Part shown: piece after piece, positions 1 through 32,000 of the stretch
Numbering within the stretch: position 1 is the stretch's first letter
Layout of the letters: the number at the start of each line of letters is the position of its first letter
NCBI GenBank assembly: GCA_030688545.1
Contig: JAUYHT010000006.1
Coordinates: 30,001-62,000 of the forward strand
Direction of reading: 5' to 3'
Length of the DNA stretch: 32,000 nt
Origin: Candidatus Iainarchaeum sp.
GTDB taxonomy: Archaea; Iainarchaeota; Iainarchaeia; Iainarchaeales; VGJJ01
The notes under the pieces: generated by a model
The model's input: only the letters and a program-made list of their open reading frames with translations
Told to the model about the DNA's origin: nothing
Databases searched by the model: none
Position numbers and translations under genes: made by a program

Positions 1-700
1 GAAGTTCCGATCTGATAATGTCTTTTATTCTCTCTAATCGTGCTTCAGGTAAGGAGGCGATACTTTGTTGAATTTGCTTCTTTTCTTGCGGAGAAAAAAC
101 TTTTTCCAATTCCGATGGGGATAGGGATAAAAGGTATTGGTGGACATCCATTTTTCCTACGCGTTTGACGATTAAATCTAGAATGTCAGGATTTTTCATA
201 GCTTCTTGTGCAATGGCTTCAGCTCGTCGGTCAACAATGGTTTGAATCGGTTTAAAATATACGCCCATAAATTTTCGAATGGATGTCAGCCGCCTCATTT
301 GAAAAAGATCGAGGCTGAGCTTTTCGATTGTATGTTTATCCGGGTGAACATAATAAACCGTTCCAGGTTTTGCATGTGCATTTCTTCGTCCAACCTCAGC
401 GAGAATGGCACTCCCTAAAGGGTTAGAAGATAAATCGGTTCGTCTTTCAATATCCCTTGTCGTTGTGTTATATGTTTTACCAGCCAAATCACTTATTTCT
501 GAACCTGTCCCTAATCGATATAAGACTTTTTGAAACCCCACTCCTGAAGCAATCGGTATACTCGCCAATGCGGCAAACGTTACCGCTTTTTTGGTGGTTT
601 GCCAGGCTTTACGAGCACGCTCTCTGGCTTTGGACGGAGGCCTAATTCGTATTATTCGCGGTTTATCAGGTGATCTTCGTCTTGAAAAAGGGAATGCCAT
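1..700 (-). CDS. Hypothetical protein with its start in the window and its 3' end cut by the window edge. Arg/Pro-rich N-terminal tail followed by a hydrophobic segment. Paralog of the 19998..20846 product.
   Basis: The reverse-strand frame is open from ATG at 700 to base 1 (233 codons). It is absent from the track because there is no stop in the window. Sequence begins MAFPFSRRRSPDKPRIIRIRPPSKARERARKAWQTTKKAVTFAALASIPIASGVGFQ... The A/T box agatatataagta (719-731) lies about 25 nt upstream. It shares the RKAW(Q/D)TTK motif plus hydrophobic N-terminus with the 19998..20846 protein. Confidence 0.6.
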   Translation of the reverse strand, partial: MAFPFSRRRSPDKPRIIRIRPPSKARERARKAWQTTKKAVTFAALASIPIASGVGFQKVLYRLGTGSEISDLAGKTYNTTTRDIERRTDLSSNPLGSAILAEVGRRNAHAKPGTVYYVHPDKHTIEKLSLDLFQMRRLTSIRKFMGVYFKPIQTIVDRRAEAIAQEAMKNPDILDLIVKRVGKMDVHQYLLSLSPSELEKVFSPQEKKQIQQSIASLPEARLERIKDIIRSEL

Positions 701-880
701 GGCGCCATAAATGATTGAAGATATATAAGTATTCCTCCTTTCCACCTACTTTCTGTACAAAACTAATTAATCGTCAATCCCCAATTTTTGTTGGTACGAT
801 TAACGTAGGGGTTTATAACGTCCTTTTGGGAGGAGTTGGTCCTGCCTTTTGGGGCGGCGATCATGAGCAGGGGGAAAAAC

Positions 881-2731
881 ATGTACACCGAGAGCCAGCA
901 TACGACTAAACCCAATGGGATGGTGATCGCCAAAGCGACACTCAAGGATGTCTATTCCCCCAAGGATTTGAGAAAGATCCCCGTGGATGAGCTGCCAGCT
1001 ATCGCCCAGGAAATCCGCCAATTGCTCATTGACACCTGCGCCACCAATGGGGGGCATATCGGGGCCAATTTGGGGGTGGTGGAATTGACCATGGCCACGC
1101 ACTACGTGTTCAACACCCCTAAAGATAAGGTCATTTTCGACACCTCGCACCAGTGTTATACCCACAAGATTATCACCGGTCGCCAGGAACAATTTCCCAC
1201 TTTATGCAAATATCCCGGAGGGTTATCCCGATTCATTGTGCGGGGAGAAAGCGAGTACGATTTGTTTTCCGCCGGGCATGCGTCCACAGGTTTGAGTGCA
1301 TCCATGGGGTTTGCGGAAGCGGCTAAGCTCAAGAATGCCGATTACCAAACCGTGTGCATCGTAGGAGATGGCGCCCTCACTGGGGGAATGGCCTTTGAAG
1401 CCCTGAATAATATGGGGTACAACCAGACTGACATTACTATCATTCTCAATGACAACAAAATGGGCATCTCCCATAACGTGGGGGCCATGTATGAGTACCT
1501 CAAACGCCTTTCTGAAGTGTCGACGGAGGAGCAGGGGAGGCGGGGCATCGGAACCATATTTGAAAAGCTGGGATTCAAGTACTATGGTCCCATTGATGGA
1601 CACGATTTCCACGAATTGATCCATCATTTGGATGAGATGAAGCACATCAAGGGGCCTAAGATTTTGCACGTTCTAACGGATAAGGGTCGGGGCGTGGAAT
1701 ACATGCAGAATGACAAAGTGACCTGGCATGAGCACGCGGCGTTTGACATCCCTTCAGGAATGGCCAAGACCAAAATGGACAAGACCAAACCCCAGCATGC
1801 CAGCATTGAATCCATCGCCGTCAATACGCTTATCAAACTGGCTGAGACGGATGAAACTATTATTGCCCTCACAGCGGCGATGGCCACGGGAACCGGAATG
1901 GTCAAATTCGGGGAAAAATTTCCCAAGCGGTTTTATGATGTTGGCATCGCCGAGGAGCATGCGGTGACCTTTTCGGCAGGATTGGCCGCAGAAGGGATGA
2001 AGCCCGTGGCGTGTATCTATTCGCCTTTCCTGCAAAGAGGTTTTGATCAAATCATGCACGATGTGGCCAGCATGAATCTCCCGGTAAAATTCCTCGTGCC
2101 CAAAGCGGCCATTACCGGAGACGGGTGGACGCAGGGAGGGATCATGGATCTGAGTTACTTGCGCATCATCCCCAATATGGTCATCATGGCCCCCCAGGAT
2201 GAGAATGAATTGCAGCACATGGTGAAGACCGCGGTGGAATATGATAAAGGTCCCATTGCCGTGCGCTTCCCCAAAGGGACGAGTGAAGGGGTACCTCTGG
2301 ATGCGGAATGGCAATCCATTCCTATCGGGAAGGGGGTGGTTGTGCGGGATGGAAATGACATCACACTCTTGGCTATCGGGTGGATGGTGCAGGATGCGGT
2401 GAAGGCCGCCGCCCAACTTGAAACCTTGGGAATTTCCGCCGCCGTCATCAATGCGCGATTCGCCAAGCCTGTGGATGCCCAGCTTATTGCCACGTATGCC
2501 AAGAAGACGGGAAAAATAATGACTCTTGAGGAAAACACCCTCGTGGGGGGATTTGGGAGTGGGGTGATGGAAAGCCTGGAGCAGCAAAATCTTCTGGGCA
2601 CCACTCAATTGGTTCGCGTGGGCGCGGCCGACGCCTACATCCCCTATGATACCCCGGCGAATATCAAGAAGTCCTATGGGTTATCGTCTGACCGCATCGT
2701 CCAAAAAGCCCGCGAGATGGTGGGGCGATGA
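881..2731 (+). CDS. dxs: 1-deoxy-D-xylulose-5-phosphate synthase
   Basis: Long ORF with the DXS signature set: GGHIGANLGVVELT, HQCYTHKIITGR, IVGDGALTGGMAFEALNN...ILNDN (ThDP GDG-X-N motif), DVGIAEEHAVTFSAGLA and PIAVRFPKG. The track start at 836 is TTG. ATG 881 has AGGGGGA 5 nt upstream; ATG 863 is an alternative start. Confidence 0.93.
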   Translation: MYTESQHTTKPNGMVIAKATLKDVYSPKDLRKIPVDELPAIAQEIRQLLIDTCATNGGHIGANLGVVELTMATHYVFNTPKDKVIFDTSHQCYTHKIITGRQEQFPTLCKYPGGLSRFIVRGESEYDLFSAGHASTGLSASMGFAEAAKLKNADYQTVCIVGDGALTGGMAFEALNNMGYNQTDITIILNDNKMGISHNVGAMYEYLKRLSEVSTEEQGRRGIGTIFEKLGFKYYGPIDGHDFHELIHHLDEMKHIKGPKILHVLTDKGRGVEYMQNDKVTWHEHAAFDIPSGMAKTKMDKTKPQHASIESIAVNTLIKLAETDETIIALTAAMATGTGMVKFGEKFPKRFYDVGIAEEHAVTFSAGLAAEGMKPVACIYSPFLQRGFDQIMHDVASMNLPVKFLVPKAAITGDGWTQGGIMDLSYLRIIPNMVIMAPQDENELQHMVKTAVEYDKGPIAVRFPKGTSEGVPLDAEWQSIPIGKGVVVRDGNDITLLAIGWMVQDAVKAAAQLETLGISAAVINARFAKPVDAQLIATYAKKTGKIMTLEENTLVGGFGSGVMESLEQQNLLGTTQLVRVGAADAYIPYDTPANIKKSYGLSSDRIVQKAREMVGR

Positions 2732-2954
2732 GGTCCAGAAGAATGAAAAGGAATATTTTTTCGTAAAACTGAAAAAATAAAAAATTAAATATTTTTTTGA
2801 ATCGGAAAAGAGTTGACAGCCAATAGAGGAGAAATAATATTAGTTGAAGAAATAAAAAAGATCAAAAAAAAAAGAAAAGACATTAACAGCTACATAATAT
2901 GAATATGGGATTATTTTCCCTATCCATAAAAAAAGATCGGATCTGGTTACACGT

Positions 2955-4226
2955 ATGCAAAAACTGGAAACCATCAATGGATTTGCCAAGCGGAATACCT
3001 TTCCCGTAATGGTGGGCAAAGTGGGAATCGGCGGCCCTAACCCCGTGCGGGTGCAGAGCATGACCAACACCGACACCGCGGATGTCGCAGGTACGGTGAA
3101 ACAGATCAAAGAGCTGGCCGACGCGGGAAGCGAACTCGTTCGCTTCACGGTGGAGAAGGATGTCATGGCGCAGGCTGTTCCTGAGATTAGGAAACGCTTG
3201 CATGATGAAGGGTATGAGGATACCGCTCTCATCGGGGATTTTCACTACAATGGACATATTTTGTTATCCAAGTATCCCGCGCTCGCGGCGGCATTAGATA
3301 AATACCGCATCAACCCGGGGAATTGTGGGTTTGGAGAGAAGCATGACGCCAATTTCGATGCCTTTATCAAAATTGCCATCGAGCACGACAAGCCCGTGCG
3401 CATTGGGGTGAATGGGGGGAGTTTGGACCAGCAATTGCTGAAGAAGCTCATCGATGACGATAATCAAAAACCAGAAGCCGAACAAGTGGGCGCCAATATG
3501 GTGTTTCTGAATGCCATGGTGGAGAGTGCCCTCATCTCAACGGAACGCGCATTGGAATTGGGGATGAGCAAGAACCAGATCATCATTTCCACCAAAATGA
3601 GTGGGGTGCAGGAGATGGTATACTGTTATTCCAAACTATCCACTCTCACCCAACAGCCCTTGCATTTGGGATTGACGGAAGCCGGGATGGGGGACAAGGG
3701 GATTGTTTCCTCCACTGCGGCACTAAGTTTGTTGCTCAACCAGGGCATTGGGGATACGATTCGCGTGTCATTAACCCCGGAACCGGGAGCCCCCCGATCG
3801 CGCGAGGTGTTGCTTTGCCAGCAGATTCTGCAAAGCCTAGGGATGCGCTTCTTCCTCCCTCAAGTAACCGCCTGCCCGGGGTGCGGGCGTACCACGAGCA
3901 TCACCTTCCAGGAGCTGGCGCAGGAAGTCACCCAGTATTTGAACACCCAGATGCCCGAATGGAAGAAGCAAGGGTATGAGGGGGTGGAGAACATGCATGT
4001 CGCGGTGATGGGATGCATTGTTAATGGTCCAGGAGAAGCCAAGGATGCCAACATAGGTATCAGCCTACCTGGAAGCGGTGAGAACCCCGCGGCCCCCGTG
4101 TTCGCCGATGGAAAGCTCGTGAAAACCCTCCAGGGTCCCACCATGAAAGCCGATTTCAAGAAGATGGTCGCCGAATACGTGGAAAAGAAATACGGGAAGA
4201 AGAAGGAAATTCCGGTTCTATCCTGA
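2955..4226 (+). CDS. ispG: 4-hydroxy-3-methylbut-2-en-1-yl diphosphate synthase (GcpE/IspG)
   Basis: The 423-aa product has [36 protein letters not shown] at the N-terminus and the Fe-S cysteine motifs ACPGCGRT and GCIVNGPGE. An A/T box at 2926-2934 is centred 25 nt upstream of the ATG, and there is no SD. Confidence 0.93.
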
Positions 4227-4296
4227 AGCTAAAAAATTCAAAACTCCAATAACAGAAAGACGCCTAGTCTTCCAGTCCCACCAAACAAACCTGTTG

Positions 4297-4306
4297 TTTT
4301 TTATAT
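4297..4306 (+). promoter_or_regulatory. TATA-like A/T box for a leaderless gene (representative of a window-wide pattern)
   Basis: The box ttttttatat is centred 26 nt upstream of ATG 4328, with no SD in between. Confidence 0.5.
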
Positions 4307-4327
4307 CCTAGAAACATTCTCGCACCT

Positions 4328-4858
4328 ATGCCTCGAAGGAATCCGCGTGAACCCATCCAACGCCCCATGAAAAAACCACGCATTGGATCGGGCCGGTGGA
4401 TGATGCAAGGGCCGAAAAAAAGATTGGAGGCAGCTCAAGGTAAAGTAGGCAGAGCTCAAGGTAGGGAAAGTATTAGGAAAGGAAAATTAATGATTGCGAT
4501 TGAAGATCTCCAAGAAGCTTCTTTGGCAAATGGTAAGTTTCCCGAAAGTAGATTTCCCCATGAAATACCACTTGAATTTCTATCTGGAAAAGCAAAATAT
4601 TATGTTCATATTTATAATGAATATGTAAAAGCGTTAATAGATAGTGGTAGGGCATCTGAAGCTTTGGGTTTTAGGACGTGGATGATCCAAAAGCGAAGGG
4701 ATTTTGCCAAATCACCAGTTGGAAAGACCATTCGCCGAGCCGCTCTCCCGAAGCGTATGAAACGGCGCGGCCGAAGCCTGTGGGATGCCATGAACCGAGC
4801 GGCTGCCGTCGAGAAGGAAAAGCGCGCCCAGAGCAAAAAACCTTCACCCAAGAAATAA
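4328..4858 (+). CDS. Hypothetical basic protein with Pro/Arg/Lys-rich N- and C-termini
   Basis: 176-aa ORF beginning MPRRNPREPIQRPMKKPRIGSGR and ending ...KRAQSKKPSPKK. The A/T box ttttttatat (4297-4306) is centred 26 nt upstream of the ATG. I recognise no family. Confidence 0.55.
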   Translation: MPRRNPREPIQRPMKKPRIGSGRWMMQGPKKRLEAAQGKVGRAQGRESIRKGKLMIAIEDLQEASLANGKFPESRFPHEIPLEFLSGKAKYYVHIYNEYVKALIDSGRASEALGFRTWMIQKRRDFAKSPVGKTIRRAALPKRMKRRGRSLWDAMNRAAAVEKEKRAQSKKPSPKK

Positions 4859-4973
4859 TGTTAGAACGAAATTTTATTTGTCCTCCTCCCCCACTTAAAA
4901 GACGAGTATTTCCCGCTCCGGCATGCTAAAAATTTTCCATATTAATTTAAAGTTCGCGGCTCTATTATAATTT

Positions 4974-5258
4974 ATGACCTCCATCGCCAAAGACGCCTCG
5001 CTTGTTCAGGAAATGAAAATTCGGATTGAGCGATTGGAAACCCAAGTGGAAAACCTTCATCAATCCCGCCATAAATCAGAACTCTTTTCGGATGACCAAG
5101 CAAAGGAGCAAATTGAAAATTATTTATCCCAAAAGAAAATGGAAGGTAAAACGAAAATAAGTTTGCTGGATATCTCTCTGGACTTACATTTGCCCGTTTC
5201 CCAAGTTGAACCCATCATGGAAAAGCTTAAACATAAGGGAATTAGGGAAGTGGAATAA
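4974..5258 (+). CDS. Hypothetical small protein with a coiled-coil N-terminus and a possible winged-helix C-terminus
   Basis: 94-aa ORF. A heptad-like stretch (QEMKIRIERLETQVENLHQ) is followed by ISLLDISLDLHLPVSQVEPIMEKLKHKG. Its stop overlaps the next start (TAATG). Confidence 0.5.
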   Translation: MTSIAKDASLVQEMKIRIERLETQVENLHQSRHKSELFSDDQAKEQIENYLSQKKMEGKTKISLLDISLDLHLPVSQVEPIMEKLKHKGIREVE

Positions 5259-5476
5259 TGCCCGACATTTCCATCCCCGTTACGGAAATCGATGGAGAAA
5301 AGTGGGTTTTGCTCAAAACCGTTTTGGGTGAAAAGGTTGTTTTTCGTGCCGCCTCCATTGAAAAAAGAAATCAACGCGTAAAAGAAACTTCAGGTCATCG
5401 TGTGGATGAAGCGGTAGGCGAAGGCAGTGTAAAATGTCGGAGCAAACTGTACGACATTACCCCATACGTAAAATAG
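5258..5476 (+). CDS. Hypothetical small protein
   Basis: 72-aa ORF translationally coupled to the 4974..5258 gene (TAATG overlap). Begins MPDISIPV. No recognisable family. Confidence 0.4.
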   Translation: MPDISIPVTEIDGEKWVLLKTVLGEKVVFRAASIEKRNQRVKETSGHRVDEAVGEGSVKCRSKLYDITPYVK

Positions 5477-5482
5477 AGGAGA

Positions 5483-5749
5483 ATGAACATGCGCTTCGAA
5501 AAGAAAGTCTGGCCCGAATTTTTCCAAAGCGTTTTGGATGGGATGAAAACGTATGACCTGCGTCTGGCCGACTTTACCATTTCCCCAGGCGACATACTTG
5601 TTTTACGGGAGTGGGACCCCATCTCTAAAGCGTACACCGGGAGGAAGATTGAAAAAAACGTCACATATATTGGCAAAACAAAAGGCACACCCTTCTGGCC
5701 GGCCGACCAGATCGAAAAATATGGGTTCCAGATTATCGCGTTTAAATAG
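5483..5749 (+). CDS. ASCH/DUF3850-like (PUA-fold) small protein
   Basis: 88 aa. The sequence KKVWPEFFQSVLDGMKTYDLRLADFTISPGDILVLREWDP...YTGRKIEKNVTYI fits the DUF3850/ASCH pattern (x-yF-x-G-K-x-E-R, GD-x-L-x-E, YTGR). GAGGA lies just upstream. ATG 5489 is an alternative start. Confidence 0.55.
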   Translation: MNMRFEKKVWPEFFQSVLDGMKTYDLRLADFTISPGDILVLREWDPISKAYTGRKIEKNVTYIGKTKGTPFWPADQIEKYGFQIIAFK

Positions 5750-5820
5750 TGCGGCGGGACGCGGGACCAACGTTTTAATACACAAAGACCATTCACCTGC
5801 ATGGGTTGGGAGGAATAGGT

Positions 5821-6609
5821 ATGCGTCCAAAGGTGATTGTCGGGAATTGGAAGATGAATCTTACGATAGCCGAGGGAAAGGCGCTCGCAGAGGACGTGCG
5901 CAAGTATTCGCAATTGCATCTCCCCGGCACCCCCATCAAGGTAGTCCTGTGCCCGCCCTTCACGCATCTCATTGAGGTGGGAAATACGTTGAAGGAGAGC
6001 GAAGTCGACGTGGGAGCGCAGGATTGCCATTATGAGAATTTTGGGCCCTACACAGGTGATATTAGTGCCGCTATGCTCGCGGGGGCGGGGTGTCGATATT
6101 GTATTTTAGGTCATTCTGAACGACGGGCGGCCTACAAGGAACCCGGGCGCATCCTCAATGCCAAGGTGCTCGCCGTGTTACGACAGAATATGATTCCCAT
6201 CTTCTGCATCGGAGAGACATTAGAGGAGAAGAACGCCGGTAAAACCAATGAGGTGCTGGCGCAACAAATGAAAGAAGGATTGGCCGCTATTCCCAGAGAT
6301 CAAATAGGAAAAATCATTTTGGCGTACGAACCGGTGTGGGCAATATCCACGAGCAAGGATAACCAGGGGGCTCCCGCCACCCCCGCAGGGGCGAATACCA
6401 TTCACCAGTTTATCCGCGAGCAGATCAAATTATCATTTGGCAATGAGGCCGCGCAGGGCATTCTCATCCTCTACGGGGGGAGTGTTAAGTCCGAGAACGC
6501 GCGAGGGTTCCTTATTCAAACCCACATCGACGGATGTTTAGTGGGAGGCGCCTCCCTCAAGAAGGACTCCTTCTGCGGCATCATCGATGCAGCCAACATC
6601 CCGCAGTGA
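5821..6609 (+). CDS. tpiA: Triosephosphate isomerase, long bacterial-type form with an atypical loop 6
   Basis: Carries VIVGNWKMN, GHSERR, AYEPVWAI, ILYGGSV and LVGGASL. GGAGGA (5809-5814) lies 6 nt upstream of ATG 5821. The track start at 5806 is TTG. Confidence 0.9.
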   Translation: MRPKVIVGNWKMNLTIAEGKALAEDVRKYSQLHLPGTPIKVVLCPPFTHLIEVGNTLKESEVDVGAQDCHYENFGPYTGDISAAMLAGAGCRYCILGHSERRAAYKEPGRILNAKVLAVLRQNMIPIFCIGETLEEKNAGKTNEVLAQQMKEGLAAIPRDQIGKIILAYEPVWAISTSKDNQGAPATPAGANTIHQFIREQIKLSFGNEAAQGILILYGGSVKSENARGFLIQTHIDGCLVGGASLKKDSFCGIIDAANIPQ

Positions 6610-6646
6610 TGGTAAGCCTTTTAGCTGGGGGAAGGTTTCCTTTCCA

Positions 6647-7114
6647 ATGCCACACCTCCCACAAAGACCATTGCCCCAAGTCCGGAAGCGGCTCCAGCGC
6701 TTCAAGGCGGGCGCGCGGCACCTCATCCGGGCCTGGCAAACCTTTCGCACCGATGCCCGATTAAGGAAAATAAGAAAGTTGATGGAAGCGGGAAGGTTCC
6801 TGGGGCTCGCGGACAAGACAAGCAGCATCTTAGCGATAGCCATTATGGACCTCAAAATCGTCCCCCGGGAGATGCGGCCCACGCAGCAGCAAATACGCAT
6901 CGTGAAAGAGGCCGCGAAATGGGCCCGAAAAAGAACGAAGATCGAGGACCAATTGCGGGCATTCAAATGGGAATTGGAGCGCATGCACTCCCGCCTCTCC
7001 AAGACCGATCGCATGGTCTACCATCATCGTATCAGCGATTTGGAAAACGCACTCAAAAAAATCAAGGTGATTGAGATTCATCTCAAAGAGGATTGGAGAC
7101 GCGCATCGGGGTGA
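6647..7114 (+). CDS. Hypothetical basic protein
   Basis: In-frame ATG at 6647 within track ORF 6587..7114 (the 6587 start would overlap the tpiA end). Begins MPHLPQRPLPQVRKRLQRFKAGARHLIRAWQTF... and is rich in Arg/Lys and predicted helix. Confidence 0.45.
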   Translation: MPHLPQRPLPQVRKRLQRFKAGARHLIRAWQTFRTDARLRKIRKLMEAGRFLGLADKTSSILAIAIMDLKIVPREMRPTQQQIRIVKEAAKWARKRTKIEDQLRAFKWELERMHSRLSKTDRMVYHHRISDLENALKKIKVIEIHLKEDWRRASG

Positions 7115-7125
7115 AAACAGCGTTC

Positions 7126-7135
7126 TATAAAAATA
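7126..7135 (+). promoter_or_regulatory. TATA-like A/T box
   Basis: The box tataaaaata is centred 25 nt upstream of ATG 7155, with no SD. Confidence 0.5.
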
Positions 7136-7154
7136 ATGGATTCCTGTTTCAAGA

Positions 7155-7748
7155 ATGCCGCCCCCTCCATCCAAACGCCCTCGGAAGGGCAGGGTAAAAC
7201 AACATAAGTTCGTCCATCGACCGCCGGTGTTGACGATGGATTACATAATCGAACACCACATCGACTTGATCCATGACCCCGCCAAGCGATGGGAATCTTC
7301 ATTCGCCCCATTCAACATCGACAGGGAGGATTTGGCCCAGGAAGCGTTGGTCGCGTTGATCAAGGAAGCTCCAAAATATGATGTGAACAGGGGCTCCTCC
7401 AACACTTTCGTGAATCATGTGGTCAATTCCCGATTCAACAAGATTCTACGAACCTTAAAAGAGAAAAAGAGGCATCCTGGAGGGAAGAAGGTTTCCTTCC
7501 CCCTGGATTTATCTTCCTCCCGATCCTCCGAAGGAAGCCATCGGGCGCTGATAAAGTATTGGCGGCGGCTTTATAACAAATATTCCCCGATACTTTCACC
7601 AAAGGAAAAAAAGATCATGGAAATGCGGATGCAGGGGATGAACTACAGGGAAATTGGCGCTGTGTTCAACTTGACCCAAAACCGAATTCAGCAGATCGTT
7701 AAACTATCCATCCAAAGGATGCGCGATCGCTTCTTGGAGCTGGAATAA
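7155..7748 (+). CDS. Sigma-70 family (ECF-like) protein with a basic Pro-rich N-terminal extension
   Basis: The region-2-like stretch EDLAQEALVALIKEAPKYDVNRGSSNTFVNHVVNSRFNKILR aligns by eye with RpoE [39 protein letters not shown]. The region-4 HTH is LSPKEKKIMEMRMQGMNYREIGAVFNLTQNRIQQIVKLSIQRMR. The A/T box tataaaaata (7126-7135) is centred 25 nt upstream. Confidence 0.7.
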   Translation: MPPPPSKRPRKGRVKQHKFVHRPPVLTMDYIIEHHIDLIHDPAKRWESSFAPFNIDREDLAQEALVALIKEAPKYDVNRGSSNTFVNHVVNSRFNKILRTLKEKKRHPGGKKVSFPLDLSSSRSSEGSHRALIKYWRRLYNKYSPILSPKEKKIMEMRMQGMNYREIGAVFNLTQNRIQQIVKLSIQRMRDRFLELE

Positions 7749-7833
7749 GGAATTTTTTCACATATTTCCCATCCGCAGGAAAAACGAGGGACCGGAGCAA
7801 GCATTATTAATCCCCCTAATCCTACCCTTCTTC

Positions 7834-8889
7834 ATGCCCTCCGACAAAGGCACGAGTTCCCGGAAGCTCGAGCATGTGAATATCGTGCTGGGGAAGCCCG
7901 TGCAGTTCACCCAAATGACCCCGGGTTTCGAGGAAATGGAAATAGAATACCTCACCCTCCCCGAGCTGGATGCGGAAAAAATAGACACGCGCACTCATTT
8001 TTTGAAGCACCCCTTTTCGTTCCCCTTCATGGTTTCTTCCATGACCGGGGGGCATGCTAAAACGACCAAAATAAACCAGGATATTGCCACGGCCTGCGAG
8101 GAAGTAGGCATCGGTATGGGTTTGGGAAGCACCCGCGCGGCCATTGAGGATCCCAAGACCTTTTCCTCGTTTGACGTTCGGAAGCACGCCCCCTCCATCT
8201 TCCTCGCGTGCAATTTAGGGGTGTCGCAATTGAAGCATTATTCTACCCCCAAAATTCAGAAGCTCGTGGATGACTTACAGTGCGATGCGCTCATCCTCCA
8301 TTCCAATGCCGCCCAGGAGATCGTGCAGGAAGAAGGAACCCCCCAATTCGGGGGGTGTTTGAATGAAATTGCTCGAGTCGCCCGGGAGTTGGAACAACCG
8401 GTTTATGTCAAGGAAGTGGGGAATGGCATTTCCCCTTCCATAGTGAAAAAATTGAGCGAGACCCGCATCGCGGCCATCGATGTGGCGGGGGCGGGAGGAA
8501 CGAGTTGGACGGCCATCGAGAGCCGGCGGGGGACTCAAAATAATAAGGCGTTGGGCGAGCTATTTTGGAATGTGGGCATCCCCACTATTCCCGCTATCCT
8601 GGGGGCGCGGAAATATGGGAACAAGCCCATCGTGGGAAGCGGGGGCGTGCGGAGCGGAGTGGATATCCTCAAGTGCATGGTCTTGGGATGTTCCCTCACC
8701 AGCGCGGCCATTCCCGTGATCCACGCACAACATGGAGGAGGAAAACCAGCCATCGTGGCGCATATCGAATCGTTAAAACGAGCCTTCCGCGCGGGCATGT
8801 TCCTCGTGGGTGCGGCGCGCGTGCCCGACCTTAAGGGCAAGAAATATTATTTATTCGGCCGGACAAAAGAATGGGTGGAGCAGATATGA
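7834..8889 (+). CDS. fni: Isopentenyl-diphosphate delta-isomerase, type 2 (FMN-dependent)
   Basis: Carries the IDI-2 motifs SRKLEHV, SSMTGG, GLGSTRAA, HSNAAQE, PVYVKEVGNGIS, DVAGAGGTSWTAIE, WNVGIPT and GSGGVRSGVDILK. An A/T box at 7802-7811 is centred 28 nt upstream. Confidence 0.9.
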   Translation: MPSDKGTSSRKLEHVNIVLGKPVQFTQMTPGFEEMEIEYLTLPELDAEKIDTRTHFLKHPFSFPFMVSSMTGGHAKTTKINQDIATACEEVGIGMGLGSTRAAIEDPKTFSSFDVRKHAPSIFLACNLGVSQLKHYSTPKIQKLVDDLQCDALILHSNAAQEIVQEEGTPQFGGCLNEIARVARELEQPVYVKEVGNGISPSIVKKLSETRIAAIDVAGAGGTSWTAIESRRGTQNNKALGELFWNVGIPTIPAILGARKYGNKPIVGSGGVRSGVDILKCMVLGCSLTSAAIPVIHAQHGGGKPAIVAHIESLKRAFRAGMFLVGAARVPDLKGKKYYLFGRTKEWVEQI

Positions 8890-8948
8890 GCCGGCATAAA
8901 CCCTGACGCGACCTCCCCCCTTTTTTACTCCAGGGAACCCAATCTCTC

Positions 8949-9551
8949 ATGGCCTCTACGAAAAACCAACCGTTATTCATCCCCGTCATCTACGGTTCGG
9001 TCCGCACCGCGCGGCGGGGTATCCGGGCGGCTCGTTTCTGGGTGAATGAAGTGGAGAAGCGCGGGCATGAGAGTGTGTTGGTGGATCCTAAAGAAAAAAA
9101 ATTTGCCTTACCCCTGTTGGACAAGATGTATAAGGAATATCCGAAAGGAAAAGCCCCTGAAAACATGGAGCGCATTGGGAAAATTATGCGTCGGGCGGAT
9201 GCGTATCTCATCGTCTCCGCGGAATACAACCATTCTATTCCCCCCGCGTTGAGCAACACCTTGGACCATTACCTCGAGGAGTATTTTTTCAAGCCCGCGG
9301 GCATCATCACGTATTCCGTGGGAAGTTTTGGAGGCGTGCGCGCCGCGGTGCATCTGCGGGCCATGCTGGGGGAGATGGGGATGCTCACCATCTCCAATAT
9401 GTTCGCCATCCCCAAGGTACAGGAGGCGTTTGATGAGGATGGGAAACCATCCGATGCTAAATATTTCGATCGGTCAAAGAATTTCCTCGAGGAACTGGAA
9501 TGGGTCGCCCGCGCCTTGAAGGCGGCGCGGGAAAAAGGAACGCCGTATTAA
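8949..9551 (+). CDS. NADPH-dependent FMN reductase family protein
   Basis: 200 aa. IPVIYGSVRTARRGIRAARFW...ADAYLIVSAEYNHSIPPALSNTLDH matches the flavodoxin-like FMN_red pattern. Confidence 0.75.
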   Translation: MASTKNQPLFIPVIYGSVRTARRGIRAARFWVNEVEKRGHESVLVDPKEKKFALPLLDKMYKEYPKGKAPENMERIGKIMRRADAYLIVSAEYNHSIPPALSNTLDHYLEEYFFKPAGIITYSVGSFGGVRAAVHLRAMLGEMGMLTISNMFAIPKVQEAFDEDGKPSDAKYFDRSKNFLEELEWVARALKAAREKGTPY

Positions 9552-9599
9552 TTCGATCCATAAAATAAAGACCGGAGAAAATCCATAAGGAAAAATCCA

Positions 9600-9608
9600 T
9601 TTTTTTTT
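9600..9608. terminator. Oligo-T tract (T9) between convergent genes
   Basis: A run of 9 T at 9600-9608 lies between the 8949..9551 (+) and 9680..10156 (-) genes. Oligo-T is the usual archaeal intrinsic termination signal. Confidence 0.4.
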
Positions 9609-9679
9609 AAATATTCCATATTTAGATAGCCCTAATTAATGATCCTTTTCTCAATGGAGACACCTTCAATTGTACAATT

Positions 9680-10156
9680 CTACAAGTAGGTCTTGCGCAA
9701 TTCCTCTAATGCGTTCTCTATATTCTGGGTGGAGGAGATGACCCCGCGGGAGATCCAGTAGTTATAGGAGGCCACCACGTCCAATGGTTCGGCATCCGGC
9801 GCGGGGTTGAAGCGGTAGTGTTGTTTTTCGCGAACCAGTAAACGTGAATCCAGGAGGCGTTTGAGATGGTAGCGCAGGAGTTTCTCGGAGATGGCTTCTC
9901 CCGTCTTGTCAAGGATAAACTGTTGAATCTCCTTAGTTGTGGGCGCGGCCTTTTGAGAGAGGTGGAAATGGAATAAGGCATCCATCACATCTAAGATGGT
10001 CTGCCGGGACTCCTGTTCTGAAAGGAGACCGGAGGCGAGGGCGAACCAGCGGAGGAGACCGCGCTTAGTCATCCTAACCTGAGGGGGGAGGTCCACTTCC
10101 TTGATGGTGAAGGTGCGCCGCACCAAATCCGCTTCGGGAAGCCTTATCTTCGACAT
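9680..10156 (-). CDS. Hypothetical winged-helix DNA-binding protein
   Basis: ATG at 10156 (MSKIRLPEADL...) has GGAGGA 7 nt upstream; the track start at 10171 is TTG. The segment TTKEIQQFILDKTGEAISEKLLRYHLKRLLDSRLLVREKQHYRFNP looks like a wHTH. It is divergent from the 10328-12058 orphan operon. Confidence 0.5.
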   Translation of the reverse strand: MSKIRLPEADLVRRTFTIKEVDLPPQVRMTKRGLLRWFALASGLLSEQESRQTILDVMDALFHFHLSQKAAPTTKEIQQFILDKTGEAISEKLLRYHLKRLLDSRLLVREKQHYRFNPAPDAEPLDVVASYNYWISRGVISSTQNIENALEELRKTYL

Positions 10157-10327
10157 AATAGATTCCTCCAAAATAGTATTTCCTTCGGAAAGAAATTCTT
10201 TTTCTTAATAAACCTCTCCTTACGCCTACCAACCATTGGTTTTCTCCCCTCCAAGGCCCTAAATTAAAATAGGAGGATAGCCTGTTTGGTTAATCCTACA
10301 TTGTTAGGAAGAGAGGGGGAATCATTC

Positions 10328-10687
10328 ATGGTAACTATTCGAACCAGTTTTTTGCCCTTGCGGCTCGTCGCGGCGCGGAAGGAACCCGTGCAATTGACGG
10401 TTGATATTATCAATAACCATCCCGAGACAAAAGCGTATTCTATTGAAGTGGAATTGCCCCGGGGATTAGCATTGGATCGGGCGGGACCCAAGGCCTCGGA
10501 TAGAAAACAGGTGGGGGAACTCCCCCCCTCTCAGGAGAAGCGACTCTACTATAGTATTTTCGCCAAGGCCGGAGTGGATGCGGATGAATACCCGATCACT
10601 GTCATCGTCCATGAACACCGCAAGGGCAGCCGGGACGTGATCCAATCCTTTACTAAGGAAATTTCCCTCATGGCCCAAAACCGATAA
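10328..10687 (+). CDS. Hypothetical small protein with a beta-rich look
   Basis: ATG 10328 (MVTIRTSFLPLRL...) is preceded by GAGGGGGA. The alternating pattern (VQLTVDIINN, YSIEVELP, YPITVIVHE) suggests a beta-sandwich. No family recognised. Confidence 0.45.
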   Translation: MVTIRTSFLPLRLVAARKEPVQLTVDIINNHPETKAYSIEVELPRGLALDRAGPKASDRKQVGELPPSQEKRLYYSIFAKAGVDADEYPITVIVHEHRKGSRDVIQSFTKEISLMAQNR

Positions 10688-10711
10688 ATAGCGGGGAGAT
10701 ATAGTAATAGC

Positions 10712-11002
10712 ATGCCCCCTATTCCATTCAAAGAAATATCCTGGAAGGACGCCCTCGCCGAGGGAGAAAAACGCATCCAGGAACGCTTCCTCGACGCATT
10801 AGTGCGCATGGATTCCCGCTCCCGGGCAGGGATGCTGGCCCAGAGGGAAAGGCTGGACGCCCAAATCAGGGAAGCCATTTCCAAAGAACAAGCCCTTCGA
10901 TTCCCCCGCCTCTTCCGGAAGCAGGTGCACCTCCTCTGGCAAATCGAAAGGGCCCAATCTATTATGGATTTTTCACCCGCATCCAAACCCATGCCCGCCT
11001 GA
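10712..11002 (+). CDS. Hypothetical protein
   Basis: 96-aa ORF beginning MPPIPFKE. The A/T box gataaata (10683-10690) is centred 25 nt upstream. Confidence 0.4.
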   Translation: MPPIPFKEISWKDALAEGEKRIQERFLDALVRMDSRSRAGMLAQRERLDAQIREAISKEQALRFPRLFRKQVHLLWQIERAQSIMDFSPASKPMPA

Positions 11003-11028
11003 TGAGAACGGCCATTTGGTAAACAACC

Positions 11029-11038
11029 TTTTTTATTT
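11029..11038 (+). promoter_or_regulatory. TATA-like A/T box
   Basis: The box ttttttattt is centred 25 nt upstream of ATG 11059, with no SD. Confidence 0.5.
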
Positions 11039-11058
11039 CCAGGTCTCGTGGGGATAGC

Positions 11059-11775
11059 ATGCCCGTTCCTCAACCCTCTAAGCGCGAACTCGAGGAAGCC
11101 AGACGATGGAATGGATACCGGAATTCCCTTTTCAGGGCGACTAAATTGGTGATTCCCAAAAATAAAATGACGGATAACGAATTGTGGCAACTCATTCACC
11201 TCATGGGGGAAGAAACGAAAGCGTATGTTCGTGTGCTCTCTCAGAGCCGCGTGTTCTCGACGGCGGATGCCAAACGAAAAGCCATCGCTATCATGAGCTA
11301 CCCGGAGAATCTTCACAATAATGGATTCATCCCGCCCCGTTTAATATTAGACGTCCGGGAAATCATGGACAATTTCCATAGGCAATACGCCCAGGCGTTT
11401 CCCCACCACCTAACCCTTCAAGCCTACCTCCCTCAAATCTCCCAAGAGGCCACGCGTCGACGGAGAGGGAGGCAGGTGCGTACGATAAAAGCCTTCATGG
11501 AGAAAGCGCGAGGACCCCACAACGAAGAATATACTATCACAAAGAGAAGCATCTTTGACCGGCGGCCCTTGTTGTCCCAAATACCGGAGAAACAGTGGCA
11601 TTACCTCCAGGCCGCCGCCACGCGAGACTATGATGCAAATCCGCGACAGCGCCAGAAGAAGGCGGGGTTATCTGCCATGAATATTTTACTCACCAAGATG
11701 AACGTGATGGGGGTCCTCCGACCCCCCCGGCGCCGGGACAAGAAGCAGCAACAATTGAACCTCCCTTTCCATTGA
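11059..11775 (+). CDS. Hypothetical basic protein
   Basis: 238-aa ORF beginning MPVPQPSKRELEEARR and ending with the basic tail PPRRRDKKQQQ. The A/T box ttttttattt (11029-11038) is centred 25 nt upstream. Confidence 0.5.
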   Translation: MPVPQPSKRELEEARRWNGYRNSLFRATKLVIPKNKMTDNELWQLIHLMGEETKAYVRVLSQSRVFSTADAKRKAIAIMSYPENLHNNGFIPPRLILDVREIMDNFHRQYAQAFPHHLTLQAYLPQISQEATRRRRGRQVRTIKAFMEKARGPHNEEYTITKRSIFDRRPLLSQIPEKQWHYLQAAATRDYDANPRQRQKKAGLSAMNILLTKMNVMGVLRPPRRRDKKQQQLNLPFH

Positions 11776-11809
11776 GAAGGATTTTAAGGGAGGATTTTTT
11801 CCACCCATC

Positions 11810-12058
11810 ATGAAACAGAAGTACAAATACACCGAGGCCACCCGCGTCCTCACCCAAGCAGGAATGTCAGTGGGAGAATATGCCCGCTACGTGGACACCC
11901 GGGGGATGATACGGTTTGTCCCACGTAAAGTAGGAGAATGGAGCGTCCGCAACCATGGCTGGAGGGAAGTTTCCCGCACGGAAGCGGAAAGGATCCAGCG
12001 CGCCAACGCCGGGCTAAACCGCCAATACATGAAGCCGCGCCAAAGGAAATATTTTTAG
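11810..12058 (+). CDS. Hypothetical small basic protein
   Basis: 82-aa ORF with GGGAGGA upstream. It is the last gene of the same-strand run 10328-12058. Confidence 0.4.
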   Translation: MKQKYKYTEATRVLTQAGMSVGEYARYVDTRGMIRFVPRKVGEWSVRNHGWREVSRTEAERIQRANAGLNRQYMKPRQRKYF

Positions 12059-12134
12059 GGATGATATTTGATCCAAAAGGACGTGTAAAAACACCCATTT
12101 TAGGACAGTCAAAACTATTTAGGCCAAGCCAAAA

Positions 12135-12458
12135 CTATTTTTTCTTCCAAAAAATGATCCGCAATAACACCACCGCCCCTATGGCCCCCAGTATCATGAA
12201 GACGATTTGGGCGCCGGGAAAGGTGGCCCAAAACCCCTGGGCCACGAAGGTAGCTAGTACACCCATGAGTACGGCCAGGGAGATCTGTTGAGTGTGATTA
12301 AACTGGTCAATGGGGTAGTGCCCATGGTAAAAATGCGTGGTCACCAAGAAGGTTGCCAGGATAACAATCACCACCCACATCAAGAGGTGCAGGCCAAACA
12401 ATCCAAATCCAACAGCCAGGAGGGCGAGGAACCAGAAAATTTCATCGTGCAGGTCCAT
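12135..12458 (-). CDS. Small integral membrane protein with 3-4 predicted TM segments
   Basis: 107 aa with clear hydrophobic segments (FWFLALLAVGFGLFGLHLLMWVVIVILATFLV, ISLAVLMGVLATFVAQGFW, IVFMILGAIGAVVLLRIIFW). Confidence 0.55.
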   Translation of the reverse strand: MDLHDEIFWFLALLAVGFGLFGLHLLMWVVIVILATFLVTTHFYHGHYPIDQFNHTQQISLAVLMGVLATFVAQGFWATFPGAQIVFMILGAIGAVVLLRIIFWKKK

Positions 12459-13555
12459 ACTCTATTTTCCTTTACCGGATGTTAAAAGCTGCCAGGTTTG
12501 TTTTCCCTTAATTATTCCTGCCCACTAAATACTACATAAATGATAACTTTATTTCGATCATCAAAACCCCGTTAATTTTCAACTCCATTTCCAGCCCCAT
12601 CTCCAAATATTTCAAAAAAATCAATTTACAAAATTCCCCTATTGTAGAGATACAGGATAATTGTGATTATCCGGCATATTAGGGGAATAATGGGGGTCTC
12701 CAAATGAAAAAGGGCTAAGAAAGGGCAATAATGGTCAAATTCGATGAAACGAAACAAAAATCATGGGCATCTTCAAGAAGGGTCAATCCTATTGAAAAAG
12801 CTCGTATAACGCTTATCTGATTAGCAGGTGAAATAAATAGAAGCGGGATAATTCGTCGAATGGTGGTTTATCACGGTTTTTTGTTTCAAGGGGGCTCAAG
12901 GTGGAAAATGTTAATTCAATTTGTAAGTTATGTATAAGTATGAGGAATAGTTCAAAGGTTGGGATTTTTTTGGGGAAGAAAGTTTACCCTTAATCGGAGA
13001 AATTTTTCTTTTGCCAAATTTTCAGGTGGAAGATAAAAAACAATTAATTTAGTTTCAGGCACCGGGTTAACGAGAAGACGGCCATCCAAAGTCGATGTAT
13101 TTTCAAGTGCCTTCCCTCACGAATCACCGAGGGAAACACCCCACCAGAAAATACCATTTAACATATCTGCCGCGATATCTAATCTGTTGTGTTCAATTTT
13201 TTGATAGAGTTTAAAGATACTTCCTACTTTGCCACATTTTTGAAAATCCTTGAATCCATAGAATTACCTTGGAACGGATAGATACTGCATGAAATGGATA
13301 GATACGGCATTAAATTGAAAGGAATATTATTTTGGCTTAACTAATATATTATTTCCATCATTTGGGGTCCTCAGGAGTACTCATCTACTCGTTTCGGTGT
13401 ATCATGCCCTCCATCTCTCCGAAAGGCTAACTGGATTACAATTCCATGCCAGAGGCATTGCAGAAGAAAAAGTTCCAATCCCCTTTGGCTAAGCGGCGAT
13501 GAACCAGAAGTGATTCACCCTTTCGTTTAAATGGAATAAAGCCCAATGCAATCCC
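12459..13555. other. 1.1-kb AT-rich region with no ORF of 60 codons or more in any frame
   Basis: The supplied six-frame track has no ORF starting inside 12529-13555. Only broken short frames are present. The region contains the inverted repeat GGATAAT-tgtg-ATTATCC (12655-12672) and a 15-nt direct repeat with a 20-nt period (13276-13310). Confidence 0.6.
13276..13310. repeat. Direct repeat GGATAGATAC(T/G)GCAT in two copies 20 nt apart
   Basis: Copies at 13276-13290 and 13296-13310 are identical at 14 of 15 positions. They lie about 250 nt upstream of the 13556 gene. Confidence 0.7.
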
Positions 13556-13975
13556 ATGGCTTCCTGGAGAAATCGATTCAGTCAGTTTCTAAGGAAAAAA
13601 TTGGAAAACCTAAAGCGAAAACGTCTTGATCGCCGAGCGATGCGCGAGTCGACACGACCTCGTCTTTCGCCTCGATCCAGAATTAACCGGAATATAGCTC
13701 GCAAAGCCGTCGAAGAAATAAATAAAAACTGGGCAAATGACCCAACCCTCATCAGTTTAACCCAATATCTCGTGATGGCTGAAAAAGCGAAGAAAACAGA
13801 AAATGGGGACAAGGAAGGCGCACCCAAAGAAAATGGGCAACCGGAAAATGACCCCAATTTTAACCAGGCCATTATGGCACTAAGGGTTGACCTTCGCCAC
13901 CGTGGAGTTTCAAATGATCTCGAGGTCGCCATGAAAATTCTTGAAAATATAAAACGGGCCCTTCACAAATTCTAA
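13556..13975 (+). CDS. Hypothetical basic protein
   Basis: 139-aa ORF beginning MASWRNRFSQFLRKKLENLKRKRLDRR. The A/T box gtttaaatgg (13525-13534) is centred 27 nt upstream. Confidence 0.45.
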   Translation: MASWRNRFSQFLRKKLENLKRKRLDRRAMRESTRPRLSPRSRINRNIARKAVEEINKNWANDPTLISLTQYLVMAEKAKKTENGDKEGAPKENGQPENDPNFNQAIMALRVDLRHRGVSNDLEVAMKILENIKRALHKF

Positions 13976-14068
13976 AGAACAACCCATTATCGACAATAAA
14001 AAAGGGGACCCAAATTAAGGTGGACGGCATTTAGATAGAAAACAACCGCTTGGTCAAAGCCGGAAAAC

Positions 14069-14081
14069 TTTTTTTCTTTTT
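14069..14081 (+). terminator. Oligo-T tracts (T7-C-T5) downstream of the 13556..13975 gene
   Basis: The sequence tttttttcttttt at 14069-14081 lies 94 nt after the stop. Confidence 0.35.
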
Positions 14082-14100
14082 CCAAAAGTGTTTCAGTCGG

Positions 14101-14109
14101 TTTTATTTA
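14101..14109 (+). promoter_or_regulatory. TATA-like A/T box
   Basis: The box ttttattta is centred 27 nt upstream of ATG 14132, with no SD. Confidence 0.5.
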
Positions 14110-14131
14110 GCCCCGCGCGATTCCCTCTTCT

Positions 14132-15598
14132 ATGCGCTTCCCTCAATCGTGGCCTTTCCGTTTAGCTTTACTCTTTACCCTCATTTGGACGATATGGGTG
14201 GGGTATTGGTGGGTTCAGACACCCCTGATTGGCACTGGGGATGCGGCCAGCTATGTGTGTTCAGCCCAATCCATTATGGAAAATGGATTCTTTCCCGGGG
14301 AATGGTACCCTAGCGGATTTGGGTTTTCCCTTCTGATCGCCGCCCTGCATCTGGGGGGGATGGAATGGGTGACGGCGGCGCGCCTCCTATCTTTCTTGTT
14401 GGGGGCCGCGGCCATCCCTTTAGCAGGAGCGGTTCTATCGCGTTTCTTTCAGGACGATCGAGCGTATGTCCTGGTACTTCCCTTATTCCTCCTCCCCGAG
14501 TATATCCATCATGCTCTCTTGGGGTATGTGGGAACGGTGTCTTTCTTCTTTCTTTTCGCTTCTCTTTTTCTCTTACAACGCGCTCAAGATGCGCCCCACG
14601 AAAGAAAAGACTCATCCCTCTGGCAAGCCGCGGGACTGTTTGGTTTTTCCCTGTGGACACGCCTGGCGACCCTGGCCTTTCTCCCTTTTTTCTGGACAAA
14701 AACAAAAAATATCCCTCCCAGGAAAAAAACAGTGTTCGGCGCCATCATCCTCTTTTTCGCTCTCCTATTTTTTGTCGCACTGGCGTTCAACCAGAGGGAC
14801 GACACCTCGCTGCGCTATCTTAGTGTTTCAGATTTTGCCAATGTCATCATCCCCAATGCGGTCATGTATCTTCTACAAATTTCCTATACCTTTCCATTCC
14901 TCCTGTTCACCTTCCTCCTGTGGCCGCTCGCATTGAAACCAGGGCAGGTGAAGGACATGCTCTGGTGGTTCCTCCCCTCCATCCTATTCCTTCTGCTCTT
15001 CCCTCTCGGGAACAACCTATATTATGTGTTCCCCCTCCTCCCATTCTTCCTCGTGGCCGGGTTCAAGTCCGTGGAAGGGGTGGTGAATCGTATCCATTCC
15101 CCTCAAACGGGGAGAATGGTGCTCCTTGTCTTGCTTATCCTCCAATTCCTCTGGCTGGCCCCTGCTTTAACCCAAGTGGGAGATCGCGTTTATCGTTATC
15201 AGGATTTCCATGCCGGTTTTCAGTATATCCAATCCAATGCCCCCGCAGATGCCCTCATCATCACGGGTCGGGAAGGCGAATCCATGGGAGTTTTCTTTCA
15301 GAATTGGGGGAGTTGTGACCAGGGGAATAAACCAGAAATGCTCGTGCACCCTTACACGGTTACCCACCTTTTCAACAATAAAGATATGAACGCGCACCGC
15401 GCATACGAAGAAGCCCGGCTCCAAACCGCTTTGAATTCCAATCGCACCGTCTGGATTACCTCCGAGGCCTATTGGTTTGCCCGAGAGGGATGGTGTCCGG
15501 TGTTAGATTGTATTCCCCTCCCTGAAGCTCCAACCCAACCCATTTGGGAGTATCGCAGCTATGCCATCTATTCCAGTTCCATTCCCCCAACCAATTAA
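14132..15598 (+). CDS. Polytopic membrane protein, putative GT-C-fold glycosyltransferase (ArnT/PMT_2-like)
   Basis: 488 aa with more than 10 hydrophobic segments. An early loop has acidic/aromatic residues (GTGDAASYV) and there is a soluble C-terminal domain. It lies in a glycosyltransferase neighbourhood. The A/T box ttttattta (14101-14109) is centred 27 nt upstream. Confidence 0.55.
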   Translation: MRFPQSWPFRLALLFTLIWTIWVGYWWVQTPLIGTGDAASYVCSAQSIMENGFFPGEWYPSGFGFSLLIAALHLGGMEWVTAARLLSFLLGAAAIPLAGAVLSRFFQDDRAYVLVLPLFLLPEYIHHALLGYVGTVSFFFLFASLFLLQRAQDAPHERKDSSLWQAAGLFGFSLWTRLATLAFLPFFWTKTKNIPPRKKTVFGAIILFFALLFFVALAFNQRDDTSLRYLSVSDFANVIIPNAVMYLLQISYTFPFLLFTFLLWPLALKPGQVKDMLWWFLPSILFLLLFPLGNNLYYVFPLLPFFLVAGFKSVEGVVNRIHSPQTGRMVLLVLLILQFLWLAPALTQVGDRVYRYQDFHAGFQYIQSNAPADALIITGREGESMGVFFQNWGSCDQGNKPEMLVHPYTVTHLFNNKDMNAHRAYEEARLQTALNSNRTVWITSEAYWFAREGWCPVLDCIPLPEAPTQPIWEYRSYAIYSSSIPPTN

Positions 15599-15721
15599 TC
15601 TGGTTACGCGCGACCAATCCAAAAAAATGACCAACCCTTAATAATGACCAGCCACTCACTCCCCTTGCGTGGAAATGCCTATTACAAGTGAGCGGAAAAA
15701 AAAGTTGATCGATTCATTTAA

Positions 15722-17440
15722 TTATTCAATCATTTTTCCAATCCCGATGCCGTAAATGGTATCTTCCAATATCAGTACGTCCAGGCACGTGGGGTCGCGG
15801 AACTCCATTCGACTTTGTTCAAAAAATTCGGGGTATCCATGATCCAATTGGATTGAATTCAATTGGAATTTCCAGAATAAGATGTGGGTAATCCCTTTAT
15901 CCCGCCAAAAATCGCACGGGGGCTGTTCATAGGATGAAAACGAGGTGTGGTCATAGAGAGTTATTTTCTCAAATCCGCGGCGGATGGGATTGATGTTATT
16001 CATGAAGAATAGGGTGGTTTCTCCCGTGTTCGGAATGTATTTATTCATGGTGTCGTAGTAGTTCAATATCCCAAAATGGTACCCGGAATTCAGGAATACT
16101 AGAGTGAGAAAACCCGAGTAGAAACCAGCAATCACGATGCCGATAATAAATAGGGTCCCGAGATGGCGGGTAATGGATGTCGTTTTCGCTAGTAATTCAA
16201 GCGTCCGCGCAATCATGAGGCTGGTCAAGCCGATGAAGGCGAAGACGTAAATCGAGAGGTGGGTGTAGGTATACGCGTACAAATCAGTCAGTCCCAACGC
16301 CAATAGGAACGCACCTAGTGCGACCCATAAGATAGTGGCCAACATGCGCGTTCCATTATCGCGCCAAATCAAGTAGAGGGCAGCTGCTAATCCCACCCCC
16401 CAAACGCTTACAATCACGCTTTCCATTCCGGAGGACATTAACGCCAACCGTTGCGCCATGGAAATGGGGGTAGCCTGATAATACACCGCTTGCGTGATTT
16501 TCAATTCCGAGAGAATGTCAAACCCGCGCCACATGGCTGGGAGAAAATTCAATCCAACCCCCACCGCTCCACTCCCAGCGATAATTGCCATTTCCTTCCA
16601 TCGTTTAGAATACCACGCGTACACCATTCCTGCCGCCAGCACGACTACGACGGCATTGATTTTGGTCAAAGACAGGCTCAAGGGTAAAAGCACGAGTAGC
16701 CATGCCGGTCGGGACTGCTCGAGCAACACGGAAAGAAAACACAGGAAGAGGAAGAAAATGGTCTGTTCCACGAAAAAGGCTTTGGTCAAGCCCAACGTGG
16801 TACTAAAACCCAAAAACAGGAGGCCAGCCAACCAGGGATGGTGGATTCCGCTTTGCGCGGATAACCGGCCCAACATTCCGACGGTGCCCATAACGATCAA
16901 GAGTTGCAGGAATCCCTGCGAATAGGGTACCAGCGCGTGGGCCAACCCGAACACCATCTCTACTCCCTTGGGGAATATGAGATGAACATGATCCACCCAG
17001 TTAGTGGGTTCAATAGGCAGGGCAATCTGGCCATCCGCGGCGAACGAATCTATGAAGATGCCATGATAGGATAGCGTGTCGAATGAAAAATCGGGATATC
17101 CGAGCAGCGCAATGGCAAAAATGACCAGGAACGTGAGGAGGATGATGAACGAGGGGGTCCATTTGAATCGGGGGAATGGGAACCGGGATCGGCCGTCCAT
17201 CACCCACATACTCACGAAAAGCAGCCCTCCCGCCAGGAGAAAGGGTGGGGGAATGGGTATCCAGGTGGTGACAATGCTGAAAAGCACGGTCATGCCAGCC
17301 ACCGAAAGGCCAAAGGCCATCGCGGGGTGGTGAAAGGGTTTTGTTAATCGCCGGGTGAGGAGCGTCCCGGCACAGTAAAACCATCCGAAAGACGCCAGTA
17401 TCCCTAGAATAAGTGCCATCATGCCGCATTCCCCGGGCAT
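15722..17440 (-). CDS. Polytopic membrane protein, putative GT-C-like glycosyltransferase or polymerase
   Basis: 572 aa with about 14 hydrophobic segments and a soluble C-terminal domain. It starts 18 nt downstream of the GT2 gene on the same strand, so the two probably form an operon. No AglB-type WWDxG motif is present. Confidence 0.55.
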   Translation of the reverse strand: MPGECGMMALILGILASFGWFYCAGTLLTRRLTKPFHHPAMAFGLSVAGMTVLFSIVTTWIPIPPPFLLAGGLLFVSMWVMDGRSRFPFPRFKWTPSFIILLTFLVIFAIALLGYPDFSFDTLSYHGIFIDSFAADGQIALPIEPTNWVDHVHLIFPKGVEMVFGLAHALVPYSQGFLQLLIVMGTVGMLGRLSAQSGIHHPWLAGLLFLGFSTTLGLTKAFFVEQTIFFLFLCFLSVLLEQSRPAWLLVLLPLSLSLTKINAVVVVLAAGMVYAWYSKRWKEMAIIAGSGAVGVGLNFLPAMWRGFDILSELKITQAVYYQATPISMAQRLALMSSGMESVIVSVWGVGLAAALYLIWRDNGTRMLATILWVALGAFLLALGLTDLYAYTYTHLSIYVFAFIGLTSLMIARTLELLAKTTSITRHLGTLFIIGIVIAGFYSGFLTLVFLNSGYHFGILNYYDTMNKYIPNTGETTLFFMNNINPIRRGFEKITLYDHTSFSSYEQPPCDFWRDKGITHILFWKFQLNSIQLDHGYPEFFEQSRMEFRDPTCLDVLILEDTIYGIGIGKMIE

Positions 17441-17458
17441 GGAGGAGTCTTCTGATTT

Positions 17459-18250
17459 TTATTCCTGCCTCCCATTCGCAATCTGGGGGGACTGGTACAA
17501 GTCATTGACCATTCCGGGGATTGGAAATGGTGCGCGCCGGAGCGCCCAATATTTCAGGGCTTCCCCTATCACGCGTAGACCATATGATACAATCCGCACC
17601 CGGGATATTTCATCCCCATAGAATGTGGGGATGGAGACTTCGTGTATCCGGAAGTGTCGATCAAAGAAGAGGATGAGGATTTGCGTGTCGAAATGAAATC
17701 CGGAGGTGCATTCGGAGAGGGGGATGTCCTGAAAGCAGCGGGTTCGAAACGCCCGGTATCCGGAGTGAAATTCCGAGAAACGACTCCCAACCAATAAGTT
17801 TTGAATTTGAGTGAGGGCTTGGTTGCCTATAAATTTGTGGAGTGGCATCTTTCCCCGGAGAGGATTTCCCGTCATGCGGGATCCAAAAACCAGGTCCGCT
17901 TCCCCCCGCATGATAGGGGAATAGATTTGGGAGAGCAGTTCCGGGGCGTACTGCCCATCTCCGTGCACCATCACCACGGCCTCCAATCCATTCTTGAGGG
18001 CGAATCGATAGGCGTGCTTCTGGTTGCCCCCGTAGCCCAAATTCTTAGGGTTGGTGTGCACGTGTATTTTATTACGGAAAGCATGGGTGCGTGCGCACGC
18101 ACACGCCACATCGCTCGTCCGGTCGGTGCTTGCGTCGTCGAAGATATAGATTCCTTCAGCTGCTCTAAATGTCTCCTCGGGAATCCGTGCCAATACCGAC
18201 GCGATCGTATCTTCCGCTTGATACGCCAGAATGAGGATGCCCAATTTCAT
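17459..18250 (-). CDS. Family-2 glycosyltransferase (Dpm1/GtrB-like polyprenyl-phosphate sugar synthase type)
   Basis: ILILAYQAEDTI...IYIFDDASTDRT...NLGYGGNQKHA...VMVHGDGQY...DLVFGSR is the canonical GT2 (GT-A, DxD) pattern. Confidence 0.85.
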   Translation of the reverse strand: MKLGILILAYQAEDTIASVLARIPEETFRAAEGIYIFDDASTDRTSDVACACARTHAFRNKIHVHTNPKNLGYGGNQKHAYRFALKNGLEAVVMVHGDGQYAPELLSQIYSPIMRGEADLVFGSRMTGNPLRGKMPLHKFIGNQALTQIQNLLVGSRFSEFHSGYRAFRTRCFQDIPLSECTSGFHFDTQILILFFDRHFRIHEVSIPTFYGDEISRVRIVSYGLRVIGEALKYWALRRAPFPIPGMVNDLYQSPQIANGRQE

Positions 18251-18296
18251 GGATTAGGGATGGCAAAAAGCTATAAGGACTTTTCTTTTATGTAGA

Positions 18297-19580
18297 TTAT
18301 TGGATGGGTGGAAATTCTTCTACGCCCAACGTATACGGGTGAAGCGCTTTAGGTACACGCAATCCCCCTTCTTGGGTCTGGTGGTTTTCAAGAATGGCGC
18401 GGATCATCCGGGCGGTGGCCACGGCGGTGGCGTTGAGGGTGTGCACATATTCCTTTCGTCCGTCCTTGAACCCTTTTTTGATCCCTAATCTCACTGCTTG
18501 GTAGGTGGTGCAGTGGCTCAGGGAGGCGAGTTCGAAATAGTTTTTTTCCCGCGGGGAATACCCTTCGATATCATATTTCTTGGCGGCAACGATCCCCAAA
18601 TCCCCGGTGCACACATTCATCACGCGATAGGGGATTTCCAATCCCCTGAAAATCGTTTCGGTGTTCGCCAGCAATTTTTCATGCCATTCTTTACTTTCCT
18701 CCGCGCCGCAAATAACCACTTGCTCCACTTTATTGAAATGGTGCACCCGGAACAATCCTCGCTCCTCCAGTCCATGTTTACCCACTTCTCTCCGGAAGCA
18801 GGGGGTGATGCCCGCCAATCGAATGGGCAGTTCATCTTCAGGAATGGTTTCTTTCATATATTGCGCGACCAATGGATGTTCACTCGTGGCGATGAGATGC
18901 AAATCCTCATTTTCTATCTTGTACAATTGATCATCAAACTCATTCAAATCCGTCACCCCCTCATAGGCTTCGCGCCGCAGGAGGAGGGGAGGTAAAATGG
19001 GATCGAATCCCGCGTGGATGAGGGTGTCCAATGCGTACCGTTGGAGCGCCAAATCCAATAGAGCTAATGGTCCTTTCAAGGCATAGAATCCTGTTCCCGC
19101 GATCTTCACCGCGCGCTCGAAATCCACCCCTCCGATGTTGCGGGCGATCTCCGCATGGTGTTTCACGTCGAAATCAAATGTCCTCATTTTTCCATTTTTC
19201 CGCAGTTCCACATTCTCAGAATCATCTTTCCCATAGGGTACGTCCCCCATCATCACATTAGGTAACCGCATCAAAATCCCATTGATCCTTTCTTTCACCT
19301 CATCCTGGATGCGCTGGTTCTGGGTAATGAGTTGCCCCACCTGCTTGCTTTCCTGGATCAACGCCTGTTTTTGTGTGGGGTGATCAATGGCTTTGGCCAC
19401 CTCTTGGGATAAGGTATTCCGCTTCCCTCGGAGGCGTTCCACTTCCTGCAGGGCTCGTCGATAGGCCGTGTCGTCCTCAACCAGTTGGTCGAATGATTCT
19501 AAGTATTCTGGCACGTGTCGTCGCGCGAGGTTTTCCCTAATAGCCGCCGGATTTTCCCTAATCACATGGATGTCGAGCAT
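18297..19580 (-). CDS. serS: Seryl-tRNA synthetase
   Basis: N-terminus MLDIHVIRENP plus a coiled-coil arm. Class-II motifs are CFRREVGKHGLEERGLFRVHHFNKVEQ and GDLGIVAAKKYDIEGYSP...HTLNATAVATARM. ATG at 19580; the track start at 19586 is GTG. An A/T box at 19606-19612 lies about 29 nt upstream. Confidence 0.93.
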   Translation of the reverse strand: MLDIHVIRENPAAIRENLARRHVPEYLESFDQLVEDDTAYRRALQEVERLRGKRNTLSQEVAKAIDHPTQKQALIQESKQVGQLITQNQRIQDEVKERINGILMRLPNVMMGDVPYGKDDSENVELRKNGKMRTFDFDVKHHAEIARNIGGVDFERAVKIAGTGFYALKGPLALLDLALQRYALDTLIHAGFDPILPPLLLRREAYEGVTDLNEFDDQLYKIENEDLHLIATSEHPLVAQYMKETIPEDELPIRLAGITPCFRREVGKHGLEERGLFRVHHFNKVEQVVICGAEESKEWHEKLLANTETIFRGLEIPYRVMNVCTGDLGIVAAKKYDIEGYSPREKNYFELASLSHCTTYQAVRLGIKKGFKDGRKEYVHTLNATAVATARMIRAILENHQTQEGGLRVPKALHPYTLGVEEFPPIQ

Positions 19581-19688
19581 ACGCACTCCCTATTCTCCCA
19601 GCCGGTTAAAAACCCCTTTTTCCTTCAATTCACCTTGTGGCCTTTTCCTTTATATATCCGGGGATACCAGGAATGGTAGGGATCGCCT

Positions 19689-19961
19689 ATGGGAACCGTC
19701 GCTGAATTTTTCAGAGAAATAGTAAAAAGCACCCACGTTTTTTTCCAGAAAGTGGGCGCATTCGTCCTCCTCGTGTTCGTGTTGGGAATGCTCGCTGGGG
19801 GATACATCATTGCCGCTTCCCTATCCCCTTTATGGTTCCTCGCGTTCGCCGTAACCATCGTGGTGATGTGGAATGACTTTGGAGAGGGCGTGGCCATATT
19901 CGCCCTCATCCTTATCCTATTCCTATTCGTCCCGGAGCTACTGCCCCCGTTCTCAATCTAA
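19689..19961 (+). CDS. Small membrane protein with 3 predicted TM segments
   Basis: 90-aa ORF with hydrophobic segments (AFVLLVFVLGMLAGGYIIAA, LWFLAFAVTIVVMW, VAIFALILILFLFV). The TATA-like box tttatatat (19649-19657) is upstream. Confidence 0.45.
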   Translation: MGTVAEFFREIVKSTHVFFQKVGAFVLLVFVLGMLAGGYIIAASLSPLWFLAFAVTIVVMWNDFGEGVAIFALILILFLFVPELLPPFSI

Positions 19962-19997
19962 CGTGTTATGGGTTGCTAGGACAACAAACACTGCTCG

Positions 19998-20846
19998 CTA
20001 TCGACTTTTTCGTTTTTTGCTTTCCAACATCCGGCGACGTTTTTTAATTGCCGCCCCAAAAGCCATAAGCCCCGCGACTACCACCACCGAGCCCAAACTC
20101 CACTTCCTTTGAGCCCGGACATATTCTTCAGCCGCTTTTTCAATCAACGGTTCGATATACGCGATCCGTTCCTGAGGAATGTCAGAAACAAGTGCAGCTA
20201 ATCGTTTCATTCCCTCTGGTGAAATTATCCTTTCAAGATGAAACAGATTAATATCCAATTTTTCTCTTACGAATTGTTTTTTCGATTTCCTACGGAATTC
20301 TTCCACGAATTCAGCCCCAAGCTTTTCAGCTACCTCTTTCTCCATTTCCAGAATCCTTTTGACTTGGTTGCGTTCAAATACATCACCTACGCGTTCCAAA
20401 TCACTTATCATCCGATTAAATTGCCGTTCTAATTCAAATTCGAGAATGTCTCGATATAAGGTCTTAGATTTCTGAGGCAATAATGAATAAAGTCTTTTTG
20501 CGGCCCTTTGGTCAGGCGATCGTATAAATCCACGTTCTACATTTAATAGACGAGTAAGTTCGGGGGACATAATCCGATATAGAACTGCGGGTCTCTTTGG
20601 GCCCGCCTCGTCCATGGTCTCTGCATAGCGAACAGCTCTATCGATATTTTGTTCATATGTTTTTTTATTAAGTGGATAACCAGCAATTCGCCCACCCCAA
20701 TAGGCCGCGGAAAGTGCCGCTGCAATTAGGGCAGACCGTGTAGCAACTTCTTTGGTGGTATCCCATGCCTTTCTCCCACGGCCAGGTTTATTTGCGACGT
20801 TCTCAGCGGCTGGTCTTCGTCTTCCACTTGATCCACGTGTCCCCAT
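19998..20846 (-). CDS. Hypothetical protein with a basic N-terminal tail, two flanking hydrophobic segments and a helical middle. Paralog of the 1..700 product.
   Basis: Begins MGTRGSSGRRRPAAENVANKPGRGRKAWDTTKEVATRSALIAAALSAAYWGG and ends with a C-terminal TM segment (LGSVVVVAGLMAFGAAI) plus KKRRRMLESKKRKSR. ATG 20846 is preferred over 20870 because the TATA-like box ctttatatat (20877-20886) is only about 11 nt from 20870, and AGGTGA precedes 20846. The central part of the gene body is markedly AT-richer than its flanks (a sampled 60-nt stretch is about 25% GC). Confidence 0.55.
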   Translation of the reverse strand: MGTRGSSGRRRPAAENVANKPGRGRKAWDTTKEVATRSALIAAALSAAYWGGRIAGYPLNKKTYEQNIDRAVRYAETMDEAGPKRPAVLYRIMSPELTRLLNVERGFIRSPDQRAAKRLYSLLPQKSKTLYRDILEFELERQFNRMISDLERVGDVFERNQVKRILEMEKEVAEKLGAEFVEEFRRKSKKQFVREKLDINLFHLERIISPEGMKRLAALVSDIPQERIAYIEPLIEKAAEEYVRAQRKWSLGSVVVVAGLMAFGAAIKKRRRMLESKKRKSR

Positions 20847-20943
20847 GATTTCACCTGCCCAACAATACATTTAGTCATATATAAAGAAATCGTCGAACCC
20901 GTTTGATTTACCCTCTACCTGAAAATAAACACGTTAAACACAC

Positions 20944-21327
20944 CTATGAATAATGGGGCAATACGGGGATGGTCAGCGCCTGTTTTTTCTTCCCCATTCC
21001 GCAATCCACGCAGTTGGTGGTTAGGCAATCTTCGGGGACGTTTTTCCATTTGATGTGGAAGCGCTTGATGGCGTCGACCACGGCGCTCAATTCCATTCCT
21101 TTGGGAGTAAGGGTATAGTGGTGGCGCGCATTCCTGAACACCAATCCTTCCTCCTCCATCTCTTTCACCCTCTGGGAGAGCATCTTGGGGGACGCGTGGA
21201 GTTTGCGGGCGAGATCATTGAATCCTACTTCCTTGGAGATCTTCAACTCTTCCAGCAGGGGGATGGCGAACCGTTTCCCAAGGGAGTGAGTGGTGGTGTG
21301 GACAAGGCATTCCGCGGGAGGCATCAC
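20944..21327 (-). CDS. HxlR/MarR-type winged-helix transcriptional regulator with a Cys-rich C-terminal tail
   Basis: CLVHTTTHSLGKRFAIPLLEEL...FNDLARKLHASPKMLSQRVKEMEEEGLVFRN...YTLTPKG matches the HxlR pattern. The extra tail is EDCLTTNCVDCGMGKKK. Confidence 0.65.
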   Translation of the reverse strand: MMPPAECLVHTTTHSLGKRFAIPLLEELKISKEVGFNDLARKLHASPKMLSQRVKEMEEEGLVFRNARHHYTLTPKGMELSAVVDAIKRFHIKWKNVPEDCLTTNCVDCGMGKKKQALTIPVLPHYS

Positions 21328-21588
21328 TATCCATTCCGTTACCCCTCTTTTTAATGCATCCCACTCAAACTATCCTTTTAGTAACTGCCCCTTTTTAGTA
21401 AATCAAGCATTCCAAGTGCTCAGCGGCGTTGCATCGCGAGGGCTTTTGGGGTGGCTCATCACCATCCCCATGTCATCCTCTACCTTCCGATGAGCCCAAC
21501 TGGTGGTGCGGTGCACCCGCTATTTCTTTCTTCTTGAGAGGATGTTCTCCCCTCAATGGCCCCTTTTTTTGAACATCGTTTGTGAACA

Positions 21589-22392
21589 CTATCTCTGGGC
21601 GTGCGCCGGACACATAGTGATGAACTCACAATTTCCGCAGTGCCGCCCCACTTTGGGGGGAAACAGCCCCACCTGTTTGTGGCTCTCGATTCCGTCCGCA
21701 ATATGTTGAGCTTTCCCCACCGCCTCCCGAGCGTTTTCGGGCTCGAGGAGCGTCGTCACCGTTTTTCCATGGGATAAGTAGTGCCATTGCAGTTCTACTT
21801 CTTGCAAGGGCGCATACTGGTGGGCGGCCATGGCCCCATACAGGGTGGCCTGGAAATCATTCCCCAGGGTTTTGGAGGATAAGGTGAGCGCCCCCGTCTT
21901 GTAATCATGCACCACAAGTTTCCTATCTTGAGGTTTGGACACCCGGTCGAGGAAGCCCATGAGCCATTGCTTGCGTCCCGGGTTGAGGGGATACATGATC
22001 CTTTTTTCCACGTCGATAGTAACCTTTTTCTCGGCCTCGAAATGGGTTTGGAAATACCATTCCACATTGGCGATGCTTTTCTGGACGAAAGGGAGGGCCT
22101 CTTCTGGAGATATAGGAATGGGGGATTCCTTCAATGTTTGTTCCCATAAACCGGGGAGGGATTCCAATAGGTTTTCTTGGGTAACTGGTTTATTTCCCAG
22201 CGCAGCCAAGTGGGCGTGCTCCAGAAGGGTATGGACCACACTCCCACATGTCATGTATAAGTCAAGGGGTTGTTCGGGAATAGGGGATTTCCACACATAC
22301 CGGTGGGCGTATTGCTGAGGGCACCGGGCAAACATCGATAACGACGTATAGGAATAGGGAGATGGCATGGACAGAGAACCAAAGCCACCCAT
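21589..22392 (-). CDS. Cas4-like / RecB-family PD-(D/E)XK nuclease with a 4-Cys Fe-S cluster
   Basis: N-terminal Cys (FARCPQQY), FLDRV...VVHDYKTG (D...DxK motifs), QATLYG (QxxxY) and C-terminal CGNCEFITMC (C-x2-C-x5-C). No cas genes or repeats are nearby. Confidence 0.75.
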   Translation of the reverse strand: MGGFGSLSMPSPYSYTSLSMFARCPQQYAHRYVWKSPIPEQPLDLYMTCGSVVHTLLEHAHLAALGNKPVTQENLLESLPGLWEQTLKESPIPISPEEALPFVQKSIANVEWYFQTHFEAEKKVTIDVEKRIMYPLNPGRKQWLMGFLDRVSKPQDRKLVVHDYKTGALTLSSKTLGNDFQATLYGAMAAHQYAPLQEVELQWHYLSHGKTVTTLLEPENAREAVGKAQHIADGIESHKQVGLFPPKVGRHCGNCEFITMCPAHAQR

Positions 22393-22659
22393 TTAAGCCT
22401 GCGGAGAGTGGGCCGCCGCGCCCTTTTTAACCCTCGATTCCATGAACGGGGGTATATGCCCTCCCCCCCGATCATACCATTGTCCGCCCGGCCTTTCCCC
22501 AAAAATAGAAATTATTTTTCCCCATCCAACCCTTTTTCCCATCCATCACAATCAGCAACAATAGCGGAAAATAGTCAGAGGCGTTCGGCCAATGGGAGAT
22601 TCCAAAAATCCCCTCGTCCCTCGGTGTGGCTGGGCGAAGCAGATCCTACCTTTTCTTCA

Positions 22660-22678
22660 GGGGTATCGAGGATACCCC
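22660..22678. promoter_or_regulatory. Perfect 19-nt palindrome GGGGTATC-GAG-GATACCCC upstream of (or within the leader of) the first pilin-like gene
   Basis: 8-bp arms at 22660-22667 and 22671-22678 with a 3-nt spacer, read directly from the sequence. Confidence 0.6.
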
Positions 22679-22728
22679 GGGTTCGGGGCGGCCGGACGAA
22701 AACGGCCATCGAAAGCGGCCGCGGGCAG

Positions 22729-23301
22729 ATGAGCGCGCCTTTCGAATTGCTCATCGCGGTCATCCTCATGGGATTTGTTCTCTTCGCCGGGTTTACCGCC
22801 ATCCAGCAGCTCCAGCAACAGACCTGCGTGAACACCATCCATTCCCAGCTGGAAAAATTGGGTCGGAATCTCCAGAATGTCGCCACTGGAAAAGGCAGCG
22901 CGCAGTTCCAGTTCTCCCTGGAGGGGTGTTCGGCCCGAATCAATGATTGTGCCCAGTTTTCCCAATTAGCCTCCGCCGGGCAGGAAGTGGAATGCATCCA
23001 GCTCCAGGATTCCACTGACCCCAATATTTGTTCGAGCTATTGTTCTTCCGCCCGTTCCGTGTGTTCCCTCCTCATCTACCGTTCGGCCAAATATGATACC
23101 ACCATCAAGTGCGTGGATATTTCTCCCTCCACTGTTTTCCCGGCCCAGGGCAGCCAGCAGTGTCCTGACCGTTCCCTGGAGGGCTGGGTCCTCCAGGATT
23201 TTACGACCTCAACCATTCGACAAGGTACTTATTCCCTGCTCAAGGGATCAGAATTAACGGCCACCGTACCCATTGTGTGTGCCTATTACCGCCAGGGGTA
23301 G
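22729..23301 (+). CDS. Pilin-like protein with a class-III-type N-terminus and a Cys-rich (10 Cys) extracellular domain
   Basis: ...GRGQ/MSAPFELLIAVILMGFVLFAGF resembles archaeal EppA-type (QxSxEF) and TadE-type prepilin N-termini. ATG is at 22729. An in-frame GTG at 22624 would give a 35-aa leader ending in RGQ, so the start is uncertain. Confidence 0.55.
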   Translation: MSAPFELLIAVILMGFVLFAGFTAIQQLQQQTCVNTIHSQLEKLGRNLQNVATGKGSAQFQFSLEGCSARINDCAQFSQLASAGQEVECIQLQDSTDPNICSSYCSSARSVCSLLIYRSAKYDTTIKCVDISPSTVFPAQGSQQCPDRSLEGWVLQDFTTSTIRQGTYSLLKGSELTATVPIVCAYYRQG

Positions 23302-23308
23302 ACCGTGC

Positions 23309-23905
23309 ATGATTGAGTTCACTCTTTCCAAAATAAATCTGCTCATTCTCGTCGTGGCTTTGTTTGGAATCATTTCTTTTTTCACTTTCAACCTGGGAGG
23401 GGTTTTCCTGGTAAATGAGGTGAAGCAGGAATTGGACACCTATTCCGCCACCATCAATGCGAGTCTCATCGCTCCCACGACATGCGATAGTAAGCCCTTT
23501 TCCATCCCCCCCAAATTCAAGTCGTTCGGGAGCGATGTATTCTATACCCTTTCCTTGTCCCAAATCCCTGATGGGTTGGGTAACCGCCTCATCTTTTCGG
23601 CGTCGGACATTCGCAAACCCGATTTGGTGTTAGCCGCCTCCTCCCTGGCCACGGATGCCCGCATTGTTATCTTCTCGGATGCCGGAGGAACATTTTTCCC
23701 CCTTTCTCCGGGGGAGGAATATGTTTTGGATCCCCAATCCGTGCCTCCCCGGAATGCGTTTTATATGGTGAAGAGTGTGATGCGTGGTAACACGACTTTG
23801 TATCTCATTCCATGCGCTATTTCCGCGCATGCCGAAACGTGCCAAACGAATAAGCAATTGGTAAATCAATTTCTCACGTCCTCGGGAGAAGGATTTGTAT
23901 GCTAA
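23309..23905 (+). CDS. Pilin-like / N-terminally anchored secreted protein
   Basis: Begins MIEFTLSKINLLILVVALFGIISFFTF, a charged IEF motif followed by a roughly 20-aa hydrophobic helix, then a soluble domain with 4 Cys. It starts 8 nt after the previous stop. Confidence 0.5.
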   Translation: MIEFTLSKINLLILVVALFGIISFFTFNLGGVFLVNEVKQELDTYSATINASLIAPTTCDSKPFSIPPKFKSFGSDVFYTLSLSQIPDGLGNRLIFSASDIRKPDLVLAASSLATDARIVIFSDAGGTFFPLSPGEEYVLDPQSVPPRNAFYMVKSVMRGNTTLYLIPCAISAHAETCQTNKQLVNQFLTSSGEGFVC

Positions 23906-24444
23906 CCCTTTTTTTGGGCGATCGGGGCTATTTGGGTCCCGTGGGGGATGACATCCCCAGCCTTATCCCCATTGTCGTGGCATTGGTCATCTTCTTCTCT
24001 GCCTTCACATTCACTCTCAATGAGTTCAATTCGCGAGGCCAAAGCTTTAACGCGGACCGGGATGTTCTTATTATCGCTAACGCGTTGAAAGGGGATAGCT
24101 ATATTGCCTCCTACCCTGAATTTGGGAGGGCTTGTGCGGGGTTACGAGTGCGGGGGTTGAATTACGTGGCGGGTCTCGTGGAGTCCTCGCGTTGGCATTC
24201 CATGTCCCAACAGGCCGCTGCCCAGCCCGATCAGCCAATTTTGAGTTTCATCGCCGATGCCTTCCACACCGAGAACAACCAGGAATTCTCCTGCCTTGGC
24301 GGGATTCAAGCCCCCCTCACGCAGGGGGGTTTGGCTTCCCTTCTTTTGGATAATCAGCATATCGTCCTCTCCTTTCCTGTGGCCCTGGAGTTGAGCACCG
24401 CGGTGGTCCCCGCGACTTTGGTGGTGATTGCTTGGAGAGTGTAA
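23899..24444 (+). CDS. Pilin-like / N-terminally anchored protein
   Basis: Begins MLTLFLGDRGYLGPVGDDIPSLIPIVVALVIFFSAFTF (basic-Gly followed by a hydrophobic helix). It overlaps the previous gene by 7 nt (ATGCTAA). Confidence 0.5.
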   Translation: MLTLFLGDRGYLGPVGDDIPSLIPIVVALVIFFSAFTFTLNEFNSRGQSFNADRDVLIIANALKGDSYIASYPEFGRACAGLRVRGLNYVAGLVESSRWHSMSQQAAAQPDQPILSFIADAFHTENNQEFSCLGGIQAPLTQGGLASLLLDNQHIVLSFPVALELSTAVVPATLVVIAWRV

Positions 24445-24463
24445 GGCTTTCATTTCTTTGTCT

Positions 24464-24489
24464 GGGTTCCAGGAGTCAACCTGGAACCC
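24464..24489 (+). promoter_or_regulatory. Perfect 10-bp stem / 6-nt loop hairpin between the third and fourth pilin-like genes
   Basis: GGGTTCCAGG (24464-24473), agtcaa, CCTGGAACCC (24480-24489). It begins 20 nt after the stop at 24444 and is not followed by a T-tract. Confidence 0.65.
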
Positions 24490-24532
24490 TAACTCCGCAG
24501 CGGCCCGACGGAACGGGCCAGGTGGTGAAATC

Positions 24533-25294
24533 ATGGCACGCGTAAGACGTTCAATTTTTGTTTCATCCGAGAGAACAGGGCAGGCCGCCGTTACGGATGC
24601 GTTGTTCCTTCTCGTCATCATCTCGGGTCTGACGGCGTTCATGCTTTTATTTTCGGCCAATTATGGCAAAGGCATTTCCGATCAAGTCAACCGGAATGAT
24701 TCATTCGAGTTCGTGGCGAGCGCGCTTAAAACCATCATGTATCAGAGCGTGGCCCGCAACGCGGATGAGATCATCAACCCTTTACATCCTGATCCGGAGC
24801 AGGAGGTGGACTATCTCATGGCCTTAGTTAAAGAAGATTTTGCGGACGACACGCAGTTATCGGTGAACACCCAGAAGAATCTGGCGCGCTCCGTTTTCCA
24901 CGTGATGCGTCCCATCGCCGACTCGCACGATTATATTTTTGCTATTAACACGGCCCAGAAATATGTATTTGTTATCCTCTGGCGCACCGAGTTCATCCCT
25001 TCCCCTAATCGATTTGGTGACGTGCAAGTGGATCCCCAGAACTCCCACCGCATGTATTCATGTGCTCCCTTGTTGAGTGATAATGCCCTCCAACGCCTCG
25101 CCCTGCGTGTGGGGAATACCACGGAAGCCCAGGCCCTGGTGAATATGGTGGAGTTTACCGGAAATTCGTTTCTTTTATCCCAGGATACCACGGCGACCCG
25201 CGCGGGAGTGACATTGGCCACGTGGACGGCCACGGTGATTCCGGATGCAGAGTGGCAGTTGCTGAACTGCACGCCTATTGCGTTCACGGTGTGA
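24533..25294 (+). CDS. TadE-like / archaeal class-III signal peptide protein (minor pilin-like)
   Basis: ATG 24533 gives MARVRRSIFVSSERTG/QAAVTDALFLLVIISGLTAFMLLF. This compares with the TadE consensus (R)G-x-AAVEFALVxP and the archaeal [KR]G/Q prepilin site. GGTGG lies upstream. Confidence 0.55.
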   Translation: MARVRRSIFVSSERTGQAAVTDALFLLVIISGLTAFMLLFSANYGKGISDQVNRNDSFEFVASALKTIMYQSVARNADEIINPLHPDPEQEVDYLMALVKEDFADDTQLSVNTQKNLARSVFHVMRPIADSHDYIFAINTAQKYVFVILWRTEFIPSPNRFGDVQVDPQNSHRMYSCAPLLSDNALQRLALRVGNTTEAQALVNMVEFTGNSFLLSQDTTATRAGVTLATWTATVIPDAEWQLLNCTPIAFTV

Positions 25295-25333
25295 GAGTTG
25301 GAGACGGGATTCACAAAATCCTGCCGAACCGTC

Positions 25334-25609
25334 CTATGATTTCTTTTTCAAATTCTTATACCATTTTTCGTATTGTTTATGGTTTCCGGAAAATCGAATT
25401 TCTTTTTCTTTGGTCTTTTCTACTATTTTGAGTGCGACCCGGTATTGGCCGATTTCTAATACGGAAAATTCAATTCCATGATTCAAATGTCTGAGTGATG
25501 TTTCCTCTTTTTGTTGTTGTATTTTTTTCCATATTCTTTCTTGGACTTGCCGATCCATTTTATCAAAATACTTGTCCCATCCGGGATAGTATTTGAGTAC
25601 ATATGGCAT
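25334..25609 (-). CDS. RelE/ParE-family type II toxin
   Basis: 91 aa. The segment ...RIWKKIQQ...LEIGQYRVALKIVEKTKEKEIRFSGNHKQY fits the RelE/ParE pattern (G-x-YR-[ivl]...[ivl]-x-[ivl]...g-x-[RH]-x-x-x-Y). It starts 6 nt downstream of the antitoxin stop, in a locally AT-rich island. Confidence 0.7.
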   Translation of the reverse strand: MPYVLKYYPGWDKYFDKMDRQVQERIWKKIQQQKEETSLRHLNHGIEFSVLEIGQYRVALKIVEKTKEKEIRFSGNHKQYEKWYKNLKKKS

Positions 25610-25615
25610 TATGCG

Positions 25616-25879
25616 TCACTTGAATCCGTATTTTTTCTTTACATTTTCTTCCGTTTCAAATTGCATGCCCTTATTTTTCATTTCTTCATCTTCTAGTTTC
25701 ATTTTAAAGGCTACCAGTTCTAACTCTAATTCTTTGGGGTCGTCTAGCAAATGGTATTCTTTTCCAAGCTCTAGGACGCCGGCACGTAGCGCTTCCGTCT
25801 TGGTTTTGAAATAGCCTTTAGCTATCAGTAGGGTGAGGATGTCTTCAGGAACCCCGCTCATTTTTACTAATGTTTCCAT
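25616..25879 (-). CDS. Putative antitoxin (ribbon-helix-helix-like) of the RelE/ParE pair
   Basis: Begins METLVKMSGVPEDILTLLIAKGYFKTKTEALRAGVLELG and has an acidic C-terminal half. It occupies the upstream position in a two-gene cassette. ATG at 25879; the track start at 25888 is GTG. Confidence 0.55.
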   Translation of the reverse strand: METLVKMSGVPEDILTLLIAKGYFKTKTEALRAGVLELGKEYHLLDDPKELELELVAFKMKLEDEEMKNKGMQFETEENVKKKYGFK

Positions 25880-25895
25880 ATAAACCACCTTTTTT

Positions 25896-25932
25896 ATGAT
25901 TATAATATGTATTCAGTAAATACTTTAATCAT
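25896..25932. promoter_or_regulatory. Nested palindromes overlapping the TA promoter A/T box (candidate operator)
   Basis: Outer arms ATGATTA (25896-25902) and TAATCAT (25926-25932). Inner arms GTATT (25909-13), cagta, AATAC (25919-23). The A/T box tgattataatatg lies about 25 nt upstream of ATG 25879. Confidence 0.5.
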
Positions 25933-26008
25933 ATTTAACCCTTTAGGTAAAATGGGAAAGAAATGGTTCTTTTGGCCAGCGAGCATAAATACGGTGATCA
26001 ATCCCCCA

Positions 26009-27136
26009 TTAATCATCGTCATCGAGCAGAGGTAGGTCGGCCATCTCCTCATCGGAAGGCAGTTCCAATTCGTCTGTTTTCTTCTTTTTTTTGGGCGATG
26101 TCGGGGCTTCCCCGAGCAAATCCTTCACATCCAAATCGGGGGTGGGGGTTTGACTAGTATTTTCAGCAGCGGGAGCAATCGAGGGACGATTGTCTTTCCC
26201 TTCCTCCAGTTGCCCGCGTTGGCGGCGGTAGTGGCGGGCATAGGCCTCGGCCGGATCATCGTTTGAGATAGGGGGGGATTGTTTGGGAGCGGAAGATGGG
26301 GGAGTGGAAGGTTGTTCTTTGGCGGCCCGCGCCCGGCGTTGTTCCATGCGTTCGCGGGGGGAGAGGCGTTCCTCTCCCACGGGGGTTTCCTCCGAGGGGT
26401 TTGATGAGGTAACCATTTCTTTTTCATCCCGCGCCGACCCAGGAAGGGTGTTGGAAAATTGGAATCGGGTGAGGGATTTCTTTTCAGGAGGGATTTCTTT
26501 TACTGTTTGAGGAGGGGGATTAATCTCCCGAGGAGGGGAGGGGGATCCAGGTTCTTTTACCGTGCCAGAATGCATGTTGCGCCGGAGTTCGGCCAACGTT
26601 TGCTCGATCTCCTCGGTGGAGGCAGTGTGGGTTCCGAGGAATGGGGATGATGTAGATTGAGTATTTTGATTGGTTGATGATGAAGAAGACGGGGTTTGTT
26701 TAAGTCCAAGAGCATGGTGTAGGGGGGGTTTCTTTCCCCCGAATAGATTGGAAACCCGTCCGAATAAACCGGATGAGGATGGTTTCCCATTTGGGTTTAT
26801 TTCGGGGGAACCAGAATAGATTGATGCGCTTGAAGAAGACTTCTCATCCGGGTGCTGGCGTTCATGCCTATGTTTTCCACGCGCGGCCTCCACATTCTCG
26901 AATACTCCCCTGCTCGGCCCGCGCATCCAGGGTTCCGATTCGTCATGCTCATCCGAATCAGGAGAAACTTCCGGTTGGGAGTTGCGTTTCCATTTGACCG
27001 GGGTTCCACGGGGGCCACTATTTCTTTTTTCAGCGGATGGGGACGAAGCCATTTGGGGGGGGATAGGCTCGCCATGGCGATAGTACCGCCGCAGCCGGCG
27101 GGGAACCTTGGATAACGAGGTTTCCATGTCAGGCAC
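26009..27136 (-). CDS. Low-complexity Ser/Pro/Glu/Lys-rich (predicted disordered) protein with an acidic C-terminus
   Basis: 375-aa ORF beginning MPDMETSLSKVPRRLRRYY, with SSSSSTNQNTQSTSSP runs, ending KKKKKTDELELPSDEEMADLPLLDDDD. It overlaps the upstream gene end by 8 nt (27129-27136), which suggests coupling. Confidence 0.5.
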   Translation of the reverse strand: MPDMETSLSKVPRRLRRYYRHGEPIPPQMASSPSAEKRNSGPRGTPVKWKRNSQPEVSPDSDEHDESEPWMRGPSRGVFENVEAARGKHRHERQHPDEKSSSSASIYSGSPEINPNGKPSSSGLFGRVSNLFGGKKPPLHHALGLKQTPSSSSSTNQNTQSTSSPFLGTHTASTEEIEQTLAELRRNMHSGTVKEPGSPSPPREINPPPQTVKEIPPEKKSLTRFQFSNTLPGSARDEKEMVTSSNPSEETPVGEERLSPRERMEQRRARAAKEQPSTPPSSAPKQSPPISNDDPAEAYARHYRRQRGQLEEGKDNRPSIAPAAENTSQTPTPDLDVKDLLGEAPTSPKKKKKTDELELPSDEEMADLPLLDDDD

Positions 27137-27764
27137 CCGGGATTCCCGGTTTCTTATCCAGGCTCTGGTTGAAGGCCTTTATATCCTTTCTCAGCTGCTC
27201 CATGGTGGCATCGAATCCTTCGAATTCGCTCGTTTCCAATCGGAATCCCAGATCGGAGGATTTCTTTTTTCTTTCTGAACGGGAAATTTTTTCTCCCGAT
27301 TCTTCCTTGAGGAGTTCAAGCACATCCATGGCATCGTTCTCGAGAATAGGAGGGGCGAGTGGTGACTCCGGTTTTCCCGTTCCCCGCAGGCGGGAGGCCT
27401 TGGATACCGCATGGGTGGGGGAAGGGATTTGGGTTTCAGGCGTTGGTACATACGTGTTCCAGTGCCACCATCCCCGCGTCACCAATCCTGTGATGCCGGC
27501 GGACAAAATCAGCAGGAGGATGAGCCAGAATCCCTGCTCCATTAATGAAAGAATGGCCGATGGGGTCAATGTTGACGACCGCTGCCAGAACACCCACCCC
27601 ACACCCCCCCATCCCACGATTAAACTGGCTCCCATTCGTTTCCATCCTTTCCAGTATTCGCTCCCCCCGATGGCGCTGCGCACCCATACATAGGCCAAAC
27701 CCGGGCTCCCTAGGAAGACGAGGCCTTGCAAGAGGGTAAAAATGAGGCTTCCCGATACGACCAT
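27129..27764 (-). CDS. Membrane protein with N-terminal TM segments and a soluble charged C-terminal domain
   Basis: 211 aa. Hydrophobic segments are SLIFTLLQGLVFLGSPGLAYVWV, ASLIVGWGGVGWVFW and FWLILLLILSAGITGLV. The A/T box at 27786-27794 is centred 26 nt upstream. Confidence 0.55.
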   Translation of the reverse strand: MVVSGSLIFTLLQGLVFLGSPGLAYVWVRSAIGGSEYWKGWKRMGASLIVGWGGVGWVFWQRSSTLTPSAILSLMEQGFWLILLLILSAGITGLVTRGWWHWNTYVPTPETQIPSPTHAVSKASRLRGTGKPESPLAPPILENDAMDVLELLKEESGEKISRSERKKKSSDLGFRLETSEFEGFDATMEQLRKDIKAFNQSLDKKPGIPGA

Positions 27765-27785
27765 ACCCCCAACAACCGGGCGCTC

Positions 27786-27794
27786 TTTTTTATT
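27786..27794. promoter_or_regulatory. Single A/T (TATA-like) box shared by divergent genes
   Basis: The box ttttttatt is centred at 27790. That is 27 nt from ATG 27817 (+) and 26 nt from ATG 27764 (-). The whole intergenic spacer is only 52 nt. Confidence 0.55.
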
Positions 27795-27816
27795 CTAGGG
27801 GTCGATTCTCCCTTTC

Positions 27817-28356
27817 ATGGTCGTTGATCTCCTCGGACAAGCCCTTTCGTATTTGGGGGGGTGGATTCTGGCGCTTTTCATTCCCCTCTTGATGGGTGTC
27901 CTGGTGGGAATCTTGGTGTTCAATGCGGTGCAGCACCGCACCGGATGGAAATGGGTCCCCGCGGCGGGATTCACCTTGTTGCTCCTATGGACCTTGCTTT
28001 TCTTCTTGGTGAACACGAGCAACCTCTTGAATGGTCTCCAGAACACCGACTTGAGTGTTATTCCTCCCGACGTGCAGGGGGATAAGGTTTACCAGGATTC
28101 GCAACCCCACCCCATTCTCTTTTTTTTCCGGGCCCTCTTCCAAAGCATCCTCGGGGCGTTCGTGTTCACTATTCTTTCCTTCCCATTTGTTTTCCTTGGA
28201 ATGATGTCATATGAATGGCTTTCCAAGCGCACCAAAAATGTGTGGTATCGCCTCATCGGAGTAGCGGGAATCTGGTCCCTCCTCCTGGGGGCACTATTAA
28301 CTGCGTTCCCCTGGATCCTCGTGGGAGTGATATATTTGGCGTTCTTCGGGCTATGA
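27817..28356 (+). CDS. Integral membrane protein with about 5 TM segments
   Basis: 179-aa ORF with hydrophobic segments throughout (WILALFIPLLMGVLVGILVF, AAGFTLLLLWTLLFFLV, ILGAFVFTILSFPFVFLGMM, LIGVAGIWSLLLGALLTAFPWILVGVIYLAFF). Confidence 0.55.
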   Translation: MVVDLLGQALSYLGGWILALFIPLLMGVLVGILVFNAVQHRTGWKWVPAAGFTLLLLWTLLFFLVNTSNLLNGLQNTDLSVIPPDVQGDKVYQDSQPHPILFFFRALFQSILGAFVFTILSFPFVFLGMMSYEWLSKRTKNVWYRLIGVAGIWSLLLGALLTAFPWILVGVIYLAFFGL

Positions 28357-28483
28357 ATTGGTTTCTGGAAAAGGCCTCTTGGGTTTGAAAAAGACCTTTG
28401 ATAATTGAAGGCTGGGGTGATTTTTTTCCGGAACCCCGAATAAGCCTTAAATAGGCCTCTTTCCCCTACCCTGCGCGAGCAAT

Positions 28484-31400
28484 ATGACGAATGGACGCGA
28501 GCGATGGGGATGTGTTTTCCTTCTTTTCCTGTTGGTATTCAGTCTCCCGGCCGCGGCGCTCTCGCGCGGAATGGCGAATAATGGTATTCAGGATGGTTTG
28601 GATGATTCGGATAATGAAAATGCTTTTCTGCCACCCCATCCCCCGAACCCTGTTTTGGGAATTGTCCCACCCGCTGAAAGCGTTCCCCTGCGTATCCAAT
28701 TACAGACTTCCCCCTCCGGCGCCCCGGCGTGCCGCCTATCCCAATTAACTCCCAGCGAGGTGCAGGCGTTCAAGGACACTATTCTCACCTCCGGATTCCA
28801 GGGAGAAGAGATTTCCGCGGGCACGCCCCCCAATCTAAATAGGGAAACGGTGGCGGATGAGAATACATTAATTGTCCCCGATCCCGCGCGCAATGGCACA
28901 GCGATCCAGAAAGAGGTGCCCACCCAGTTCCTGGAGCCGGAGGAATTATCCCCTCTTCTCAATAAGCACATCAAGAATGGCACCTTCGCCTTCGGATTAT
29001 CCATGACGGATTCCCTCCGCACCGCCCGGTGTTTGACTCCCGAGCAATGTGCGGTTTCGGGAGAGATGCTCCGTCTCCGTAATTCGGGGGAAGGATTCAC
29101 GGGGAACATTCAAAATATGTGGTCGTCCATTAAGGGGGATTTAGGGAAGCCGGATTCCTTGTTCTCCGAGGAGGAAGCCGACTACTTGTTGGGAGGAGTG
29201 GAGGCGGAACAGGAATTGGGAGAAGCGGATGCCAATTACATCCCGGTGGAAGGATTTTCCCGCATTCCTTCTAACGAGCTGATGAATTGGATTGCCGTGG
29301 ACAACACCTTCTCCTCAGCCTTGCTCACCAATTGCACCGACAGTTCGTGCATCACCATGCTGTATTCCATGTTCGACAAATACTTCAACGCCTGGTTCTC
29401 CGGGGAAATGGTTATCGGCACATTCGGTCCTACTGCGTGGGGAAAATTGCGGTATATGATTACCCGGGGAAAGCGCATCAACCTTATTTCAGCCAATTGG
29501 GCGGACCCCCTGCGGCGGAATATCGATCTTGAAAACAGATGGAAATTCCGCAATATCGAGGGCATTGGTCTGGGGGGGAATAAACCCATCGCCCCCTCCG
29601 AATTTTTTTCCAAGAGACGCCCAGGAGGTACTATTGAAGGGAAAGAGGTATTCAAGAATTACAAACGCACGATGGAACGGGAAGTGGGATCGGAGAACGT
29701 ATTCAAGGAATTCTTCGTCGACCGCAAGGTCATTTCTCCCGGAAAGTCCGCCAACTTTGAGGATGAGGCCTTCCGCTCGGGTGCCTTGAGCAAGATCACC
29801 GATTTTGATGAACAGAAGAAACTGTTCACCTACATGGGGAAGATTCGCGAGCACGCCATGGCCACCAAACATGTGGCGAAACAACTAGATGACGAATTGA
29901 AATTGGGCCGCATCTCCCAAGTGGATTACGCGCGGGGGTATTCCAAGATCGCCAAGGACCTGGATGATGTCCTCAACCTGGATATGCCCGCTTTTATTCG
30001 GGGGGAAAAAGCCACTGGTCTCCAGCGCTTCCAAGTAATTGATGTGGGCACGGGTCAACCCGTCTCATTGACAGATGGGGCGGACGGGGCCTATTTCAAT
30101 AACGTGTTCGACGAGTTCATCAAGACGGGAAATTTTAATGATGTCAGAACGCTGAAAAAGGTGGGAGAAAATATCGAGTTGTACGAACTCAAACCCCAGA
30201 GGATCATCAATGAAGCCGTTCTTGAATCCATCGAGAAAGGGGAATATGCGGACGATGTTTATGTCCTCCTCAGCGATGGGGTTACAACGGTGCCCGCCAC
30301 GAAGACCCAATACAAAACCATTTTCGACGATTTCAAGGCCTCGGGGATAAAGCCCCGGATCGTGGAGGGGGGTCGTACCTTGGTACCGGGAGGCTTGTCC
30401 CCCGAGCTGTTCGGAAAAGGAATCGTCGGAGGAGATGTGCTCAAGGAAAAAATAAAGTGGTACCACCGCAATGTCGAAGCGGTCCATGATACCATGATTT
30501 CGCGAGATTGGGGCCGCGGGAATTATACAAACCTTCTCTCCCGCTCGATGCAGGGACAGGAAAAGCTGATCAAGAATTACGTTAATGTGTTAAATCCCGA
30601 TGTGGCGGCCGGTCCCTTGGGGTGGACGGCCAAAACCTATGGGTATTGGTGGGTCACTCGCGGATTGGGATTCGACGACTTTACCCTTTACCGGTTGCCC
30701 GATGAGTTCACGGAGATTGCATTCTCCACGGGGGATGTCCCCATCTATGATGATGCCTACATCGATTTTTTCGCCAATGAAGGATCAGATACGGGCGACC
30801 TGTTCCAGCGCCTCATATCCAAATTCCCTTTTCCCGCTTTGGTAATTGACCCTCTGGCGTCCCGGTTCGAGCCTCTGGAAAAGGCCTGGAATTTCTTCAG
30901 TGGGAAACAAGCTCGCACTCAACCAGATAATCTCGCCCTATTCATGTTTGGAGGAGAATCCTGTCCCACCTGCAAAGCCACCATTGCTTCCCCTTCCCTG
31001 GAGCAGGCTAATGTCTATTTCCAGAGCCCCGAGAGCCTCACTGGTTTTCTCCTCGAGGATGGCCAATCTAAAGATGCAAGGGAATTAGGACAATTACTCG
31101 TCGCCTATGCCCACCACCTGGATATTGGGGGCCAGCTCAGTGGGGAGGTGTTGGATCAAATCACCCTCTCCACGGCCCGGGAGAAAGGCCTCGCGTGCGA
31201 TCAGGTGATTGAGGATGTTTTTCTCTGGGGAAATGTATCCAAACTCATCGGGGCGGAGCGTATTGGAGCCGCATTGGCCGTAACCGAAAACCTCTCCTAT
31301 TGGGTGTTGGGTTATGGCGGCACGTTGGTCACGGCGATCAACCAGATTTATTTTGCCCAGCAGATGAATGAATGCGTGGACGATAAGGAGGGGTATTTCG

Positions 31401-32000
31401 CCCACATCTTCGTCCCGCGGGAAGTGGAAGGACAAGGGAAATCCCAGGAAATCCAGAATTCCGCCACCCAGGAAGCATTGGATGGGATTCAGGCTTTTGC
31501 TGGTCGCGTGCAGGCCGATGCCACGGATGCCTCCCTCTCGGATAAGGCGTTGGCTGAGGCCACAGGGAAAGTGAAAGAATTGGTGGATGATGCCCGCAAG
31601 CGGGATGTGGTGGAGGCCGAGCTCCGCATTTCTGGTGCCTCGTATGGGGGGATCGAGTCGAAGAAACCTATCTATTTTTGGGTGGGCCCGCAAGCAGAAT
31701 TGGATGTGAGTGCGTATTCCACGGATGGGAAAACCGTTCTTTCTAATGCGGATGGGGATACGTTGACTTTAGATAACCAGTCAGGCACCCTCACGGTGAA
31801 TGGGCAGCCGGTAATCGACAGCAGTGAAGCCGATCATGTCCGCCTGGCCAGCACCAACCTATCCATCCCCGCGGTGGAGGTGCCCCAGCGCCTCAATGCC
31901 TTTTCCCTGGATGATTCCAACCGATTCATCTTAGGGATAAACGTTCGGGGGGAAACAATTGTTCACGACCCGGCGCTCCTCGATTGTATTCGACAAGCCG
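28484..32000 (+). CDS. Very large secreted/surface protein with its N-terminus in the window and its 3' end beyond the window
   Basis: Frame 2 is open from ATG 28484 to the window end (1,172 codons, no stop). It is not in the track because it is open-ended. The signal-peptide-like N-terminus is MTNGRERWGCVFLLFLLVFSLPAAALS. All track ORFs in this interval are in other frames or antisense. No known domain is recognised by eye. Confidence 0.8.
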   Translation, partial: MTNGRERWGCVFLLFLLVFSLPAAALSRGMANNGIQDGLDDSDNENAFLPPHPPNPVLGIVPPAESVPLRIQLQTSPSGAPACRLSQLTPSEVQAFKDTILTSGFQGEEISAGTPPNLNRETVADENTLIVPDPARNGTAIQKEVPTQFLEPEELSPLLNKHIKNGTFAFGLSMTDSLRTARCLTPEQCAVSGEMLRLRNSGEGFTGNIQNMWSSIKGDLGKPDSLFSEEEADYLLGGVEAEQELGEADANYIPVEGFSRIPSNELMNWIAVDNTFSSALLTNCTDSSCITMLYSMFDKYFNAWFSGEMVIGTFGPTAWGKLRYMITRGKRINLISANWADPLRRNIDLENRWKFRNIEGIGLGGNKPIAPSEFFSKRRPGGTIEGKEVFKNYKRTMEREVGSENVFKEFFVDRKVISPGKSANFEDEAFRSGALSKITDFDEQKKLFTYMGKIREHAMATKHVAKQLDDELKLGRISQVDYARGYSKIAKDLDDVLNLDMPAFIRGEKATGLQRFQVIDVGTGQPVSLTDGADGAYFNNVFDEFIKTGNFNDVRTLKKVGENIELYELKPQRIINEAVLESIEKGEYADDVYVLLSDGVTTVPATKTQYKTIFDDFKASGIKPRIVEGGRTLVPGGLSPELFGKGIVGGDVLKEKIKWYHRNVEAVHDTMISRDWGRGNYTNLLSRSMQGQEKLIKNYVNVLNPDVAAGPLGWTAKTYGYWWVTRGLGFDDFTLYRLPDEFTEIAFSTGDVPIYDDAYIDFFANEGSDTGDLFQRLISKFPFPALVIDPLASRFEPLEKAWNFFSGKQARTQPDNLALFMFGGESCPTCKATIASPSLEQANVYFQSPESLTGFLLEDGQSKDARELGQLLVAYAHHLDIGGQLSGEVLDQITLSTAREKGLACDQVIEDVFLWGNVSKLIGAERIGAALAVTENLSYWVLGYGGTLVTAINQIYFAQQMNECVDDKEGYFAHIFVPREVEGQGKSQEIQNSATQEALDGIQAFAGRVQADATDASLSDKALAEATGKVKELVDDARKRDVVEAELRISGASYGGIESKKPIYFWVGPQAELDVSAYSTDGKTVLSNADGDTLTLDNQSGTLTVNGQPVIDSSEADHVRLASTNLSIPAVEVPQRLNAFSLDDSNRFILGINVRGETIVHDPALLDCIRQA

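Follow-up and report, generated by a model that had tools for sequence, protein, structure and literature searches.

A complete set of bacterial-type MEP genes clustered with an archaeal type-2 IPP isomerase gene in an archaeon of the Iainarchaeota

The 32,000-nucleotide stretch of DNA analysed here (the window) probably comes from an archaeon of the Iainarchaeota, a DPANN lineage, and covers the right-hand half of a supercluster for isoprenoid precursors that is conserved there. As a unit, the supercluster encodes all steps from pyruvate and glyceraldehyde-3-phosphate (GAP) to IPP and DMAPP. Its triosephosphate isomerase (TIM) would interconvert DHAP, from which the archaeal glycerol-1-phosphate backbone derives, and GAP, the substrate of Dxs; its type-2 isomerase (IDI-2) would balance IPP against DMAPP. 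We propose that the MEP genes came from bacteria through an ancient horizontal transfer, followed by vertical inheritance, that the encoded enzymes are active, and that their products feed archaeal ether-lipid synthesis.

An earlier reading, made from the sequence of the window only, had placed dxs, ispG and the isomerase gene fni as listed below, and the product of each exceeds the cut-off of its equivalog model. The cluster and its surroundings in the window comprise the following features:

2-745, minus strand: 3' part of a hypothetical gene (264 aa), an open frame leaving the window at its start and corresponding to 9026-9820 of a second contig, L002
881-2731, plus strand: dxs (Dxs); TIGR00204 702.8 bits (cut-off 465.95); Pfam DXP_synthase_N, Transket_pyr and Transketolase_C
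2926-2935, plus strand: TATA-like box ATAAAAAAAG, 29 nt before the start codon of ispG, a putative leaderless-type archaeal promoter
2955-4226, plus strand: ispG (gcpE), HMBPP synthase, MEP step 6; NF001540 427.6 (cut-off 345), TIGR00612 348.5 (cut-off 280.25)
4227-5820, plus strand: variable cargo slot between ispG and the TIM gene, with four small genes (176, 94 and 72 aa, and a DUF3850/ASCH-like protein of 88 aa)
5821-6609, plus strand: TIM, apparently bacterial-type; Pfam TIM 273.9 bits, TIGR00419 168.5 (cut-off 130.6)
7155-7748, plus strand: ECF-like sigma-70 family protein; Sigma70_r2 29.5 (cut-off 24), r4 31.4 (24.1), TIGR02937 61.7 (42.9)
7803-7811, plus strand: TATA-like box ATTATTAAT, 31 nt upstream of IDI-2
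7834-8889, plus strand: fni/IDI-2, type-2 FMN-dependent IPP:DMAPP isomerase; TIGR02151 339 (cut-off 281.3)
8949-9551, plus strand: NADPH-dependent FMN reductase family protein; Pfam FMN_red 103 bits
9680-10156, minus strand: winged-helix protein flanking the cluster; weak HTH_12 match

The absence of dxr, ispD, ispE, ispF and ispH from the window, which had been noted correctly and read as a sign of a partial pathway, is an effect of the window's edge: all five genes lie on the same DNA, 0.9-9 kb to the left of position 1. They are carried by L002 (41.7 kb), which was assembled independently and matches the window without a mismatch over 12,731 bp, and these five of the seven MEP genes were read from its DNA outside the window. 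A second occurrence, on a contig of 0.2-1 Mb with mostly the same neighbouring proteins, is presumably the window's own 446-kb contig. Their products, like Dxs and IspG, all exceed the TIGRFAM equivalog cut-offs (IspE 214.6 against 138.7; IspH 233.1 against 187.85; Dxr 484.1 against 315.7; IspD 210.6 against 181.3; IspF 175 against 116.45). The seven genes are contiguous and span ~12 kb in the order ispE-ispH on the minus strand, then dxr-ispD-nudix-ispF-dxs-ispG and, further on, TIM and IDI-2, the 264-aa hypothetical gene standing between dxs and the group from ispE to ispF. With all seven enzymes encoded contiguously, the pathway is not partial, and the suggestion of a dxs confined to thiamine/PLP synthesis finds no support.

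The Nudix gene of the cluster was considered as a type-1 IPP isomerase (IDI-1) and rejected: its product scores 58 bits against a cut-off of 127 for NF002995 and 42.5 against 105.8 for TIGR02150, and its motif WDASAGGH lacks the Cys required in NxxCxHP. By these measures it is an IDI-1/YfcD-like Nudix hydrolase and no isomerase.

Residue-level inspection of Dxs and IspG bears out the earlier statement that their motifs are intact. The best PDB matches of Dxs are bacterial DXPS enzymes (527 bits), and alignment to 8A8Y shows the ThDP motif GDGA-x-TGGMAFEA-x-N...NDN complete. IspG aligns over its full length with Thermus IspG (PDB 4S38; 477 bits) and retains both motifs for Fe-S ligands, CPGCGRT and GC(I/V)VNGPGE, which supply the three Cys and the Glu of the 4Fe-4S cluster. 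For TIM, the top-ranked PDB entries that we could place are 1BTM and 1B9B, which we take to be bacterial enzymes, and we recognised no archaeal-type TIM among the 60 entries listed; the comparison points to a bacterial-type TIM. IDI-2 scores 196.6 bits against 2ZRU (residues 9-349) and 194.8 bits against 1VCF, and its closest homologues beyond its own clade come from Diapherotrites, Methanofastidiosia and Micrarchaeota MAGs. These affinities show IDI-2 to be of archaeal descent, and the cluster, with its bacterial-type MEP genes, is therefore a true hybrid route, one of the two forms (transferred or hybrid) that the sequence-only reading had proposed.

The same gene order is found in 14 GTDB species-representative archaeal MAGs, among them the closed 1,048,949-bp "Candidatus Iainarchaeum" chromosome CP064981.1. 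IspG is 81-85% identical in these 14 species genomes, Dxs is 63-79% identical to its orthologues in the relatives L003-L016, and across the clade the cluster proteins share 56-85% amino-acid identity. TIM occupies the same place, after ispG and before IDI-2, in 8 of the 14 relatives. A far more distant lineage, L081, keeps the same order with an IspG 63% identical, and genes of the geranylgeranyl reductase family (TIGR02032 above cut-off) adjoin the cluster both there and in L085. The closest bacterial IspG homologues, 60-65% identical, are metagenomic proteins and proteins from Deltaproteobacteria MAGs and Paraburkholderia; the one tree built was a neighbour-joining tree without support values, composed mostly of metagenomic sequences. 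The sequence-only reading had named one finding that would count against it, full MEP clusters being common in the assigned lineage. They are common, the cluster being the norm within this clade, and since acquisition of MEP pathways by DPANN archaea is also in the literature already (PMC6107057, PMC8204110, PMC8421398, PMC12892359), the surprise is smaller than had been assumed.

Two slots within this conserved frame are variable. The four cargo genes between ispG and TIM, of which only the DUF3850 gene has a Pfam match, are missing in relatives, where the gap can be as short as ~70-110 bp, and the slot has a lower GC content (0.44) and a weaker tetranucleotide correlation. The sigma-70 family gene, whose regions 2 and 4 both exceed the Pfam gathering scores, occupies the second slot (6610-7833), does not belong to the conserved cluster and has no counterpart in L003-L016. 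The FMN reductase is likewise not kept in those relatives and is genome-specific; it could possibly supply reduced flavin to IDI-2 or electrons to IspG/IspH. The winged-helix protein, a candidate regulator, is syntenic and 72-78% identical in L006, L007, L011, L013 and L014, and in the distant lineage L081 a homologue 47% identical immediately follows ispG.

A different role for the cluster would follow if genes for a mevalonate pathway were also present at another site in the genome: it might then be devoted to particular products (DXP for thiamine or pyridoxal, HMBPP, or polyprenols and quinones) instead of supplying lipid precursors in bulk. Surveys report mevalonate genes in Diapherotrites/Iainarchaeota (PMC6107057, PMC10936187), and a related 'Ca. 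Diapherotrites' MAG (L089, GCA_030649735.1) carries a mevalonate supercluster, HMGR-HMGS-thiolase-MVK-UbiX-UbiD-AcnX-IPK-x-IDI2, whose IDI-2 is the closest outgroup of the isomerase described here (53% identity). Yet the conservation of seven steps and IDI-2 together at the identities given above exceeds what a supply of DXP would need. Moreover, the best 120 homologues of mevalonate kinase (MVK), which reach down to 40% identity and span several DPANN phyla, include none from CP064981.1 or from the window's contig (445,965 bp), whereas the same homologue search readily recovered the IDI-2 of CP064981.1; this absence concerns MVK as a single marker. The MVK-bearing MAGs also share no contig size with the contigs of MEP type. 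We consider coexistence unlikely and favour the reading that, within this clade, the mevalonate pathway gave way to the MEP pathway.

Genes for rRNA, tRNA and ribosomal proteins are absent from the 32-kb window, and the host was assigned from SerRS, from the arrangement of promoters, and from how relatives are named and which genes they carry. NCBI and GTDB records label the relatives Candidatus Iainarchaeum, Diapherotrites or archaeon. Against solved structures, SerRS scores best with 2DQ0 (395 bits), which we take to be the Pyrococcus horikoshii enzyme, and next with 2DQ3 (306 bits), presumably that of Aquifex; by this comparison it is of the archaeal type. Across 45 genes, TATA-like AT-rich 8-mers are concentrated at −35 to −26, with 79 matches against ~8 per 5-nt bin elsewhere, a peak that fits leaderless mRNAs. 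The box before ispG, a gene correctly described earlier as having a TATA-like element and no Shine-Dalgarno sequence, is part of this locus-wide positional pattern, as are the boxes before IDI-2 and, at −31, the sigma-70 family gene. An SD-like GGGAGG precedes TIM at −13; Shine-Dalgarno sites are confined to internal operon genes, and TATA-box promoters of archaeal type would drive transcription of the MEP genes. Linked to the cluster in the same or sister genomes are deoxyhypusine synthase, a PAC2 proteasome chaperone, a FlaI-like ATPase and a RuBisCO-family large subunit that falls below all NCBIfam cut-offs; a Class_IIIsignal protein adjoins the cluster in the relative L012. The archaeal host proposed from the sequence alone is in this way upheld and placed in the Iainarchaeota ("Diapherotrites"), within DPANN. 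One line of the original argument is lost: the ORFs at 22408-25294, cited as pilins, have hydrophobic N-termini but no Pfam match even at E<5, the Class_IIIsignal and archaeal pilin N-terminal models included. About 8 kb past the edge of the window is a T2SSE/T2SSF assembly locus.

That the host is instead a bacterium, for instance of a CPR lineage, mislabelled as an archaeon is highly improbable. A sigma-70 family gene, a bacterial-type TIM, an MEP pathway and many ORFs without a family match would suit such a host, but DPANN archaea are known to carry sigma-70 genes (PMC8204110), and all relatives are classed as archaea. The TATA boxes lie ~30 nt from start codons, not in the form of −10/−35 elements with leaders; SerRS is archaeal in type; IDI-2 groups with archaeal sequences; and the linked genes include PAC2, deoxyhypusine synthase, a class-III signal peptide protein, a FlaI-like ATPase and geranylgeranyl reductase.

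Descent of the cluster within an archaeal genome also agrees with its composition, the tetranucleotide correlation of the MEP genes with the rest of the window being r = 0.92, against 0.15-0.40 with bacterial ispG loci; there is no break, and a chimeric assembly is therefore excluded. An assembly or binning artefact, in which a bacterial dxs-ispG fragment was joined to archaeal DNA, might seem to be suggested by the bacterial type of the genes, the lack of universal markers in the window, and the sigma-70 family gene and bacterial-type TIM between ispG and IDI-2, but it is effectively refuted by two independent assemblies identical base for base, by the recurrence of these junctions, next to archaea-specific genes, across 14 MAGs that come from separate studies and on a closed chromosome, by the uniform tetranucleotide signature, and by archaeal-type promoters before ispG, IDI-2 and the sigma gene. 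The earlier view of ispG as domesticated rather than contaminating stands and extends to the MEP genes as a whole, bacterial-type imports that have archaeal promoters, the host's tetranucleotide signature and conservation in at least 14 species.

The Iainarchaeota cluster adds a complete MEP set with an archaeal IDI-2 to the DPANN cases already described in Woesearchaeota and Micrarchaeota. Co-located MEP/DOXP genes have been reported in Woesearchaeota (Castelle & Banfield 2018, as cited; Castelle et al. 2021, PMC8204110; Huang et al. 2021, PMC8421398), and the likeness is close: a bacterial MEP pathway in a DPANN archaeon, genes co-located near prenyl-lipid genes, and sigma-70 genes in the same genomes. 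The phylum here is Iainarchaeota, however, not the lineage of the Woesearchaeales; ispD and ispF, fused in Woesearchaeota subgroup J, are separate with the Nudix gene between them; a bacterial-type TIM and an archaeal IDI-2 close the cluster; and no G3P dehydrogenase or fatty-acid genes were seen adjoining it. The Woesearchaeota MEP genes have been linked to Firmicutes, unlike the nearest bacterial IspG homologues here. In Micrarchaeota, a DPANN lineage close to Iainarchaeota, there are orders with a complete bacterial MEP pathway, read as horizontal transfer that aided reduced host dependence (Natl Sci Rev 2025, PMC12892359); the mevalonate and MEP pathways coexist in some of those orders, whereas the evidence here points to MEP only. 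A broader survey found MEP enzymes sparsely distributed, gave no cluster architecture, and described Diapherotrites as of the mevalonate type (PMC6107057); our results agree with it on the general phenomenon and on horizontal transfer.

Compared with bacteria, the same seven enzymes are present, each recognised by bacterial equivalog models, but the bacterial ispG loci retrieved (e.g. L080) carry ispG alone. The L089 mevalonate supercluster resembles the MEP cluster as a compact single-locus precursor pathway ending in an orthologous IDI-2 in the same phylum-level group, although its chemistry is entirely different and IDI-2 is the sole shared element of synteny. The sequencing run of L089 (SRR13727527) is numbered close to that of the window (SRR13727534).

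The DNA of this Iainarchaeota lineage carries a complete and conserved set of genes for the MEP pathway, the bacterial isoprenoid-precursor route, with archaeal promoters and together with a type-2 IPP isomerase (IDI-2). In a profile search of the window ORFs, dxs, ispG and the IDI-2 gene score above their family cut-offs at the positions where the sequence-only reading had put them. Dxs matches bacterial DXPS structures with 527 bits and retains the ThDP motif GDG...NDN, IspG aligns over its full length with Thermus IspG (4S38, 477 bits) and keeps the Fe-S ligand motifs CPGCGRT and GC(I/V)VNGPGE, and both genes are intact. The same reading had allowed that the pathway might be partial, or that dxs might serve thiamine/PLP synthesis only. 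An exact look-up of IspG and Dxs in Logan returned a 41.7-kb contig from an independent assembly (L002, SRR13727534) that shows zero mismatches to the window across the shared 12,731 bp and extends to its left. It also gave one further occurrence, on a contig of 0.2-1 Mb with largely the same neighbouring proteins, which we take to be the window's own 445,965-bp contig. When this DNA was searched for dxr, ispD, ispE, ispF and ispH, all five were found immediately left of window position 1, each above its TIGRFAM equivalog cut-off. All seven enzymes are thus present on contiguous DNA, and with the set together the suggestion of a dxs dedicated to thiamine/PLP is unsupported.

Genes of the cluster, from left to right
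left of window position 1 (on L002), minus strand: ispE and ispH
left of the window (on L002), between ispH and dxr: a 204-aa secreted or membrane protein (hyp204)
left of the window (on L002), after hyp204: dxr, a 91-aa ORF, ispD, a Nudix gene and ispF, in this order
left of the window and across its left edge, between ispF and dxs: an inositol-monophosphatase-family protein (left of the window), then a 264-aa gene whose 3' part occupies 2-745
881-2731, plus strand: Dxs (TIGR00204, 702.8 bits against a cut-off of 465.95)
2955-4226, plus strand: IspG (NF001540, 427.6 against a cut-off of 345)
7834-8889, plus strand: IDI-2 (TIGR02151, 339 against a cut-off of 281.3)

The seven MEP enzymes are encoded within about 12 kb, and a triosephosphate isomerase (TIM) and IDI-2 lie inside another 5 kb. 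Between ispG and IDI-2 are four small ORFs, the 262-aa TIM, a 110-aa ORF and a 197-aa ECF-like sigma-70 family protein; in the profile search one of the four small ORFs matched DUF3850 and the other three matched no family.

The MEP cluster is not an artefact. The order ispE and ispH (both minus strand), then dxr, ispD, Nudix, ispF, dxs and ispG, then TIM and IDI-2, followed by a wHTH gene (minus strand), hyp119 and hyp96, is common to 14 archaeal genomes that derive from several studies; in these relatives the MEP enzymes are 56-85% and IDI-2 is 71-78% identical in amino acids. The cluster is also found on a closed chromosome, CP064981.1, where, as a separate observation, the TIM gene (9185-9966 of its cluster locus, L088) is called as two overlapping ORFs of 111 and 176 aa, which may reflect a frameshift, a pseudogene or a sequencing error. 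Tetranucleotide composition is consistent as well: the MEP genes correlate with the remaining window at r = 0.92, compared with 0.15-0.40 for bacterial ispG loci, and the sole deviation is a 1.6-kb insert at 4227-5820 with a GC content of 0.44. This insert fills one of two variable slots, ispG-TIM (4227-5820) and TIM-IDI-2 (6610-7833), which hold other cargo in other genomes and are nearly empty in two relatives (L006 and L014), where the genes flanking both slots are almost adjacent. The low GC and deviating tetranucleotides of 4227-5820 suggest recent insertions. Outside the cluster, a 1.1-kb AT-rich gap at 12459-13555 (GC about 0.41) has no ORF of at least 70 aa, gives only sub-threshold chance matches to Rfam and is not kept in relatives; neither Rfam at the gathering threshold nor ARAGORN finds a non-coding RNA in the window.

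The host is an archaeon, as the sequence-only reading had proposed, and this is borne out by the relatives of IspG, the seryl-tRNA synthetase, the promoter pattern and linked genes. The 24 closest IspG homologues, some of them named 'Candidatus Diapherotrites' or 'archaeon' by NCBI, are 78-85% identical and are followed by a gap to 60-65%. In a scan with one genome per GTDB species, IspG is 81-85% identical in the 14 archaeal genomes, among them that of a 'Candidatus Iainarchaeum archaeon' with the closed chromosome CP064981.1 (1,048,949 bp), and bacterial matches start at 60% or below. Among PDB structures the window's SerRS matches 2DQ0 best, with 395 bits, followed by 2DQ3 with 306 bits; from their codes we take these to be the Pyrococcus horikoshii and Aquifex aeolicus enzymes, respectively. 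Upstream of the 45 genes of the composite locus, TATA-like AT-rich 8-mers number 79 at -35 to -26 from the start codon and about 8 per 5-nt bin elsewhere, a peak that we read as the signature of archaeal promoters on leaderless mRNAs. Such boxes precede ispG (-29), IDI-2 (-31), the sigma gene (-31) and an FMN reductase gene (-29), and in the composite locus Shine-Dalgarno motifs are confined to genes inside operons, among them ispH, ispF and TIM. Also linked to the cluster, in the same or sister genomes, are genes for the proteasome-assembly chaperone PAC2, a FlaI-like ATPase together with T2SSF platform proteins, deoxyhypusine synthase and a class-III signal peptide protein. A linked RuBisCO-family large subunit scores below the cut-off of every NCBIfam model, the best being OiaX decarboxylase and type III RuBisCO.

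The pilins that had also been offered as evidence for an archaeal host were not confirmed, as the four ORFs concerned (22408-25294, plus strand) have hydrophobic N-termini and no family match in the profile search. Behind them, at 28451-32000 (plus strand), lies a very large ORF with no Pfam match, whose complete form in L082 has about 1,530 aa, and a T2SSE/T2SSF pilus-assembly locus lies about 8 kb past the window end. A bacterial host, the first impression given by the sigma-70 gene and the bacterial-type TIM, is overturned by the IspG relatives, SerRS and promoters. An origin from a huge phage or virus was considered since the window encodes a sigma factor, a PD-(D/E)XK nuclease and a tRNA synthetase and over half of its ORFs lack a Pfam match; it is rejected, as ten ORFs without a known family gave no match in a PHROGs search and the relatives are cellular genomes.

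The nearest IspG proteins outside the clade are of two kinds. One comes from two distant MEP loci whose surroundings look archaeal: L081 repeats the gene order of the clade and carries a flanking wHTH gene 47% identical in product and a geranylgeranyl reductase gene, and in L086 dxr, ispH and ispG adjoin genes for DUF2070 and a cis-prenyltransferase. The other is found in a bacterial-looking context (L080), where ispG is solitary, whereas in Iainarchaeota it sits inside the seven-gene cluster. A neighbour-joining IspG tree, calculated with no support values, places the Iainarchaeota clade as sister to the L081/L086 group, which points to an old acquisition followed by mostly vertical inheritance. 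The IspH proteins of L081 (4508-5449) and L086 (2406-3359) are only 26-27% identical to that of L002 (2759-3772), compared with 43-63% for the other MEP enzymes, suggesting at least one later replacement by a xenologue inside an otherwise conserved cluster. For IDI-2 the closest relatives outside the clade are a Diapherotrites MAG (53%), Methanofastidiosia (51%) and Micrarchaeota (45%), and with archaeal nearest outgroups IDI-2 is therefore of archaeal descent. The top-ranked structure matches of TIM include 1BTM and 1B9B, which we take to be bacterial TIMs, and none of the 60 PDB entries listed is one that we recognise as an archaeal-type TIM. The cluster is thus a real mosaic, in which the archaeal IDI-2 stands beside a TIM and seven MEP genes that are all bacterial. 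Of the sequence-only reading, the proposal of transferred, domesticated MEP genes beside an archaeal IDI-2 in an archaeon stands, and its hedge about a partial pathway falls away.

The closest IDI-2 outgroup belongs to a sister lineage of the mevalonate (MVA) type, represented by a 'Ca. Diapherotrites' MAG (GCA_030649735.1; L089). Here a complete archaeal-type MVA supercluster (L089 1-11056) lies directly upstream of IDI-2 in the order HMGR, HMGS, thiolase with its DUF35 partner, MVK, UbiX, UbiD, AcnX large and small subunits, IPK, one ORF and IDI-2, with genes for ribosomal proteins L7Ae, S28e and L24e in the vicinity. This supercluster was found again (L090), in a sequencing run numbered near the window's. 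The MVA and MEP clusters are both compact and both end in an orthologous IDI-2, but their pathway genes differ. Reciprocal tblastn of L089 against all MEP-type loci detected nothing in common besides IDI-2 and no synteny of the flanks; an in-situ cassette swap at one chromosomal site has no evidence in its favour. The 120 best homologues in a search with the L089 MVK reach down to 40% identity and belong to Diapherotrites, Aenigmarchaeota, Nanoarchaeota, Nanohalarchaeota and even Patescibacteria. Neither the closed MEP-type genome (CP064981.1) nor the window's 445,965-bp contig has an MVK among the 120 matches listed, and the equivalent IDI-2 search recovered the closed genome's protein, which suggests, short of proof, that mevalonate kinase is missing from the MEP-type clade. 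Geranylgeranyl reductase family genes (TIGR02032, above cut-off) adjoin the cluster in L081 and in L085, a relative with the MEP cluster, and would fit a cluster that supplies archaeal lipid synthesis. We consider it an even chance that in one Iainarchaeota clade the seven-gene MEP supercluster took over from the ten-gene archaeal MVA supercluster still present in sister lineages, both docked to the same ancestral IDI-2. If so, the archaeal ether lipids of this clade would be made entirely from MEP-derived IPP and DMAPP, and the clade would provide a natural whole-pathway swap between the two routes and would contradict the notion that transfer of MEP genes as an operon does not occur.

The textbook rule assigns mevalonate to archaea and MEP to bacteria, and it underlies arguments about the lipid divide and the pathway content of last common ancestors. 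Exceptions in DPANN are already documented, and the Iainarchaeota cluster belongs to this known phenomenon. Hoshino & Gaines (2018) reported 'a few DPANN archaea' with MEP enzymes obtained by HGT and Diapherotrites as MVA-type (PMC6107057), and Castelle et al. (2021) found the MEP genes co-located in 52 Woesearchaeota that form one clade and documented sigma-70 genes in DPANN (PMC8204110), citing Castelle & Banfield (2018) for the DPANN MVA/MEP distribution. In Woesearchaeota subgroup J the MEP genes include a fused ispDF (Huang et al. 2021, PMC8421398), whereas Iainarchaeota have ispD, Nudix and ispF as separate genes. A 2024 survey lists Iainarchaeota as MVA-type (PMC10936187). No description of an Iainarchaeota MEP cluster was found in the literature searched, a scope that leaves Youssef et al. 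(2015) and the supplement of Hoshino & Gaines (2018) outside; genomes with the cluster are already public and annotated. New here is a further phylum-level lineage, reported in the available papers as using mevalonate rather than MEP, with the most compact architecture among the loci and papers examined (seven MEP genes, TIM, Nudix and an archaeal IDI-2, verified in a closed genome), and the contrast with the sister lineage's equally compact MVA cluster. The MEP/MVA sister pair is a clean natural experiment on core-pathway exchange. It also speaks for MEP genes as a unit that can be transferred, against a recent generalisation (PMC13001223), and the locus offers a ready-made single-locus MEP module with archaeal promoters.

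In the working that we propose, Dxs would join pyruvate and GAP, and Dxr through IspH would yield IPP and DMAPP. TIM would link the GAP that Dxs consumes to DHAP, from which glycerol-1-phosphate is made as well, and IDI-2 would set the IPP:DMAPP ratio. More speculatively, the genome-specific FMN reductase (8949-9551) beside IDI-2 may give reduced flavin, and the Nudix protein encoded between ispD and ispF may act as a control valve by removing phosphate from prenyl diphosphates. The Nudix gene (L002 about 6867-7517, left of the window) is IDI-1/YfcD-like and present in the cluster of nearly all relatives; its product lacks the IDI-1 catalytic Cys (WDASAGGH) and scores 58 bits against an IDI-1 cut-off of 127. 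The 120-aa ORF call is probably truncated, with a conserved N-terminal part in frame upstream, and the likely start is the ATG at L002 6867, overlapping the 3' end of ispD. In L085 a YjbQ-family gene and a RuBisCO-family large-subunit gene (5730-7457) sit between the Nudix gene and ispF.

A candidate for a dedicated regulator of the MEP cluster is the 158-aa wHTH protein (9680-10156, minus strand), whose gene flanks the cluster clade-wide and directly follows ispG in L081. The ECF-like sigma-70 gene (7155-7748, plus strand), with regions 2 and 4 above the Pfam gathering scores and an archaeal TATA box, is not conserved in the 14 relatives. Hyp204 was considered as a sigma-like regulator and rejected, as it looks secreted or membrane-bound and has no similarity to the window's sigma factor or to the sigma_r4 protein of L085. 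Sigma_r4-containing proteins other than the window's are encoded next to dxr in L085 and in a second relative, L015.

Follow-up and report, generated by a model that had tools for sequence, protein, structure and literature searches.

Among described type IV filaments, one close counterpart of the genes considered in this work is the Epd pilus of Methanococcus maripaludis, whose minor pilins EpdA-D accompany a short major pilin, MMP1685, and which represents "system 1" of the archaeal TFF, a sister group of the bacterial Tad pili. Its pilins begin with Gln at +1, the mature major pilin is 62 aa long, several minor pilins are essential, and the pilin genes lie in a locus separate from that of the ATPase and the platform, the latter specified by two genes (PMC3875500; PMC6668835; bioRxiv 10.64898/2026.04.22.720090).

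The window analyzed here, a 32-kb stretch of an Iainarchaeota contig, carries four consecutive plus-strand genes: G1 (22624 with a GTG start or 22729 with an ATG start, to 23301) for a cysteine-rich pilin-like protein, G2 (23309 to 23905) for a leaderless pilin-like or signal-anchor protein, and G3 (23899 to 24444) and G4 (24533 to 25294) for pilin-like proteins with leaders. Like the Epd system, that of the Iainarchaeota features class III signal peptides with a final Gly and a Gln at +1 (G1, G4, two larger upstream pilins termed A and B, and a tiny pilin), and several putative accessory pilins of 130 to 300 aa beside a candidate for a very short major-type pilin devoid of a globular domain. 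In both, the pilin operon and the ATPase/platform genes can occupy separate loci, and the machine encoded just beyond the window likewise combines two contiguous single-T2SSF platform genes with a TadA-like ATPase (PMC3875500; PMC6668835). G1 to G4 depart from Epd in several respects: neither sequence nor HMM comparison detects similarity to DUF361/UPF0333 or the Epd proteins, the acidic residue of their families lies at +6 to +8 instead of +5, F/Y takes the +1 position in G3, and G2 is leaderless. Moreover, most Iainarchaeota modules are co-operonic with a different, ~760-aa ATPase and a single ~720-aa platform, and the cluster has no eppA-like peptidase gene.

A second group of counterparts comes from bacteria, in which tetrads of four dissimilar pilin-like genes in fixed order (GspH/I/J/K in type II secretion, FimU-PilVWX with PilY1 in type IVa pili, and ComGD-GG in competence pili) likewise include one member that is atypical at the processing site. 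As in comGA-GG, G1 to G4 of other Iainarchaeota come after an ATPase, a platform, and a candidate major pilin in one operon, and, as with PilY1, a large surface protein is encoded near them. However, the likeness is one of gene organization only: no homology of G1 to G4 to any of these sets was found, Foldseek searches with the G1 and G4 models gave no match, and the NCBIfam ComGD model hit G1 below threshold (E of 0.037; 14.4 bits against a cutoff of 70). The tetrads also differ in that the context and signal peptides of G1 to G4 are of the archaeal type, and, unlike PilY1, the giant neighbor is anchored at its C-terminus and looks S-layer-like. A third comparison is with ArlF/ArlG (FlaF/FlaG), small proteins that combine a pilin-like hydrophobic helix with an extracellular domain and interact with the S-layer, and whose genes accompany those of a type IV filament motor; we take them as a presumptive model for G2. 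They share no sequence match with G1 to G4 and differ from G1, G3, and G4, which have cleavage motifs; ArlF/G are not known to use such motifs. No further archaellum gene (ArlH, ArlX/CDE, archaellins) was seen.

Finally, according to a prediction of Makarova et al., DPANN proteins that have a signal peptide but no annotation and are encoded next to FlaI/TadC are pilins (PMC6393860). G1 to G4 resemble this "dark matter" in being lineage-specific signal-peptide proteins with no family match, situated beside a FlaI-type ATPase, a TadC-like platform, and S-layer-like genes (PMC6393860; PMC4858521). The searched text of these two papers (Makarova, Wolf and Koonin 2019 and Makarova, Koonin and Albers 2016, respectively) contains no mention of pili of Iainarchaeota or Diapherotrites; hence, as far as that text goes, neither the module of four genes nor its motifs, its collinearity across the phylum, or its detachment in one clade appears to be described there. 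Lineage-specific pilins beside FlaI/TadC are expected in archaea and were already predicted for DPANN. G1 to G4 add a set of new pilin-like families to a system of a known type rather than revealing a new kind of machine.

Four collinear genes without family matches

The coordinates and N-termini given for the four genes in an earlier note on this DNA proved exact on rechecking, as did its count of 10 cysteines in G1. G2 and G3 overlap by 7 nt, and the gap between the G1 stop and G2 has a median of 8 nt. In every one of the 73 loci that contain all four genes, nearly all of them from Iainarchaeota/Diapherotrites-type MAGs, the order is G1-G2-G3-G4, and nonsynonymous differences amount to 0.19 to 0.33 per site against saturated synonymous differences of 0.70 to 0.88. 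This collinearity and the great excess of synonymous differences, together with near-invariant N-terminal motifs (56 to 61 loci), establish that G1 to G4 are not chance ORFs but closely spaced, genuine genes on which purifying selection is strong.

The soluble parts of the four proteins are mutually dissimilar, as had been claimed: hhalign gives a probability below 3% for every pair of profiles. Searches of Pfam and NCBIfam, including the TadE, DUF361, and archaeal pilin N-terminal models, yielded nothing above threshold, and none of the homologues bears a precomputed Pfam domain. The TadE-like pattern that the earlier note had read into these N-termini was not sustained, none of the four matching PF07811 at E ≤ 1; the GQAAVTDALF of G4 resembles the TadE N-terminus G-x-A-A-V-E-F-A-L by eye, without a Pfam match at that threshold. 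The DUF361 model, also proposed there as a check (PF04021; UPF0333; Class_IIIsignal), likewise matched none of the four at E ≤ 1. Of its motif Q-x-S-x-E-x-x-x-L, counted from +1, G1 has Q+1 and S+3, but its E is at +7.

AF2 models of G1 (pLDDT of 92.9) and G4 (pLDDT of 88.9; pTM of 0.80) both feature an N-terminal helix of 49 to 58 residues, spanning residues 8 to 56 in G1, where it is followed by β-strands and two short helices, and 13 to 70 in G4, where it is joined to an α/β domain. Foldseek comparison of the two models with the PDB recovered no pilin or other neighbor (best E of 0.022 and 0.57; TM below 0.3), and a sequence-profile search of the PDB returned for G1 only a nonsignificant match to PilE1 (E of 0.23).

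Prepilin-type N-termini

G1, G3, and G4 carry predicted class III (prepilin-type) signal peptides. The leaders of their homologues differ in length and sequence, and conservation begins exactly at a [KR][GA] site, which is followed by an invariant mature N-terminus (Q then ESAPFELL in G1, F/Y then [IL]GPIGDD in G3, and Q then AAVTDALF in G4) and a hydrophobic helix; the hydrophobic stretch itself is present in all four proteins. K/R occupies -2 in 51/56 loci for G1, 55/61 for G3, and 49/57 for G4, and G/A occupies -1 in every locus of each family (56/56, 61/61, and 57/57). At +1, all 56 G1 and all 57 G4 loci have Q and 60 of the 61 G3 loci have F/Y, so that the predicted mature G1 and G4 show the Gln typical of EppA-dependent (Epd) pilins. 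For the first, third, and fourth genes, these statistics bear out the class III-type N-termini that had been proposed. The Glu at +5 of the mature protein is found in none of the three; instead, an acidic residue lies at +7 in G1 (E, 52/56), at +7/+8 in G3 (DD, 61/61), and at +6 in G4 (D, 57/57). Glu+5 is typical of bacterial and Epd pilins, is absent from those of Sulfolobus and Haloferax, and varies among archaeal pilins (PMC3875500).

G1 most likely starts at GTG 22624, giving a predicted prepilin with a leader of ~34 aa that ends in GRG and is followed by Q and MSAPFELLIAVILMGFV. The gene-caller start, ATG 22729, corresponds to the +2 residue of the mature protein; we rejected it because the in-frame GRGQ upstream fits the family cleavage motif and because +2 varies among E, V, T, and A in homologues. 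The corrected start is one that automatic gene callers get wrong. A GTG ~34 to 36 codons ahead of the motif is common to the window and its nearest relative (L011), and in 14 of 15 clade relatives an ATG lies 3 to 13 codons ahead of it. F is found at +6 in all 56 loci, and at least 8 of the cysteines are conserved in the family. G1 is a paralogue of the neighboring pilins: over its N-terminal 74 columns, it shares homology with the family of pilins A and B encoded upstream (hhalign probability of 95.9%; E of 5.9e-9).

In G3, the leader MLTLFLGDRG precedes Y and LGPVGDDIPSLIPIVVALVIFF. The residue at -1 is G in 59 of 61 loci, and Gly3, Ile5, Gly6, Asp7, Asp8, Pro10, Ser11, Leu12, and Pro14 are invariant. 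At 50% identity, the family forms 183 clusters (E ≤ 1e-3) in a set of 1.84 billion representatives, and its distant members have leaders as short as MKG or MRG before F. In G4, the leader MARVRRSIFVSSERTG precedes Q and AAVTDALFLLVIISGLTAF; Q+1, A+2, A+3, and D+6 are invariant across 57 loci with leaders of variable length, as are C177 and C246. The conserved cysteines of G1 and G4 indicate putative extracellular domains. An alternative G4 start, TTG 24428, is unlikely because ATG 24533 is preceded by a Shine-Dalgarno-like motif, GGTGGTGA, and opens a homologue-like leader. Of the [KR]G/Q processing site attributed to the first and fourth genes, the G1 part stands (GRG before Q), whereas G4 of the window has T at -2 (ERTG before Q) against a family consensus of K/R.

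G2 is the exception. Its N-terminus in the window is MIEFTLSKINLLILVVALFGII, and across 57 loci the ORF opens directly at M-[LI]-[G/E/D]-F-x-L-S-K-x-N-L-L, with no conserved upstream leader and, before the ATG, an SD-like AGGGGT motif. S7 and K8 are invariant, and position 3 is G in 28 loci, E in 20, and D in 7. The class III-type N-terminus also claimed for this gene was not upheld: with neither a leader nor, in the window clade, a -1 Gly, it is not a canonical prepilin.

Assembly machinery and detachment of the module

The 32-kb window itself contains no ATPase, platform, or peptidase gene, and the earlier statement to this effect was literally correct. The claim that no assembly machinery is nearby, however, does not hold for the genome: an overlapping contig (L008) that is identical to window positions 24491 to 32000 (0 mismatches in 7,510 nt) continues past its edge, where two T2SSF genes and one T2SSE ATPase gene occupy the window equivalent of 34774 to 37641, that is, 2.8 to 5.6 kb beyond the window end and 9.5 to 12.3 kb downstream of G4. 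That machinery seemed to be missing is an effect of where the window ends. The platform ORFs, of 202 and 310 aa, have one T2SSF domain each (E of 7.9e-8 and 4.1e-8), and the best NCBIfam match of the adjoining 449-aa ATPase is the TadA family (7.6e-44). Two contiguous platform genes are a criterion for Epd/Tad-like machinery (PMC6668835; bioRxiv 10.64898/2026.04.22.720090), and the ATPase with its two single-domain platform genes is the hallmark of this class. We therefore rejected the reading of the split T2SSF as a pseudogene (PMC6668835).

In most Iainarchaeota, the module is associated with a different motor, namely, a FlaI/TadA-type ATPase of ~760 aa and a single PilC/TadC-like platform of ~720 aa. 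Among 38 related loci that extend far enough upstream, 22 have G1 to G4 directly behind the ATPase, the platform, and other pilins in a single strand run, and the operon order is ATPase, platform, pilins A and B, tiny pilin, and then, distally, G1 to G4, with the full anatomy seen in L051 and 13 metagenome loci. This position behind an ATPase, a platform, and pilins upholds the link to type IV filaments that had been proposed for the four genes. The tiny pilin, encoded just upstream of G1, reads [KR]AQ followed by SEWSSVYMLIV and has a mature length of 42 to 54 aa.

Neither this first motor nor pilins A and B nor the tiny pilin was found in the window, and among the best 120 of 956 matches, no homologue of the 760-aa ATPase falls on the window-clade contigs of 445,965, 1,048,949, and 246,316 bp. 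In the window clade, the module appears to have become detached from the first motor operon. A metagenome scan with the 760-aa ATPase recovered full operons, two split loci (L084 and L139), and many ATPase-only loci at 57 to 60% identity; the one inspected (L123) has a GC content of 0.30 and looks like a different, low-GC organism rather than the window clade. The detached module would presumably have its own promoter in the intergenic region 22393 to 22623; a promoter/terminator scan of the window used bacterial models, which are uninformative for an archaeon. With regard to processing, no window ORF scanned matched Peptidase_A24, and no multi-TM ORF with a GxGD-type motif, as expected of a prepilin peptidase, was seen in the window or the loci fetched.

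A giant surface protein linked to the module

Downstream of G4, a plus-strand gene (28484 to 32000 for its 5′ part, which runs off the window end; 3994 to 8598 of L008 in full) encodes a secreted protein of 1,534 aa with a signal peptide and, as seen in L008, a C-terminus in which an FN[IL]PS[LM]P motif is accompanied by a TM helix and a basic tail. The protein has no Pfam or NCBIfam match and looks S-layer- or adhesin-like. Among 36 loci with sufficient flanking sequence, 32 have it no more than 6.5 kb downstream of G4, and an archaeosortase-family gene is found nearby in distant loci. Directly upstream of it, m179 (27817 to 28356, plus strand) encodes a small multi-pass membrane protein whose position is conserved across the phylum and which matches no Pfam or NCBIfam family.

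Between G4 and the giant gene are two minus-strand genes, o375 (26009 to 27136), encoding a low-complexity Pro/Ser/Glu/Lys-rich protein, and o211 (27129 to 27764), encoding a membrane protein. Homologues of both occupy this position in window-clade loci, and by this synteny they may be parts of the pilus system. In distant lineages, a Lys/Glu-rich Zn-ribbon protein takes the same position.

Proposed role and alternatives

We propose, with a probability of roughly 0.6, that G1 to G4 constitute a conserved accessory, minor-pilin-like module of an Iainarchaeota-specific type IV pilus system. The four proteins would insert into the membrane via the hydrophobic N-terminal helix, and a PibD/EppA-type prepilin peptidase would cut G1, G3, and G4 after [KR][GA], with G2 left uncleaved. 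Contacts between their helices would then bring the four, whose globular domains are unrelated, together in a complex of low abundance that serves to prime, cap, or decorate a filament. Most of that filament would consist of another pilin, for which the tiny pilin or pilins A/B are candidates, and the ATPase and platform motor would drive assembly. A minor rather than major role, and a place at the tip or the base, would follow by analogy with the systems described above. Against this proposal stand the lack of a match to any pilin model or PDB neighbor, the acidic residue at +6 to +8, the absence of a leader and, in the window clade, of the -1 Gly in G2, and the want of a peptidase gene in the window and the loci fetched.

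Some of the same observations could be accommodated if some or all of the four, and G2 above all, were membrane-anchored assembly or anchoring parts comparable to ArlF/ArlG or PilN/PilO rather than filament subunits; a pilin-like or signal-anchor helix would then carry an extracellular domain connecting the motor or the filament base to the cell envelope. The invariant Lys before the hydrophobic segment of the leaderless G2, consistent with an N-in signal-anchor topology, and the E/D at its position 3 in the window clade fit such an anchor, as do the globular domains of the G1 and G4 models, which have no pilin neighbor in the PDB, and the linkage to the S-layer-like giant protein, which persists even where the module is detached from the first motor. 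We nevertheless consider it unlikely, as G1, G3, and G4 bear the full prepilin signature, whose [KR][GA]-bounded conservation an uncleaved anchor would not need, and G1 is paralogous to the neighboring pilins.

The linkage to the giant protein, phylum-wide and shared with m179, could also mean that the four form a short pseudopilus- or bindosome-like assembly that exports, positions, or displays the 1,534-aa protein, on the model of the pseudopilus in bacterial type II secretion or of the Bas system in Sulfolobus, instead of a long adhesive pilus. The linkage of the module to the second ATPase/platform set, which has no adjacent pilin genes in L008, would agree with this, and non-pilus surface proteins of archaea also use class III signal peptides (bioRxiv 10.64898/2026.04.22.720090). 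However, with its own Sec-type signal peptide, a C-terminal anchor resembling a sorting signal, and an archaeosortase-family gene nearby in distant loci, the giant protein has an independent route of export and anchoring; moreover, Pfam and NCBIfam detect no substrate-binding domain in G1 to G4, and linkage by itself is no proof of functional coupling. We regard this explanation as quite improbable. That the four are ordinary Sec-dependent signal-anchor or secreted proteins, pilin look-alikes with no link to type IV filaments, would suit the missing family matches and the missing peptidase (window and loci fetched) but is scarcely credible in view of the invariant -1/+1 residues behind variable leaders, the co-operonic position in 22/38 loci, and the long N-terminal helices of the G1 and G4 models.

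Returning to the accessory-pilin module, a bolder and, in our estimation, doubtful extension is that G1 to G4 are a phylum-wide, novel-fold adaptor of four proteins, tied genetically to the S-layer-like protein and servable by either of the two type IV filament motors. If so, it might be a tip or envelope-spanning complex that presents the 1,534-aa protein or threads through it, and could bear on the attachment of these small DPANN cells to surfaces or to partners.

The Iainarchaeota are uncultured DPANN archaea, the cell-surface biology of which is known from gene predictions alone. In this setting, four protein families with no Pfam or NCBIfam model are now defined by their cleavage motifs, gene order, and partners, and a complete pilus operon is delineated in most of the phylum, along with a split arrangement in one clade. 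They offer targets for metaproteomics, for heterologous processing tests, and for predicting how the assembled complex is structured. Some G1 orthologues already bear public names such as "UPF0333," "Class III signal...," and "pseudopilin PulG," and two carry the JGI label "UPF0333 family."

Gene layout and conservation of the module

Four open reading frames of the plus strand, arranged head to tail, encode the pilin-like proteins G1 (from GTG 22624 or ATG 22729 to 23301; 225 or 190 aa), G2 (23309-23905; 198 aa), G3 (23899-24444; 181 aa), and G4 (24533-25294; 253 aa). G1 ends 7 nt before G2, G2 overlaps G3 by 7 nt, and 88 nt separate G3 from G4; SD-like motifs lie 5' of G2 (AGGGGT), G3 (GGGAGAAGGA), and G4 (GGTGGTGA). 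When one genome per species was scanned, relatives of G4 appeared in 65 loci, and scanning metagenomes added others. Family HMMs detect all four genes in 73 loci, always on one strand and in the order G1-G2-G3-G4 (73/73), with median spacings of 8, ≤26, and ≤20 nt. Against their relatives in the same clade, the genes show 0.19-0.33 nonsynonymous differences per site and 0.70-0.88 synonymous ones, the latter saturated, and dN/dS is about 0.10-0.16 where computable. Thus, G1-G4 are real and old genes. The named homologues of G4 and G1 are nearly all archaeal, mostly from Candidatus Diapherotrites/Iainarchaeum metagenome-assembled genomes. The N-termini quoted in the earlier note match the sequence exactly, and its count of 10 cysteines in G1 is correct; its description of the four proteins as mutually dissimilar is borne out by profile-profile comparison of the families, in which all pairs fall below 3% probability.

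Prepilin-type sites

Aligned stop-to-stop translations from 56-61 loci reveal that conservation in the G1, G3, and G4 families starts exactly at a prepilin-type site, while leader length and sequence vary among the homologues. At the G1 site, K/R occupies -2 (51/56), G/A -1 (56/56), and Q +1 (56/56), followed by ESAPFELLIAVILMGFV, with E at +7 in 52/56. G3 has K/R at -2 (55/61), G at -1 (59/61), and F/Y at +1 (60/61), then [IL]GPIGDD[LI]PSLIP, where the DD at +7/+8 is invariant; its distant relatives begin with MKG|F or MRG|F. The G4 site combines K/R at -2 (49/57), G/A at -1 (57/57), and Q at +1 (57/57) with a following AAVTDALF and an invariant D at +6 (57/57). The acidic residue thus falls at +6 to +8 in all three families and not at +5. 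These patterns show that G1, G3, and G4 are prepilin-like; in the window, their predicted mature N-termini are QMSAPF (possibly as pyroglutamate), YLGPVG, and QAAVTD, respectively. That G1-G4 are ordinary Sec-anchor proteins is very unlikely.

The class III-type N-terminus proposed for the four proteins therefore stands for three of them, G2 being leaderless. Its open reading frame starts M-[LI]-[G/E/D]-F-x-L-S-K-x-N-L-L, with no conservation upstream. Because a conserved upstream leader is lacking and position 3 is Glu rather than Gly in the clade of the window, cleavage of G2 is unlikely, and the protein probably remains uncleaved. The N-terminus of G2 (window 23309-23370) contains an invariant S-K-[ILM]-N-L-L, placed where the membrane helix begins, that resembles INLLP, an N-terminal motif of the PilM-binding bacterial protein PilN. 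PilM-like genes were not seen, and the likeness is probably a coincidence.

The prepilin-type site also bears on the start of G1. The gene caller chose ATG 22729, whose Met would be residue +2 of the mature protein, a position held by E, V, T, or A in the homologues; GRGQ, the cleavage motif of the family, lies in frame just 5' of this Met. In 14 of 15 clade relatives, an ATG lies 3-13 codons 5' of this motif. That ATG is missing from both the window and its closest relative, L011, each of which has a GTG about 34-36 codons upstream. Among canonical starts, GTG 22624 alone retains the signal peptide, and it is thus the likely start of G1.

None of the four proteins matched any Pfam or NCBIfam model, including TadE, DUF361, and the pilin N-terminal models, for which the earlier note had suggested a search. 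Confident AlphaFold2 models built from the family alignments place a long helix before a head in both G1 (pLDDT 92.9, pTM 0.83; helix 8-56, then beta-strands and two short helices) and G4 (pLDDT 88.9, pTM 0.80; helix 13-70, then an alpha/beta domain), which is, as modeled, the pilin layout. Foldseek comparison of the two models with the PDB gave nothing meaningful, and a sequence-profile search of the PDB returned only PilE1, for G1, at a nonsignificant E of 0.23; no solved structure or pilin family model matches. The conserved cysteines, at least eight in G1 and two invariant ones in G4, fit extracellular domains.

The complete operon and its division in one clade

In Iainarchaeota outside the clade of the window, G1-G4 form the distal end of a single strand run, seen in full in L051 and 13 metagenome loci. 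This operon, the ancestral arrangement, opens with an ATPase of about 760 aa (T2SSE, 9e-18; FlaI model, 6.6e-39) and a platform protein of about 720 aa with a weak T2SSF match, continues with two or three 140-185-aa pilins (KGQ|AFSVFKLLIAAVVA) and a tiny pilin with a mature length of 42-54 aa ([KR]AQ|SEWSSVYMLIVLIIAALLLI...), and closes with G1-G4. Among 38 loci with sufficient flanking sequence, 22 have the ATPase upstream of the module on the same strand, and homology to the upstream pilins covers the N-terminal 74 columns of G1 (95.9%, E 5.9e-9). Together, these observations show G1-G4 to be part of a type IV filament system. Some orthologues of the ATPase reach 1260-1290 aa and carry intein/homing-endonuclease domains (PF14528, PF14890; P0054, P0058, P0059, P0062, P0098, P0109, and others, among the matches listed).

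The tiny pilin, encoded just upstream of G1 (L051 8170-8330; also L003, L005, L030, L033, and others), has a leader ending in ...EE[KR]A and a mature part of 42-54 aa starting QSEWSSVYMLIVLIIAALLLITVIKPMF... It is highly conserved and, like the Flp and EpdE pilins, has no globular domain; it is a likely major subunit. The gene is absent from the window. In the window's clade, PD-(D/E)XK and SerRS genes instead lie upstream of G1-G4 (10/10 loci with enough flank), and the module was detached. The complementary half of such a split also exists, since in the metagenome loci L084 and L139 the series stops at the tiny pilin and G1-G4 are missing. A rearranged metagenome locus (L105 1584-12289), in which G1-G4 are followed by the platform, pilins, and tiny pilin and then by the ATPase, shows that the block moves as a unit.

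The earlier note had reported no assembly machinery nearby. Within the 32 kb of the window, there are indeed no ATPase, platform, or prepilin peptidase genes. However, contig L008, which matches window 24491-32000 over 7510 nt with 0 mismatches, extends 6.3 kb further and, past a gene for a giant 1534-aa protein, carries in this order an SRAP-domain gene, a PAC2-type chaperone gene on the minus strand, two platform genes (310 and 202 aa, one T2SSF domain apiece), and a T2SSE ATPase of 449 aa that, among NCBIfam models, matches the TadA family best (7.6e-44). The platform and ATPase genes occupy window-equivalent positions 34774-37641, so the apparent lack of machinery is an effect of the window boundary. 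Epd-like and Tad systems are defined by two contiguous platform genes of one domain each (PMC6668835; bioRxiv 10.64898/2026.04.22.720090). The PAC2-type gene, of the proteasome-assembly-chaperone family (L008 9351-10226, window-equivalent 33841-34716, minus strand; TIGR00161, 3.4e-41), directly adjoins this second machine phylum-wide. Neither the window nor any related locus examined yielded a prepilin peptidase.

Role of the module

Four different single-copy pilin-like proteins that follow the motor and other pilins recall two known arrangements, the Methanococcus maripaludis Epd minor pilins and the bacterial minor-pilin tetrads. We therefore favor a role for G1-G4 as a complex of low abundance that primes the filament, forms its tip, or decorates it, an uncleaved G2 being among the members. 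The Epd pili have essential minor pilins, a +1 Gln (also present in G1 and G4), a major pilin of 62 aa when mature, and dispersed loci (PMC3875500). Alternatively, G1-G4 could act as ArlF/ArlG-like parts for envelope anchoring, or form a short pseudopilus linked to the giant surface protein, which is encoded downstream of G4 in 32 of 36 loci. That protein (window 28484-32000, continuing to L008 8598; plus strand) is secreted, lacks a family match, and ends in an FN[IL]PS[LM]P motif, a TM helix, and a basic tail. This may be the S-layer protein, or else an adhesin, bearing an anchor signal of the sortase type. S-layer-like proteins are frequent in archaeal pilus loci, according to Makarova et al. 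(PMC4858521). A candidate enzyme for processing the C-terminal signal is the product of a small exosortase/archaeosortase-family gene (L051 449-937, minus strand; TIGR04178, 2.2e-9), divergent from and upstream of the 760-aa pilus ATPase, which recurs at this position in L032, L044, L047, L054, L064, L074, and many of L076-L111.

The new elements are the four families and their motifs, their strict phylum-wide collinearity, the adjoining tiny pilin, and the split in one clade. A plan that combines an ATPase, a platform, major and minor pilins, and an S-layer-like protein is established for archaeal loci (PMC4858521), and lineage-specific unannotated pilins beside FlaI/TadC genes have been predicted for DPANN generally (PMC6393860); the type of system to which the families belong is therefore already known.

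Other genes of the window

Downstream of G4, a charged minus-strand protein, a small multi-pass membrane protein (27817-28356, plus strand), and the giant protein follow phylum-wide. Between G4 and these neighbors, the window has two small minus-strand open reading frames of 91 and 90 aa (25334-25888), found only in contigs identical to the window and not in related loci. The first weakly matches a HigB/RelE toxin (4e-3), and the pair is probably a toxin-antitoxin insertion. The window also encodes SerRS, TIM, a PD-(D/E)XK nuclease, an HxlR regulator, Dxs, and IspG. The dxs (836-2731) and ispG (GcpE; 2955-4226) genes are of the bacterial MEP-pathway type and are accompanied by an FMN-dependent, IDI-2-like dehydrogenase (7834-8889), all on the plus strand; archaea normally use the mevalonate route, and this pair is unusual in an archaeon. 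A 197-aa plus-strand open reading frame (7155-7748) matches Sigma70_r2 (6.4e-7) and Sigma70_r4 (1.3e-7) and is a bacterial-type sigma-factor-like gene on an Iainarchaeota contig.

What the first reader, a model, noticed from the sequence alone, without database searches (positions are those of the whole stretch)
28484..32000. Giant secreted ORF (more than 1,170 codons and still open at the window edge) with no recognisable domains, missed by the ORF track
My manual translation shows one uninterrupted frame from ATG 28484 to base 31999. It has a classic signal peptide (MTNGRERWGCVFLLFLLVFSLPAAALS). The sequence is then non-repetitive and compositionally ordinary, with scattered Cys pairs (CRLSQ, CLTPEQC, NCTDSSC, CPTC). 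It becomes beta-strand-like toward the end (GDTLTLDNQSGTLTVNGQPVIDSS). Five antisense ORFs of 131-199 aa in the track are shadows of it. I recognise no enzymatic or adhesin motif. Very large surface proteins are a hallmark of host-attached, small-genome symbionts, both archaeal and bacterial. It lies next to pilin-like genes, membrane proteins and a glycosylation module, which suggests an attachment or host-interaction apparatus.
Basis: partly seen in the sequence, partly recalled or inferred. Interest (0 to 1): 0.72.

Follow-up and report, generated by a model that had tools for sequence, protein, structure and literature searches.

The report
Pilus-cluster surface protein of Iainarchaeota
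The open frame is a real gene for a 1,534-residue membrane-anchored surface protein; it is large rather than giant, and it belongs to an uncharacterised family found across one phylum of tiny archaea (Iainarchaeota), almost always inside a type IV pilus gene cluster.

Summary
Window 28484-31999 is one open frame of 1,172 codons (chance about 5e-25). A contig identical to the window over 7,510 nt shows the gene ends 363 codons later, at 1,534 aa. The layout is a Sec-type signal peptide, an acidic ectodomain of about 1,470 aa with 12 conserved Cys, a conserved [FL]N[LI]PS[LV]PE motif, one C-terminal TM helix and a basic tail.

No Pfam, NCBIfam, PDB-sequence or Foldseek match was found, although the AlphaFold models are confident (pLDDT 86 and 75).

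It is not an orphan. Exhaustive HMMER finds 207 cluster representatives, and 203 GTDB species genomes carry a relative. Nearly all are Ca. Iainarchaeum/Diapherotrites, with a distant branch in Micrarchaeota.

Where flanks allow, the gene sits in a conserved cluster:
- four pilin-like genes upstream, three with class-III signals (35-36/41)
- a 5-TM partner gene directly upstream (55/61)
- PAC2 downstream (40/40)
- TadC-like platform (34/40) and TadA/FlaI-like ATPase (35/40)

Best reading: a tethered, disulfide-stabilised "S-layer-like" or adhesive accessory of the pilus apparatus. Makarova et al. (2016) predicted this kind of protein for other archaea. It is a new member of that kind, function untested. 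"Giant" and "host-attachment apparatus" are overstated.

The parts
28484..32000 (+). First 1,172 of 1,534 codons of the large surface-protein gene. The stop codon lies at window-equivalent position 33088, outside the window.
   Evidence: Open frame. Full gene on the identical contig L001:3994-8598. Homologs of 1,513-1,585 aa. 207 family representatives.
28446..28454 (+). CTTAAATAG, a putative archaeal BRE/TATA promoter element about 30-38 nt upstream of the ATG.
   Evidence: Sequence. The same motif, gCTTAAATAGcc or CTTTTATA, sits at the same distance in the close relatives L008-L020. Its promoter function is inferred, not shown.
28484..28564 (+). Sec-type signal peptide, residues 1-27.
   Evidence: Hydrophobic segment 9-27, KD 2.31. 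An N-terminal hydrophobic segment occurs in 90/100 long members. No lipobox, twin-arginine or class-III motif is seen in the sequence. Cleavage was not tested.
28565..28717 (+). Poorly conserved acidic/Pro-rich linker, residues 28-78, predicted disordered.
   Evidence: pLDDT below 50 for residues 17-78. Lowest conservation in the protein.
28727..29368 (+). Conserved N-terminal alpha/beta domain, residues 82-295, with C83, C183/C189, C284/C289 and the motifs FAFGLxxxDxLRxxRC, RNSGxG and YSxFDKYFNxWFS.
   Evidence: AlphaFold secondary structure and pLDDT. Invariant columns. Conservation blocks.
29369..30643 (+). Mostly alpha-helical, fast-evolving and indel-rich middle region, residues 296-720, with long helices at 296-331, 441-473, 479-497 and 640-673.
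   Evidence: structure. (lowest conservation outside the linker). Alignment gaps.
30644..31453 (+). Conserved central alpha/beta region, residues 721-990: DAYIDFFANEGSDxGD, invariant C827-x-x-C830, E858, HH877-878, C905, a moderately hydrophobic helical hairpin at 915-962, and C964-VDxxEGY.
   Evidence: The hairpin is not TM-grade; only residues 9-27 and 1499-1517 pass KD 1.0.
31454..31609 (+). Low-confidence helical linker, residues 991-1042.
   Evidence: pLDDT 42-50. The equivalent region of P0001 is also low.
31610..32000 (+). Start of the membrane-proximal beta-rich module, residues 1043 to about 1480. It is the most conserved part of the protein and continues beyond the window, followed by the PSLP motif, the TM helix 1499-1517 and a basic tail.
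   Evidence: Model of the P0001 C-terminus, 66% identical to ours: pLDDT 85.7, pTM 0.77. Conservation. C-terminal sequence. Motif statistics.
27817..28356 (+). 179-aa polytopic (4-6 TM) membrane protein, a conserved co-directional upstream partner.
   Evidence: Present within 400 nt upstream in 55/61 loci, median gap 67 nt. No conserved Cys, His, Ser, Asp or Glu. In several AT-rich clades its stop codon abuts the big gene's ATG. No family hit passes a cutoff.
27129..27764 (-). 211-aa ORF with N-terminal TM segments, the first of two reverse-strand genes conserved in position.
   Evidence: position conserved. Sequence conserved in only 6 of 41 loci by tblastn. No family hit.
26009..27136 (-). 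375-aa low-complexity (Ser/Pro/Glu/Lys-rich) ORF, the second reverse-strand gene conserved in position.
   Evidence: Equivalent reverse ORFs occur in L004, L007 and L086.
24428..25294 (+). Pilin-like gene 4. Class-III signal, RTGQ / AAVTDALFLLVIISGL. The true start is probably downstream of 24428.
   Evidence: [KR][GA]-QAAVTDALFFL is conserved across the phylum. Upstream on the same strand in 36/41 loci.
23899..24444 (+). Pilin-like gene 3. Class-III signal, DRG / YLGPVGDDIPSLIPIVVALVIFF.
   Evidence: [KR]G-[YF][LI]GPIGDD[LI]PSLIP is conserved. 36/41 loci.
23273..23905 (+). Pilin-like gene 2. Conserved hydrophobic N-terminus M[IL]xF[TI]LSK[IL]NLLILV, with no obvious class-III cleavage motif.
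   Evidence: 35/41 loci.
22408..23301 (+). Pilin-like gene 1. Class-III signal, GRGQ / MSAPFELLIAVILMGFV. The true start is probably about 90 codons downstream of 22408.
   Evidence: [KR][GA]-QE[SA]APFELLIAVI is conserved. 36/41 loci. The orthologs in L007 are about 200 aa.

Best explanation
The gene encodes a type-I membrane-anchored, disulfide-stabilised cell-surface protein. It is most likely a dedicated accessory component of the type IV pilus-like apparatus of Iainarchaeota (Diapherotrites), a DPANN archaeal phylum. This is the 'S-layer-like' or adhesive surface component that comparative genomics has predicted in the pilus loci of other archaea.

Proposed working:
1. The precursor is exported through Sec and its N-terminal signal peptide is removed.
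2. The C-terminal helix (residues 1499-1517) stays in the membrane, with the basic tail in the cytoplasm.
3. A flexible juxtamembrane linker carries the conserved [FL]N[LI]PS[LV]PE motif.
4. The highly conserved beta-rich module (about 1043-1480) therefore sits next to the membrane. There it could contact the conserved 5-TM partner and the pilus base.
5. The conserved central and N-terminal Cys-containing domains, and the fast-evolving helical region (296-720), project outward as the exposed face. That face either mediates contact with surfaces or other cells, or forms the envelope structure the pilus passes through.

Shown: the ORF, its full length, the topology signals, the family and its distribution, the gene-cluster linkage, and the class-III signals of the neighbours. 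Inferred: export, orientation, physical association with the pilus machinery, and the adhesive or envelope role.
For: - Full gene and topology: signal peptide, exactly one further TM-grade segment at the C-terminus, and a basic tail. The same layout occurs in 99/100 long family members, 68 of them with the strict motif before the TM.
- Twelve conserved Cys, family median 12, with an even count in 83% of members.
- Acidic ectodomain: pI 4.8 here, family median 5.1.
- Phylum-wide family: 207 representatives. 203 GTDB species genomes carry a relative, almost all labelled Ca. Iainarchaeum or Diapherotrites, including the type strain and two closed genomes. The best 77 loci come from 77 different assemblies.
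- Cluster linkage where flanks allow: four pilin-like genes upstream on the same strand in 35-36/41 loci; PAC2 in 40/40; T2SSF in 34/40; T2SSE in 35/40. All 27 loci with both flanks have T2SSE/F. The same order holds at 24-26% identity and in a distant branch (L086).
- Three neighbour families carry conserved archaeal class-III signals. The ATPase is of the TadA/FlaI/VirB11 family.
- A 5-TM partner is co-directional upstream in 55/61 loci and translationally coupled in some clades.
- Conservation gradient: the membrane-proximal module is most conserved and the middle helical region least.
- Precedent for the kind: Makarova, Koonin and Albers 2016 (PMC4858521) describe S-layer-like proteins in archaeal T4P loci with a signal peptide, one C-terminal TM and conserved cysteines. 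Makarova et al. [quoted passage not shown]
Against: - There is no direct evidence of physical or functional association. Conserved gene order in small, related genomes can persist without a functional link.
- In the window's clade the gene has its own conserved promoter-like element, so co-regulation with the pilus genes is not shown.
- One Micrarchaeota lineage has the protein with no T4P genes within 10 kb (L085).
- There is no sequence or structural similarity to any known pilus component, adhesin or S-layer protein.
- Several invariant polar residues (D772, R811, E858, D966) would also suit an enzyme or a metal site.
- Homology to the arCOGs of Makarova et al. could not be tested.
Confidence: 0.5

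Rival explanations
1. It is the main lattice-forming S-layer protein of Iainarchaeota, anchored by its C-terminal helix. Its position beside the pilus genes is historical or only loosely functional.
For: - It appears near-universal, with one locus per assembly across the best 77 loci.
- 165 kDa, pI 4.8 and low Cys+Met (2.1%) fall within the ranges quoted for S-layer proteins in Gfrerer et al. 2021.
- A signal peptide plus C-terminal TM anchor is a classical archaeal S-layer layout (my own knowledge).
- It has its own conserved BRE/TATA-like element.
- Makarova et al. note that S-layer proteins are often encoded in T4P loci.
Against: - No hit to any Pfam S-layer domain, PF05123 included, in the window protein or in 31 diverse members.
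- The experimentally supported DPANN S-layer protein SLP_Mh is a PF05123 protein of about 101 kDa. Micrarchaeota also carry distant relatives of this family. Co-occurrence in a single genome was not checked.
- N-glycosylation sequons are not enriched: observed/expected is 1.02 here and 0.87 as the family median.
- Many invariant polar residues and 12 conserved Cys are unusual for fast-evolving lattice proteins (my own knowledge).
- No abundance data are available.
Confidence: 0.22
2. It is a functional analogue of bacterial PilY1: a large adhesin delivered to the pilus by the minor-pilin set. The C-terminal helix would be removed at the conserved PSLPE motif by a sortase- or archaeosortase-like enzyme, or it would act only as a transient anchor.
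For: - The gene is encoded with four pilin-like genes.
- The C-terminal module is beta-rich, and its only Foldseek hits, all weak, are beta-propellers at E 4e-4 to 1e-2. PilY1 has a C-terminal propeller (my own knowledge).
- The tripartite C-terminus (conserved motif, TM, basic tail) resembles sortase and exosortase signals.
- Makarova et al. propose PilY-like adhesins in Methanococcus T4P loci.
Against: - No Pfam match to the PilY1/PilC or DUF2341 families.
- Foldseek probabilities are at most 0.23 for the propeller hits and TM-scores about 0.1.
- The C-termini of seven family members fail every curated sorting-signal model: PEP-CTERM 12.8 against a cutoff of 16, LAETG 17 against 30.
- No other protein carries the motif in 1.29 Mb of Iainarchaeota sequence, although that sample is local.
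- No archaeosortase gene was seen near the locus.
- The propeller-like module is membrane-proximal, not distal.
Confidence: 0.1
3. It is a surface-tethered enzyme of a new fold, for example a hydrolase acting on extracellular polymers or on a neighbouring cell's envelope.
For: Invariant or nearly invariant acidic and polar residues and motifs persist even at 14-20% identity: DAYxDFFANxGSDxGD, E858, HH877-878, CVDxxxGYY, and an invariant CxxC.
Against: No match to any catalytic family by sequence or structure. The conserved residues could equally be structural or bind Ca/Zn. The tight pilus-cluster context is not typical of exoenzymes.
Confidence: 0.08
4. It is a membrane-active host-contact protein, pore-forming or fusogen-like, that uses the conserved hydrophobic helical hairpin (915-962) to engage another cell's membrane.
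For: The top hits for the N-terminal/central model, none significant, are ClyA-family alpha-pore-forming toxins SmhA, SmhB and NheA (E 0.39-8). The model has long helices and a conserved, moderately hydrophobic hairpin. Cytoplasmic bridges are reported for some DPANN-host pairs.
Against: The hits are not significant (probability at most 0.11, TM at most 0.14). The hairpin is not TM-grade in hydrophobicity. There is no match to viral fusion proteins or to anything in BFVD (best E 2.1). In the one system studied, the nanotubes originate from the host.
Confidence: 0.04

Closest known systems
'S-layer-like' accessory proteins of archaeal type IV pilus loci (e.g. arCOG05471 and the large C-terminally anchored proteins of Pyrobaculum/Thermoproteus loci; Makarova, Koonin and Albers 2016, PMC4858521)
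   Same: Signal peptide, a single C-terminal TM anchor and several conserved cysteines. Encoded within a locus that has a VirB11/FlaI-family ATPase, a TadC-like platform and class-III-signal pilins (compared).
   Different: Homology was not demonstrable here because no arCOG library was available. This family is restricted to Iainarchaeota and a distant Micrarchaeota branch. It comes with its own conserved partners, a 5-TM protein and PAC2. The known examples are themselves only computational predictions with no tested function.
PilY1 of Pseudomonas aeruginosa, and the DUF2341-containing proteins proposed as PilY-like adhesins in Methanococcus T4P loci
   Same: A large non-pilin protein encoded with a set of about four minor-pilin-like genes. 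A beta-rich C-terminal module whose only (weak) structural neighbours are propellers. The analogy to PilY1 was drawn by Makarova et al. for other archaea.
   Different: No sequence match to the PilY1/PilC or DUF2341 families. This protein has a C-terminal TM anchor and its beta module is membrane-proximal. PilY1 has no such anchor (my own knowledge).
Haloferax volcanii S-layer glycoprotein with a PGF-CTERM signal processed by archaeosortase ArtA (my own knowledge)
   Same: Signal peptide, acidic ectodomain and a tripartite C-terminus (short conserved motif, TM helix, basic tail).
   Different: The motif here is [FL]N[LI]PS[LV]PE, not PGF. No curated sorting-signal model reaches its cutoff. There is no evidence of a cognate sortase or of other substrates. 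Sequons are not enriched.
DPANN S-layer proteins SLP_Mh (Ca. Micrarchaeum harzensis) and NEQ300 (Nanoarchaeum equitans) (Gfrerer et al. 2021 bioRxiv)
   Same: Large acidic surface proteins of DPANN archaea with an N-terminal export signal.
   Different: SLP_Mh carries the Pfam S-layer domain PF05123 and has no reported C-terminal TM. The window protein and 31 relatives have no such domain and do have a C-terminal TM.
Truly giant surface proteins of DPANN, CPR and Omnitrophota, such as the SPEARE proteins of Nanohaloarchaeota (my own knowledge)
   Same: Large exported proteins in small-genome lineages, often with no clear annotation.
   Different: Those are several thousand residues long, multi-domain and often repetitive. 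This one is 1,534 aa and non-repetitive, and its length is tightly conserved across the family.

Membership tests
T4P-locus 'S-layer-like' proteins of archaea (kind defined by Makarova et al. 2016) | N-terminal signal peptide (not class III) | tested here: met
   Hydrophobic segment 9-27 preceded by Arg residues. 90/100 members have one. No SignalP was available, so cleavage is inferred.
T4P-locus 'S-layer-like' proteins of archaea (kind defined by Makarova et al. 2016) | Single C-terminal transmembrane anchor | tested here: met
   TM at 1499-1517 followed by RRRK. Modelled as a helix. 99/100 members.
T4P-locus 'S-layer-like' proteins of archaea (kind defined by Makarova et al. 2016) | Several conserved cysteines | tested here: met
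   Eight invariant and four nearly invariant Cys in 42 sequences. Median 12 per ectodomain, with an even count in 83% of members.
T4P-locus 'S-layer-like' proteins of archaea (kind defined by Makarova et al. 2016) | Encoded in a locus with a secretion ATPase, a TadC-like protein and class-III-signal pilins | tested here: met
T4P-locus 'S-layer-like' proteins of archaea (kind defined by Makarova et al. 2016) | Sequence homology to arCOG05471 or the other listed arCOGs | not testable with these tools
   No arCOG profiles or member sequences were available. Pfam, NCBIfam and PDB give nothing.
Canonical archaeal S-layer proteins | Recognised S-layer domain (e.g. Pfam PF05123 S_layer_N) | tested here: not met
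   No Pfam hit at E up to 1 for the window protein, and none at E up to 0.01 in 31 members.
Canonical archaeal S-layer proteins | Most abundant envelope protein, forming a 2-D lattice | not testable with these tools
   This needs proteomics or cryo-ET of an Iainarchaeota culture or enrichment.
Canonical archaeal S-layer proteins | Heavy N-glycosylation (sequon enrichment as a proxy) | tested here: not met
   10 sequons against 9.8 expected. Family median observed/expected is 0.87. This is only a proxy.
Archaeosortase/exosortase/sortase substrates (PGF-CTERM, PEP-CTERM, LPXTG-type) | Tripartite C-terminus: signature motif, TM helix, basic cluster | tested here: met
   [FL]N[LI]PS[LV]PE, then a TM, then K/R in 68/100 members strictly and 28 more loosely.
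Archaeosortase/exosortase/sortase substrates (PGF-CTERM, PEP-CTERM, LPXTG-type) | Match to a curated sorting-signal model above its cutoff | tested here: not met
   Best scores are LAETG 17.1 against 30 and PEP-CTERM 12.8 against 16. Four of seven tails hit nothing.
Archaeosortase/exosortase/sortase substrates (PGF-CTERM, PEP-CTERM, LPXTG-type) | Several unrelated substrates in one genome share the signal, and a cognate sortase gene is present | tested here: inconclusive
   In 1.29 Mb of held Iainarchaeota sequence the motif occurs only on this family. That sample covers only these neighbourhoods, and whole genomes could not be scanned.
PilY1-like pilus-associated adhesins | PilY1/PilC C-terminal propeller domain or DUF2341 | tested here: not met
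   No Pfam hit. Foldseek finds only weak propeller resemblance: E 4e-4 or weaker, probability at most 0.23 for those hits, TM about 0.1.
PilY1-like pilus-associated adhesins | Encoded with minor pilins | tested here: met
Giant surface proteins of small-genome symbionts | Length of several thousand residues, usually multi-domain or repetitive | tested here: not met
   1,534 aa. Family range 1,200-1,730 aa. No repeats.

The most novel reading that the evidence does not exclude
A confidently modelled protein of apparently new folds (no significant match in PDB or BFVD), conserved across a phylum, is the actual contact device of a DPANN type IV pilus machine. It would be a membrane-tethered functional counterpart of PilY1, working with a dedicated 5-TM partner and a PAC2-like cytoplasmic factor. 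Alternatively, it is the unidentified S-layer protein of Iainarchaeota, built on an architecture unlike any known S-layer. Either would define a new, lineage-specific envelope module and give a concrete molecular handle on whether and how Iainarchaeota attach to other cells.
Probability: 0.25. Interest if true: 0.65.

Novelty: new member of a known kind. Interest (0 to 1): 0.4.

Why it matters
Iainarchaeota (Diapherotrites) are uncultured DPANN archaea, and I found no report describing their envelope. This work turns an anonymous open frame into a defined, phylum-wide protein family. The family has a clear topology, confident structural models that match nothing solved, and a fixed place in a type IV pilus gene cluster. 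That cluster also holds two unexpected conserved partners, a 5-TM protein and a PAC2-family protein.

The family is therefore an obvious first target for metaproteomics, antibody labelling or cryo-ET of enrichments, and a useful marker for the phylum. It does not overturn anything. The kind of protein was already predicted for other archaea, and its function remains untested there too.

One practical lesson: the word-indexed search found 8 relatives where exhaustive HMMER found 207.

Tried and rejected
- **Known-domain searches.** Pfam and NCBIfam on the window protein gave only sub-threshold noise (wH_RNase_II, phage P2 V). PDB sequence searches with the single protein and with two profiles found nothing. 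Pfam on 31 diverse members found nothing.
- **Homolog searches.** Word-indexed searches with the single protein and with a profile returned only 8 relatives. This looked like an orphan but was an artefact of the word index; exhaustive HMMER found 207. The first attempt failed because the profile exceeded 1,200 positions.
- **Repeats.** Internal repeats were sought by self-BLAST and by tile-against-tile hhalign. None were found.
- **Sorting signal.** The C-terminal tails were tested against curated sorting-signal models, and none reached its cutoff. A search for the same signal on other proteins in 1.29 Mb of held sequence found none.
- **Fold searches.** Foldseek of both models against PDB, and of the N-terminal/central model against BFVD, gave no significant match. 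The ClyA-toxin and beta-propeller resemblances were considered and not adopted as memberships.
- **Structure prediction limits.** An alignment of 86 sequences failed and was replaced by one of 42.
- **5-TM partner as a processing enzyme.** The upstream 5-TM protein was examined as a possible dedicated protease or sortase. No conserved catalytic-type residues were found.
- **Window-wide scans.** tRNA and Rfam scans of the window were empty. A repeat search of the ORF-free stretch 12.4-13.6 kb found nothing meaningful.
- **Literature.** No paper describing this family was found. Youssef et al. 2015 is not held.

Full report
**1. The observation.** Window 28484-31999 translates as one uninterrupted frame of 1,172 codons. 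The window's stop-codon frequency is 0.047, so the chance of such a run is about 5e-25. The ORF lister omits it only because it runs off the window's end. No Pfam, NCBIfam or PDB-sequence match reaches significance.

**2. The whole gene.** An exact look-up of the complete neighbouring gene (27817-28356) retrieved a 24-kb Logan contig, L001. It is identical to window 24491-32000 at all 7,510 positions. On it the gene runs 3994-8598, which gives 1,534 aa and a stop at window-equivalent 33088. The protein ends ...FNIPSLPPTIAGLAIALLVLGIVSAGIYVDSRRRKDNEVSSSLV. Only two segments are TM-grade hydrophobic: the signal peptide (9-27) and 1499-1517. The topology is therefore type I: an acidic ectodomain of about 1,470 aa (pI 4.8, 165 kDa), one anchor helix and a basic cytoplasmic tail. 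It is large, not giant.

**3. The family.**
- Word-indexed searches found only eight relatives of 1,513-1,585 aa. None has a Pfam domain, and two carry archaeal MAG labels.
- An exhaustive HMMER search, using a profile of residues 690-1496 against 1.84 billion representatives, found 207 proteins at E<=1e-3 and 111 at E<=1e-30. Nearly all complete ones are 1,200-1,730 aa.
- Of 100 long members, 90 have an N-terminal hydrophobic segment and 99 a C-terminal TM. 68 carry a strict [FL]N[LI]PS[LV]PE[ND] motif just before the TM, and 28 more carry a looser Pro-rich version.
- A scan of GTDB species representatives found relatives in 203 genomes. The best 77 loci come from 77 different assemblies. They are overwhelmingly labelled Ca. 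Iainarchaeum or Diapherotrites, and include Ca. Iainarchaeum andersonii, AR10 (CP010424.1) and another closed genome.
- A distant branch, 14-16% identical over the full length, is labelled Micrarchaeota, including Ca. Norongarragalina.
- Twelve Cys positions are conserved. The family median is 12 Cys, and 83% of members have an even count, which fits disulfides.
- There are no internal repeats. None of 31 diverse members has a Pfam domain, and the diverse profile hits nothing in PDB.

**4. Structure.** AlphaFold2 with 41-42 sequences gave two models.
- *Window fragment, residues 1-1172: pLDDT 75.5, pTM 0.62.* It shows a disordered linker (17-78), an alpha/beta N-domain (82-295), a long-helix region (296-720), a conserved alpha/beta centre (721-990), a low-confidence helical linker, and beta strands from 1043.
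- *C-terminal 528 residues of homolog P0001, 66% identical to ours: pLDDT 85.7, pTM 0.77.* It shows a beta-rich module of about 420 residues, a disordered linker carrying the IPSIPE motif, then the TM helix.
- *Fold searches.* Foldseek against PDB gave nothing significant. For the C-terminal model the best E is 3.8e-4, with probability at most 0.23 among the top hits and TM about 0.1, and the hits are nearly all beta-propellers. For the N-terminal/central model the best E is 0.39, to ClyA-family toxins. BFVD gave nothing, best E 2.1. I treat both resemblances as leads only.
- *Conservation.* It is highest in the membrane-proximal beta module and in the 721-780, 151-210 and 271-330 blocks. It is lowest in 31-90 and 331-720.

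**5. Context.**
- *Pilin-like genes.* The four upstream (+) ORFs at 22408-25294 hit no library. Across orthologs, three of the four families show textbook archaeal class-III signals: [KR][GA]/QE[SA]APFELLIAVI, [KR]G/[YF][LI]GPIGDD[LI]PSLIP and [KR][GA]/QAAVTDALFFL. The fourth begins with a conserved hydrophobic N-terminus.
- *Downstream on L001.* After an SRAP gene come PAC2, two T2SSF ORFs and a T2SSE ATPase of the TadA/FlaI/VirB11 family, then DUF192. The SRAP gene is not conserved in other loci.
- *Counts in the 77 GTDB loci, using only those with enough flank.* The four pilin-like genes lie upstream on the same strand in 35-36 of 41. PAC2 lies downstream in 40 of 40, T2SSF in 34 of 40 and T2SSE in 35 of 40. 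All 27 loci with both flanks have T2SSE/F.
- *Depth of the arrangement.* The order holds at 24-26% identity (L004 and L006) and in a distant branch (L086). It is absent in Ca. Norongarragalina (L085).
- *5-TM partner.* A protein of about 179 aa with 4-6 TM segments is co-directional immediately upstream in 55 of 61 loci, with a median gap of 67 nt. It has no conserved catalytic-type residues.
- *Transcription signals.* In the window's clade a conserved gCTTAAATAGcc element lies about 30-38 nt upstream of the ATG. In several AT-rich clades the ATG abuts the partner gene's stop codon (GGTGAatgaATG).

**6. Interpretation.** Signal peptide, single C-terminal TM, conserved cysteines and residence in a type IV pilus locus together match what Makarova, Koonin and Albers (2016, PMC4858521) call S-layer-like components of archaeal T4P systems. 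Makarova et al. (2019, PMC6393860) mention 'specific surface proteins' among the known T4P components found in DPANN T4P islands.

I therefore read the protein as a tethered, disulfide-stabilised accessory of the Iainarchaeota pilus apparatus. Its conserved beta module would sit at the membrane and its variable region would be exposed. This is a claim about what it works like. Homology to those arCOGs could not be tested.

The main rival is that it is the phylum's true S-layer protein.
- *For:* near-universality, size and pI within the typical ranges, and its own promoter-like element.
- *Against:* it has no S-layer domain. The proven Micrarchaeota S-layer protein is a PF05123 protein, while Micrarchaeota also hold relatives of this family. 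Sequons are not enriched.

A PilY1-like released adhesin, a tethered enzyme and a membrane-active protein remain possible at low probability. The C-terminal motif resembles a sortase-type signal, but it fails all curated models and was not found on other proteins in the sequence held.

**7. Verdict.** It is overstated on 'giant', and 'host-interaction apparatus' is unsupported. This is a new, well-populated member of a kind already predicted by comparative genomics. It is interesting as a target for DPANN envelope biology, but not surprising to a specialist.

Noticed in passing
window 7155-7748 (+): A 197-aa ORF passes the curated NCBIfam cutoff for a sigma-70/ECF-family sigma factor (TIGR02937, 61.7 against 42.9 bits) and has Pfam Sigma70_r2 and r4. 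This is a bacterial-type transcription factor on what otherwise looks like an archaeal (Iainarchaeota) contig. I did not check whether it is shared by other Iainarchaeota or whether the assembly is chimeric there.
   Followed up: partly
window 836-2731, 2955-4226 and 7834-8889 (+): DXP synthase and GcpE/IspG, both MEP-pathway enzymes, plus an FMN-dependent dehydrogenase-family gene that might be a type-2 IPP isomerase. A 2024 survey states that the MEP pathway is 'almost absent in archaea' (PMC11052028). This could be horizontal transfer from bacteria. Composition shows no obvious break.
   Followed up: partly
L001 9351-10226 (-), window-equivalent about 33841-34716: A PAC2 (proteasome-assembly-chaperone family) gene lies downstream of the big gene in 40 of 40 testable loci. 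In 37 of those it has the same orientation as the TadC/ATPase genes, as if it belonged to that operon. I found no mention of PAC2 in the archaeal T4P survey. It may be an unrecognised cytoplasmic component of this pilus system.
   Followed up: partly
window 25334-25609 and 25616-25888 (-): Two small ORFs of 91 and 90 aa. One has a weak HigB/RelE-like hit (E 0.004, below cutoff), which suggests a toxin-antitoxin pair inserted between the pilin genes and the reverse ORFs. The equivalent position in L007 has no such genes.
   Followed up: partly
window 12459-13555: A stretch of about 1.1 kb with low GC (about 41%) and no ORF of 65 aa or more. It has no Rfam family, no tRNA and no meaningful repeats. 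Unexplained.
   Followed up: partly
window 14132-15598 (+), 15722-17440 (-), 17459-18250 (-): Two large polytopic membrane proteins of 488 and 572 aa have no Pfam or NCBIfam hit. They sit next to a family-2 glycosyltransferase. The big membrane proteins could be divergent GT-C-type transferases, which I did not test.
   Followed up: no
L086 1-1943: In the distant branch, the pilus ATPase carries an intein with a LAGLIDADG endonuclease domain (precomputed Pfam hits PF14890, PF14528 and T2SSE).
   Followed up: no
window 26009-27136 (-): A 375-aa ORF of very low complexity (Ser/Pro/Glu/Lys-rich, ending in DDDD). It is conserved in position but hardly in sequence across loci, and it is paired with a 211-aa membrane protein on the same strand. 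Function unknown; possibly a disordered cytoplasmic component of the cluster.
   Followed up: no
L085 1-8403: Beside the Ca. Norongarragalina family member lie two much larger genes (1,949 aa, and more than 2,329 aa running off the locus). The 1,949-aa product has NosD/beta-helix repeats and the larger one weak or faint CarboxypepD_reg, SpaA and bMG3 hits. These are closer to the 'giant surface protein' idea than the window's gene.
   Followed up: no
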